A DNA stretch of 62,403 nt, the filler included. It is 6 parts of 6 records of this genome, joined end to end, with 100 filler letters (N's around TTAATTAATTAA, not from the genome) between each part and the next. Parts side by side here need not be neighbours in the genome. Positions count along the whole stretch, not along the records: positions 1 to 19,442 come from SRR2962707_2201; 5 more parts are not named here. One strand, written 5' to 3'. A model generated the notes under the pieces. That model was not told where the DNA came from, did no database searches, and saw only the letters and a list, made by a program, of their open reading frames with translations. Positions 1 to 62,403 of this stretch are shown here, one piece after another. Within the stretch, counting starts at the first letter, position 1. Every line of letters starts with the position of its first letter. Both the position numbers and the translations under genes were made by a program.

Positions 1-215
1 GCCCCCCCCCCCACCCCCCGTCCCCCCCCCCGCATCCCTCCCTCAAAACCCCGCCTCGGCTCCATCTCACCGCGAACAGCCCGCCTGTGAGAGTTGTGAT
101 CGGCGAGATTCGGCAGGCGAAGTGGTTGATGGTGCTAATGATGAACACGGGGCAATGACGCGTACGTTGGGCCCACCCATGTTGCCGAGCGACGCATGGT
201 GATACAGGACCGACT

Positions 216-3200
216 TCAAGACACAACCAGATAATCGAACTCTCCTTCCGTCGCTCTGGCGCCTCGTCGTCCTCCTGCCCCCGATGCTGCCGTTGGTGGC
301 AAGCCTGCCTTGTCTCCATTCGGATCTGCCTTTGCTTGGTGTTGCCGCGTCAACACACGTATCCACTGGCGGAAATTCCCAACGGCCTTATGCTTTGCGA
401 CGACGAATTTCTTCAACGAGGCGTCCGACACAACCGCTGATTTCTCGACCCAACCTTCCAGCTCGAAGTTGCCAACAGCATGATCGTGAGCCTCAACACA
501 TTCAAGTCCCGCTGCACATGCCTCTGCGAGTCCAGTACCATCACGAGCCTCGATTTGCAACATTCGAATGAACTCCACATGGGCCAACACGTCCAAAACC
601 ACCCGCCCAAGATCGGCACCGAAGAAACGCATGATCCGAGCGGCGCAGGGCAATTCTTGAAATTGCGCACGGACGTCCACCATCTTCAGCAACAATTCGG
701 AACTAGCGCAGGCATTATGCTCGCATGCTTTGCTTTGAAGCAAATGTGGAGATTCGGAAACAGGGTCGACGCAAACGGTTCGTTCTTTGCCATGTGCACC
801 GTGCGAGGTTGACAATCTGTTGTGCTTGCTGTGCACGCCTTGGGATCTTTCAGAGCTGTGCATAGATGCCATCGCATTGTCTGGGTCGAGCACGATATGC
901 CAGTCTATACCAAGAACTTGTGCTGCTTCCATAGGAATGGCATGAATGGCTTTGAGCACTTGAACGACTGGCAAATCTCTCGCCCATCCTTGTTGGCACG
1001 GCAACTCACATTCGAAATCGCCAGTAAATTTCCCCAACGGCTTATCCATGCCTCCGTGTTTGGCCAGCACCGCAAGAAGATCAAGATCCGCGCACACAAC
1101 AGCAATTTGAAGAACGGATAAGTGTCCAAAACAGGAAAGCGATTGTGTGTTTGGGCCGCCACCCCATGGTCCAGGATCTGCACCCGCGGCAAGTAAAGCT
1201 TTGACGCACTCGCAGTGCCCACCCAGCAAGGCGAGCTGCACAGGAGTTAAACCAACAGTGAGTTCACGAACAGAAAAGCCGTTACTGCCATGGATCAGAA
1301 GCTGTGTCGAAGTCAAAGCAATTGGGGGATGAATGGACATCGACGTTGGAATGTCCAACTGAGCATCGGCTTTGAGTAGCTTGGACACGACGTCAGTACA
1401 TCCCCAAAAGGAAGCCAAATGTAGCGGAGCCCAGCCCACAGCATTTTTTGCGTTGATTCTGAGCCAATCGAACTCGAGAAACATATCAACGATGTTCAGC
1501 TGCCTTTGGCCATAGTTTTCGTCGTAGTCAGTTCCATATGCGAAATTCACCAGATACCTTGGCGGCAACAAATTGGAACAGCAAACGTGTGATGACCGCC
1601 GAGATCACATTATGACGCCGAACAACAAAAAAGTCAATCAACAGTATCGCTGGGACATGATACAGCACTTACTGCACCGCACGAAACAATGGTGTGCAGC
1701 CAAGTTTATCTGGAGTGTTGAGCGGCGACACCAACACAGATGCTCCGTGCAAAAGTATCGAGCATAATTTAGGATCGCCATGCTGAACACCGATGTGTAA
1801 CGACGTTGCTCCGTCGCGGATCAAGCCCTGCTGATAGTCTGGAATGGGGTCAACATTGGAACAGAGAATCTGCACTGTCTCAGAGTGCCGACCAACTGCT
1901 GCAGCAACCAACGGCGACAACCCTCCTGAAGCAACATCATTAATTGATGCACCCAGCTCCAACAGAACACGAACGACTTTGACATGACCATGTGCCGCGG
2001 CAAGAATGAGTGGAGTGCACCCATTGCGATCGCGGCAATTGGGCTCTGTTCGGCGGCGAACAATAAAATCTCGAACCGCCACATCTTCACCTTCGGAAGA
2101 AAACCACAGCAAGCCTTCTGTGTCTGGCGACGACAGCGTACTGAGCGTGTCCAGGTTGTGCAAAACAAATTCCAAACGCTGCATGTACCTACATTTCGAA
2201 GGCATAGCCAATGCAGATTGGAACATTTACAGCGTGATGGGGCGATTTGAAATTTGAACTCTTGTCGTTGCTCTGCTCCCTCAACAAGCAGAGAATACCA
2301 TACCGGAATCGACTACGCATTTCAGTGCGATCGATTGTTCCCCCGCAGTCTCTATCACTCCGCATAAATTGCATTTCCAAGAACAAAGGGAAATACTGCG
2401 GTCCAAATTTTGCTAAAAATCCTCGTTCATTCAAGTAACTTTCCAAATCGCTGCGGGACAGCTCGAACTCTAAGAAGTCGCCTTTCGTGCAGCCCGATTG
2501 CTCGCTTTGTGGCACGTCTGGATTCGCGTAAAGTGTAGAATTGTGAGTGCCTTCGATTGGCTTGTCGACATCAGCATGGATCTGTTGTTGGGATTCTGTA
2601 GCCAACGGGTCTTCCCATGTGGAGCTCTGCCCATTTGTCCAGTACGCCACCAATCCACCACTACCGTCTGTAGTCTCTACCTTGTCCCACTTTAGGTTGC
2701 CTGTGTCGCGGTTGGTGCCATTTGCTTCGTTTCGTTGTTGCAACTGTGCACTGCAACCCGGGCGAATGTCGTAGCACCATTGAAACATGTCATCCAATTG
2801 GGATTGGATAAGTTTTGCATCTCCCTCAGTTCGAGCCCCAATGTTGTCGCTGTCGATTGTTAACGCGTCGTTGAGGGTAATATGATAAAGGTGGCCTAAA
2901 ATACTCTGCACTGCAATTTTTTCAGTGAAAACCGCTTTATGCCCTTGTGACATGTCAGCAGTAGCTGTCAGTGCAAATGGCGCACGCGCTCGATTGCTTT
3001 TCGCCGCATGTTCCGATGCAGAGGAAGGGACCGCTGCAGTACCCCTGTAGAAACACTTTTGGTCCGATGCCACAAGGCTTTCTAGAACATCAAAGTCCGC
3101 GGCAAAAGCTGCAACCATTTTCTCCGTCATAGTGTCCGCCAAGCGTGACATCCCTGTCCCTAGCATCAACGGCGTTACCGCATGGCTAGCGTTGGTTGTG

Positions 3201-6200
3201 ATGGACTGTGTCACGTGAATCATTGCAGTTTGAATGTTCTCTGAGTAAGGCAATTGCTGGGCACCCACTGCCAAAAGAAGGTCAACTATTGCGCGTTCCC
3301 CGTTGACGGCAGCAAAATATAGCGCGGAGCAGCCCCCGTCAGTGCGAATATTCACATCCACTCCCTGAGGAATGAGATTTGAGTGGCTCCCTTCAACAGC
3401 CTTACCTTCGTAGGGACGAGTAGTACGCGGTGTTGTGCTTTGTTCGCATAAGCACTGAACAACTTCAAAGTGAGAAAAACGAACGGCCAGATGCAATGCC
3501 GTCGCGCCAATGAAGTCTGTCATATCTCCCGTCCACGGCGCGCAAAAGAAAGTCGATGATGAGTCGACGTTGTCCCATTGTGAGTCGATGGCGCTGCTTT
3601 TGCAGGTCAAGTGGTGATTCGGCACACGGCCCACTACCCCTGCATTGACATCAAGCGACGCAATACTGCAAAGTATCTGCACAGCACTTAGATGCCCTCC
3701 GACTGCAGCAGCGTGGAGCGCAGTCACTCCATCCAGCCCTCGCGTATTCGGCCGGCAACGTGTTTCTGCAAGATCTACAATGGCACGGATAACCAATGCA
3801 TGGCCCGCACGAGCGGCTGCAATTAAGGCTGTTGTACCGCAGCCGCACTCAGTTTTCAACCCATTCACCGGGCGCCCTGCAACTTCGCGAGTGCCATGAG
3901 GAGGGCAATACAAAAATTTGCTTATGTTGGCATTTGAGTTGGTGCTGCACATGTCTGAGTGTGAGTTGTCAATGTAGTCAATTGCGGGTGATGCGTAAGC
4001 CACATTTGCAAAAAGTTTCTTGTTCGCGAGGTTCTCTCGTCGCTGCTGCTCAAGTAGCCATATTCGCTTCCGTTCCACATTTGCATCTGCGCAACGGCTG
4101 TTTGTGCGGCAGTCAACTTCGATTTCGGTGACTTGTTCAAGGATCGATTGATGGCGATCGACCAACTCAACAGCAGCGTTGTGAGCTAACACCGCTGATG
4201 CAAGCCTATCTTCTTGCACCTGCCTCGACTGTTTGGCAAACCCCAGTTTGGTGTCGCAGATTTTTTCCTGGTCTGTGTAGTGTTCGAGCTGCGCTTGACA
4301 CTGCTCAAGATGAGTTCGGGCCTGCGTTTTCAGTAAAATTGCAGAAATCAAGAGAAGGCACAGACTTACAGCAAAAACTTCAATGATCTTCGATTTGAAG
4401 ACTGTACCTGCACCGTGATTTTGCTTTGGATTTCGACAAATTGTTTTGCTTGCTGCCACTTGTTTATTTCTGATTCAGTCAGACGCCGCGTGCGACGCCG
4501 TCCAGTGCTGTCAACGACAACTGGTGACAATGCGTCTGCAGCAAGCTGCAACGTTGCCAGTTCGGTTTTGCAATCAGCAACTGCATGTTCAGCATCACGG
4601 ACATGCGCAGCAGCTTTTGCCACAGCTTGGGAAGCAGCTTTTGCTGCCTGCAACGCGGCACCTTCCTCATCGCAACGGCTGTTGAGCTCTTTTTCTTCCA
4701 ACCTAGGCACACCCGAAAAGCAAATTCAAAAAACGTTCAGGTGCTTGTACTTTACGTCTAGAACGCTACACATTTCAAAGGTTCATCCAACGAAAAAAAG
4801 CGAGATGTGCACTTCTCACCGCCTTTCGCTAGCTCTCCAATCTCGGGCCTTTTCCGACTCCAGCAATTGTGCTCGACACGCGTCCCGACGCTCAATAGCG
4901 CATTCCAAGGCCTTCAAGCGCGTATCGGCTTCTTTTGTGGCGGATGCAAGATCTTGCTTAGCACGCGCAGTTGCGGAGCGCTGCTGTTCGGCTCGAAAGT
5001 CATGAATTAACAAAAGCCACACGATGCGACCATACCCTAGCTGCGATGCAGCCAAGAGCGGAGTCCAAGCTTCTCGCCGCATGAATTCGATGCAGTCATC
5101 GTGGACCAATGGCCGGTGGTCTTCACTGCCATCAATCTCGACACTGCCTACACTGTCAACGTCGCCACCCTCAGAGTCCACACTCTTCCACTCTCTACTC
5201 CCTGCTGCGGAAACGGTATTGTTTGGCCGCACTCCAGAGCCAGGAAAAGTGAAATCCGCCTCATCAACGGTTTCAGTTTTTGGACGTAATGTTGCCGCGG
5301 CTCGACAGAATGCCAATGGCGGTCGATGTGGAATGTCCACAGAAACACCATGTTGCAAGAGGGCTCTGCAAACTGCCACTCGCCCAAGCCCAGCTGCAGC
5401 GAATAATGGAGTGACTTCAACTACAGCTTCAGAAAGTGGCACACTGTGAATCAGTGCAAAATATTCAGACTGTGATAGTTTCGAAATCGGCGACGAGCGG
5501 CTGCACTCAATTGATGGCGTTCTTGCAATTTCTAACAGAGGCCCAAAGTTGTACACACCATCCGGAACAAATCCATCTACGTACAGACTGCGCCGACATT
5601 CGACGGCATTATCTGTCAACATCGAATAAGTGAACCTTTCGAATACCGACATGTCCGTTGTTCGGGTTGAAAAACATATCCCTTGTTTGTTCATTTGCCG
5701 GTGCTTCAATGACAAAAGTATTCGACGAAACGAGTTCAGGGCAAAGTTGTTTGCTTCTTCTTGTTTACCCGCATCATCTGTGTGGGAGAGGATGTGGCAT
5801 GCACAACGCGCAAGATCGCTGACTGAAAGGCGTACTTGACGTGGATGACGCAAAGACTCGAGTTCTGCTCTCGCAGGAGAATTTCCTACTGCTAAGTCTG
5901 TTTGCCGGTCAATAGACCACCCACACTCATGTGGATGCAATTCAATCTGGCTCCGAGGCCCCATGGATTTTTTTTGAGCTGAACAGCTTGCGAAAGAGGC
6001 TGATTCATGACCAAACAGGCGGATAGTGTCATGGAGCTTGCGCGTAAGTCCGCACAACTGATCATTCACCTGAGGTAGGCATTCTGCGAGGAAATTTGTT
6101 TGTATGTAGGCTTTTAATATGCCTATCGGGCACAGAGCGTCGAGGTCACTGCCGCCACACACAAGCAATTCAAACGTCTGACGATGCCCATGCAGAAGCG

Positions 6201-9200
6201 CAATCATTGCATCTGTAGGACTCTCCCCTGGCGATGCCAACGATCCCTGATGAGATTCGATGCGCGTACAATCGTCACTTTCAGGAGAAGCCATAGCACC
6301 CGTAGTTATCGAAGCGAAAGGTTCAGGTTGTCCCAATCGACTGAAAAGCACAAGTGGAAACCCTGAGCTGTTTGCAAGCATCATCTCATGTTGCGCATGC
6401 CGAGCGCTGGCGTCTTGTGACATTTGGGCATTGTCGCCCCACGCCAACTCTTCGTCCGACAAAACCAACATGTCGTTGATTGCGACAAATGGGTCCATTG
6501 GCAAGGCTTTTCGACGAAGCAGCGACTCGTATACAAACACAAAAGAGGCGGTCTGCTCGTGCGCGCCGCAATCGATGAGTGCCAATCCGGGTCGACCACA
6601 CAAATCCGGTAATGCACCGGCTTGAAGCAGCAATTTCGCGCATCCCGCGTGTCCTGCGGCAGCTGCTTTGCGCAAAGGTGTCATACGGTCGTAATATCGG
6701 GCAGGACATGGGCGGTTGGGATCGGCCTTGGCCGCAAGAACTTGCTGTGCTACTTTGGCACAATTGCGCATGATACATGCGTACAGAGGCGTCAGCCCGC
6801 GGTGCGTGCATGCGTTGGGGTTGGCGGTGGCATGCAAAAGCGATGAGACAGCGCTGCCAAAGTTGTTCGCGCAGGCCACAACCAGCGGCGTTGAAAACTC
6901 CCCAAATTTTGGGCAAGGAGAATCCAAAGCTAATCCAGTCGAAATACCATCTGCGAGGACAAATTCGTCATTGTCGAGAACTCCTGATGCAGTGTTGAGA
7001 GACCAGTCGTAGCTTCCAGTGGTTGCATTGAGGCGGGAACCGGTCTCAGAACCATCCATGGTCTGGGTGGCAGATCCGTACTCGGGTGCTGAGCTTGGCG
7101 GTACTGAGCAGAGGAAGTCCAACATGACGCGTAAGCACGCTGCATTTTTCCGATTAGATGCAAGCAGCAAGGGGGTTGCGCCATCCGACTCGCGAGGTTG
7201 CAACGGATCTGCTGCAGCGTCTCGAACCAATCGTGCTGATGCTTTTGTCTCCTCCATGAGATGGTCGTGGCTTTGGTTTAATGCTTCTTGCCGACTGATA
7301 ACAGGTACAGGACCGCCTGGCCAGTCATGCGCTGCCGATGGTGGGGCGAGCAAGATTCGAACAATATTGACATTGTGGAGCGCTTCATGCAGGGCAGTCT
7401 GACCTGTGCTGTTGTAGGATTTTGCGTTTGGCTGAGCACGTAGTTGTAGCAAGATTCTGACGCAGCGAAGGTAGTTGAGACGCACCGCCACCATCAACGC
7501 AGTCATTCCATTGGCCAAAACCACTTTCCCTCGTTCCTTTACGTCCCGCTTCACTGGATGAAGAGTTTCTTTGAGAAGACTGTCCTCTGGAGTCGTTTGG
7601 GTGCGAACCAGCCATCGTTGCAGCGACTGGGGCACTGTGGTGCTGCAGTGTGCATCAAATCTTGAGTCAACTTCAACATGTGCGGATGTAGACAGAACAG
7701 CCACTAGTAAGGCCTTTGCGGCGATACAATCTTCATCGAATCCATTTTTTGCCGACGGCTCACTCAATCCAGTAGATTTAACTCCGGCTGAATCGGAAAG
7801 CGCAGCCGCTCGAAGAAGTATGTTCACGAAAACGTTGCTTTGTTTCGTAGCGGGTACGAACGCAACATTTGAGCTTTGCATGGTTTGGCGATGAGTATTA
7901 GGCGTCGTGCTGAGTCCAGTCAGAGACCCATTTGGTTTAAGTCGTTTGTAATGCAGCAATGCCCTAAAACTCACAACAAATGATCTTATAACGTGCTCCA
8001 GCAGAGAGATGTCCTTAACGTTGATTCGCAGCATCGCCTTGCGCTCGGCAGAAGACTTGGTGTCGTGGAATTCAGATGCTGCAAAAGCAGATACGTCAAA
8101 GTAGTAGCGGTCTCCTGAGAACTGTTGGCTCCAGCTGAACCGACGCACGCTGCACTCAACAAGCTCTGAAAACTCAATAAAGCTGCTCTTCAAGTCGCTG
8201 GCGTTATTCATCGACTTGATTCTCGACCATTCTTCCCGTGCAAGTTCCTCCACCTCTTTGTGCAATTGCTTGGCGCGCAAATGGCAGCAAATTTCTTCGA
8301 AGTTCAAGGTTGCGCAATTTTCGGAAACACCGCCTCGGGTGTTGTGACTCATGGGTTCATCTGATTCATTGCTTTCAACAATTCTAGTGTTCATGCGCTC
8401 CATTTCAGCGATACTCTGCAACCCTGGGTCTGTTTCCAAAATATCAAAATCTACCCCAAGGACATCTTCGAGATCAATATTGAACTTCAAACGTAGTAGC
8501 TCAAGTACGGTCAAACCCTGTGCTGAAGCACTATTTGATTGAACTTGAGCACAACGTCGCAAACTGGCTGTGCCAAAGCAGCCAGCAGGACAGCATGAAA
8601 ACGGGAGAAATCTCGCTTCAGTGTTGAGGTAACCATCTACAGCAAGACGCTGCAGCAATAAAAAGTCACCAAATTCTGCCGCCAAAAAGGCTGCATGTGA
8701 TAAATTGCCCCAGGAAGACCGCTGTTGGTCTTGACTACCCTGAGAACTTGGGTTTGGGTCAATACTGAGTGGTCTTCCATTTGTAAGCTCAAAGGCGCGC
8801 CAATGACCATTGACAATTGTGTCGAAGCAATTTTGCCGGCGTTTCCACGAAGGCAGTAGCAGGCTATCAAACTTAGGTTCGGCAAAAGCACCTTTGCGGC
8901 CACACGGAATGCATACAACCGCTAACTGAATTGCCGTGTACGGATAAGAATCCAGGGCCCCGAAGGATGATGAAGCTTCGTTCTCATTGGTTCGTGACTC
9001 TTGAATGAATAGTTGGCCCAGCGGATTCGCCAACAAGGATGCTTTCCCAACACGTGTTCCATCAGCATTGTTTGAAGCTGTTGATGTGACAGATACGACT
9101 GCACTGGCTTCGCTCCTGGTTGTCGCAGTGCGAGTCATTTTCGATGGAAACAACAATGCATTGAGCACAGCGTTATGTCCAAAGCGAACTGCCAGGTGAA

Positions 9201-12200
9201 TTGCAGCACTATGCACTGCACCTGTTGTGCGGTCGGAAACAGTGGCACCGTGTTCTTGCAGTTTGGTGACAATTTGCGCAGATCCACAACGGGCAGCAAT
9301 TATGAGAGGTGAAATGCCCATGTTATCGGTCACATTAGGATGGGATTTGGCCTGTAGAAGCATTGCCACAATGCGAATATTTCCCTCTGCAGCAGCAATG
9401 TGCAAAGGGTACAGCCCATTCCGTGTATGCGCGTCGTTCAAGAGATATTCCATTGTGCTTTCAGTCAAAACGTTGGCGTGCTCATCAAAGAGTCGCTTGA
9501 TCAACCGAATGTGCCCACCAAACACTGCAAGCGTCAATAATGAATTGCCGTCCAATGCTTGGTAATGCGCATTGGCTTTCATTTGAAGCAACGCGGTCAC
9601 TGCTTCAATATTTCCATAGACTGCTGCAGACAGCAGTGGTGTGTGCTCAACAGCAGTTTCGATACAATCAATTTGGACAAACGGGTATCCTGATTTTTGC
9701 TGTTCCTGAAGAAGAGCGAATTTGGATCTCGCAACGTGCGCCAGGTGAGCTTGCTCACTTCTTTTTGATGTAAGCTTGCATGCCACGCACTGCAAGCTAC
9801 CCAAGATATCATTGCGTGTCGCCAATTTCGCTTGCAGTGTTTTCTCCTTGATTGAGAATGAATCTTCAAGCACCTTCTGTGATTTTTCCAGATTCGCAAG
9901 ATCCATGCGCTCATCTTTGAGAAAATCCTTTTGAAGATTGAGGTCCCTGTACAGCGCCTTTCGATTGGCCTCTGTCACCTTAGCCTTCTTAATTTCTTCC
10001 TCTTCGAACTCAATGGCAGTTTCGAGGTCAGCAATGGCAGCACGCTGCGCGCCAATGACCTTGTTCTGCTCGTCCCATCGAACAGAGTACTGCATGTGTA
10101 ATGTTTCCAAGTGCATCTTGATCTCCGCAGCAACCACAAGTTGTGCCTCAATGTCAGCCTCAAGCATGCAGAGCCGGTTAGTCGTCAAGACTTTGCTCGA
10201 CACGTTTTTTCGCACAGCTTCTGCTTGGAGCGCTAACTGACGACAAACGCGATGTTCCAGTAACAATTCCATTTGAGTCACATCATTTCGCCGAGCTGCA
10301 TTAAAAACTTCTCCATGCAACTTCTTTACATGTCTGCAAAAGAGGCGCACAGAAAAAAAAATGGCACGATCGCCCAACCGTGAAGCAAGATTGAGAGAAC
10401 ACTAAAAAGCAGATCCAAAATGCCTGTGCCGTTCACGAAAGTTCAACGCAAGAAACGTACAAGCGACGCTCCCAATCGCCGGGAAGTCCCAAAGCAAATT
10501 GTTGTACAAGTGCAAGTTTGCGACTTTTTTCGTCTGATACAGCTTCGATATTGGGTTCATCCATCGATGGCTGGTTTGCAGGAACAACGACCTTCACCAC
10601 CCCACCGTTAATGCGCACAGTGGTCTCAAGAATGTCTTTGACGGAGTAAGCTTCACTGGCGAGTCGGCTGCGACGGATTCGAGCAATCAAGTGCAACCTT
10701 TTCAGCCGCTCAAATACTCCGCCGGAAGTGAATTCCTCCAGTGTGACATTTTCATCACCATCGACATCAATTCGGTTGTACCTGCGCGCAAAACACGGAA
10801 GTGGATCACTGTCAACGCCTAAGCCGACGCAGACCTTGAACAAAATGTGATGACATTGAAGCACACACTTACAGAATGACCGACAGCCGTTCAAAAAGAA
10901 TCCCATAAAGATCTTTAAAACCGAGAGCCTCCAAGAAAATGCGAAATTCCTCTGGGTCAATTGTGCCCCCACCGTCAAGATCAACCTTATTGAATATTGC
11001 TTCGGCAGCTCGACGTTGTTCAACATCCCATGTGGCCTCTGTTGTCGCATCATCGTCCATGTGATTCGCTGCCGACACACTCGCAGTCACGGCCGAAACC
11101 TCCCGTGTCTCTTCCCATAGATTCCGGATGAATTTTTCTTCTTGTGCGGCAACACGATTTAAAGAAAGCACTTCGCCAAGGCCTCCATTTATTCCATGTA
11201 CTGAAACGATGATATCGTCAAGGAAAGCACGAACTGCATGCGAAACGCGCCGAACTTCTCTCCAGCGCGGATTCGTTGCTAACAGCAGCTGCCCAAGCAA
11301 GCTGAACTCTCCAGCCCGTGCTGCTACCGCAAGCTCTGATGTGTCCGAGGAGTTTACGCCCTTGCAAGGGATCGCGTTCCATCGAAGCAACGCATTTATG
11401 ACATCCGAGTAGCCAACGTCAACAGCCACGCCAAGAACAGTTCCTACAATCATTCAAACACAGGCAACGGCATTATGTTCGAGGAAGTGAAAATAATATT
11501 CATATGGAAGCGCTTTCAGTTGTGTTTCATTGTGTATGCGCAACCCACGTCCTCCATCCACGTCAGGCCTTGAGCTTCCTTCATTCGCATTTGCACCAGC
11601 CGCGAGCAACAATTCCACAGCATGAACATCACGCTGATGCACTGCGACTCGTAATGGAGACCAAGTTTGGGGTCCCAGCTTTTCACTGCCGTTGGGATTT
11701 GCTCGTCCTTCGCCTAAGAGAACCCGCATGACATCGTGATTTCCACCGACGCTTGCCAGTAAGAGGGGTGTTGATGCATCACCCGCAATAGCTTCGACGT
11801 CTGCCTTATGCTGAATCAATATTCTTGCTACGTTCATATGCCCGAAATCAGCTGCAACATGCAGTGGAGTGTATCCGTCGTTGTACTTGCAGTTAACATA
11901 CCTTCCACGAGCAAAAGCAAGACACTATAAACTACATTCAAGCGCTCGTTCAAGGCAAAACAACACGGCACACAATGGGAGGTTGGACATACTTGGACAC
12001 CTGTGCATCATTATTAGTTTGCCTTCGCTCTCCTGTTCGGCGCGCAGCTGCTAACGCCAATGACATCTCTGCCTCTTCCTGGCTTCTCAGCAAATGTTCC
12101 ACCTTTCCTTCGTCCCCTTGCTCGACGGCTTTGAGTAGTCTCTTGGCAATCTTGTCATCGCTGCCAGTAGCACGCAATCCAATCGATGCTGCAAGTGCAG

Positions 12201-15200
12201 CGGCATTTTTCGGACTACCTCGATTCAGTAAAGCCTTTGAAGCATTTTCTGAAAGCCACTTTTGATCTGACAAGTCGGTACGTTGCACCACCGCACGTAC
12301 AAAGTGCATGTGCGCATAAAAGCACTCCTCCCCGCTTGCGGATGCTGCCTGCCGTGCAAGATGTGCACGGAGAGTGCCTTCTCCGTACAGCAGTCGGAGA
12401 GCCACAAGCTCATGAAGGTGGGTTTCAAAGGTTTGGAAAAAATCTTCACACCTAAAAGGTTTTGCCTCCCACTCGGCTGCATTCGGGGCTTCTACGTCAT
12501 GTTTCGGAGGAGGCACCCCGGTTCCACCTAAAAATTGAAGGAGTTGCAGCGCGCCGCACTTCACCGCGGGATCATGGCGCTTGTCTGCCATTGTGTGAAA
12601 TCTTCGCTCCAGAAGAGTGACTGACATGTCAAACAGAGCGGGCACCGTTGATGTTGATTCTGACTTGGCTCCATGTGACTCAGAGGGCATCGTTCCCGCC
12701 GTAACGGCGGCATCCGAGCTCGCTGTCTGGTCGCGACAACTCATGTCATCACACTTGCTTAAATAAGATTCGAGCAGAGTGCGGGAGAAATTCCCTGTAT
12801 GTGATGCATCGTATTTTTGAAACTCGAAATACACGTGCTGTTGATCGCGCATGGAGCGAATTTTGGCGATGATGCGTCGCAGTACGCCACCGGGCGTCCC
12901 ATCATCAACAGCATATGTCGTGTTTGAAGCGCTCCCCGACAAGCCTGAATGCTTCGCGGCGGCTGGAAATGAACCTGTCCCAAAAATTTGTTCCGTAGTG
13001 CGGCCGAACGCACTCAAAAGCAACGTATCAGCAACTACAGCAGTGATTGCGGCTGCATTGCCGCTCTGACAAGCTTCCGAACGAAACACATTGTCCATCG
13101 CAAAGTCGGTTGCTCCTGTCACCTCCAATATTTTCTGCAAGGCCTCAAAGTTGCCCAAAAGCACAGCAAGTTTAAGTTCGGCAAACGGGGAGTCCGCACA
13201 GAAATTCATGAGGCGCTCATCTCGAGTGAAGGAACTGTCAAAGATGGCGTGGCTTTTGTCAATAGTTGCCGACAGCAAGTCTTCGTCCTGAGTATTATAC
13301 GCCTTGGTTATAATTTCATGTGAGTCATGTTGCTCCTTCACCTGAACGGTCAGCAATGATTTTATCATCTCGATTGCGTAGGGCAGATTATACTGCAGGG
13401 CTGCGCCAGCTTCTAAGAGAAGAATCGAAATCTCTGTGTACCCCCTCATCAGTGCAACTTGCAACGGGGAACGAAAGGCATGACCTGCACTTGCAGAGAG
13501 TTCTACGTTGGGCGAAGCACGAGCTTGAAGCAGCAAGTCCACGATTGATGTTTCACCAAGATACCTTTCACGTCGGCCACAGTGTACACAGTTGGCAATT
13601 TGAAAGCACAACAACCAAAGGAACAGCGCAATACGGCAAGGACAATGGGTGAAAAGCGCAAAACTAGGAATGTCAACACTCGATGAGCACCGGAGCTTTT
13701 GACTTACACAGCTTTCGAGAGGGCGGTATTGCCGCCACTGGGAAGTGTGCAGAACAAGTCGTCAACGACATCTAACTTCGCCCGCGCTGGCCCAACAAGA
13801 AAGCGAAGTACTGCAAGCTTTCGTTGCTCCACAGCCACTAAAAGAGCTGAAAAGTTCAGTCCTGTGGCTACCACCATATCACTGTGCGGCTGTTTACCGT
13901 GGAGGCTATCTCCAGCACATGACAGGCTTAAATCCGAAACGCAGACTGTGGTGCCCGCCGGGTCCACCACTGGACTCATCAATGTTTCGTTCGCATCGGC
14001 ACGAGCGCTAATGAGATGTTCGACAACTGATTGCCGACCGAAAGCCACTGCAAAAAAAATTGGTGGAACTCGTAACATGCAATGCCGGGTTTGAAGTCGT
14101 TCGTGTGCGTGTGTGATGAGCGATTGTGCAGATTCCATGTGTGGCTTCAGTGGAAACGGGGCAAGCCTTCCATTGGGATCAACGTTCTGAGACTCGATCA
14201 AACGCTTCACAGTGCGAATCACTTGGTCATCAGACAAATCAGGCGTTGCGATTGCTCGCAAGAGTTGCAGCGCATTGCGTTGGTCACGCTTTGCAACTAA
14301 TACCGGCACTTTAGCGCTGTGCTGAAACGGTTCGGCGAGTGAATTGTTGTTCGTGGAGAGATCCGGATTCGACAGGGTTGGAGAAACCCTGCCGTGCGTT
14401 GGTGCCATGACGGAGACAGACGAGCGCATCCGCGACTTCGGTGAGGGGGACCCTCCCAAGCGTGCTTTTAGTGGTTTCAACATTCGCGGAGAGCGCGGCC
14501 GGCCGTGTGGGTGCTTTCCGAGAAGGCCTGCGTCTTGGCGGTCGTGGCGTTGCTCTTGCTGCTGCTGGTTTTGAAGCAGCAAGCTTTGAAAATCTTTTTC
14601 CTGCTGTTGTGCCTCGGCTGCAGCGGTGTTTGCGGCGTAGCCGCGCTGAAGCGTTTCAAATCTACGCCCGACACACAACAGCGGTAAAAAGAGTCAGAAC
14701 GCTTCGCCCGGGAAGTGCTTCAATAATAATGCCAACGGCAAAATTCTGAGGTCAACGATACTTACCTCTCAAAATGAAGAGCAAAGTGATCAAATCGCAC
14801 GCCCTGGTTCGCAAAAGCAGCATCGAGCCGGCTGTCGGCAGAAGATTGCGATGGCACTTTCATCGGCATGCTTTCATATGCTCGATGTGGATTTTGCGCT
14901 GTTGATAAATGCGCCTCGCAGCTTTTTTTAGGGGAGCTAGGCCGCGTATCAGCAGCCCGAAGAAACCCAGCCTTCCAAAGCCAAGGCCAACTCATGCGAA
15001 TGAATTCAGCCTGAACGTATGCATTCCAGCATCGATGAAACGAGTTGCGGCTTGCAACACCTGACAGCCAGTGTTCAAGCTGCTTCCAGCCGAGTCGGCG
15101 CTGAGCAATGCACTGGTGAACCCATTTTGAGTTCAAAGATCCAGGCACGCCGGCATCAGGAAAAAGTGGGATTCCAAGGCGCAATTTTTCCAACACAGCG

Positions 15201-18200
15201 ACAGCCTCTAGTTTTCCGTGCACATCACATTGCAGTAAAGTTCCTGCCCACGCAACAGCAGCTTGATGAATACGATTGGCTTTCAAACGTCCTGGCTGCT
15301 TCTTCGTACCGCTTGTCGTGCTGATGGTCTGCATTATGGCGTTTGCGGCCTGCAAGTTCAGCGGTTTTAAGCCCCGAAGCTGTTGAGACGAAATTTCATT
15401 GCCAAAATTCATCGTGCCACGTGTCTTGATGGTGGGCATTTCCAGCCGCTGGAAGCACGCCTGTTGTCTTGGCATGTTGTATTTTCCATCGTCTAAACGA
15501 TTCACTGGATGGGAGTCGTTGAAGGTAAGTGTGTGCCCTCTCCCAATCACATCCAATATTCTGACTCCATGCGCACGTTGGAGAATATCATCCACCGTTT
15601 CGTGTCGTGTGTTGCGACGTTGATCGAGTTTCCATTCGACCACACGATCGGCTTTGTGGGTATGATTGTTAGAGGAGGTGCTTTCTGATTGCAGCTTATT
15701 AGGCGAACAAATTCGTTGTTCGTGACCCACTTCATGCGCATCACGAGTGAATTCTTCAACGTTTTTGGCATACACCGCAAGCGTATACAAGTCACGACAA
15801 TATGCAAGTATCATTGGAACAGTTAGTCTCAACCGCCCGAATCGCGGGCCGTTGGAGTCTGCAAGTTCGGCACGAATAACATGCTGCTGCTCTAACAACA
15901 ACCTCGTTGTCGTCAAATCGCCCTTCAACATGGCAATCTGCGCACCAAGCAAACAAAAGTGGCTCAAAAGTGCAATGCAATGACCACCTGACAAGAACAA
16001 GTTAACCCAGCAGCTCTGACCTGAAGAGGAGACGGGCCTCCTCGCGGAGAAATCGTACAATCAGCCTTTGCGGACACAAGCATCCGTGTGCAGAGGGTAT
16101 CACCGCTCCCTATGCTTGTTGCAACTGCATCAAGCAGAGCCGTTCGTCCGTCACGGGCGCGCCAATCAACAGGACATTTGGCTGCAATCAAGAGTCGAAC
16201 AACCTGCGTCCGACCAACAACACGGCAAAGAGCATGTACACGCATCCACCAAGAAAGAAACTGCCCATTACCCTCACTGGTAGGAGGCAACCGGGCGCAC
16301 TGAACACACACGCATAAAGCACATGAAGCGCACACCTCGGCATGGCCGTAAAGCGCAGCTTCATGCAAAGCCGTCCTTCCATGGCAGTTGGTAAGACGCA
16401 AACCACAGCTTGATCGACGGTCTGGCCTCACAAATTTCATCACGGCGCCAATGCGCCCCCATGATGCTGCAATCATCAAAGCGTGTCCACCATCAAATGC
16501 ATTTGCATCCTGAACGCTGCAATTTGCATTGAAATCGCTTAAAAGCACATCGACCACAGCTGCTCGGCCATGCAGCGCAGCAACCATGAGAGCTGAGCAA
16601 AATATTTCTTCAGCAGGAGCCTTTTCGTGAGCGGCCTTCGCATCTGCAAATTTGGACGCTACTTCAGCGGATGTCCGAGCAAACCACACACGCTTGTCGA
16701 CTTCCTCTAGTGATTCGTCATTGTATCTGATTCCACGGTAAGTGCGAAAAGCGAATTGACTAAACCAGAAGCAGAAATGGCAACTCAACGGTTGAAACAG
16801 AATGTCGGTGTGCTTCAAGTTACAAACGTACTCGAAAAAGCTTCCCTTGATCGTACGCACTGGGTCTATGAAAGGAAATATCAGCGGGAACATGACAAGT
16901 CGATTAACATCCGTGGCAGGCAGTCGGCATGCTGCAATGAGTTTATCAATGCTTCCATTTGCGGCGAATCCTATAATAGTACGTTGGCGGTGCAAATGCA
17001 ATGCAGCAACTTCGCGCTGTGCATGGCAGAGAAAGTCCCGCACATGCAAAACTACGTCCCATCCAGCTACCGGAAAGGGCAGAGAAGAAATATTTTGTTG
17101 TTCACCCGGCATCGCAAAAAAATCCAATTCCCAACAAGTCATCCACTCGTCAAACAAGGTCATTTCAGTTCGTGCACGCTCCATCTCTTCAAGCAGTTGA
17201 AATTCGGTTTGGGGTGGCAGCAACTCACGGCGCCGCTTCATCCTAAGCTCTTTTTCGCACTCCCAACGCCTACGGTGTTCAACGATTCGGGATCGAGCAC
17301 TCAACCTATGTGCGAGTGCCGCGGCAACCCTACGGCAGCCAGGATAGAGCATCGAATTCGTAGCATTGATGTACGCTGCCACATCTGCACCACCTGCAAA
17401 GGAGGAATCGCCCACAAAAAGCTCAGAAAAGAGATTGTGCAACGGCGTCCCTCCAAGGAGCGCTTCAGACGCTGGAGCAGCAACAATCAGGTGGAGAATT
17501 TGCTCAATAGCTTCGACCAGCGCGGCAGGGTTAATAAATTGCAACCTCATCAACTTTGGGGAAGTAGGTGCGTTTTCGCCTGCATCATGTACGTAGTTTG
17601 CATTGGTATCGTGCAACAACTTGTGAGCGCTAAACATGTCGATGAGCTTTTCTTCAATGTCGCTCGTCGGCGCCGATGAGGTGCGCAAAGGCCCCCTTTT
17701 TCCTTGAGAAGTGCCCATCGTTTGCGAAACAGAACGTTGAGCATTGGTTGCAGCGGATGGCGGGACCACCGCCTGAAAGGATGGGTGAATTTGGTACCAA
17801 CACCAATAACATCGTTGGGGCTGCCCACGCTCATCGAGTCTCAGCCATTGGTTGTCAGTGGCGCCTTGCACATCCCTCGAGCTTGTGCCCTTTTCTGCAC
17901 GGCTTTGGGTTCGATGATATGTGGGGTCACCCGCGCCAACTTGAGCGGAAAACGTACGAGCGGCGTAGAAATGCGAACTTAACTCGGTCAAACTGACTTT
18001 GTACAGTTCCAACAACGTGGCTGCAGTGGAGGCAGCCAGATTTTCCTCCGTCGCACAGCTCTGCACTTTGCTGACACCGTCCCTCGTCGAAGTACAGATA
18101 CGAGCATTGCGACGGTAGTATCGGCCGCCAGGTGAAAGAAGGCACAGCATTTCAAAATCTGCGGTGTGCGTCAAGAACAAGCAAAGCTTCTGCATGCGCT

Positions 18201-19071
18201 GTGACCGCACGCGCGCACCAGCAAAGTGAAGGTCCCTAACCATCGCTGCGAGCCCACATTCAACTGCAAACTCGACCTCCTGAAAACGAGTTGTGGTTGC
18301 ACCCGCTTCCACAAGAACAGCAACTATGTAGGAGTTTCCAAAACGTGCAGCCTCGCCCAGTGCTTCTTCAAAATCACGATGCCGTGCTTCGAGTTCTTCG
18401 GATGCACGCAGCCTATCTACGTAGGCGTTCACCAATGCTGAGCAGACACGTGCGTGACCATTGCGGGCTGAATATGCGAGTGCTGTGTGCCCGTACTTAT
18501 CCCGTAAGGTAATATCAACACGACGATTGTTCGCCAAGTACTGTGAAACGCTTGAACTCCCACATTCTGCCGCGAGAACCAGTGGTGGTGCGCGTCGAAC
18601 GCAAAACGACAAGCAATTTGGATTCAGTCCAACACCTTCGACAAAAAATTTTACAGCTGTGACGCGGTCGAGCTCCGCCGCAAGCAGGCACAATCTCTGC
18701 CGCCCATGAAGACGTCGCAGGAAACTTTGCACCGCATTGGTCACTCTTCGTCCCGCGTTGCAGACAACGCACCCATTCCGAGTCCTCACACACCACGGAG
18801 TCGAATGGTTCGCAAGGCTATCAATTGATGCAGCTCCCTTGCCTGCATCACCACCGCCACTCGTATTGGAATCTTGATGTCGTGCGAGGGGCAAGTTTGC
18901 TAAGATATCGCCCTCATCGGCGGGGATATTCGCCTGCAGGTACGCAGCCGCCCGCCCTTCGTGGCCGTTGAAAGCCTTGAGAGTTTGCAAAACGGCAGTC
19001 TTCGGCAGCTGTGGAAACTTCGCGGCGAGTGCCCGAAGCCGGCCCTCGACTCCAGCTGGGGCCGAAGGCAT
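216..19071 (-). CDS. Giant multi-exon ankyrin-repeat protein (~5,824 aa predicted) with N-terminal CUE-like domain, EF-hands, WW domain and coiled coils
   Basis: Eukaryotic. Manually inferred GT-AG introns (+ coordinates): 16760-16831, 16204-16335, 15938-16020, 14662-14765, 13565-13707, 11902-11992, 11444-11548, 10782-10872, 10334-10460, 4703-4819, 4322-4407, 2189-2303, 1558-1672. Removing them (1381 nt) from 18856 nt leaves 17475 nt = 5825 codons. Several junctions rebuild motifs: SPLQ|IAMLKGD, TALSKAV|YLGETSIVDLLL, GHAE|VVRLLIAAKC, K|YVNCKYNDGYTPLHVAADFGH. There are many ankyrin motifs (TPLLSAAVYGN, YPLHIAAAEGN, TALHAAAVGGH, TPLILAAAHGH). The 3' end at 216 is the ORF stop and could instead be another intron. 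Confidence 0.8.
2606..2692 (-). other. WW-like domain within the giant protein
   Basis: KWDKVETTDGSGGLVAYWTNGQSSTWEDP has the W...YW.N...STWEDP signature. Confidence 0.65.
10733..10982 (-). other. EF-hand pair within the giant protein, split by an intron
   Basis: Loops are DLDGGGTIDPEE (10947-10982) and DVDGDENVTLEE (10733-10768), each followed by F. They are joined across intron 10782-10872. Confidence 0.75.
18928..19050 (-). other. CUE-like ubiquitin-binding domain at the N-terminus of the giant protein
   Basis: LRALAAKFPQLPKTAVLQTLKAFNGHEGRAAAYL matches the CUE pattern: L..FP.l...v...L...nG...A..LL-like. Confidence 0.65.
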
Positions 19072-19418
19072 TGTTCCTGTCGATTAATACCGGTATGCCC
19101 AGCTTACAAGAAGTCATATTCAATACCTCGAGTCATTCTGATGTTGGTGCGGCAAGCAGCTTCTGTTCAGGCAGCGAAAGCTGCGGCTGCGCAGGCCACT
19201 CCTCAAATTGCTCTGAACTGGCAAGAGCAAGAAGATTGGCAGACGAATCAACAAATCAGGACGCGACGCTCCAACGAAGGAAAGGGCTGTGTGTGGACGA
19301 AAGTGGAGATGCTGCCTCGCAGCATCCAGAATCGCGAGCACGGATATATCCGTGTCACAGCGAGCCACCCTCGTCTGGGCAGAGCACAAACGGAAACAAG
19401 CAGGAAAAGTCGAACGAA

Positions 19419-19442
19419 AACAACAACAACAACAACAACAAC
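19419..19442. repeat. (AAC)8 microsatellite at contig end
   Basis: Read directly; it abuts the spacer. Confidence 0.95.
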
Positions 19443-19542
19443 NNNNNNNNNNNNNNNNNNNNNNNNNNNNNNNNNNNNNNNNNNNNTTAATTAATTAANN
19501 NNNNNNNNNNNNNNNNNNNNNNNNNNNNNNNNNNNNNNNNNN
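19443..19542. other. Artificial contig-joining spacer (44N-TTAATTAATTAA-44N)
   Basis: An identical 100-nt spacer with stops in all six frames occurs five times in the window. Confidence 0.99.
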
Positions 19543-20868
19543 GGCGGGCGAGAAGAAGTGCAGGCCGATCACGGCTTCGGGCCGCTTCACTGCCGTCGCG
19601 ATTTCGTCGATGTTCAAGGCCGAGGTGTTCGTCGCGAGGATCGCGCCTTGCTTCACGATCTTGTCGAGTTTGCCGAACACGTCCTTCTTCACGTCCATGT
19701 TCTCGAACACGGCCTCGATCACGAGGTCGCTGTCGGCGAGATCGTTCATGTCGAGCGAGCCGGTCAGAAGCCCCATGCGCTTCTCGACTTCCTCCATGGA
19801 GAAGCGGCCCTTCTTCGCGGAGTTCTCATAGTTCTTGCGGATCGTTGCGATGCCCCGGTCGAGCGCTTCCTGTTTCGTTTCAACGATGGTCACGGGGATG
19901 CCGGTATTCAGAAAGTTCATGGCGATGCCGCCGCCCATCGTGCCCGCGCCGATGATGCCGACCTTGTTCACCGGGATGATCGGCGTTTCCTTCGGCACGT
20001 CCGGCAGCTTCCAGACCTGGCGTTCGGCGAAGAAGACGTGGCGCTGCGCGGCGGACTGCGTGCCCGTCACGAGTTCGCGGAAGAGTTTCTGCTCGACCTT
20101 GATGCCTTCCTCGAAGGGCAGGTTCACCGCCGCCTCGATGCACTGGATGTTGTATTCCGGCGCGAGGAAGCCGCGCGTCTTGCGGGCGATGCTTTTGCGG
20201 AAATTCTCGAAGATCTCCGGGTGCCCGCGCGCTGCTTCGACCTTGTCGTTCAGGTCGCGCACCTTTTTCAGCGGGCGCTTCTCGGCGACGACCTTCTTCG
20301 CGAAGGCCACAGCGCCCTCGCGCAGTTTGCCTTCTTCCGCCAGCTCGTCGACGAGACCCATTTCCAGGCATTTCTTCGCACCGACATGTTGGCCGCTCGT
20401 CACCATTTCGAGCGCCTTTTCGGGGCCGACGATGCGAGGCAGGCGCTGCGTGCCGCCCGCGCCCGGCAGCAGGCCGAGGTTCACTTCCGGCAATCCGCAT
20501 TTCGCGGAAGGCACCGCCACGCGGTAGTGACAGGTCAGCGCCACTTCGAGGCCGCCGCCCAGCGCCGTGCCGTGGATCGCGGCGACGACGGGCTTCGTGC
20601 CGAATTCGATCATCTGCAGCGCGTCGAACAGGCTCGGGCCTTTCGGCGCCTTGCCGAACTCGGTGATGTCCGCGCCGGCGATGAAAGTGCGGCCTTCGCA
20701 GATCAGCACGATCGCCTTCACGGCGTCATTGTCGATCGCGGCCTTCACGCCGTTGTTGATGCCTTCGCGCACGGGCGCGGAGAGGGCGTTCACGGGCGGC
20801 GAATTGAGGGTCACGACGGCGATTTCGCCGTCGATCTCAAGCGTGGTGACATCGTTGATCGCAGTCAT
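19543..20868 (-). CDS. Bifunctional enoyl-CoA hydratase / 3-hydroxyacyl-CoA dehydrogenase (FadB/FadJ-like), 3'-truncated by contig end
   Basis: Crotonase motifs FIAGADI, ALGGGLE and PEVNLGLLPGAGGTQRLPR. The NAD-binding domain has GIIGAGTMGGGIA, IEAVFE, ATNTS and GLHFFSPA. An AGGGAG RBS precedes the ATG. Confidence 0.95.
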
Positions 20869-20912
20869 GGGCGCTCCCTGCCATTTATCGTTCTGGATTG
20901 TTGTTGACGGGG

Positions 20913-20941
20913 ATTATAGCGCCGTGCCCGCGCGGCGTCAC
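20913..20941 (-). promoter_or_regulatory. Putative sigma70 promoter of the FadB-like gene
   Basis: Minus strand GTGACG-N17-TATAAT, about 45 nt upstream of the ATG at 20868. Confidence 0.5.
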
Positions 20942-21317
20942 CAGCCGCTATGTGCAGTTGCGTGCGGGCGCCGGTCCGGGCCTGAACAGGTGAGCGCCGG
21001 CGTGCCAGGCTTCGGGCGGCGCTCTCTGCGGGCGAGGCGGAAAGGTGACGCGAGAGGAAGGAAAAGCGAGAGGCGAGGCCCGGACAGTCGCCGCCAGTGC
21101 AGCGCGGAAGCGCCCGCCTCGCAAGACCCCCGTGCCGACATCATCGCCGCCGCAGCGCGGCTCTTCCGCGCTCGACATGCAGAAGAAAGCCGAAGCGGCA
21201 AAGCCCTGAACGGTTCATTCTGCCACACTCCCGCAGGGGGAGGGTGAAGGTGCCCTCTGGATTCTCTCCGGCAGCGCAATACATTGGTGGAAAGCGGCAA
21301 ACGAGGGAGAGAGATCC

Positions 21318-22634
21318 ATGAGCGAAGAGAATGTAGCGATCGGCCGGGACTACACGCGCAGCAATGCGGAACTGGCGGCGCGATGGAAGATCGACGTCAA
21401 CCGCGATCCCTGGTCGATCCCGCTGGAAGAACTCGATCCCGCGCATGACGAGCTTTTCGGCGCGAACAAGGTGCTGCCCTATTTCGAACGGCTGAGGAAA
21501 GAAGACCCGGTTCACCTGAACGAGACCGGGCCCTATGGCCGCTACTGGTCGATCACAAAATATGAAGACATCATGTTCGTGGATACGAACCACAAGCTCT
21601 TCTCCTCCGACATCCGCAATGGCGGCATCCGCCTCGGCGGGTTGCCGCTCGAAGGCGAGCCCGATCCGCTCACCTATCTGCCCATGTTCATCATGGAAGA
21701 CCCGCCCAAGCATGACGAGCAGCGCAAGGTCGTGCAGCCTATGTTCACGCCGCAGAACCTCGCCGATCTCGAGCCCGTCATCCGCGAGCGCGCGGGCCTC
21801 ATTCTTGACGATCTGCCGCGCGGCGAGGAATTCAACTGGGTACGCCAGGTTTCGGTCGAGCTCACCGGCCGCACGCTCGCCACGCTGTTCAACGTGCCGC
21901 AGGAGGACAGGCACAAGCTCATCCACTGGTCGGACACGGTGGAGCGGATCGGCGACCCGGAATATTTCGAGACACCGGAAGACGCCTTCAAGGAACTCTG
22001 GAACTGCTGGGAATATTTCGATGCCGTCTGGAAGGACCGGCTGGAGAACCCCGGTTCCGACCTCATCTCCATGATGGCGCATGGCGAGTCGACGAAGAAC
22101 ATGCCGCCCAACGAATATCTCGGCAACATGCTGCTGCTGATCGTTGGCGGCAACGACACGACGCGCAATTCCATCACCGGCGGCGTGCTCGCGCTCAACC
22201 AGCATCGGGACGAATACAAGAAGCTGAAGGACAACCCGGATATCATTCCGAACATGGTGTCGGAAATTATCCGCTGGCAGAGCCCGGTCACGCATATGTG
22301 CCGCACGGCGATGGAAGATGTGGAAGTTCGCGGCAAGACCATCAAGAAGGGCGACAAGGTCGCCATGTGGTACGTCTCGGGCAATCGAGACGACGAGAAG
22401 ATCGAGCGCGCGAATGAATTTCTGATCGATCGCGAGGGCGCCCGTCAGCATCTTTCCTTCGGCTTCGGCATTCACCGCTGTATCGGTAACCGCGTCGGCG
22501 AAATGCAGCTCCGGATTCTCTGGGAAGAGATCATGAAGCGGTTCAGCGATGTCGAAGTCACGGGCGATCCGAAATACCTCCGCTCGAACTTCATTCGCGG
22601 CATCACCGAGCTTCCCGTCATCGTCCACGAATAG
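21318..22634 (+). CDS. Cytochrome P450, CYP153-like (alkane/fatty-acid terminal hydroxylase family)
   Basis: Motifs MFIMEDPPKHD, I-helix LLIVGGNDTTRNS, ExxR (EIIRWQSP) and heme ligand HLSFGFGIHRCIG. A GAGGGAG RBS is present. Confidence 0.93.
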   Translation: MSEENVAIGRDYTRSNAELAARWKIDVNRDPWSIPLEELDPAHDELFGANKVLPYFERLRKEDPVHLNETGPYGRYWSITKYEDIMFVDTNHKLFSSDIRNGGIRLGGLPLEGEPDPLTYLPMFIMEDPPKHDEQRKVVQPMFTPQNLADLEPVIRERAGLILDDLPRGEEFNWVRQVSVELTGRTLATLFNVPQEDRHKLIHWSDTVERIGDPEYFETPEDAFKELWNCWEYFDAVWKDRLENPGSDLISMMAHGESTKNMPPNEYLGNMLLLIVGGNDTTRNSITGGVLALNQHRDEYKKLKDNPDIIPNMVSEIIRWQSPVTHMCRTAMEDVEVRGKTIKKGDKVAMWYVSGNRDDEKIERANEFLIDREGARQHLSFGFGIHRCIGNRVGEMQLRILWEEIMKRFSDVEVTGDPKYLRSNFIRGITELPVIVHE

Positions 22635-22845
22635 GGGCAGGGGCGGGGCCGTTCCCCGCGTGGGTTTCGTCGCGTAAGCCGCGGATTTCTGCGGTGCGGC
22701 GTTCACCCGCGATCAGCGCCGGGTGCGCCTTCGTACAGCCGCCGCGGATTTTGTCATAGCGCGGGCCTCCGCCCGCCGTGCTAGATTGACCTCAACAGAA
22801 ATCACGGAAATCAGGGAAGGGGCGCTCCGGCGTCTCTCGATCATT

Positions 22846-23790
22846 TTGAGTAGTGAAGAAAATACGGCCGTCACGGCCATCGAGGCCGTCCGCAAAGGCT
22901 TCGAGACGCGCGGCTATATCTGCAACGCACATATCGCGACCTCCATCTTCATTGCCGAGAAGCTGCAGAAGCCGCTTCTCGTCGAAGGCCCGCCCGGCGT
23001 CGGCAAGACCGAACTTGCGAAGGCGACGGCGGAGCTTGTGGGCAAGCCGCTCATCCGGCTTCAGTGCTATGAGGGGCTCGACGAAGCGAAGGCGCTCTAC
23101 GAGTGGAAATACGGCAAGCAGCTTCTCTATACGCAGGTGCTTAAGGAAAAGCTCGGCGACCTCATGTCCGGCGCGCAGGGACTGAAAGAGTCCATGACGC
23201 GGCTGCATGACTTCGACGACACGTTCTTTTCCGAAGAGTTCCTGGAGCCGCGCCCGCTTCTGAAGGCGCTCTGGCAGCCGGGCGGTGCGGTGCTGCTCAT
23301 CGACGAAATCGACAAGTCGGACGACGAGTTCGAGGCGTTCCTGCTCGAACTTCTTTCCGACTACCAGATTTCCGTGCCGGAGCTCGGCACGATCAAGGCG
23401 CGTACAACGCCCATCGTCTTCCTCACCTCCAACAACACGCGAGAGATCGGCGACGCGCTGAAGCGCCGCTGCCTGCATCTCTATATTCCGTTTCCCGACA
23501 CGGACCTTGAACAGCGGATCATCGCGTCCCGCGTGCCGGAAATGGAAGCGCGGCTCCGCACGCAGCTTGTCGCCTTCGTGCAGGGGCTCCGTCAGCTCGA
23601 CCTGAAGAAGCTTCCCGCCGTCAGCGAAACCATCGACTGGGCGCGCACGCTCGTTCTTCTCCATGCGCGTGAACTCGACGCGGATCTTGTCCGCAACACG
23701 CTCAATGTCCTCCTCAAGTTCCAGGACGATATCGACAATGTGGACGGCGAAGTGAACGCGCTGCTGGCAAAGGCCGTGCAGGCGGGGTAG
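22846..23790 (+). CDS. MoxR-family AAA+ ATPase (CoxD-like)
   Basis: Walker A GPPGVGKT, RLQCYEGLD, Walker B LLIDEIDK and DALKRRC. The start is uncertain: TTG at 22846 was chosen, and the ORF is open from 22723. Confidence 0.9.
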   Translation: MSSEENTAVTAIEAVRKGFETRGYICNAHIATSIFIAEKLQKPLLVEGPPGVGKTELAKATAELVGKPLIRLQCYEGLDEAKALYEWKYGKQLLYTQVLKEKLGDLMSGAQGLKESMTRLHDFDDTFFSEEFLEPRPLLKALWQPGGAVLLIDEIDKSDDEFEAFLLELLSDYQISVPELGTIKARTTPIVFLTSNNTREIGDALKRRCLHLYIPFPDTDLEQRIIASRVPEMEARLRTQLVAFVQGLRQLDLKKLPAVSETIDWARTLVLLHARELDADLVRNTLNVLLKFQDDIDNVDGEVNALLAKAVQAG

Positions 23791-23798
23791 GGCGCGCG

Positions 23799-25235
23799 AT
23801 GAGCGAAGTTCTCGGCGATTTCATCCGCGCGCTCCGGTCGGCCGATATCCGCGTTTCGACCTCGGAATCGATCGATGCCGGTAATGTCATCGATATCGTC
23901 GGCTTCGACGACCGGCAGACGCTGAAGGATGCACTCTCGCAGGTACTCGCGAAAAGCGACGACGAGAAGCACGCCTTCGCGGAGACCTTCGACACGTATT
24001 TCTCCTTCGAGCAGTTCAAGGAACGTCCTTCCGCCGCGAATGAAAACGGCGAGAGCGAGGGCCAAGAGAGCGAGGAAGACGGCGGCGAAGGCGAGGACGG
24101 CGATCCCTCGCAATCGGGCAGCGCCTCGTCTCCGGGCGGCGGCGGCATGAGCGGTGAGCCGCAGGGCGAGCCTTCACCGGCCAACATGGATCTGGCCGGA
24201 CTTCTCGAACGCGGCGATCAGGCGGAGCTTCAGATGGCGCTCGCCGAAGGTGCGCGGCAGGCGCGGCTCAACCGCATCCGGCTTTTCACCCAGCGCGGCA
24301 TGTTCACGCGCCGCATCATGGAAAACATGGGCCTCGACGGTCTCAACGAAGAAATCGAGCGCCGCGAGACTTCCGGCAATGCGCAGGGAGCCGAACGTCT
24401 GGCGCAGGCACGCGAGGAATTGCGCGGCCAGGTTCGCGACTATGTCGAGAAACAGCTTGAAATCTTCACCGCGAATTCCGGGCGCCAGCTTCGCGAGGAA
24501 GTTCTCGCGCAGATGCGCCTGTCCAATGTCGACCGTTCCGACATGAAGATCATGCGTGAACTTGTGCGCAAGATGGCGAAGCGTCTGATCGCGCTTCATT
24601 CGCGCCGCAAGAAAGTCGCGCGGCGCGGCACGCTCGATATCCGCCGCACCATCCGCGCCAACATCGAATTTGACGGCCTCCTCTTCCACACGGTCTGGAA
24701 GAAGACGAAAGTCGACCGGCCGAAGGTCATGGCGGTCTGCGACGTGTCTGGTTCCGTCGCGCAGGTTTCGCGCTTCCTGCTGATGTTCCTCTACAGCCTT
24801 CAGGAAGTGCTGCCCGCCGTTCGCAGCTTCGCCTTTTCCGGTCATCTCGGCGAGACGACGGATCTCTTCAAGCGGGAGAAGCTCGAAGAGGCGCTGGTCG
24901 AGGTGCTGCGCGACTTCGGCGGCGGCTCCACGGACTATGGTCAGGCGTTAATGGATTTCGAGGAGCTGGCGCTCGACGATATCGACCATCGCACCACCAT
25001 CCTCATTCTCGGCGATGCGCGCTCCAACTACGGCGATCCGCGCGGCGACATCCTGAAGAAAATCCATGCCCGCGCGCGCCGCGTCATCTGGCTCAACCCG
25101 GAGCCGCGCACGATGTGGAACTCGGGCGACAGCGAGATGCGCCGCCTCTCCCCCTATTGCGACAAGGCCGTCACCTGCGCCTCGCTCAAGGACCTCGAGC
25201 GTGTCGTCTCCGAGCTTCTCCGCAGCGCCGTCTAG
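23799..25235 (+). CDS. VWA-domain protein, CoxE-like partner of the MoxR ATPase
   Basis: MIDAS DVSGS, GGGSTDYG, ILGDARSN and WLNPEP, plus an acidic Gly-rich linker. It starts 8 nt after the MoxR stop. Confidence 0.9.
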   Translation: MSEVLGDFIRALRSADIRVSTSESIDAGNVIDIVGFDDRQTLKDALSQVLAKSDDEKHAFAETFDTYFSFEQFKERPSAANENGESEGQESEEDGGEGEDGDPSQSGSASSPGGGGMSGEPQGEPSPANMDLAGLLERGDQAELQMALAEGARQARLNRIRLFTQRGMFTRRIMENMGLDGLNEEIERRETSGNAQGAERLAQAREELRGQVRDYVEKQLEIFTANSGRQLREEVLAQMRLSNVDRSDMKIMRELVRKMAKRLIALHSRRKKVARRGTLDIRRTIRANIEFDGLLFHTVWKKTKVDRPKVMAVCDVSGSVAQVSRFLLMFLYSLQEVLPAVRSFAFSGHLGETTDLFKREKLEEALVEVLRDFGGGSTDYGQALMDFEELALDDIDHRTTILILGDARSNYGDPRGDILKKIHARARRVIWLNPEPRTMWNSGDSEMRRLSPYCDKAVTCASLKDLERVVSELLRSAV

Positions 25236-25499
25236 GTTCCCCGCCGCTGCATTGCGGGAAGTCTTTTCATAACGAAGTGCGCCGGCGCGTCTCGTGTGAC
25301 GTTGCCTTGTCGTTTCTGCGACAGGGCCTGTCCCACCTAGGCAAATGCCTTTGCTCCCGTTAAACTTTGTCCCATTCTGGGGCGGGCTTCCCGGAAGCCT
25401 GCGGGCATGTTGTCTGCAACGACGTGATGAAACAGGGCCCTGAGCGGTACGTTATGTGCCAAATCGGGTCATTTGCTTGCGTTGAGTATTGGGGGCGAA

Positions 25500-26522
25500 A
25501 TGGCGGCGCGCGCCAGCGCAACACCGGAAAGAGAAAACGGGCGGCGCGTTGCGCTTTTGCTTTCGTTTGTCCTTCCGCTTGTTCTGTTCTGCTGGGCGAG
25601 CGCCCAGGCAGAGCCGATGAGGCTTGCGCCGCCCTCCCTCGAGAACGTCGCGCTCACGCGGGACGTGCCGGAAGAACAGAAGGCAACGGAGGCGACAGCA
25701 GCGCCCGCGCCCATGGTCCAGCCGCAGATCGCGAAGCGCGAGCGCTACAATGTGGTGGTGCTGGGCGACTCGCTCGGCGACGGCATGTGGGCCGGCCTCT
25801 ATCACGTGCTCCGCACGGACAAGCGTTTCAACGTCATCAAGAAGTCCAAAGTGGCGACGGGCTTCTCGCGTCATGACTATTACGACTGGAACCAGGCGGT
25901 GCGCGAGATCGCGACGGAAACGCGCATCGACATCGCGGTCGTCGTGATGGGCACCAACGACCGTCAGGCCATCGTCGAAAACGGTCAGCGTTATGCGCTT
26001 TTCGACGACACCTGGCGCGAGGTCTACAAGCAGCGCGTCGACGATTTCACGGCGACGCTGAAAGGTACTGGCGCGCAGATTTACTGGCTCGAACTTCCGG
26101 TCATGCGCAGTCCGCGCTTCGGTGGCGACATGGAGCAGTTCAACGAAATCTTCGAAGAGCGTGCGCGGTTCAACAACGTCACTTTCGTCGGGACGGATGG
26201 CCTCGCCGCGGGCGCCGATGGCGGCTACACCGCCTATGGGGCCGACCGCTCCGGCCGCACGCGCCTCTTGCGCGCGGAAGACGGCATCCACTTCACCATG
26301 GCGGGATACGAACTTCTCGGCGAGCGCGTCGCGGATGCAATGCTGGCCGATTTCGATAGCAGCGCGCCGGTCGCTGTTGCTGCCCCCGGCATCCCGGAAC
26401 CCGTTATGCTGAAGGGCAGCGAGACCCCCGGTGGAGAGCCAGAAAAGGCTGCAAGCTATGACATGGCGGACAGGCGCCCCGGCCGGTCGGATGACTGGCT
26501 CTGGCTCGGCGCCACCAACTGA
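25500..26522 (+). CDS. DUF459 / SGNH-family periplasmic protein, PatB-like O-acetyltransferase
   Basis: N-terminal hydrophobic or signal segment. SGNH blocks VLGDSL, MGTNDRQ and DGIHFT. ATG at 25500 follows GGGGG. Confidence 0.8.
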   Translation: MAARASATPERENGRRVALLLSFVLPLVLFCWASAQAEPMRLAPPSLENVALTRDVPEEQKATEATAAPAPMVQPQIAKRERYNVVVLGDSLGDGMWAGLYHVLRTDKRFNVIKKSKVATGFSRHDYYDWNQAVREIATETRIDIAVVVMGTNDRQAIVENGQRYALFDDTWREVYKQRVDDFTATLKGTGAQIYWLELPVMRSPRFGGDMEQFNEIFEERARFNNVTFVGTDGLAAGADGGYTAYGADRSGRTRLLRAEDGIHFTMAGYELLGERVADAMLADFDSSAPVAVAAPGIPEPVMLKGSETPGGEPEKAASYDMADRRPGRSDDWLWLGATN

Positions 26523-26535
26523 GCCACGGCGCACC

Positions 26536-27765
26536 ATGCGCCGTCTCTTCCTTCTCGCCGCGCCGATCGTTTCCGCCGTTCTCTCCTTCACGCCCGCACG
26601 CGCGGCCGATTGCGGCCCGACAGCGGTTCCGGCGGGACTCCAACATTTTCATGATGCGATAAATGCGATCGATGCGGGTGAGCGTTCGCGGCCGCTCACC
26701 GTGCTGCATCTCGGCGACAGCCACATTTCTCTCGATACTTTCACGCGCGGCCTTCGCGAACGCTGGCAGGCGCGGTTCGGCGACGCGGGCCGGGGGCTCA
26801 TGCCCGGCGTTCCCTTCCGTTACTACGCGCCGGACGGCTACGGCGTTGCGATGGAGGGTGCGTGGGAGGTTGCGTCGAGCCTTCCGGCGAATGCGTCCGG
26901 CCCCTTCGGCATTCAGGGCTTCCGGGTGAGCAGCGGCGACGCGCGTGCCGTCGTCACGCTCAAATCGGAAGCCCCTGTTTCCTCCGTCGTGATCGAGGCT
27001 TATGGCGGGCCGGAGACGGGTGCGCTCCTGCTGAAGCTCGGCGATGCAGCGGCGCTCAAACTGCCGACGCGGCAGGCAGTGGCGGGGCTCGTCCGCTTTC
27101 GTATCCCGGCAGCGGGTGTCCACGACGTTCGCCTTGCACCGGCAGGCACGGGAACCGTTCGCCTCCTCGGATGGGCGATCCTGTCTCCGGCGGCGCCGGG
27201 CGTGCGCTACGACAGCCATGGCGTCGTCGCCGCCACAGCATCGATTACCACACGATGGGACGAAGACGCGGTTCGTGCGCAGGTTGCCGCGATGAAGCCC
27301 GATCTCGTTATTCTCGGTTACGGCACCAATGAGGGCTTCAACAACGGTCTCGACATCGCGGCCTATCGCCAGATGGTTGCAGGCTTCATCGGCCTCGTCG
27401 CGGCGGCGGCTCCCGATGCTTCACTGGCGCTGCTCGGGCCGTTCGACGGTGCGCGGCAGGGAACGGGTGAGGCGTGTGGCGGCGGCTGGGCGACACCGCC
27501 GAAGCTCGATGCGGTGCGCAGCACCCTCAAAAGCCTTGCGGCGGAGCGCGGCGCGTTCTTCTGGGATGGCGGCGCGGCTATGGGTGGGCGCTGCTCGGCT
27601 GACAAATGGGCGCGGGCCGAGCCGCCGCTCATGTATGCGGACAGGGTTCACCTTCGCGCGGCCGGGGCGGAGCGGCTCGCGGCCCGCTTGTGGAACTCAT
27701 TGATGGGGCTTGAAGAAACAGCTGCGAAAAGCGGTGCGTGTCACACCGATGACGCGCCGGATTAA
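26536..27765 (+). CDS. Secreted SGNH/GDSL hydrolase, Ape1-like O-acetylesterase
   Basis: Signal peptide MRRLFLLAAP...ARA. Motifs HLGDSH, GYGTNE and DRVH, with a beta-rich insertion between blocks I and II. Confidence 0.8.
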   Translation: MRRLFLLAAPIVSAVLSFTPARAADCGPTAVPAGLQHFHDAINAIDAGERSRPLTVLHLGDSHISLDTFTRGLRERWQARFGDAGRGLMPGVPFRYYAPDGYGVAMEGAWEVASSLPANASGPFGIQGFRVSSGDARAVVTLKSEAPVSSVVIEAYGGPETGALLLKLGDAAALKLPTRQAVAGLVRFRIPAAGVHDVRLAPAGTGTVRLLGWAILSPAAPGVRYDSHGVVAATASITTRWDEDAVRAQVAAMKPDLVILGYGTNEGFNNGLDIAAYRQMVAGFIGLVAAAAPDASLALLGPFDGARQGTGEACGGGWATPPKLDAVRSTLKSLAAERGAFFWDGGAAMGGRCSADKWARAEPPLMYADRVHLRAAGAERLAARLWNSLMGLEETAAKSGACHTDDAPD

Positions 27766-27894
27766 CCATGAAGACAGGCAGAGATTGAGCTTTTCGGCCT
27801 CAGCGGGGATGATGCATCAAAGCCGTCATGCCCCCCTGATGGCTAGTGTAGGCGACATGCGCGTGCGTGATGCGCGTGCGGGTATCGGGGCGGC

Positions 27895-29346
27895 ATGCTT
27901 TTTCCGACTATCGAGTTCGGGATATTTTTTCTGATCGTGTTCGCGGTCAGTTGGGCCGTGCGCGGTGCGCCGGAGCTGCGCAAGCTTGTGCTGCTCGGTG
28001 CGAGCTACTTCTTCTATGGCTGGTGGGACTGGCGCTTTCTTGGCCTGCTTTTCCTCTCGACGCTCATCAACTATCTCGCAGGCCTCGCGGTCGCGCATAC
28101 GCAACGCGAAGGCATGCGGAAGTTCATTGTCGGCCTCGCCGTCATTGCCGGGCTTTCGATCCTCGGCTTCTTCAAATACTACGGCTTCTTCCTCACCTCG
28201 TTTGCGACGCTTCTCGAAGTCGCGGGGCTGGAGCGCGACCTGCCGTTCATGCAGGTGATCCTGCCGGTCGGCATTTCCTTCTTCACCTTCCAGGGCATTT
28301 CCTATGTGGTCGATGTCTATCGCGGCCATGCGACGGTGGAGAAGTCGCTCGTCAATGTGATGCTCTATATCTCCTTCTTCCCGCAGCTCGTGGCCGGCCC
28401 GATCGTGCGCGCGGCGGATTTCCTGCCGCAGCTTCACCGCGCGCCCGTTCTCACGCGCGCGCATATCGGTGTCGGCACCGTGCTGATCCTGTCCGGCCTC
28501 GCCAAGAAGATGGTGATTGCGAACTACCTCGCGACCGAGCTTGTCGATCCCGTCTTCTTCGACCCCACAGCCGTCGGCGCGGCCGATCTCCTGATCGGCA
28601 TTTACGGTTATGCCATCCAGATCTATTGTGACTTCTCCGGCTATAGCGACATTGCCATCGGCGTTGCGGCGCTGCTCGGCTACCGCTTTCTCGAAAACTT
28701 CAATCAGCCTTATCGCGCGTCCAGCCTGCAGGATTTCTGGCGGCGCTGGCACATTTCGCTTTCGACCTGGCTTCGCGACTATCTCTATGTTCCGCTGGGC
28801 GGCAACAGGTACGGAGAAGCGAAGACCTATCGCAATCTGTTCCTCACCATGTTCCTCGGTGGCATCTGGCACGGCGCCGCATGGACCTTCGTTTTCTGGG
28901 GCGTGTTCCACGGCGGCATGCTGGCGATTGAGCGTTATGCGCGCAAGAAGATCGACGAGTTCGCGCCGTCGCACAGCGATCCGGGCGGCGTCCTGACCGC
29001 GCTTGGTAATGGCGCACAACACATCGTCGGCGTCGTGTGGACGTTTCATTTCGTCTGCTTCGCGTGGATATTCTTTCGCGCCGACAGTTTCGCGACGGCG
29101 GGCAGCTATCTCGCCGGGTTCGGCCGCTGGTCGGAACCGAGCCAGTATGTCACGCCCTTTGCCGTCGGCCTGATTCTTCTCGCCATGTTCTTCCAGTTCA
29201 CGCCGCGCAATCTCGGGCGGTGGCTCGCGCAAGGCATACAATGGCTACCGTCGCCCGTGCTCGGTTTGCTGCTTGGCGGGGGCATCTGGCTCATCTGGGC
29301 AATCGCGCCCGAGGGCGTTGCGCCCTTTATCTACTTCCAGTTCTGA
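27895..29346 (+). CDS. MBOAT O-acyltransferase, AlgI/DltB/PatA family
   Basis: LPVGISFFTFQ, FFPQLVAGPI, YCDFSGYSDIAIG, ENFNQPY, FWRRWHISLS, catalytic GIWHGA and C-terminal PFIYFQF. Confidence 0.95.
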   Translation: MLFPTIEFGIFFLIVFAVSWAVRGAPELRKLVLLGASYFFYGWWDWRFLGLLFLSTLINYLAGLAVAHTQREGMRKFIVGLAVIAGLSILGFFKYYGFFLTSFATLLEVAGLERDLPFMQVILPVGISFFTFQGISYVVDVYRGHATVEKSLVNVMLYISFFPQLVAGPIVRAADFLPQLHRAPVLTRAHIGVGTVLILSGLAKKMVIANYLATELVDPVFFDPTAVGAADLLIGIYGYAIQIYCDFSGYSDIAIGVAALLGYRFLENFNQPYRASSLQDFWRRWHISLSTWLRDYLYVPLGGNRYGEAKTYRNLFLTMFLGGIWHGAAWTFVFWGVFHGGMLAIERYARKKIDEFAPSHSDPGGVLTALGNGAQHIVGVVWTFHFVCFAWIFFRADSFATAGSYLAGFGRWSEPSQYVTPFAVGLILLAMFFQFTPRNLGRWLAQGIQWLPSPVLGLLLGGGIWLIWAIAPEGVAPFIYFQF

Positions 29347-29354
29347 GGAAACCC

Positions 29355-29756
29355 ATGCTGGACCTGCTGCACGACGAATGGGACGAGGCGGAGTATCGCG
29401 AGGAGGACGCATCCCTGCGCGAGGCGCAGACGCGGCGTTCCGTCATGCGGATGTCGCTTGCGCTTGCCGTCGCTGCGGCTCTTCTTCTCGCCTTCAACAG
29501 CCAGAGCCTCGTCACCTGGGTCAACGGCTTCGACGTCGGCCCGGTGCAGGACACCGTGGTCTCGCTCGCGTCCGGCTGGAACGGGCAGATGGAAGAGGGC
29601 GGGCTCGACCTTCCGGCGAAGACCGTCCGTGGCGAGGTCAACGAGGCGCGCAGCATGGATTGGCCGGAAGTTCGCCGCTGGCTGGAAGATGAAAGCGCCC
29701 GCTCGCGCGAGGGCGCCCGTCTTCTGCGCGGCATGCTGAGCGAAGGCCGCGGCTAG
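29355..29756 (+). CDS. Hypothetical 133-aa single-pass membrane protein in the MBOAT operon
   Basis: ATG lies 8 nt after the MBOAT stop, with a GAGGA RBS overlapping that stop. It has an acidic N-terminus, one hydrophobic helix (MSLALAVAAALLLAF) and a Trp-containing helical C-terminal part. Confidence 0.75.
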   Translation: MLDLLHDEWDEAEYREEDASLREAQTRRSVMRMSLALAVAAALLLAFNSQSLVTWVNGFDVGPVQDTVVSLASGWNGQMEEGGLDLPAKTVRGEVNEARSMDWPEVRRWLEDESARSREGARLLRGMLSEGRG

Positions 29757-30748
29757 GCGGCGGCGCGCAGTTGCTCGACCAGATCGGCCGGATAAATGCT
29801 CGCGAAGGTCTCAATGCCGTGTTGCGCGCGAATGTCCGCGATTGGCCGATGCCATTCCTTCTCCCACTCGATTGCCATGAAGGAAGGCGTCATGCGTCCA
29901 TGCTGCCAGCCTTCGACAATCAGTTGCATGATCAGGGAGAAGGCCTCGGGCGCATTGAAGAGCGTTGAAGTTGCCGCCGTCGCGATCAGCATGCCAGAAT
30001 AATTGTGATCGAACTGCGCGAGCGAAAAGGCAGAGATGCCCACTTCCTGAAGCGCCGTCGTGCGGTAGCCCGCCACCAGATGCCAGACATCGTGCATCTG
30101 CAGAATGCGGGTGTTGAGATAGCGCAGCGCAGGCGGCATGTCGCCGAGGCCGGTCTCCTCCCGGTCGAGCACTTCGAGATGGAAGTCGTTGTCCACGATC
30201 AGCCGGTAAAAGTCGTGACCCAGCGAGCCTTCGGGTTGTGCGCCGAGAAGGTCGAGGGTGAGCTTCGGCGGCAGGGCGCGGCTTTCGGCGTTCGCCGTAC
30301 CGGGGTGAGCGATGGCAGCTTCTTCCGCGCGGACTTGAAAGCTCGCCGGCAGGTTCGAAGCAAGGCCCGCGACCCGCGCGGTCACCTCTTCCCCGCTCAT
30401 ATTGTCTTCGCGATTGCCGATGAAATCCCAGAAGCCATCCCAGAAGGCTGCCTCAGGCCGTTCGGCCTCGCCGAGCCGCGCGAGCATCGCTGCCTGAGCA
30501 CGCGGCGTCCCCGGCAGGGTCGAGTTCTTGCCGAGCCAGCCTCGGGCGAGACCGTCCAGCACCGCCATGGAGGCGCCGGGGCTCACAAAGGCGATGTGGG
30601 CAATGGCCGCCGCCGCTTCCCGCATGGCAACCTGATCACCGTCCTTCGCTTTTGCGCCCAAGGCCTCGATTCCGGTGGGGGTTATGCCTCTCTCCCCGAA
30701 TTGCCCGGTCATCCGCTCGAACTCTTGCTGCTCCTCGGTTCGTTTCAT
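29753..30748 (-). CDS. Coq4-family protein with N-terminal extension
   Basis: LGAQPEGSLG, then HDVWH-x11-E (HDVWHLVAGYRTTALQE) and C-terminal WEKEWHRPIADIRAQHGI, all typical of the Coq4 family. Its stop overlaps the convergent gene's stop (CTAG). Confidence 0.8.
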   Translation of the reverse strand: MKRTEEQQEFERMTGQFGERGITPTGIEALGAKAKDGDQVAMREAAAAIAHIAFVSPGASMAVLDGLARGWLGKNSTLPGTPRAQAAMLARLGEAERPEAAFWDGFWDFIGNREDNMSGEEVTARVAGLASNLPASFQVRAEEAAIAHPGTANAESRALPPKLTLDLLGAQPEGSLGHDFYRLIVDNDFHLEVLDREETGLGDMPPALRYLNTRILQMHDVWHLVAGYRTTALQEVGISAFSLAQFDHNYSGMLIATAATSTLFNAPEAFSLIMQLIVEGWQHGRMTPSFMAIEWEKEWHRPIADIRAQHGIETFASIYPADLVEQLRAAA

Positions 30749-30807
30749 TCCTGCGCCCCGGTTTCATATGCGTTTCCAGAAGCATAAACACAAAACTGTA
30801 CCGAAGT

Positions 30808-31140
30808 CTAATTCGTTATCCAGCCGAGCAGCCACAGCGTGGCCATTCCGGCGGCAAGCGTCGCGACGACGCTTTTGGTGAGCCAGGCGACAAGCGCGGC
30901 GGCCGCCGCCGCGGCGAGCCTGGGATTGTCGATCCCGAAAGAGAGGTCGGTGCCCGGCCCCGTCCGCAGCACGGCGGGAACGATGATGGCGCTGAGGACG
31001 GCGGGGGGCAGGAAACGGAGCGCGCGCGTCATGCTTTCGGGCAGCGCGATGCGCCCGGCCAGTTCGATGAGGGAGAAGCGGAGCGCGAAAGTGCCCGCAC
31101 CGATTGCGAGAATGCAGAGCCAGATCGTTGTCTCGTTCAT
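30808..31140 (-). CDS. azlD: AzlD-family branched-chain amino acid transport protein
   Basis: 110-aa hydrophobic protein with GTFALRF and LRFLPPAVLSAII. It has a TGATG overlap with the upstream azlC. Confidence 0.85.
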   Translation of the reverse strand: MNETTIWLCILAIGAGTFALRFSLIELAGRIALPESMTRALRFLPPAVLSAIIVPAVLRTGPGTDLSFGIDNPRLAAAAAAALVAWLTKSVVATLAAGMATLWLLGWITN

Positions 31141-31859
31141 CAGCCTTGCGCCTTGTTTTTGCGGGAGAGGTATCTGTCGGAGAGAACGCCTGCCGCCACA
31201 CCGGAAAGCGCAGCCGCGAACAGGCCGAGGTTGAAGGGCAGGTTCCAGGCGAGGATCACCACCGCGCCGCCCGTCAGCGCGGCGGCGGCCATCGGCCGTT
31301 CGCGGATGCTCGGTATCAGAAGCGCGATGAAGCTCAGCGGCACGAAGAAATCGAGCGACCAGTTTGGCGGGATGCTATTGCCGAGGAAATATCCGGCAAT
31401 GGTCGCCGCCGTCCAGATGAACCACATCAGGCCGGCATTGCCCATGTAGAAGCGGAGCCGCGCCGCCTTGGTCATCTCCGGCCGCATATTGAAGCGCGTA
31501 ACGCTGAGCGCGTAGGACTGGTCGGTCATCAGATGGGCGATAAGCGCGCGCATCCAGATGCTGCGGCGCTCGAAATGCGGGGCGAGTGCCGCTCCGTACA
31601 TCGCGAAGCGCAGATTGATGACGAGGCCTGTCAGAATGACGACGAGGGCGGGCGCGGCATCGGCGATCAATTGAAGCGCCGCAATCTGCGACGCTCCTGC
31701 GAAGATCACCATGGACTGGCCGATGCCAGCGAAAGCGTCGAGCCCCGCTTCCGATGCAGCCACGCCCGCGATCATGCCGAAGGGGAGGACGCCGGGGATG
31801 AGCGGAAGCATGACGCTTATGCCGTCGATCCAGTCCTGCCGTGCCGGTGTTTCCGTCAT
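31140..31859 (-). CDS. azlC: AzlC-family permease (LIV-E)
   Basis: PFGMIAG, FAGASQ, INLRFAMYGAAL, MTDQSYA and LDFFVPLSFIALL. ATG taken at 31859. Confidence 0.9.
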   Translation of the reverse strand: MTETPARQDWIDGISVMLPLIPGVLPFGMIAGVAASEAGLDAFAGIGQSMVIFAGASQIAALQLIADAAPALVVILTGLVINLRFAMYGAALAPHFERRSIWMRALIAHLMTDQSYALSVTRFNMRPEMTKAARLRFYMGNAGLMWFIWTAATIAGYFLGNSIPPNWSLDFFVPLSFIALLIPSIRERPMAAAALTGGAVVILAWNLPFNLGLFAAALSGVAAGVLSDRYLSRKNKAQG

Positions 31860-31872
31860 TTCATCGTCCAAT

Positions 31873-31907
31873 AAAAAAGGCCCCCGTGGGTTTTTCACGG
31901 GGGCCTT
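31873..31907 (-). terminator. Intrinsic terminator (or attenuator) hairpin directly upstream of azlC
   Basis: Minus strand reads AAGGCCCCCGTG-AAAAACC-CACGGGGGCCTT-TTTTATT, a perfect 12-bp stem with a U tract. Confidence 0.85.
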
Positions 31908-31930
31908 GGTTCGAGTGCTGCGCCGTATCA

Positions 31931-32030
31931 NNNNNNNNNNNNNNNNNNNNNNNNNNNNNNNNNNNNNNNNNNNNTTAATTAATTAANNNNNNNNNNNNNN
32001 NNNNNNNNNNNNNNNNNNNNNNNNNNNNNN
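31931..32030. other. Artificial contig-joining spacer
   Basis: 44N-TTAATTAATTAA-44N. Confidence 0.99.
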
Positions 32031-32208
32031 CGTTTCTGATACACTTTTTGTGTGGTTCTGGCCGACGGGTTGCAGTAGCTTTTGCCCCATAATGTATTTC
32101 ACCAAAAAACAATCACCCTTGCCGGGTAAAGAATTGAAATACAAAATGTTTCCCGGACGGGAACAGGCCTCTCAGGGTGGTGGGTGAAACCTGCCCCGAC
32201 TTGGAAGT

Positions 32209-33351
32209 ATGGATGTGATGACGCGTAAAACAACGCTTCTGATCGCAGGTGTGGCCATCATCGCGATGGCAGCACTTGCGTATATTTTTGCCAAAGACGA
32301 CATCGTGGCGCTTGTCACCCCCGGTGAACAAGCCCCGCAGGCGCGCGAAAACGTCGGGGATCGCGGCCTGCCGGTGATTGCCGAATATGCCAGTCTGATG
32401 GATGAAAAAACCGTTGTTGAAGCCGTCGGAACAGGCAAATCAGCACTGGGTGTGACGATCTATCCTGCGGTGTCGGGCGAAGTGTCAGACGTTCTGTTTC
32501 GCGCTGGTGACAAAGTGACCAAGGATCAGGTTCTGGTCATCCTTGATTCGGATCGCGAACGCCTTGCGCGCAATCTTGCCGCCGTGCAGGTCAAAGACGC
32601 CAAGCAGCTTCTTGGCCGTTACGAGCAGGCCCGCCCCCTTGGGGCTGTTGCCGACAGCGAAGTCGATACGGCACGCACTGCATTGGCCGAAGCCAAAATT
32701 CAGCTCGATCAGGCCGAAGTCAATCTGGCTGATCGCACCATCTTGGCCCCGTTTGACGGCATCGTCGGCATTTCTGAAATTGAGGCAGGCGACCGCGTTG
32801 ACAGTTCAACCGTGATCGTCACCCTTGATAACATCGAAAGCATTCTGGTTGATTTCGAAGTTGCCGAAACCCGGTTTGACAATGTAAGGCCGGGCCAAAA
32901 GGTCCGGGTTGAAACATGGAGCCTGCCGGGCGAGCTGTTCGAGGGAACCGTTGAGTCCATCGGCAGCCGTATTGACCCGGTCAGCCGGACGTTTAGTGTC
33001 CGTGCCCGCGTGCCCAACCCAAAAGGCCGCCTTTTGGCCGGGATGTCGTTTGCGGTTTATGTTGATATCGAAGGCAAAAGATACCCGTCCGTGCCAGAAA
33101 TCTCGGTCCTTTGGGGGGACGAGGGAACCTACATCTGGCGGATCAAGGATGATGCGGTGTCGCGCGTACCCGTCCGCGTTGTCAAACGGACCAACGGGCG
33201 CATTCTTGTGGATGGCGATATCGAAAAAGGCGATCTGATCGTTGTCGAAGGCGTCCTTCGCCTGCGCCCCGGTCGCAAGGTTGCGACTGTCATCCGCGAC
33301 AACAACGATACGGGTGTTGCCACCCGTGATGGCATTGGTGAAGGTTTCTGA
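32209..33351 (+). CDS. RND efflux periplasmic adaptor (membrane fusion protein)
   Basis: N-terminal anchor, a lipoyl-like half motif GEVSDVLFRAGDKV, ILAPFDGIVG and RIDPVSRTFSVRA. The start could be 32218. Confidence 0.92.
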   Translation: MDVMTRKTTLLIAGVAIIAMAALAYIFAKDDIVALVTPGEQAPQARENVGDRGLPVIAEYASLMDEKTVVEAVGTGKSALGVTIYPAVSGEVSDVLFRAGDKVTKDQVLVILDSDRERLARNLAAVQVKDAKQLLGRYEQARPLGAVADSEVDTARTALAEAKIQLDQAEVNLADRTILAPFDGIVGISEIEAGDRVDSSTVIVTLDNIESILVDFEVAETRFDNVRPGQKVRVETWSLPGELFEGTVESIGSRIDPVSRTFSVRARVPNPKGRLLAGMSFAVYVDIEGKRYPSVPEISVLWGDEGTYIWRIKDDAVSRVPVRVVKRTNGRILVDGDIEKGDLIVVEGVLRLRPGRKVATVIRDNNDTGVATRDGIGEGF

Positions 33352-33353
33352 CC

Positions 33354-36300
33354 ATGACGACGGAAACCGGCAATCAAAACCATAATGATCTAGCGTCGCT
33401 CAGCATCCGGCGCCCGGTTTTAATCATCGTCGCGGCGATGTTGATCATTCTGGCCGGACTTGCCGCCATGCTGGGTGTTGAAATCCGTGAATTGCCAAAT
33501 GTCGATCAACCAACTGTAACCGTCTATGCCACATATGACGGGGCATCCCCCGAAACGGTGGACTCGGAAGTCACCGGCATCCTCGAAGCTGCCGCATCAC
33601 GGGTCAGCGGTGTTAAGGAAATCAGCTCCAACAGCGAAGAAGGCAGCGCGCGTGTCCGCGTGCGGTTCTATCCCGATGTTGAGGTCAATGATGCGGCCAA
33701 TGACATCCGCGAAGCGGTCAGTCGCGCTTCACGCAGCCTGCCTGATAACGTCGAAGACGTTCGCGTGGTCAAGGCCGACGCCGATGCCAGTGCCATCATG
33801 CGCCTTGCCGTGGTCAGCAAAAGTCTGACCGAGGAAGAACTGGCCAATATTGTTGAAGACCAGATTGAGCCTGCTTTGCTGGCCGTCCCCGGCGTTGCCG
33901 AAATTTCGATAAATGGTGACCGTGAACGTGTCCTGCATGTCCGGGTCGATCCGCTGCGTCTGGCAAGCTATGGCCTGTCGGTTCAGGACGTGGCCGATGT
34001 TTTGGAAACGGCACAGTTCGATATTCCAGCGGGCAGTTTTGAATCAAATGATCAAAAGCTGTTTGTACGCGCCGACGCCTCTGTCTGGGAAGTTGGGCGC
34101 CTGAACCAGATGATGGTCCGCGACAGCATCCGGCTTGGTGATGTTGCCGATGTCTATTACGGCCCGGATGATGCGACCTCCTATGTCCGACTTGATGGCC
34201 GCACCGTTATCGGTCTGGGTGTCACCCGTCAGGCCCAATCAAACACCATCGCAATTTCAAACGGTATCCGCGAAGCAGCAGAAAAACTGAACGCGCAATA
34301 TGATGATGTTGATGTCTTCGTGAATTCTGATGATGCGGTGTTTATCGAAGGTGCCTTAAGCGAGGTGATCTACAGTCTCGCCCTTGCCATCGTGATTGTG
34401 ATTGGCGTGCTGTATCTGTTCCTGCGCTCCTTTACCGCAACCCTGATCCCGACGGTGACCATTCCAATCGCGCTGATTGGCACGGTTGCGGCGATTTGGG
34501 CGATGGGCTTTTCGATCAATATCCTGACCTTGCTGGCCCTTGTTCTGGCCACCGGCATGATTGTTGATGATGCGATTGTGGTGCTTGAAAACATTCAACG
34601 CCGCCGACATCAGGGGCTGGGATCTATGGCGGCGGCTGTTCTTGGCTCACGTCAGGTCTTCTTTGCGGTGATTGCCACCACATTGACCCTGATCTCGGTT
34701 TTCCTGCCGATTTCCTTCCTGCCAAGCACCGCCGGAAGTCTGTTCCGGGAATTTGGTTTTGTGTTGGCATTTTCGGTGGCGGTGTCTTCTTTTGTCGCCC
34801 TGACCCTGTGTCCGATGCTGGCGTCGCGTCTGAAACATATTGATCCGCATGACGGGGACGTGAATGCCAAACCGAATATGCTGGAAAGGGTCGGTTATTT
34901 CTTTGCCGATATTTACAAAAGCATTCTCGAATGGGTTTTGCGGTTTCCCTATATCACGCTGATCGGCTGTATTCTTGTCGGGACAATGGCATTTGGTGTC
35001 TATAACAGCGTCACCAAGGAATTGCTGCCCGACGAAGACCGTGGACGGATTCTGGTATCGCTGCGCGGGCCCGACGGGGTTGGCATTGATTACATGGACC
35101 GTCAGGTTGAGGCGGTTGAAAGTATTTTGCGTCCGGTCGTTGAGTCCGGGGATGCCTATAATATTTACACCATTGTCGGGTTGTGGGATCCCAATCGGGC
35201 CTTGGTCATCGCACCATTGATCCCGTGGGATGAACGCGACCGCAGTCAGCAGGACATTACCGCCACCATTCAGGATCAGCTAAACGCTCTTCCTGGTGTG
35301 CAGGCTTTTGTCTATCAGCCCAACAGCCTTGGTCTGCGTGGCGGCAGTGGCGAGGGGCTGGAATTTGCCCTGACCGGCACCAGCTATCGGGTACTCGCGG
35401 CACAGGCGCGGGCCATGCAGCGTGAATTCGAAGAAAACTATCCTAATTTGGTCGGGATACGGGTCTCCTATCAGACGACCCAGCCACAGCTTCTGGTCAA
35501 CATCGACCGTGAGCGGGCATTTGACCTTGGCATTCCGGTTGAAAGCCTCAATGTGACGCTGCGCACGATGATCGAGGGATATGAAGTCACCGAAATCAAC
35601 GTCGATGACCAGAACATCCCGGTGAAACTGCGTTCAAGCATTGGCAGCATCAACGATCCGTCCGATCTTGAAAATCTGTTTGTGACCGGGACGGACGGAC
35701 GGGTGTTGCCGCTATCATCCGTGATCAGTTTAAGCGAAGAAGCGGTCGCATCGGAGCTCGAACGCGAAGGTCAGCAGCGCGCTGTGATGGTCTCGGCCAA
35801 TCTTGCACCCGGCTATACCTTGCAACAGGCGGTCGATGATGTGAACGCAGCCGCCGACAAGGTTCTCTCCCCCGGGATCGGGGTGTTGATGACCGGCGAC
35901 GCTGCGACCCTTGGCGAAACCAACAATGATGTACAACTGACCTTCCTGATTGCCGTGCTGGTGGTGTTGCTGGTGCTTGCTGCCCAGTTTGAAAGTTTCA
36001 TGTCCGCTTTGGTGGTTGTCCTGACAGTTCCATTTGGTCTGGCAGCCGCGATCTTTGCGCTGGGCTTAAGTGGGACATCAATCAATATTTACAGCCAGAT
36101 CGGGCTTGTGATGCTGGTCGGCCTGATGGCCAAAAACGGTATTCTGGTCGTTGAATTCGCCGATCAGCTCCGCGATTCCGGGAAATCGGTCCGTGATGCC
36201 GTGCATGATGCGGCCATGGTACGCTTGCGGCCAATCATGATGACAATGATTTCAACGGTTCTTGGCGGATTGCCACTGGTGCTGGGCTCGGGGGCTGGGG

Positions 36301-36521
36301 CCGAGGCCCGCGCTGCAATTGGCTGGGTTGTGTTTGGCGGGCTTGGGTTTGCCACGGTCTTTACGCTGTTTTTGACCCCGGTTTTGTATCTGTTGCTGGC
36401 ACCACTGGTGTCGGCGCGTGCGGACGGCGGGCTTAAATTGCAAAGTCAGTTGCGTGCGGCCGAAGCCATTCCTGATACCGGCGAAATGGACGACAGCAAG
36501 ATTCAGGGAAGTGCGAAATAA
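33354..36521 (+). CDS. RND efflux permease, AcrB/AcrD/AcrF family
   Basis: 1055 aa. Motifs SIRRPV, GASPETVD, proton-relay VDDAIVVLENI, KNGILVVEF and RLRPIMMT. Confidence 0.96.
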   Translation: MTTETGNQNHNDLASLSIRRPVLIIVAAMLIILAGLAAMLGVEIRELPNVDQPTVTVYATYDGASPETVDSEVTGILEAAASRVSGVKEISSNSEEGSARVRVRFYPDVEVNDAANDIREAVSRASRSLPDNVEDVRVVKADADASAIMRLAVVSKSLTEEELANIVEDQIEPALLAVPGVAEISINGDRERVLHVRVDPLRLASYGLSVQDVADVLETAQFDIPAGSFESNDQKLFVRADASVWEVGRLNQMMVRDSIRLGDVADVYYGPDDATSYVRLDGRTVIGLGVTRQAQSNTIAISNGIREAAEKLNAQYDDVDVFVNSDDAVFIEGALSEVIYSLALAIVIVIGVLYLFLRSFTATLIPTVTIPIALIGTVAAIWAMGFSINILTLLALVLATGMIVDDAIVVLENIQRRRHQGLGSMAAAVLGSRQVFFAVIATTLTLISVFLPISFLPSTAGSLFREFGFVLAFSVAVSSFVALTLCPMLASRLKHIDPHDGDVNAKPNMLERVGYFFADIYKSILEWVLRFPYITLIGCILVGTMAFGVYNSVTKELLPDEDRGRILVSLRGPDGVGIDYMDRQVEAVESILRPVVESGDAYNIYTIVGLWDPNRALVIAPLIPWDERDRSQQDITATIQDQLNALPGVQAFVYQPNSLGLRGGSGEGLEFALTGTSYRVLAAQARAMQREFEENYPNLVGIRVSYQTTQPQLLVNIDRERAFDLGIPVESLNVTLRTMIEGYEVTEINVDDQNIPVKLRSSIGSINDPSDLENLFVTGTDGRVLPLSSVISLSEEAVASELEREGQQRAVMVSANLAPGYTLQQAVDDVNAAADKVLSPGIGVLMTGDAATLGETNNDVQLTFLIAVLVVLLVLAAQFESFMSALVVVLTVPFGLAAAIFALGLSGTSINIYSQIGLVMLVGLMAKNGILVVEFADQLRDSGKSVRDAVHDAAMVRLRPIMMTMISTVLGGLPLVLGSGAGAEARAAIGWVVFGGLGFATVFTLFLTPVLYLLLAPLVSARADGGLKLQSQLRAAEAIPDTGEMDDSKIQGSAK

Positions 36522-36522
36522 C

Positions 36523-37974
36523 ATGCAGGTGAAACGACTTTCGGCACTTTCTTGCGCTGTCATATTGATCGGGTTGGCCGGGTGCCAATCGGTGGGGCCG
36601 GATTATGCCGCACCGAAATTTGATCTGATCGGGGCCTATACCCCGGAAATTCCGGTTATCGCCAATAACCCTGCCGATCAGGCCCGCTGGTGGGAAACCA
36701 CAACCGATCCGGTTTTGGACGCCCTGATCAAGGAAGGTATCACCAACAATATTGATCTTAAGATCGCGATCAGCCGCATTCGTGCGGCGGCGGCAACCGC
36801 ACGTGGTGTGCGCGGGGAAAATGGTCTTGAAGTCGGTGCCAGCGTAGATGGATCGGCTGAACGCAGAACGTCCAGCCGGTTAGATGGCAATCGGGTTGAT
36901 GATCTTGGATACGGGGCGGGGATTGATCTTTCCTGGACGGCGGATGTTTGGGGCGGCGAAGCCCGCGAAGAACAGGCTGCCGAGGCCGATTATCTTGAAC
37001 AGGTTTATTTGCGCGAGGATGTCTATCGCGTGATGATCGGCGACATTATCCGTAATTATATCGAACTGCGCGGGTCTCAAAAACGTCAGGAACTGTTGCG
37101 AAGCTCACTTGATCTGCAACGCCAGACCAGCAACATCGTGCAGGTCCGCCAGCAAACCGGTCTTGCGTCCGAACTTGATCTATCGCGTGCGCGTGCCGAA
37201 GTGTCCGATATTGAATCAAGTTTGCCCGCCCTTCAAACCGACATAGACCGGTCGATCAATGCGATTTCCATTCTGGTTGGTGCACAGCCGGGAACCCATC
37301 GTGATGTGTTGCTTGATGTGTCACCCTTGCCGGAATTTCAAAGTGCACCGCCGATTGGTATTCCAGCCGATCTTTTGCGCCGCCGTCCCGATGTGCGTGC
37401 TGCCGAACTGGCCTTGATTTCCGCCACGGCACAAATCGGGGTCGAAACCGCAACCCTTTATCCTGAACTCTCACTCGATGGCTCTTTGGCCTTTGGCGTG
37501 ACGGGCTATGGCACCGGTCCGATTATACGCACTGCAATGGCAGCCATTGGCGCACTGATTGATGCGACGCTCTATGATGGTGGGCTGCGCCGATCCAACA
37601 TAACCGTGGCCGAAGAAGAAGCCGAGCAGGCCTTTCTGACCTATCGCAAGACGCTGTTGGCCGCGATTGAAGAAGTCGAAAGTGCGATTTACGGTTATGT
37701 CGGTGCCGTGCAGCAACGTGATTCGCTGATTGCATCGGTGCGCTATCACAGCGATGCGTTTGAACAATCGCGGGTACGCTACGTTCAGGGGCTTTCGAAC
37801 TTTCTTGATGTGCTTGATTCTCAACGCAGCCTGACAACGTCACAGCAATCCCTTGCCGATGCGGAAACCGACCTCGAACTTGAAACCATCAATCTTTATA
37901 GCGCGGTTGGCCTAAGCGTTGAGGATGTCGAACGGTATGCCAATCAGGAAGGGATAGATCTGGTCAACGGCTAA
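36523..37974 (+). CDS. RND outer membrane factor lipoprotein (OprM/NodT family)
   Basis: Lipobox LAGC after ATG 36523, then VGPDY, PADLLRRRPDVRAAE and GLSNFLDVLDSQRSL. Confidence 0.93.
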   Translation: MQVKRLSALSCAVILIGLAGCQSVGPDYAAPKFDLIGAYTPEIPVIANNPADQARWWETTTDPVLDALIKEGITNNIDLKIAISRIRAAAATARGVRGENGLEVGASVDGSAERRTSSRLDGNRVDDLGYGAGIDLSWTADVWGGEAREEQAAEADYLEQVYLREDVYRVMIGDIIRNYIELRGSQKRQELLRSSLDLQRQTSNIVQVRQQTGLASELDLSRARAEVSDIESSLPALQTDIDRSINAISILVGAQPGTHRDVLLDVSPLPEFQSAPPIGIPADLLRRRPDVRAAELALISATAQIGVETATLYPELSLDGSLAFGVTGYGTGPIIRTAMAAIGALIDATLYDGGLRRSNITVAEEEAEQAFLTYRKTLLAAIEEVESAIYGYVGAVQQRDSLIASVRYHSDAFEQSRVRYVQGLSNFLDVLDSQRSLTTSQQSLADAETDLELETINLYSAVGLSVEDVERYANQEGIDLVNG

Positions 37975-38083
37975 GGTCAGAACTGATGTGTGCCAAGTCA
38001 CTGTGAAAACAACTATATCAGTGAACTGTGTCTTGAGTTTCGCCCACGTTCGTCCTAGGTGTTTGTCAGAATGACTTCCGGGG

Positions 38084-38701
38084 ATGATCATGACCGGCGA
38101 TCTGTTTGCCAACGAGCCACCACGCAATTTGTTGCCCTTTGACGGGCAGGTTTTACTGTTGCGTGGCATTATGCCTGATGACGATGCCGACCGGACCTTT
38201 GACCGGCTGCTCAGTGGCATTGTCTGGCAACAGGAAACCGCCCGGATGGCTGGCAAGGAAATCCCCGTTCCACGCCTGACCGCATGGTTTGGTGAGGTCG
38301 CCTATCGTTATAGCGGCGTCTATCACCCGGCATCTCCTTTTCCGGCAAAGGTCGCCCCGTTGCGCGATCTGGCCGAAAACCTTGCCGGTGTGGCTTTTAA
38401 CACGGTGCTGCTCAACCAGTATCGCGATGGCCGCGACAGTGTATCCTGGCATGCCGATGACGAAGATGTTCTGGGCCAGAGCCCGGTCATCGCCAGCCTG
38501 TCCTTTGGCGAAGAACGCCGTTTTCATCTGCGTCACAAGACAACCGGGGATCGCATCAGCATCGATCTGCCCCATAATTCAGCCCTGATCATGGGCGGCG
38601 AAACCCAGCATAGCTGGCTGCATCAACTGCCCAAAACCGCCAAGCAGGTCGGGCCACGGATCAACCTGACCTTCCGCAATACCAGCCCCGAAAGCCGTTA
38701 A
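38084..38701 (+). CDS. AlkB-family 2OG-Fe(II) dioxygenase (ALKBH2/3-like DNA repair type)
   Basis: PRLTAW, LNQYRDGRDSVSWHADDE (HxD), distal H in WLHQLPK and RINLTFR. Confidence 0.92.
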   Translation: MIMTGDLFANEPPRNLLPFDGQVLLLRGIMPDDDADRTFDRLLSGIVWQQETARMAGKEIPVPRLTAWFGEVAYRYSGVYHPASPFPAKVAPLRDLAENLAGVAFNTVLLNQYRDGRDSVSWHADDEDVLGQSPVIASLSFGEERRFHLRHKTTGDRISIDLPHNSALIMGGETQHSWLHQLPKTAKQVGPRINLTFRNTSPESR

Positions 38702-38847
38702 AACCAAGGGCGGTTTTCTGTAACGTCAATGTCTTGTGGCAAGACAGTGTTGGTTATGGCTATAGTGGTTTTAAGGAAAAAACATCTGCCGTCGTCGCCG
38801 TTGGGCGGGGCAGTTTAAAAACGCACGGACTGGGAGAGCAAAACGCA

Positions 38848-38883
38848 ATGGCTGCAAAACGCGTAAAACTTCTGGATGTCGCC
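38848..38883 (+). CDS. N-terminal fragment of a probable LacI-family regulator, cut by contig end
   Basis: MAAKRVKLLDVA resembles the LacI HTH start. A GGGAG RBS lies upstream. Only 12 codons are visible. Confidence 0.55.
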
Positions 38884-38983
38884 NNNNNNNNNNNNNNNNN
38901 NNNNNNNNNNNNNNNNNNNNNNNNNNNTTAATTAATTAANNNNNNNNNNNNNNNNNNNNNNNNNNNNNNNNNNNNNNNNNNNN
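38884..38983. other. Artificial contig-joining spacer
   Basis: 44N-TTAATTAATTAA-44N. Confidence 0.99.
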
Positions 38984-39300
38984 CACACACACACACACAC
39001 ACACACACATTCAGACAGACAGATAGACACAGAGAGACAGTAGTGCGAGCGAGAGACAAGAGAAAGAGAAAGAGTCGGGGACGGGGTCGAAAGCGACAAG
39101 CAGGGAGGGAGACGTATGGCACGCGACATGGAAGTGAGTGGAGAGCGTCTTGAGGAGAGAGAGCCTCTCACGGTGCACGGAGAGAGGCAAGAGCGTCTGA
39201 AGAGAGCCGCGCCTTGGAGTGAGTGGGAAGGGGGGAGGGAGGGAGGGGGAAGGAATCTCAAGAGAACGAAAGAAAGAAAACAAGGGGGAGGGGGTCTCGA
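38984..39300. repeat. (CA)13 microsatellite followed by purine (GA)-rich low-complexity tract
   Basis: Read directly: CA run at 38984-39009, then GA-rich sequence. Confidence 0.85.
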
Positions 39301-39679
39301 AAGAGTCGTTGGAGAGAGTCCCGAGAACGAGGCCGACAGTCGCGAGAGGGAAGGTGAGAGCGCGGCAGCTGTCGTTGCCGTTGACTCGCTTCGTGTGCGA
39401 TTGTTTCGTTTTGAAGGCTGTGGCAGAGTCGAAGAACAGCAGACGTGAGCGTACAATCTCTTTGTTTCAACGTTCAAGCTTTATTTTTTTTCTTTTTTTC
39501 GTGCTGTCAAAGCCAATGAAGTGGGAGTGTTTGCAATTTCTGCAGTGCCAACGTCTCGTTCGTGGGGCGTCGTCGGCACAGTCAAGCAAATTGTTACGTA
39601 CCTGTTGAAAACAATGCTTCACGTGGGACTAACGTTGCAACCAACGATACTTCAGCTCTGAGTGTCGTTGGCGGTCAAA

Positions 39680-42600
39680 ATGGGGTTTTCGCGGGCTGAG
39701 CGGCGGCGAAGCTTGAAGGCCGCTGCTACGGCTGCTGCAGCGGCGACTCTTGGAAACACCCGGTCGCCGCGTACCAGTCGCAACTCGCCACTGTCTCGCG
39801 AGACCGCGCAAGCACGCGATGCAGAAATGGCTGAAGAAAACGAGCTGATTGCGCAACGAACTGCACTGGCAAAACAAAAGCTGAAGCTGTTGCTCGGTTT
39901 TATGAGCAATCAGACACATGAGGGAATCGATGAAGAGGTGAGTTCTGGCAACGCCAACATTGGTGATACAACCAATGCGGGCACCGCCAACGCAGTTTTG
40001 GCGTTTGATGTGGACGAACTCCAACTTGCACCAGCCTCTCATCAACCAGCAGATTTGATGAATCAAGGAAACACACCTCGCTCAGGCACAGCGTTTAGCA
40101 CCGCCGATGACGCATCGTTGCCCGCCAAAGCCATTCCGTTTATTTCTGCGACCAACACTGCTGCTCTGCGCATCCAAGCCCGTCGTGCACAGCAGCGTGC
40201 AAAAAAAGAAGCCACCCAGAATAGTGCCGACCAATCATCGCGTCTCGCGTGGAATATGTCGCAAGAGGCCGAGAAGGCCAACTACCTCGCAGCTGCTGAG
40301 GCCAAGGCAGCCGACTTGAAAAAAACTTCACCCCGACGCCCAAATAGCGACAACGACGGGTTCCAGCGCCGACCTCCCTCTCCTTCCCACACTGCAACGG
40401 CGGCTACGTTAGGCAATGTGTCAGCTCTTTTTGCACCCTCCGTATCGGCATCCGGTGCCTCGATTGCCAGTTTGTTCCCATGCCTGGGAGAAAAGTCGTC
40501 CAACGGGAACTTCCTTTCTGATGCCGAGCAGCGCATTGTGGCTCAGCTATTCGCAGCCGATGAATCGTTTGCTGAACCGGTTGTGCGTGAGGAATACGGG
40601 CGCTTCTGGGGATGTAATGGGACCATTCGACTTGCCCGTTCCCCTGCATTGGTTGTGAAGTGCCTCGAAGCGATCGAGCCCGATGTCGACGTGCATGCCG
40701 CTGAGGTAGCTGCCGTACTACATGGGCTTCGTGTGGATCCACTTGAATTTGACGAGACTCGCAACCAGGAAGGTGTACTCGGGGCAATCGAAACTGAAGA
40801 AATCAAGCTTTCGTTTCTGCTTGATCGCCTGGGGGAATGCCTTCGCGGTCGATATGAGCAACATCAACAAAGAAAAGTCCGTATCAACAGCACATCCAGG
40901 CAAGACACAGCGATGCCTGACGCTGCTCGAACTGGTTCTGAATTGCAGAGCTACGAGAACTGGGATCCGTCGTTCACTGCACAATGTCGGCACTTTCAGA
41001 TTCGGCACCTGCTTCGGATTTTCCATCTCGTACTGGTCGTTGTTGGGATGGGTGCAGAAATTGCGCTTGACTGGTGGCTGCTTGGCATGCTGGAAGCACC
41101 GCTCAACGCCTCAGCTGCAATGGATCCCACATACATGAGGGCACATCTCCCTCACGGCGTGGCATGGAATGGCCAACCATTCGAGTTGCCTCTTCCTTCG
41201 AACGGAATTGCCGCAAGAGCCGTATTAAGTGGGCCGGATGGATCCTTCTTTGTGTACAACAATTTTTCTTGTCTGCAACCCATGCGCTGTGGGACCGGAG
41301 CAGATGCCATTAACCTCACTTCGCTGGGTGCAAGTGCGTTACTGTGCGCAGGGCAGCCTGCAGATCATGTCGTACTTCCCAACCGTAATGGTCAGTGCTT
41401 AGCCGGAGGCGGTAGTGGTGCGCTAGCATTTCGCCAACACGGCGTGCAGTTCCACAATCCTCTGCAGGGGCTAGACGCACATCCATCATCATTGCCCACG
41501 TCCTTGAATGTCTCATGGTATCCCAATTTGCCATGGGTCCCTGACGCGCGCACTAGTGTATCGGTTGATTCGGATCAATCAGAAAATGAGCTGCAGTGCG
41601 GGGATCTGGCAATGGCCGAAGGTCCCAATGGTGATTTGGACACACTTATGCTTGCGTCTGCTGCACGCGTGACAGCCGCTGCAAGCTTGAGCATGGACGA
41701 GCTCTTGACATTCTTTTCCTTTGATGAACGCTATGATGAGAGGCACGCGTTTGGTTGCTGCTCATTGGAAAAAAAGTGGGTAAGATAGGAAACCCGCACG
41801 ACTTTCTCACTGCGAATTCCCGTGGTGCCGTGTCTATAGGTACTATGAATTCGGTCAATTCTTTTGCGGTGCTCTATCGTCAGCTGAAGCTTGCAATGAA
41901 TACAGCATTTTTGACAATCCCATTGAAGTGGATTTGGCACGTCTTCCACCCAATATCACGCGCGATGTCCTTGATACGCGGTACCGTTGTGGCTGGCGCT
42001 CCGAATCTGATCGTTGCGATGTTGTCACCCTCACGGACGCCGAGTACAAGTACTTTTCATACCAGTACTGTGGATTCTTTGAAGCAGACAGCTGTCACCT
42101 CAGCTCACACATCGTGCGATGCCGTGCGAACCGGAACTGGAATCCTTCACTTAATGCTGGCGGATCAAATGACTCACATGTGACTACAAAACCCAGGGAG
42201 TTTGATACGCCGCCACAATACCAATGCAGTCCAGACTTGTCTACCGGTCTTGATGGTTCAGGCACCCTTTCTGCGTTGTCAGTGCTAGATCCGTCTGATT
42301 TAGGGAAAAGTCTTGTTGTGTATTGCCCGATGGACGTCCTGTCATTATCACCAAGTGGCACTGTACCCTTGTCAAATGCAACGACGTTGCTTGCCACAGT
42401 GACTGTGTCGACAGTACTTGGTCGTGGGAATGGCTCAACCACCACGACAACACCTGTTACGTCGCCTGTCGCAGAAGTGAGCACTGCGAGCTCCCTTGTA
42501 GCAGATCTAGATTTGCTTGACCAAGTCATTGTCGACTGTGATGGTTTCAATGAGTATCTCGGCCGTATTCTAGCGTTGCAGCGCCACATAGTGCAGCGAG

Positions 42601-44762
42601 ACACTGCAATATGGTTCGCAAAACTTCGGGGAAACAGTACAACGGGATTCAGTGCAACAACCTTGGAAACTGACACGCCTGCTGCTGGGAACAACTTTGA
42701 CTCTTCAGCCCCCACCGCGACGCTTGTCCACCACCAACTCAGCCGTGATCTGTCATCCAGCGAAGTATTCCAACAGCAAGAGTCGCTGCAGACGTGTCTA
42801 GTCCCTTCGATCATCTTTGACCCAGAAACGTCTGGCCTCAAAGTTGTCATGGCGCTGTCAGCGACCATGGCAACCGTGTGCGCCTGCCTAGTCATGACAC
42901 TCACGTTCACCATACTGTGCTGCTGCGCTCACCGCGACAACCCGCACGCTTGCGTGGCATACGAAATGTACGGACACAACATTGAACGGAGTGTGGCTTA
43001 CAACCGCGCAAACGAGTTTCGCGCGCAGGCATGGCGCGATCACAGCCTGCGCGCTGCGCTGAGCGAGGAAAAGTCTCTTTTTCTCCGCCGCGCAGCTTTG
43101 GCCCGAAATAGTTGCAATATTTTGAGACAAACGTGCCGACAGTCTCGACCATATGCTTTTCTTCCCCACAGTCGTTTTTCCCGCCGCAAGGTGTGGAGGC
43201 TCGCTGCAGCACGATACATGACTGCGACACTTACAAGCCGACGTTTGCTAAGGGTAGTTCGCAGTCTACACCCGCTTCTTTCAGTCGCACGGCTAGTTGT
43301 CTATGCTTCTATTCTGGGAACTCTGCGGTGCTTCATGCCGCCGACACATGCGTTTCGCCATGGTGGCGCTTGGAGTGCGTTCGAGTGGGATGATTGGGGT
43401 GTGGTTCCACAAAGTGACCCACTTTGGTTCATTTGGCCAACTGCAGTTTTTTCTGAAGACAGAATGCCGAGGTTTGAGTCTGAAGCAGCATCATCAGGAC
43501 AGGAGATACCAGGCCTGGTCCAGATATTATGGGGAGCAGCTGTTTTCATTGTAGTGAACCAAATACGATTTCAGTGGGGTGATGCAGCGTTGCTGGCGCT
43601 TTTTAATTCTGAAATTCCGCTTTTGTGGCTTCGTCCTGCCCTTGCGGCAGCTGCATTGGTCATTCCACTTGCACTGTGGGTAATACCTGCAATTAGTTTG
43701 ATAACTTTGTCCGAGTTGCGCCATATTGGAAACGCAGCAACGGAATCTGCTGCCGGAAGTTGGTGGGATGCCCCGGTCGCAGTACACCTCATCGGGGTAG
43801 CTGTTATGGTAGAAGCTGCTTGGCTTTTTGGACCCTGCCGAATGGCTCTGAACGAATTTTTGCGCAGCACGAGCACGTACCAAAAACGATTGAAGAGACG
43901 GCGAGAAAGGAACACCAAGCCCACTCCTTGGTGCTGCATAATACTTGGCAGCAAACAGCGAGCTGTTCGACCAGTATCCGTGGATGCATCAAATAGCGAA
44001 AAATCAAGCGCAGACAGCGGTAGAAACGATGGACGTGAGCTGGAGGCTCCTGGCCTTGCATCAGTGGAAGCGGAAATAAATGCTGTCGTCGCTGCAGCCG
44101 CCTCCGCTAGAGCGAAGCGGTCTCGTTGTAGCCGTTTTGGCTCGAGATTATTTGGGCTCTGTGGTTCTCGTGACTCTGTTCATGCAGACGAAGAGTGGAT
44201 TTCGGAAGCTGTGCCCCAACAGCTCATGTCAACGTCTGACAAATGTGTTTCTGAGGGCTCATGTACGGTTGTGACCGCTTGGAGTGACGACAAAGCCAGT
44301 GACGATGAGCTTGAGCACAACCCATGGGTGGCACGTCGAAACCGCATTGTTCGGAAGAATGATGCAGAAATAATGGAGGTTGGTGGGTCAACTGACATTC
44401 CCAAAGATTCAGCCGTTCGGTTTGTGAACAAACGGTTGCGATGGGAGCTGCTGTTTCCCTCGCTTTGCTGCTGTGGCGGCTGCCCACTTGTCGTGCTATT
44501 TGTAGAGTCAGCGGCTGCAATATCTGTGTCCGTGTTCCTATTTGGCTGGACCTACGACCTTGACTATGGCGAGCTGCTTGGCTCGGAGTTTGCAGGAAGA
44601 TATGGCACAATGGCGGGTACTCTCGGCCTTCCTCTATTGACTCTGGATCAATTGGACTGTTTCCATAACGGGCAAATCGTGCATTATGCTCATTTAACCT
44701 GCGTTGCGGTGGTTGCTTTCATGGCTTTGGCTGCACAGGCTGCCTGTTGCCGCTTGAAATGA
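39680..44762 (+). CDS. Large hypothetical multi-pass membrane protein (~1,670 aa) with Cys-rich luminal/extracellular region
   Basis: ORFs 39662-41788 and 41928-44762 join in frame via a phase-2 intron ending TATAG at 41839. The donor is either GTGGGT at 41776 or a GC donor at 41743. It has multiple hydrophobic helices and many NxS/T sites. No family was recognised. Confidence 0.65.
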
Positions 44763-44968
44763 CGCGGAACGATAGCGACTTTTGGTAGTAGACTACCTTT
44801 CCCCCACCGCCCACTCTTGCACAGCAAATTATTGGGCATGTATGTATGTAAGTTTGGTGTTGTATATAATTTAAAAGCTCCAAATTTACGATTGACCCCG
44901 TTTACTTTCGTTCCTGCACTGTGCGATAAGAATCGCCGAGATCATCATCCGACCACAGCTTTTAGTAA

Positions 44969-47061
44969 CTACGGTCCTGCGCGTTCAACACAGTCGTTGC
45001 TCTCAGTGGATACTTTGTCAAGGCATAACGGACGCACCGGAGGTGGCCACTCAACTTGATCGGATATTTCGGTCAACTCCGAAAGCACTCGACGCTCGGG
45101 AAGCCACTGATTTTGCCCTTCAAACTTGTGATCAGAAATACCACGCACATCGTCCGTGGTCGTGGCATCGAGTGTTGGCGCAGAAGGTGCGGTGGCCATC
45201 CGCACAATATCTTCCAAAAGCTCGTTGTTGCCGAGGATGCTAATGTGGTCGGCCGTGGCTGTTCCTCCCTGTGCCACCCACGTAATGTCACGGATATTAA
45301 TGTTGCGATTTCGGTCGTGAGCGTATTCTCGCACAACAAACTGTGACGCTGGAACACCAGGATTGTGGGCCCTCGATAATGGCCAACCTCGCTCGCACAT
45401 AAACCCCAACGAAAGCAATGGAATTGTACCATCTCCGTCACCAAATTCAACCCCAAAATGGAAAACATCGTCATTGCGGGACTCGTCTATCAAAATGGGC
45501 TGTACGGGTGGAGGTGCTCGGCCAGAAGTTTTGGCTTCGATAAGCGCCTCTTCCAAAACTCGCTGCTGCCTTTCGACTTCAACGTCATCGCTCTGCCGAT
45601 AAGCGTATGCACGCTCTGTGTTAAGACCAACACCGTACATGCACACCACAGACATGTCTGGTGCGTAGGGTAGCTGCGTCTCCAGCGGGTTGCTCCAAAC
45701 CTGATGGTCTGGAAAACCAGCAGGCTCTGGATGTTCTGATACCCCGAACGAATAATGTCGTGCCACTAAATCCGCATAACTATGCACCCAAGTACACCAA
45801 AAACCGAACACAAAAAAAACCGCAGCAGAGAGCATTTCAGTCTTGGCATGCAACAAGCACAAGCAGCCCCTCTACAAGTAAACACAAAATGAGCAGATCA
45901 CGGAGGCGGGGCACAACCACTACATACGCTGGGGCGATCGCTCGAAGTAGCGCATCCGTTGTGCTCTCAAAAGTGAAATTCGTTTCATTCAGTAGCAACA
46001 CTGGTGCAGCGGCTCCTAAACCCAGTAATGCAAGCTCCAAAAGCTCTGGTCCCGAGATGTTTCCACTGGCGTCACTGTCAAGAATGCGGAACAGACCTTG
46101 CCAATTGTGAAACTCGGCCTCGTCAACAGATCCATCGGCATTGGCATCCAGCCCCGAGGCAGCGATAATCGCAAGTGCTGTCGCCAGCAACTCGGAATTT
46201 GAAGTGACATTTCCATGTGTGCTCTCTTCGGAAACGCAGCTGTCAGGGCTTGGTACTGCTCCAGCTTCATCGCCAATCGCAGCGGCCACGGCACCCACGT
46301 CAGCAGATTGACTGAAGCTTGTCGTGTTGCGGGCAAACTCAAGGAGAGAGCGGACATTGTCAACATCAAGCAGAGCTTCGCGAGCGGACTCGTTTCGGAG
46401 CAGTGTTAGAAAAATTCCGCCAGCTACAGGAGCTAGCTTTCTTGCTTCCTCGCGAGCATCGTCTCCAGCCGTGCGGTTTGAGGGTTTAGATTCGTTGTGG
46501 ATTTCATTTTTGGATGCATTCCCCTGCTTTTTTCGCCTACCTTCGCGGTGCACAGTGTCGGCATTCCACACCAAAGAGCCGCCCTTGGGGAAGAGGCTCG
46601 CAATTGAGCCAGTTGACCGGAAAATGTCAATAGCAGCTTGTGGCGGGAGAAACTTATCTTTCACGTAGCGGCTGAGAGAATCTAATCCAACGGTATCAGC
46701 AGCCTCCCCAGACACAGCCGCTGCCAGGGCCTTGGGGGCCCCAAGCAAGGAGCCTGCCAGAGCTACAAAGGTGGCGACGTGTTGAGCCACCCAGTCGCTG
46801 CCCCCAAACTGGCTTTGACTGACCCACTGCATGAAGTGCACCCACACGGTGGCACCCATTGAATGCCCAATCACAATAACTTTTTGCTGATCGTTAGCGT
46901 CCTTCAGCAATTCAATCGTTCGGCGAAGTTTGGTGAAGTATCGATCTCGGAGTTCGAGCTCAGTAAAAGGCAGTCGCCAATCGTAGGCCGCCAAATGCAT
47001 TGAGTCTTCGTCGTAGCCGACATCCGCAAGATTGTGGATCAACTTGCCCCATAAATTGTAC
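44969..47061 (-). CDS. Phospholipid:diacylglycerol acyltransferase / LCAT family (Lro1/PDAT-like), 5'-truncated, with EF-hand insertion
   Basis: YNLWGKLIHNLADVGY, AAYDWRL, nucleophile GHSMG, YGVGLNTERAYAY, GDGDGTIPLLSLGFMC and ADHISILGN. Exons are 45928-47061 and 44969-45779 (intron 45780-45927). Confidence 0.88.
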
Positions 47062-47165
47062 CTGAGCGGTGGCAGCACCGACGATTGTGAGCACGCAGCA
47101 ACGATCGGGTTTCAAAGAATGATCATGGTGCACTGTCAAGGTTCAATCCAGTTTGCAGACATATA

Positions 47166-47192
47166 CAGCAGCAGCAGCAGCAGCAGCAGCAG
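47166..47192. repeat. (CAG)9 microsatellite at contig end (intronic)
   Basis: Read directly. Confidence 0.95.
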
Positions 47193-47292
47193 NNNNNNNN
47201 NNNNNNNNNNNNNNNNNNNNNNNNNNNNNNNNNNNNTTAATTAATTAANNNNNNNNNNNNNNNNNNNNNNNNNNNNNNNNNNNNNNNNNNNN
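47193..47292. other. Artificial contig-joining spacer
   Basis: 44N-TTAATTAATTAA-44N. Confidence 0.99.
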
Positions 47293-47314
47293 GTGTGTGT
47301 GTGTGTGTGTGTGT
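47293..47314. repeat. (GT)11 microsatellite at contig start
   Basis: Read directly. Confidence 0.95.
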
Positions 47315-47463
47315 GCACGCGTACATGCGCACAGATGTGCCCGTACGTTTGCATTCAGACGGTCTGCCGCACAGCAGCTGTAAGGCTGCATTCGGTCAAT
47401 CCACTGTGTAACAACTGACCTCTGAACGCCTGTTGCGGGTGCGGCGGGTTCATTGTTGCGCAG

Positions 47464-50400
47464 GCGCGCAAGGAGTACGCCGAAGAAAAGCGCGAAAAAC
47501 TCAATGAGTACTTCCACGAGCTTGCCCGTGGGGAGCAAGAGGTGCTCACGTCTGAGATTTTCACAGCGTTTGTAAGTGAAGACAACGACACAGCTACGGA
47601 GTTTTTGGTGGCGCGCAAGAAGAATAACCCGCTCGCGAAGGTGCGTGTCTGGAATTGGTTCCCAACCTGCCTTACAACGTTGTCTATCCATTGCAACGCA
47701 TTCACTTTTTCCCACGCCATGCCCCTTCAGCTTCGCTCTTTGGCCATTGAAGACGTTGTTCCGGTCACCAAAACAGTGAAACCCTTAAAACAACACAAAG
47801 AGCGATTCCTTGTGGAGTCCCCGCCCATGACCTTTATTTGGGCCTTTTCGACAGATAAGGCGGACATTGGCTTTGAAGTGTTGTTCAACAAACAGGTACA
47901 GTCTGATTCGTTGGGCTAGATATATGTGGCTTCACCCGTTCGTGTGTGTGTGTTCTTTGTCATGCTGTATTTTGGCGACAACCACAATGCTTGGTAGGTG
48001 GTTGTCGAAGCAGTCCGTGCTCAGTCCCAACTCAGCTTGGTTACTGGACAATTTACATTTCGAAGCCACGGAATCGCCGAGTTCGTCTGGGATAATACGT
48101 ACTCGCGCATGACACCAAAGAAGCTGACGTTTCAGCTGAAGCAACTTTCGAAACAGCAGCTCGCAGATTTGAAGCAGCGGGTGATGCCTGGATGCGGAAG
48201 CAGCAGTGCGGGGGTACGGTTGGTGCCAGCAGGCAGGCTGCATGACGATTTTCGTTTTCCGTTTGCCTTGATAAACTCCATGGTGCTGCTCTGCGCAATG
48301 CGCCCCTCTTTAGATGCTGGTGGACGAAGACGAAGACGATAATGACTGGCACGAGGTCTCGGCGGAGAAAGACGTATGTTGCACACTCGGCGTTTGTTTT
48401 TTTCAAAAGAAATACATCGTGTCTGCGAGCGTTTTGAGCTACAGCTATGCTCACTCTTGTCGTTCGAAATGATGTAGATCGGGGCAGCAAAAGGCAGTCC
48501 CAGATCGACAGCCACAGCTGACTCGTTTGTTGATGCTGCATCAATGGTTGACGCGGTCACTGGGTGCGTCCCCTGCGTCGCAATTACTCATGTGTTCAAC
48601 AGGATGTCGCTTTTTTGTAACGGGGGCGGGGTGGTTGTTTTGCTTGCGAACAGTCCGCTGGGTCTCACTGCCGAAGAACGTCTTCTCCTCGGCAGCTCAG
48701 ACGATGACAATGACAATGATAGAAGCGCTTACGCTCCAAAGAGTGAGTATAATGCCGCGTGTTCTGCTGCAAAAGTGAATCTTGGTCACACGCCGGTTCG
48801 CAGTGGGTTGTGTCAACAACTCCAAGTCTCTTTTTAAGGTATTGTTCTTTGTTTCCCGCAAGCAGCCAACACGGACAAGCTCTTCGCAATGAGCAAGTCG
48901 GACCTCGTGGCACTGACCCAGAAACTTATCGCTGCTCATCGTGCACAACGGTCTGCCTCGAAAGCCCTGGCCGCCCAGCAGGACAACGCATCAAGCGCTG
49001 CGAGTGAGGCCGAAAATGCCGTGGCCGCAGCACAAGAAGCAGCTGCCATCGAAAAGGCTGAACTCGAAGCTCAGATCGCTGTTGTGAAGGATGAACACAC
49101 GACTGCTACGGTGCGTGGCGAAAACGATTGTGTTCGCAGATCCCAGCCTCTCGTCTTAGTTCCTTCTTGACATGTTGTCACCCACAGGCAAAACTGTGTT
49201 TGCTCGAAGCTGAAGCCAGCGAATATGCGCAGTCAAATGAGGAAATGAAAGACCGGGTTCGTAGTGGCACTCTTGCATCACGCTCGTAGTGAGCCACTTC
49301 CTCCCGCGAGTGATTCGCGTGCTTCGCACCCACCGCTTGCACAGATATCCGAGCTTGAATCCGGACAAGATGATACAGATGAGATGGACCTTTTGCAATC
49401 GTCACTCAGCGATCTAAAAGAGAAACTTGCAGCCGCCGTTGCGGAAAACACATCCCTAAACGACGAACTGGAAGGCGCAATGACAAAGGTTGTCGCAATT
49501 TCCTTGTGCACTCTACCAGAACCGCTGCGTGTTGTTTTGTTTGTGTTTGCTCCTTATGCTCGCTTCGACTCTTTGCATCCTGATTCGGACAGGCCAAAGC
49601 CGCAGAGGTGACGTCCGAGGAGCTTCAGCGAGAAGTAAACGACGCGGCGCTGTCTCAGAGCACTTTTGCAATGGAACTTGCGTCACTTCAAGCCGAACTC
49701 GCCACTGCACAGGCGCGTCGCTTGCAGCAAGCAATCCTGATTGATACTGTGACCCGCAACCTTCTGACAGGCGTCGTTTTTGCCCATGGTCGGTCAGGCA
49801 GAAGAGATGGCTGCGCAGGTTGCAGCCTCGAAGGCAGTCTCCTCGCAAGCATTATCCGAGAACATTGATGAGCAAAAATCTGTCCAATTGCGTGAGGAGC
49901 TGGCAGAGCTGCGATCGGAGCTTGCAGCGGCAAGAGCTGCCGCCACTGCCGCAAGTGAAACTGCTGCTGCTGCCTCTGCAGGCGAGTCGGTTCCAAGTGG
50001 CGGTGACGAGGTCGACATTCCCACTCTTGAAGCGTCACCCCGAACAAGGCGTCAGCGTACATCGGTCAAGCGCATGGATAGTGGTGTCGGGGAAGGCGAG
50101 GAAGTTGTCAATGCTAACGACTCTGCAGAGTTGCAAGTGCTCAAGACTGCGCTCGAATCAGCACAGACGGAACTCGAAGCGAAAGAAGCCGCATTGCAGG
50201 AGGCACACGCTGCAACGGAAGCTGCCCAAGCTGCAGCCAAGGCAGCCGAAAACTTGGCAAGGGCTGCTCAGGCGACAGCTGCTGAAGTTTCCGCAGCAGC
50301 CGAGACGTCACCCGCCATTTCTGGCGCCGACGAAGAAAACGGCCGCGTCTCGGAGCTGAGAATTGAGTTGGCCGAGTCCAACTCTGCGTTACAGCAGCAG

Positions 50401-52958
50401 CAAGCGGCCGCGGTAAGTGCATGCTTCACGGTGACGAGTAGCACTTCCACAAGCCTGTTGAGAAGTCTATCTTTGTGAAACAGTGTTTGGTCGTTTTTGT
50501 TGGGAAGGCTGAAGCCCACAGAGCTCTTGAAGCTGCGGAAAAACAATCTATGGATGTTTTGGCAGACGCCAACCAGGCAAAGAAGCGACTTGCCGAGTTG
50601 CAGGAGTCACACGGCGAAGCTTCTCAGGACTCGGAAGGTTTTACCCAAGCCCATGTTGACGAACTTCTTGAAGCTGCTCGCGCGGCCGAGCGCGTGTCGG
50701 CGACAGAAGCGATGGATGAAGCCGTTTCTGCTGCTCGTGAAGCCGCTCTTGGTAGTGTACGCACAGAGGTATGCTCATTGTTTCTTTGTGTGCTTGTCTT
50801 TATTGCCAGTGATTCTTGCTCACGCTGCCGCGCACACCCCTCCCCCACTTTCCATGTGGGTTTTTCTTTTTTTGTGTTGGATGCAATGTACCGGTAGGTG
50901 GAGACCCTGGAGAACGAAGTCGCATCTGCGACCAAGTCCAAAAAGCAAGTGGAAATTGTGTTGAGTAAAGCCAACATGAAGCTGAAGAAGGAGGTGGACA
51001 CGCTCAATGCACAAAACAAAAAGCTCGGGGGGCAAGTGCAAGTCCTCGTCAAGGTAGGTTCACCCCACTCTTCCATTTGCACGGGAATCGTGTTATTGGA
51101 CCAGAGGTCATGTCTTGTTGACCTGTGTAGGCGGTGAAAAAGCAGCAACTCGAAGCCCGAAACAGGGATGCAGCATCGAAAGCAGCTCTCGCATCCGCCA
51201 AAGAAGAGGCGGAAGCTGCCACAGCTGCTGCAGTAGCAGCGCGAGCCGAGGCAGCTGAGGCCGTAGAAGCAGACTCGGAAACCGACCGCAGTGGTGCAAC
51301 GTCGCCATCGTCGACCACAAGTGCTGAAGTTCAACCTCAAAGCCCAACTGGGAACACGCTCTTCGCGGAAGACTACGTTCATGACCACCGCGAGCATTTG
51401 TTGGATGGCGAAGATGACAATGCTGTTTTCATGGTAAGACCCATGAGCAATGAACGTGCGCAGCAACACGAGTGATGTTTAGTGCGGTTTTTGACGCCGC
51501 TCATTGTGTGTGATCGTATGTCGGCAGGCTGAAGCTGTTGCCCTTAACAAGCATGCATTCAATAAAATTGCGATGGTGGGTTCCACGCGAGTCCCACATC
51601 AAGTCCGGGCGTTTGTCGATAAGGATAGCGGTAAGATCATCACATTGCTTGGACCTTGCACTGTGCTTCTTCCGTCTGTGTGTTGTTGGCGTTACGTATG
51701 ACGGCACCGTTTGTGCGTGTTGGACAGGTCGGGCTCGAGACGCACCGTTTGTGGCACCATGTTTCGAGAGTGAACGAATGTTCGAATCGAACGGTGATGA
51801 CGAGGAGCACGCCGACTTTAGTGACCAACCATCGCCCGGGGGTGGCCGAGACGAACTGGACGATGTTCGCCTCGGGTCAACGTCACCTTCCGGCGGCGGC
51901 GAGAAGAACAAGAAAAAGTTCAATTTCAAACAATTTATGGAAAAAAGCAAAGAGACGATTTTGCACAACGTGGATCAGGCAAAGAAGATTGCAGACCGCG
52001 TCATCTTGGAAACAAAACTCACGTTCGTTGGTTTGAATTGCACGACTTCAACACGTTTCTTCATTGTCAAGTATTCATTGCTGAATCACCGTGCAATGAC
52101 TTGGGCAGGCATGTTGGTGTAGTGTGCAACAACTGCAAAAACCGACCAATCGTTGGGACGCGCTGGAAGTGCATGATGTAGGTCGAATGCCCGGATTATC
52201 CCCATCGCATGCGGTCCCCACTTTGACGCTTGGGTTTTAGTTGTTCACTCAAGGCCAATTGATGTGCATCGCGTGGCAGGTGCAAGAACTACTCCCTCTG
52301 CTCGATTTGCTATCGCAGTGGGGCTCACGGTCAGGAAGATCATCTGCCAAATGCGGGCGCATCAATAAGCGCTTTCAACCATCCCAAAGTGGAGAAGCTG
52401 CTTGGTGCTTTGGTCAGTCAGCCTCGACCGCTGTGCTTACTTATGTGTGGACACGTGAACTTGCTGTCATAGGGGGCCTCATTTGACTTCCGTTGCCGTT
52501 GACTCACGTAGGCAAAATACGACAAAAACAAGATGATGAAACTGCGGCACTGGTTGGAGCAAGTGGCGACAGTTCCAATGTCCGCACTGCCGTTTAACAA
52601 ACTGGAGATGCCACAGCTTCCGGCTGACGTCGTGGTGGGTTTCAACACCCTGTTGCTGCCGGTGTTGCAAAGCAACACACTGTCGCGAGGGCACAAACCC
52701 GCGCAGCAAACGCTGCTTGCCTGGTTTCCGGAAAAGAAGCAGGGCACAGAGGCGATACAGTCGTTTTTCAAGGTATTTTGTTCAGGAGTAACGCTTTTGA
52801 ACCGCAGCGTCCTTTCAGTCCCTTGCGTAGACTTTTGCCGCACTGTGGTGCTCATCCATGTTGCTATCGTTTGATCGACCTGCATACAGACTGGTCCAAA
52901 GGACGAGAAAGAGGAGCACCTTTGGCGGCTCCGTGTTGCAGTAGTTCCTTGCGATTAG
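47464..52958 (+). CDS. Multi-exon PX(partial)-GOLD-coiled-coil-ZZ zinc finger protein, 5'-truncated
   Basis: Exon 47464-47640 (AEEKREKLNEYFHELARGEQEVLTSEIFTAFV) resembles a PX C-terminus. Exons 47731-47895 and 47998-48180 give GOLD (FIWAFSTDKADIGF...FVWDNTYSRMTPKKL). Ala/Glu-rich coiled-coil exons lie at ~48890-51300. Exons 52109-52177 and 52280-52412 give ZZ (HVGVVCNNC...RWKCMMCKNYSLCSICY...H). The last exon, 52890-52958, ends TAG. Internal exons were not all resolved. Confidence 0.72.
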
Positions 52959-52991
52959 ATCACGCAATAATAATTTAAATTCCGACAGTAT

Positions 52992-54281
52992 CTACTCCAA
53001 CAGTAGCTCCGCAAAGTAGCCTGTTGCGACACTTGTAAGAATAGCCGAAGCAACATTCACCTAAAATGAATCACACCGGTATCAGCGTCCAAAAATGCAG
53101 AGCTGTTGCTACCGTACTGATTGCGACTCGCTGACGCGGTTCGGACGCCTTACCTGGGTGTTGCTGAGCACGGCTGTCCCGCAAATGTGCTGCGTGCCAG
53201 GCCCCGGTTCAGCAACAACGCAGTTGGTGCTCTCGTCCAGATACCTGCAGCGACAAGAGCGTAACGGGGTCAACGGCTACCGCATGCATCGGTTGTATGC
53301 ACAAACTTCAAATTGGACGAAACCAGCTGCAGCGGGACCTACGACGCTTGAAACAGTTGTCCCAACATGGAGTCGAGGAGTGAACCCACAAATCCTGCAA
53401 ATCCTCCGATGCAGACGAGCGGCCCGAGTTGGAAAGCCTCAGCTCCGACGAATAGACTTCCGAGCAGCGCAAAGCTGAAACCCATAAACAAGCCGCCGGC
53501 GAGGGAAGCCGCAGTGCCAACAACACTCATGCCGCCATTGGTTCCTTTCGGCACCGACCGCCACGGTGCAAGGGCCAGACGGGGAAGACCGCACGTATCC
53601 AGTATACCAACCTATTCGTCCACATGCCCACCCATACACACGGCAACGTCAGAACCGCTTCCTTGTTAGTAATAAGCGAAGCCACCTGTCAGCTTGGGCA
53701 GAAGCAAAGGTACAAAACCGATCCACGTCAGAGAAAGAAAGTACCTCGCTTGCCCAGGTGTCGCCAGCGCAGCAGGCGTAGTGTCCGAGGTACGCTGCCA
53801 AAAGCCAGGCGCCCAGCCAGTCATCGCGAAACGAAAGCGCAGCGTCAGCGCCAGCGTGCGCAGCGTAGCATGCCGCAATCACACAGCCGACGATACTGCT
53901 CGACAGCACCTGCAAAAATCCAAGTGGCTCGGTCAACAAGGAAGAACACGCATCCCAACACACACGAACACAGGCGCAACAGCGACCAGTGAAACCAAAA
54001 ACGAAACGAACCTGCGCCACGCCCCGTTGGCTCTCTTTCTCAAAGTCGGCCTCCAGTTTCTGCTTCTCTTCAGCCCGCCACTTCGTGAGGCGGGAAGAGG
54101 TGTAGTAGAAGGCGATGAGGGTGAGGCCGAACCGGTAGGACAGCGCCAGCGACACGAAGCCAACGGCAAACGCGGCTCTGGCCCCAGCGACGGAGAGAGA
54201 CTTTTTCTTCACGCCACGTTTCGCCACGACCGTGGCGACTGCTGCGGCAACCGCCACGCGCACGAGCGTGGAGACGGTCAT
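52992..54281 (-). CDS. TMEM19 / DUF92 family integral membrane protein, multi-exon
   Basis: KKSLSVAGA, SSRLTKW, RGVAQ|VLSSS, YACCAGDTWASE|VG, VPKGTNGGMSVVGT, GSLLDSMLGQLFQ and LSNTQ|VNVAS. Stop TAG at 52992-52994. Confidence 0.9.
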
Positions 54282-54311
54282 GAGAGAGAGAGAGAGAGCT
54301 TCAAGAGCTTC

Positions 54312-54411
54312 NNNNNNNNNNNNNNNNNNNNNNNNNNNNNNNNNNNNNNNNNNNNTTAATTAATTAANNNNNNNNNNNNNNNNNNNNNNNNNNNNNNNNN
54401 NNNNNNNNNNN
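54312..54411. other. Artificial contig-joining spacer
   Basis: 44N-TTAATTAATTAA-44N. Confidence 0.99.
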
Positions 54412-55093
54412 TTTTTTTTTTTCGTTTTTTTTTTGTTTTTTGTTTTTTTGTTCCTGTTCCCTCACTTCACCTCCGCTGCTTGCTTTGGGAGTTTAGCATC
54501 CGTAGATTGTGTTGTGTTTTAATTACGGCCTCCAGTTTTAAACATTATGTTAAATACTCTATTTTCAGCTGTTCAAACAAGTTAAAATGAGTAGTTCATA
54601 GAATATCTACTACGCAAGCTTTTTTTGAACCAACTGCCTGTTTTGGGAGCCCGTCGTCAGTCAGGTGGGGAAGAGACTACCAGACGCAGAGTTTCTGTCT
54701 GTCTCTGCCTGTCTGTCTCTGCCTCTCTCTGTGTGTGTGCCAGTTGAGAGCCTGGAGGTTCACAGCAAACCGCGCAGGGGAGGCGATTTTTTTCGTGGAA
54801 GTTGGAACTGATGTTGCTTTGAAGCCCTGGTCTTGGTTTGAAGATTTTGACGGGAGAGGGATTTTTGAAGATGTGAAGGTTTTTTTTGGAGGTTTGAAGT
54901 TTCTTTTTGACGAGCCAGGGTCTGCGTGAGTGCGATCAACACGCTTAGCTGCCCAGTCAAAGTTTCCGTCTCTGATGGAGAGAATACCTTGAGCGAAAAA
55001 AGGACCTTTTTCCAATATTCCAAGCACTGATGGGTTTACACTAGTTGGCGGGGTAGGCGCCTGCTCCCCGGCGCTGCAGGAGCGTGGGTGGAG

Positions 55094-58000
55094 ATGTCTT
55101 CATCTTCGAGGTTCCTCAAAATGGCAGCTGACCTGCGGGCTGGTGTGTTGAACCACCACCACCCTAGTCAAGATTTCAGCGCTGGTCCAGCAGATGTCGG
55201 TCACAAGGATCGAATCTTTGCGACCAGTTTGATTGGAAACAAAATTCCTCACGACAGCAAGCACACTCAGCCGGCTACGCAATCAGACTTCAGCTCGGCA
55301 ACTTCAACTCGCATGCTCAAAAAGGCACCTGCTGCCCGACTTTCAACAGCAACCGCCCTCCCCTCGTCGCCGCCGCATCGTGCGTCAGACAAATTCCTTG
55401 CAATGGCGAAATCCATTGGATCATCATTGAATGTTCATCACTCGCCTGGAGCGCGCACCTTCAGGCAAGAGCACGAAAATGAGCAAGACAAGCAGCCGAC
55501 GAAGGCCGCAAGTGATGCCCGAGGTCGAAATTTGTATGCGACACATTTTGCATTTACTCCAAGTCAAGTTCATCAAAAGAAGAGTGAGGCTCGATTTGTT
55601 GCAGACTTTATGAACAACAAAATGATCAATGAAGAGACAGCTCTTGCGACTGGTGCCATTGACGCTGTCGCAGGTGTTCCAGGCGTGAATTGCTCCGATT
55701 TGTGGGAATTAAATGATTCACCGAGCCCTTTCAAGCGTGGTGCACGGTTTCCTGAAAATGAAGTTCCACACAAAATCAGCAAGGCAAATTCGTCGCCTAC
55801 GCGTAGATATCTCTCCGTGACAGAAATGGCGCAAACGTTGGTGCAGCGAGAAAGTGTCGATGACTCTCGATCTGGGGCACAAGTATCGCCGAAGCTCCAC
55901 AAATCGAAAGTACCGCCACAAACAACAGATTTGGCTCACCTTTCCATTGACTTCCTTCGAAAGCATGCAACGACTCATCCAGCGCTAGCCGCTCAGTTGC
56001 TCGCTCGAGAGAAACAGCTGGAGGAAACTAGGCGAGACAATGCCCGCCGAGCTGCAGCAGTGAAGCATCGGAAAGCAAGGGCCGGTTTTGCCCGGGAGGG
56101 GGCTGGCGGCGACCACCAAATCGCCAGACCAACACCAACTGCAGTGGCCAACCCTCAGAATTCAATGAATGCGCCGGGCGTTTCGAAAAATGACCTAGGC
56201 AGTGACACAAAGCCCGTTGAGAATTACCACACATCGAAAGCAGCGTTGACCAAGTCAGCTAAAGGTTCGTCAATGGAGGAGATCTCAACTTCCGTTGCCA
56301 ACGCAAAAGAGCAACAGGGCAGTATGCGAGTACTCGTGCTGATTGATTCCTGTCAGAGCATCGAGGTTGAGATTGATCCTTGCAAAACAGCTCGCCATTT
56401 CTACAGCTGTCTTTACCGAAAGAACGCGCGTTTTTTTTTGCACGATCACAACGAAAGCTCTGCGACGGACTCGTTTCCAATGCGACAATGTCCGCCACCG
56501 AAAAGTGTCTTGTACTCTGGCCTTGGAAATATTGAAGGAACTGCCGGTTTGATTCACCGAGACAAGGCGAAACTTGAAGACCATTTGCTTTCCGACACCT
56601 CTGTTCTCCAATTTGTGCACTACTTTGCCTCAGTTCATGATGCGATTGAGGATCTTGAGGTCAAAGCCGCCCGTCGCAAGGATCCGCGCAAAGCTCTCAG
56701 CCAGCGTGGAACAGCCTCTGAGAAGTGGTTTGCGACTGGAATGCTCTTCGGTGCCAGAAGTTTTGGCTCCACTCCTGCTACAGTGATGCGATCCAGCATT
56801 TCGCTGGTTGGGACGCTTCTCAGGTATGTAGACAGTTTTGAGCATATGAAATACCTTTTTGTGACTGATTTGTAATTTGTCTTTGCCCTGGGTGCAGTGG
56901 TTGTATTCACTTGTGTTTTCTGCCTGCTGCGTAAAAAGTGCCCAGCATCAGCATCTGTGTACGCTTGTCCTTGACAATCAAGGACTGGAAGATCAGCATG
57001 TAGCACCACTCTTCAGCGTTCTCCATAAAACTCCCATCAGATGTTTGTCCCTTCGGCACAACAACGTCACTCGTGCTGGAGCTCACATCATCGCCAGATG
57101 CATTCTTCGGATTTCTGAGGCCGTGGGACAAGTCAAGCCGACTGAAATGCACGACAACGACAACAATGCAAGAATTTGGCGAGTGTTGCGGGTTGACCTG
57201 GTTGGGAACAACCAACTTGGTGTCGAATCTGCTAAGATTTTGGGTGCTGCTATTCTCCTGCGCAAGCAACATGCCCTTTCTCAGGGGCAGCATGAATCCT
57301 CGACTTCTTCAGCGGATGCACCCGCTTGTCCAGTCATGGCTCATTTTTTTCGTCAAAGGAAGCGTGGAAGCATCTGCCCACCTATTCAGGTGCTTTTAGG
57401 GCGCACAGAAGGCTACCCTGGAAATTTTCGGGTTGTGCAGCACGTTTGGCAACACATTGTTCCTATTTTTGGACTTCCACAGCAACTCCTGAAACCGTCA
57501 GTTAGCGCTTCGACATCATCTCATGGGTGTGTGTCCGCTGTCGATGTTGATGACAAGCACCATACAGACTTGGATAACTTTGATTCAGGAGACCTTTGTG
57601 GAAACAACTTTGCAACCGACTCGGCAATTTTGCAGTACCTTTTCGAAGCTGGCGAAGCCAGTCGACGGCGGTTGAAATGCTTAAATCGAGACATTCACAG
57701 CATGTTGAACCACTTGCAACAGGCGGGTAATTCCTTTGTATCAATGCAGGAAAAGTCTGCAAAGCTTAACGAGTTGATTGGAGAGGCCAAAACGATTGCA
57801 GAGCAGTTGCAGGTTACCGACAGAGCAGTGGAGAATGCCAGCGTGTACAAACTGGAAGAGATCATGCACGGGACTGTCAACGATGTAAGATCGAATGACC
57901 ACGGGAAACAACCCACCACACGACAAGCACGACCGCCACAGTCAATTCACACGGCCCAACCACCATTTCTGCATCAACATCATGCAGGGAATGATTCTGT

Positions 58001-60657
58001 TTTTTTCGACGGACCTGCCTCTGCCAACAATATGCGGAACAGTGAAGCTGCTGAACGATCGCTTGCATTGCTTGACATCGCTCAAGGCCGAGAGCGGTTT
58101 GGAGCAGCCGAACAGCGGCGCCTCGTTGCCTCGCGAAACTTTGTGCGCAGACATTCTGACCCGGACACAAGCCAGGCTTTGGGCTATTTGTCTCCAGGAA
58201 AGGATAGCACCAACTCTGACTTTGCACCGGAGCTAACATCAATTCAAAATCACGACAGCTTCATGTCAGAGCCTTGCAGCCGAGCGACTAAGTTTGATGA
58301 TGATGTCGAACGCTCGCTGTTTGACGAAAAGTCCCAATTGCTCTCTCGCGGTACGCCACAACATCGTCGAGAGGATCCGAGTGACTTCAGATCTGGAGGT
58401 GCACACATTGCGGCCGAGGCACACTTTGCTCAACACTCTCAGCAGAAAACGACGTTTGATGTTGCCTCGACACTTTTGCAGCTGGGTGAAAAAAGGCTGG
58501 CCGGCGGGGGTTCATACCAAGATGCGATGTCCGTTTTTCGCCGAGCGATTGCGGTTGCCAGGTCTGAGTGGCGTGAAGAAGGTAGTCATGCGGTGGGACA
58601 ACGATCTCGGCACCGACTTGAGACACTTGCTAACAGTATGACCCGCTTAGGAGATCTGCTGCTAACAAGAGAGCACTGCGCGCTCGAGGCAGCCAGACTC
58701 TACAATGAAGTGCTTCCATACACATTTCAGCTTCGTGGCCCAAATCACACTGATGTGGCAAGGATATTTGACCGAATTGCTGCTGCGCTTGGGCTACACA
58801 TTGAACAGGCTGCCCAGGGACAGCCTGGCCTTACCAACGTCGGGTACACTGAACCAGGGTTAGTGTTTTCCCCCGTGGCAACTCTTCCGCCATCCTGCGC
58901 GGACATCTTGCACAAGATTGAGCACGCATGTTTACGCTCTCTACGTTTGAGAGAAAATCACCATCACCATGTTGAAGCGCAGCGCGCAATCCATGGCAAC
59001 ACTTCCAGCAATTTGGTGGACACCACTGGAAGCCCGGAACTGCTACTTGCTATGGAAATGCTCACTCCACTAAATCATTTGGGCCTGTGCTACATGCGCC
59101 TTGGTGACCATGACAGAGCTGAACGATATCTTCAGCGCGCATTGGCTCTCAGCCAGCGACATCATGGAGCAGTGCACCAACGACAGGGTACCTCCTTTAA
59201 GGTTGTGCCCCGAGACGGGTTCCAAGCTTCTGTTGTCATGCATGCCTTTGCACTTTTGCGAGTGCAGCAACGTCGTATTCCAGAGGGCGTTGCAATACTG
59301 AGACGAGCGCTCGACATCCGCCGGGCAGCATGTGGAAAAGAACATGTTGCTACCGCGCAGGTTTGTTGCTATGTTTAAGATCCCTCCCCTCTGTTCTGTA
59401 AGACTTGCTGACTAGACGTGATTTTTGCAATTACCTTTCTTGGATTGTTGCCTGTTATTATTGTCCATGAACAGACAATGTTGAGCCTTGGGATCCTGCT
59501 GTTTGCGCACATGAAGCAACTCACTGATGCTGAGCGCTTGATCAGTGCCAGCTTCAATATTTTGCTCCGTTGTGCCAATGGTTCCAATCGCAACGTTTTG
59601 TCATCCGTGTCAGTGCCATCTTCCACTATTCATTCTGGAACCGAAGTTCAGCTTATGTCTATGTTTCTGGAAAATCTCGAGAACCCCCCGACAGTAGACA
59701 AAAGCTCACACAGCTCACAGTATCACCCAGGATCCATCACAGTCGACAATCCCTTGGATAATGACCCACATGCTTTACTATTGGCCTCTAGTTTCACAGC
59801 TCGCAGTCTGCGCGGGCTTGTGTATGATAGTTGTGTTTGGCGTGCCCGAGTTGCAGGGCAGCTTCAAAAAAATGTCTTGGCAAAGGAATTGTTTGAATTT
59901 GCTGCCGAAATCGCAAAAGCACATTGGAAACCACAGAGACATGATGGCGTAGACTCAGAATTCGGGGACATGAGCACCTACATTGCTGATCGTGATCATA
60001 CCGGTACTCAGGGAGCCGGTTGTGTCGAAGGTCAGGAGGAAGTTTCAAAAACATTTCATCCCCGTGGCTGGCAAAGTGGTCACAAACGGAGCTGGGAGCG
60101 ACGAGATCGATACCCAAGACTCCGCAATGAGTCTAACGTTGAGAAAAGAGATCGGCAGGTTGGTTTCCACTACCGATTTCTTGCTCACTTGTTGCTCGTT
60201 GCCATTTTGTACTTTGAACCTACCTTGCTCTTGAATGTCACCATCGGCAGGAGGCTGCTAGGATACGCCGACATCTTGCTGAGAAAAAGCATGGTCCTGC
60301 CAATGGGTTTGTTTGACCAAGATGCATTCTGTGCAAGTAGACTAATAAATGTCGTCGTGACAATGAATTTGGGCGTGTTGACTGGTAGATGGAAGCAGCC
60401 TTCCAAGATGGAAGGCCGTTCTTGGTACGACAGCGACACGCGTGAAGCTCAAAAGTTCTTTGAGGTACGCTGAAAGTTTCCTCTGTCGTGTTCAGTTTTG
60501 GTCGTGATTGCTACCAGGTTTAATCTAGTCATTCCTTGCTCAGGTGGACCATGAAGTGCGTGAAGCCGAGTCGATGTCTCGCCAATTCTTTGAAATGTGG
60601 GCCCCGGACGACAGCAGACACACGGCAGGTCACACCACGCCGATTAGTAAACCATAG
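55094..60657 (+). CDS. Multi-exon LRR (RI-like) + kinesin-light-chain-type TPR protein
   Basis: Introns at 56824-56938 and 59361-59474, plus three probable introns between 60159 and 60543. LRRs: LCTLVLDNQGL, IRCLSLRHNNV, LRVDLVGNNQL. TPRs: LNHLGLCYMRLGDHDRAERYLQRALAL, ILRRALDIRRAACGKEHVATAQ|TMLSLG. The last exon is 60544-60657. Confidence 0.72.
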
Positions 60658-60886
60658 TCAAGACCCCTTAGCCACGTTGGGCACGCAAGTGGCAGATTAT
60701 TAGCCCAGTTCAAGCACTCGCTTGTTTCCACCTTTCACTCGCATGCTTGTCGATTAGTAAAGTTCAACACAATTCACAATTTTGATTATTTTCAACTAAA
60801 ATAAAAAAAAATAAAAAAACAATTCTTCTAAGAACAACACTTGGTAATGTAGATTATCCTCACTGTGCAACCCAACACGCTCCAGG

Positions 60887-62211
60887 TCACGGAGAGAGTT
60901 TGGAAACATTGCGCAGCACAAAGTCCGCGGCCAGACATTCCAAAAATTGAAAGCAAGGCTGTTGGCTGTGCAACCCTCCAGTACCGACATTTGCACCGTT
61001 GCGAGAAGATCGCCTGAACAATGATTCTAACCTTGCGACAACATCGGCAACTTGTGCTGTTGCAGAAACAAGAATCGCTGAGACGGTGGCCCTCGCCTGC
61101 AGTGTCGGACGAGATCTGTGGCTGTCACGGGGTGGTGGGGATGCTTCTACTTCGATAAAGATACGGCTCTTTCTCCGAACAAAACCGTACACCTGTCGAA
61201 AGATATTCGTTTCGTTCTTGCTGGACAAATATCTGCGTCTGTCGCTTCTTCTTTGATCAGCACGTTCGTCAATGAGCCGTAAAAACTGCCGTGCCAATGG
61301 TTCTCCATCAATGTCAGCATCCACTGGTGATTTTGCGTCCACCTTGCTTTCAGAATCAGCGTCAATGCTTGCCGACATAGTGACATCGCTGGAGTGTAAG
61401 TCAAGCTCCATGTCGCTGACGTCTTCATGCTCTTCCTTCTGCAGAGAATGCTGCAGCAATGTCTCATCGGCACGCGCGGAACCTTTTGCAGACATGGGCA
61501 ACTGGGGAGGAAGTAGCTGCACAGACGCACTCATAACAAGGACTTTGGTGTTGTCCAAGCCAAACTTGTTCAGCAAAGAAGCAAGAACCGCTGACGTATT
61601 TGAAGAGAGCGCAAGGTTGGAGGATTTCTCGTTCACCCATGTGTCGTTCTCGTCGGAGCGTTGGTGTTGCTCACACACAAAGTCGCGAAAGTGAGCACAT
61701 CTGTGAAACAAGCCCCGAAGGTCGTTGGAGTTGGACAAAACGAACTGCGCGAGCAGCCGCGTTTGTTCTGCTGCATCACCTGTGCTGCCAATTGTGACAG
61801 GGACAGTTGCGGGTGCATCGGTCAATGATCCATTGATGAAAGCAGAGGCAGCATTCTCTGAGCGGCTTGGCCCACGAGGCTTTGGGTTGAAGTGCTGCTG
61901 ATCGGCGGCTAAAACTGGCTGCAGAAGCTGCTTGTGTGAGACGTGAGCGGAGAATCTGTTTTGGGCGATGGGGAGGGTGGGGGCGATACAACAACTCCAA
62001 GCCACACAAATCACCCCTACTTTTAACAGTCGCTGCAACCCAAACATAAGAAGCAAACAGGTACCCACCTTTCGGAACTCAGAAGCGAGTCGCCTCGAAA
62101 AGCGGAGCAGGTTCAATCTCACTGTGCCCGTGAGAGGCAAAAATATCGGATCTGATATTATTGTTCCATCATCGTCATCAACGTCGGCATCACCTTGGCG
62201 ATTGAACTGCT
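60887..62211 (-). CDS. Hypothetical protein, 5'-truncated, probably with internal intron(s)
   Basis: 417-aa open frame that extends up to a candidate acceptor (CTGACAG) near 62211. No family recognised, and both ends are uncertain. Confidence 0.45.
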
Positions 62212-62376
62212 GTCAGATTATTGGACGTTGATTTCCACCTCGTGACCATTTGATTTGTTTACCAACCGTGCTTCACTTCAATGTTGAAAGTACTCAGCAG
62301 GCACTTTGACACCTTAGCAGCAACGAGTAGTGAGTGAGTCCTTGAGTTCGTACGTTCGTGCGTGCAAGCGAGCGCA

Positions 62377-62403
62377 AGTGAGTGAGTGAGTAAGTGAGTG
62401 AGT
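62377..62403. repeat. Imperfect (GAGT)n tetranucleotide repeat at window end
   Basis: Read directly. Confidence 0.85.

Follow-up and report, generated by a model that had tools for sequence, protein, structure and literature searches.

The first 19,442 nucleotides of the window (the whole stretch of DNA analysed here, 62,403 nucleotides in length) carry a single spliced gene of very large size from a microbial eukaryote. Its 5,813-residue product, an ankyrin-repeat protein, raises the question of whether a unit larger than the ankyrin repeat has been multiplied within it. A first-pass annotation had proposed this, reading the protein as a tandemly amplified module in which an ankyrin block is followed by two unnamed motifs (X and Y) and an EF-hand-like helix pair. 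By eye, all of the strings that it had listed (seven for X, seven for Y, and six for the helix/EF segment) were found in the minus-strand translations, in the order and at about the places reported, and one of them, that of unit 4, spans an intron, as had been assumed.

Gene structure and ankyrin blocks

The exon joints were supplied by contigs of run X2, which is only presumed to be RNA: 11 introns, each bounded by GT..AG when read on the minus strand (CT..AC on the plus strand), are missing from these contigs, and the same 11 are read through in contigs of run X1. A twelfth intron (1558-1672) corresponds to a loose contig end that maps to 1540-1554, and the intron at 15938-16020 is inferred from the reading frame and ankyrin continuity alone. 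Given the presumption that X2 is RNA, the gene is expressed and spliced, and it encodes one giant protein. No Rfam match was detected over positions 1-19442.

In the searches made, relatives of this protein were confined to two metagenome contigs. The ortholog, on the L001 contig, has a single uninterrupted frame of 2,957 codons corresponding to residues 1143-4516 (units 2-5c), after which a frame of 1,250 codons follows; ortholog identities given below are to be read against a background of 30%. Searching the unit 6 linker against 1.84 billion representatives gave five real relatives, namely the protein itself and four pieces of the ortholog, none of which represents a wider family. The N-terminal 746 residues as query matched only themselves, an Atlas search with the unit 7 linker returned no usable match, and no relative was found in a search of genome contigs.

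The earlier reading of one giant protein with many ankyrin blocks was borne out by Pfam Ank matches, an in-protein ANK model, and the open spliced frame. Nine ankyrin-repeat blocks are separated by long, poorly conserved linkers and accompanied by two long helical stretches (Table 1). The Pfam Ank families (PF00023 / PF12796) matched six of 11 ORF pieces above the curated cut-off and two more below it, block 4 of the ortholog reached 64 bits with Pfam Ank, and the in-protein model found 26 repeats. Self-BLAST produced 15 off-diagonal matches, 14 of which were ankyrin against ankyrin. With their 33-residue repeats matching Pfam Ank, these blocks resemble the ankyrins, such as those of humans, whose membrane-binding domain has 24 repeats (PDB 4rlv), and ortholog block 4 aligned to ankyrin repeats with an E of 1.7e-57, X4 falling on a repeat. 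True ankyrins carry ZU5, UPA, and death domains, whereas no such domain was found here by Pfam; the present protein also differs in distributing nine separate blocks over 5,813 residues with long linkers, and in the closing repeat of units 4-7, which forms a subtype of its own.

Table 1. Coordinates of the gene and of the features discussed in the text (positions along the window; residues of the 5,813-residue product)
Feature	Position	Strand	Residues	Remarks
Whole coding region	216..19071	-		14 exons, 5,813 codons + stop
Exons 1-5	16832-19071, 16336-16726, 16021-16203, 14766-15937, 13708-14661	-
Exons 6-10	11993-13564, 11549-11901, 10873-11443, 10461-10781, 4820-10333	-
Exons 11-14	4408-4702, 2304-4321, 1673-2188, 216-1557	-
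Ankyrin block 1	18136..18594	-	160-312	ends in X1 (18136-18177); Pfam Ank; in-protein ANK model at 194-216, 237-258
Y1 of the first-pass annotation	17977..18024	-	350-365	without support as a Y copy
Ankyrin block 2	15773..16611	-	786-993	two introns inside; ends in X2 (15773-15808); Pfam Ank and in-protein model
Y2 island	15542..15598	-	1052-1070	best outside match for two profiles, Y5/6/7 (E 0.14) and Y4 (E 0.73)
Ankyrin block 3	13129..14075	-	1525-1792	X3 at 13129-13170; Pfam Ank and in-protein model
Y3 of the first-pass annotation	12979..13032	-	1825-1842	33% identity in ortholog, about background
Unit 3 decayed EF pair	12550..12837	-	1890-1985	both halves align with the unit 4 pair (hhalign P 0.027)
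Ankyrin block 4	11283..11888	-	2176-2342	X4 at 11283-11330; Pfam Ank and in-protein model
Y4 island	11166..11225	-	2362-2381	58% identity in ortholog; linkers 2 and 4 align best here (Smith-Waterman)
Unit 4 EF-hand pair	10703..11012	-	2433-2505	split by intron 10782-10872; loop 1 canonical, loop 2 one mismatch
Charged helical, coiled-coil-like stretch ahead of block 5	9691..10323	-	2590-2800	by eye; no Pfam match
Ankyrin block 5	8644..9657	-	2812-3149	X5 at 8644-8691; Pfam Ank and in-protein model
Y5 island	8455..8514	-	3193-3212	Smith-Waterman against unit 7, p 8e-4; iterative search leads to Y7
Ankyrin block 5b	6601..7521	-	3524-3830	Pfam Ank and in-protein model
Ankyrin block 5c	4996..5427	-	4222-4365	Pfam Ank and in-protein model
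Second charged helical, coiled-coil-like stretch	4028-4983	-	4370-4620	by eye; no Pfam match
Ankyrin block 6	3077..3850	-	4680-4937	X6 at 3077-3121; Pfam Ank and in-protein model
Y6 island	2858..2917	-	4991-5010	88% identity in ortholog
WW-like stretch, unit 6	2606..2692	-	5066-5094	by eye; partly conserved in three taxa
Unit 6 EF region	2309..2479	-	5137-5193	one canonical loop at residue 5178
Ankyrin block 7	1065..2034	-	5247-5531	one intron inside; X7 at 1065-1109; Pfam Ank and in-protein model
Y7 island	906..974	-	5562-5584	58% identity in ortholog; Smith-Waterman, iterative search, hhalign, ortholog profile

Motifs X and Y

Motif X had been presented as a recurring unnamed motif. Its strings do recur; as judged by sequence comparison, X is the ankyrin repeat with which each block closes, and the copies of units 4-7 form a separate subtype, in which an acidic residue and Phe/Leu replace the usual Gly-His. 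After the X copies themselves, the next-best matches of the X model are canonical ankyrin repeats, aligned in register, and phmmer aligned X4 of the ortholog to ankyrin repeats of human ankyrin 4rlv, its last repeat included. In leave-one-out searches the omitted copy ranked first in the whole protein for four of the seven (X4, E 0.11; X5, E 0.21; X6, E 0.0086; X7, E 5.8e-6), ahead of ~26 canonical repeats, while X1, X2, and X3 ranked 20, 29, and 15 and so were not recovered at the top. Identity in the ortholog is 95% for X6. None of the seven X windows searched alone gave a Pfam match, and the in-protein ANK model scored X windows only mildly higher than controls (p 0.04-0.53).

The seven Y strings begin at nucleotides 18024, 15598, 13032, 11225, 8514, 2917, and 974, and the distances from one to the next (2426, 2566, 1807, 2711, 5597, and 1943 nt) fit the reported spacing of 1.8-2.7 kb with one double gap. 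In units 2, 4, 5, 6, and 7, where it lies ~35-70 residues past X, Y appears to be a short helical island that is weakly but consistently related among these copies; the claim of seven copies does not extend to Y1 and Y3, and an ankyrin block followed by X and then by Y is a genuine arrangement in the C-terminal units. Outside ankyrin/X segments, Smith-Waterman comparison gave p<0.01 in one of 28 pairs (units 5-7, on Y) and p<0.05 in two; the best alignment fell on Y-Y in four of 21 unit pairs and partly so in one more, and for units 5, 6, and 7 the top alignments coincide in the windows that they pick out. When per-unit profiles included the ortholog, the best non-self match was another Y in three of five, and hhalign placed Y5 in register with both Y7 and Y6.

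Other searches for Y were negative. Leave-one-out recovered one copy of seven (Y2, E 0.13), iterative search succeeded from one seed of seven and linked Y5 to Y7 only, and iteration from single-sequence hmmbuild models returned nothing useful. An unbiased star-motif search did not pick Y, and its maximum was not above shuffles (z 1.8, 0.9, and 2.8). Y1, which lies outside the sequence coverage of the ortholog, was recovered by no leave-one-out, Y5/6/7, or ortholog-profile test. For Y3, the ortholog profile had its best match in an ankyrin stretch (residues 3743-3767, E 0.014), and Y3 is more likely to be a decayed ankyrin repeat than a copy of Y.

AlphaFold2 (12 rows) modelled the Y6 island as three helices with a mean pLDDT of 76. 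Foldseek against PDB found no match to this model at E<=0.001 (five rows at E 3-9), and in VIA-align wide no chain reached Z>=5 (highest Z 4.3), indicating common helical arrangements only. For Y, a UBA/CUE-like or helix-hairpin-helix fold is at most a candidate. Pfam gave no match for a CUE/UBA-like N-terminus in residues 1-60 or 1-120.

EF-hands and other linker features

An EF-hand-like pair had been assigned to most units. What stands is a pair in unit 4, one loop in unit 6, and a decayed pair in unit 3; Pfam EF-hand models (PF13499 / PF00036) matched nothing in units 1, 2, 3, 5, and 7, and units 1, 2, 5, and 7 also lack an in-protein profile match. The unit 4 pair scored 27.2 bits with Pfam EF-hand_1 (cut-off 25.4), and its intron-free counterpart in the ortholog scored 32.6 with EF-hand_7 (PF13499; cut-off 30) and matched EF-hand proteins in PDB with E from 5.8e-11 (CaBP) to ~4e-5 (calmodulins); identity in the ortholog is 80% for one half of the pair and 71% for the other. 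Passing the PF13499 cut-off makes this ortholog pair similar to EF-hand pair proteins such as calmodulin and Entamoeba CaBP. In contrast to those proteins, the pair here is set into a linker within a giant protein, its matches are confined to its 70 residues, with Y excluded, and the loops are lost in other units.

The unit 6 EF region is 90% identical in the ortholog and reached only E 0.037 with Pfam EF-hand_6, and the unit 3 loop, which has no Pfam match, is without its last acidic residue. That only some copies keep Ca2+-type loops, as had been suggested, agrees with our scan: with a PROSITE-like pattern, canonical 12-residue loops in the 5,813 residues occur exactly at 2443 and 5178 and with one mismatch at 2484, with none elsewhere and the same loops in the ortholog. 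The EF-like helices named for units 2, 5, and 7 match no EF model, and that of unit 5 (18% identity in the ortholog) is not conserved. With an EF profile built on units 4 and 6, no other copy came up in the protein (best E 1.3). A WW-like stretch in unit 6 forms two strands in a poor AlphaFold2 model of that unit (2 rows, mean pLDDT 35.5). For the WW domain (Pfam PF00397), no Pfam family was matched at E up to 10 in residues 5060-5100 or 400-445.

Internal duplication and its alternatives

Single-sequence tests of the super-repeat mostly fail. When ortholog rows were added for units 3-7, the 10 P values from hhalign comparison of linkers between units had a median of 0.14, and those of 35 control pairs a median of 0.58 (Mann-Whitney p 1.4e-4); by Fisher's combined test, the unit pairs reached 2.4e-4 and the controls 0.90. 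The 10 unit pairs are, however, interdependent, and the composition of the control linkers is different. None of the unit pairs passes P 0.001. On the EF region, unit 6 was aligned with unit 4 (P 0.0013) and with unit 3 (P 0.033). From sequence, an ancient and heavily decayed internal duplication among units 3-7 is plausible; a duplication that includes units 1-2 is unproven. The proposed tandem-amplified ANK-helical-EF module keeps a weak collective similarity of the linkers of units 3-7 and loses units 1-2. Of the degenerate eighth unit there is just a hint (hhalign of unit 5b against unit 6, P 0.042); neither an X copy (all-7 X model) nor a Y copy (Y567 model) was found after block 5b.

A doubtful though substantial alternative is that the protein has no super-repeat, only ankyrin repeats, and that its linkers are unrelated. 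X would then recur for the simple reason that an ankyrin repeat closes every block. The EF-like helices and Y would be amphipathic helices picked by eye from linkers of ~400 residues, and real likeness would be limited to a few places, namely Y5 and Y7 and, in units 4 and 6, the EF loops. The recovery of one Y in seven by leave-one-out agrees with this reading, as do the star-motif maximum (z 0.9-2.8, and off Y), the empty search with the EF profile of units 4 and 6, the absence of Pfam EF-hands in five of seven units, an hhalign P of 0.26 for units 6 and 7, and the count of Smith-Waterman pairs at p<0.05 (2/28). However, it would not lead one to expect the lower P values of unit pairs relative to the 35 control pairs, the convergence of units 5, 6, and 7 on the same windows, another Y as best match of three of five Y profiles, X4-X7 ranking above the canonical repeats, or an alignment between the pairs of units 3 and 4 that covers both halves.

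It is improbable that only the ankyrin blocks were duplicated, and that the unit 4 EF pair, the unit 6 EF loop with its WW-like piece, and the Y islands were independent acquisitions through insertion or shuffling, the EF-hand never having been part of a repeated unit. Canonical loops in two units only, a WW-like piece unique to unit 6, and a Y-to-EF distance varying from ~70 to ~190 residues would suit such a history, whereas the alignments of the unit 3 decayed pair and of the unit 6 EF region described above, together with an order of ankyrin - Y - EF that is constant wherever Y and EF co-occur, argue against it. An artefact (neighbouring paralogous genes read as one, or misassembly) is very unlikely: although one intron is inferred, no single contig spans the whole gene, and the window consists of joined stretches from a mixed assembly, the spliced frame runs through 5,813 codons with no internal stop, contigs of the two runs cover 30 of 30 bins, the long ortholog frame is free of stops across units 2-5c and is followed by the 1,250-codon frame, and pieces of the same protein occur in the database on a 2.3-Mb contig.

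Overall, the explanation that we favour, with slightly more confidence than doubt, is a scaffold in which a unit of ankyrin block, Y, and EF pair underwent old duplications followed by decay of the linkers. The duplications would have been followed by strong divergence, such that islands under selection alone may still be recognizable. The product could act as a multivalent protein-binding scaffold, with partners predicted to bind the ankyrin blocks and two or three linkers predicted to respond to Ca2+. A more speculative extension, which we offer only tentatively, is that Y and the mostly decayed EF pair form an undescribed, lineage-restricted "post-ankyrin" module, amplified at least five times in one protein, with copies at successive stages of Ca2+-binding loss and a Y helix that is still selected, perhaps for a docking or autoregulatory role at the adjacent ankyrin groove.

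The architecture had not been recognized as that of a described family; a combination of ankyrin and EF-hand is already described in ANKEF1, in which two ankyrin repeat domains flank one EF-hand domain in the order ANK - EF - ANK (PMC12747526). Units 3-4-5 and 6-7 have the same order, a likeness of architecture; the search with the unit 6 linker led to no wider family. Of the three motifs first presented as new, two reduce to known elements or, in several units, to noise.

As it stands, the result is mainly one of annotation: a marine eukaryote that has been little studied has a giant ankyrin/EF-hand scaffold, which is expressed and restricted to its lineage. Should the unit be real, Y would be an added, unnamed conserved island among the companions of ankyrin blocks, and one gene would record how a composite module of repeat block, helical island, and Ca2+ sensor was amplified and then unevenly decayed.

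A single spliced giant ankyrin gene in a mixed assembly

The window holds a single spliced giant gene with nine ankyrin blocks. Long reading frames on the minus strand span positions 19083 to 216, and eleven stretches of 86-143 nt are absent from the contigs of sequencing run X2 (taken as RNA by guess only), all of which are retained in the contigs of run X1. The ends of the skipped stretches read CT..AC on the plus strand in 11 of 11 cases, that is, GT..AG on the minus strand. A twelfth intron lies at 1558-1672, where one X2 contig has a loose end (at 1670) that matches 1540-1554, and a putative intron at 15938-16020 would be required for the frame and would make an ankyrin repeat whole again. 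The spliced product comprises 14 exons and 5,813 open codons (ATG at 19071, stop at 216-218), and a partial database ortholog of 1,240 residues (P0002) is consistent with the C-terminal splice pattern and the protein end. Pfam identified ankyrin families in 8 of 11 ORF pieces (6 exceeding the cut-off); the only other family in these pieces was the EF-hand in unit 4 (units 1-7 being ankyrin blocks with their downstream linkers, from N- to C-terminus), which was also the sole match among 12 non-ankyrin segments. The N-terminus (window 18950-19071, aa 1-40) has a CUE/UBA-like look by eye and gave no Pfam match.

Six stretches are linked in the window by a synthetic spacer (44 N, TTAATTAATTAA, 44 N) with stops in all frames, and thus they represent separate stretches rather than a contiguous locus. 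The giant gene is located entirely inside the first one (1-19442; G+C about 51%). Stretch 2 has a G+C content of 60-66%, and stretches 2 and 3 (19543-38883) carry bacterial-type genes, implying that the assembly is a mix of eukaryote and bacteria, which is without effect on the giant-gene finding. At its two ends, the first stretch has a poly-C tract (window 1-40) and an (ACA)n microsatellite (19407-19442); in runs X2 and X3, depth is very high over bin 1-649, most likely because of the low-complexity tract.

Features of the window and motif copies of the giant protein (numbered by unit), with identity to the ortholog
Feature	Position	Strand	Ortholog identity	Remark
Spacers	19443-19542, 31931-32030, 38884-38983, 47193-47292, 54312-54411			stops in all frames
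Enoyl-CoA hydratase/3-hydroxyacyl-CoA dehydrogenase fusion	19543-20868	-		bacterial-type
CoxE-like VWA protein	23799-25235	+		bacterial-type
AcrB-type RND pump	33354-36521	+		bacterial-type
E2	14966-15034 (aa 1240-1262)	-	70%	helix of first-pass annotation
E7	510-602 (aa 5686-5716)	-	58%	helix of first-pass annotation
WW-like stretch	2606-2692 (aa 5066-5094)	-		between Y6 and EF region, unit 6
X6			95%
EF6b			90%
Y6			88%
EF4a			80%
EF4b			71%
X4			65%
Y4, Y7			58% each
Y3			33%
E5			18%	helix of first-pass annotation

Motifs X and Y

The first-pass annotation had described motif X, motif Y and an EF-hand-like pair recurring in order after the ankyrin blocks. All of its quoted strings were found in the order claimed, and the Y positions and spacings agreed with its figures. 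Although X does recur recognisably in units 4-7, it is the closing ankyrin repeat of the block. Pfam matched 0 of 7 isolated X windows, and an ankyrin model trained on 26 repeats of the protein itself (X masked; 3,000 control windows) scored X1-X7 mildly higher than controls (p = 0.155, 0.531, 0.041, 0.05, 0.15, 0.277, and 0.094). After X, the best matches of an X-copy model were canonical ankyrin repeats in register. In leave-one-out searches of the whole protein, X4-X7 all ranked first (E = 0.11, 0.21, 0.0086, and 5.8e-6), and X1, X2, and X3 ranked 20, 29, and 15. Repeats of human ankyrin (4rlv), including the last one, aligned with the ortholog's X4 (phmmer). Together, these results identify X as the closing ankyrin repeat, with a subtype in units 4-7.

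The proposed recurrence of Y, a short helical island after the block, held in part: the island appears to be related across units 2, 4, 5, 6, and 7, but of the 7 left-out copies, leave-one-out models recovered only that of unit 2 as best match (E = 0.13). Iterative searches seeded with each Y yielded a sole link, from Y5 to Y7 (E = 0.009). Outside ankyrin and X, Smith-Waterman alignment with shuffles gave p = 8e-4 for units 5/7, with the alignment on Y, whereas an unbiased star-motif search (one per sequence, seven linkers) did not choose Y, and its maximum showed no clear excess over 40 shuffles (z = 1.8, 0.9, and 2.8 at widths 16, 20, and 24). Of 21 unit pairs, four (5-7, 6-7, 5-6, and 2-4) had their best Smith-Waterman alignment on Y-Y, and a fifth (1-5) partly so. 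A Y5+Y6+Y7 profile with orthologs had Y2 as its top outside match (E = 0.14), and the top non-self match of per-unit ortholog-pair profiles was another Y in three of five (Y4 to Y2, Y5 to Y7, Y6 to Y5); hhalign with ortholog rows gave P = 0.26 for unit 6 against unit 7. Y1 and Y3 are unsupported as copies, the top match of the Y3 profile being an ankyrin stretch (E = 0.014). A model of the Y6 island (12 rows: 7 units and 5 ortholog pieces, alignment A3) shows three helices (mean pLDDT 76); Foldseek returned no PDB match at E<=0.001, the best VIA-align Z was 4.3, and no known fold can be named for Y. In a third taxon, an intron splits the Y6 island; the end of P0005 and the start of P0003 (ortholog pieces) fall inside Y, and contig L002 switches frame at aa 5000/5001.

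EF-hands

Unit 4 contains a true EF pair and unit 6 a canonical loop. Ten short pieces were taken around the EF-like, WW-like, and N-terminal stretches; their sole relevant Pfam matches were in unit 4 (EF-hand_1, 27.2 bits; cut-off 25.4) and unit 6 (EF-hand_6, E = 0.037). The pair of unit 4, as read in the intron-free ortholog, exceeds the EF-hand_7 cut-off (32.6 vs 30) and matches solved EF-hand proteins over the pair region only (E = 5.8e-11 to about 4e-5). As the first pass had proposed, only some copies have Ca2+-binding loops: a PROSITE-like pattern had exact matches in unit 4 (aa 2443) and unit 6 (aa 5178), a one-mismatch match at 2484, and 0 matches elsewhere in the 5,813 residues, and the ortholog carries the same loops. 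EF-like pairs in most units were not borne out, although unit 3 may hold a decayed pair; those of units 1, 2, 5, and 7 are unsupported, as Pfam found EF-hands only in units 4 and 6 and a profile of these two recovered none elsewhere (best E = 1.3). An identical five-residue core is common to helices E2 and E7, and no EF model matches either helix. The WW-like stretch is present in unit 6 alone, partially conserved in three taxa and without a Pfam match; it forms two strands in a poor unit 6 model from 2 rows (mean pLDDT 35.5), which was set aside.

Conservation and origin of the units

With the linker of unit 6 as query, 6 proteins came back from 1.84 billion representatives. One was the giant protein itself and one P0002; of the others, three were short fragments of orthologs and the last a spurious, low-complexity repeat. 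A metagenome contig scan added L001 and L002. L001 has two frames in succession, of 2,957 (unbroken) and 1,250 codons, which together align with aa 1143-5813 at 37% identity; no intron interrupts it over aa 1143-4516, a part with six introns in the window gene. Identity to the ortholog is 56% in ankyrin repeats and 30% in the non-ankyrin, non-motif background, against which most, though not all, motifs stand out as islands under selection. The giant protein is much larger than ANKEF1, a described ankyrin/EF-hand combination (compared by architecture), and its relatives were found only in two metagenome contigs.

With X taken out and ortholog rows added (profiles of 2-3 rows only), hhalign gave P = 0.0013 to 0.56 (median 0.14) for the 10 pairs among units 3-7 and a median of 0.58 for 35 pairs with control linkers. 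The two sets differ (Mann-Whitney p = 1.4e-4; Fisher's combined test 2.4e-4 for unit pairs and 0.90 for controls), the pairs being non-independent and no single pair strong. The unit 3 pair aligned on the unit 4 pair with both of its halves, and Y5 aligned on Y7 and on Y6. These comparisons point weakly to a collective homology of the linkers of units 3-7; a degenerate eighth unit, also suggested earlier, is unsupported (hhalign P = 0.042 only). The protein may have arisen when an ankyrin-Y-EF unit duplicated internally and the copies then decayed unevenly, and it could function as a multivalent scaffold that would be partly Ca2+-responsive.
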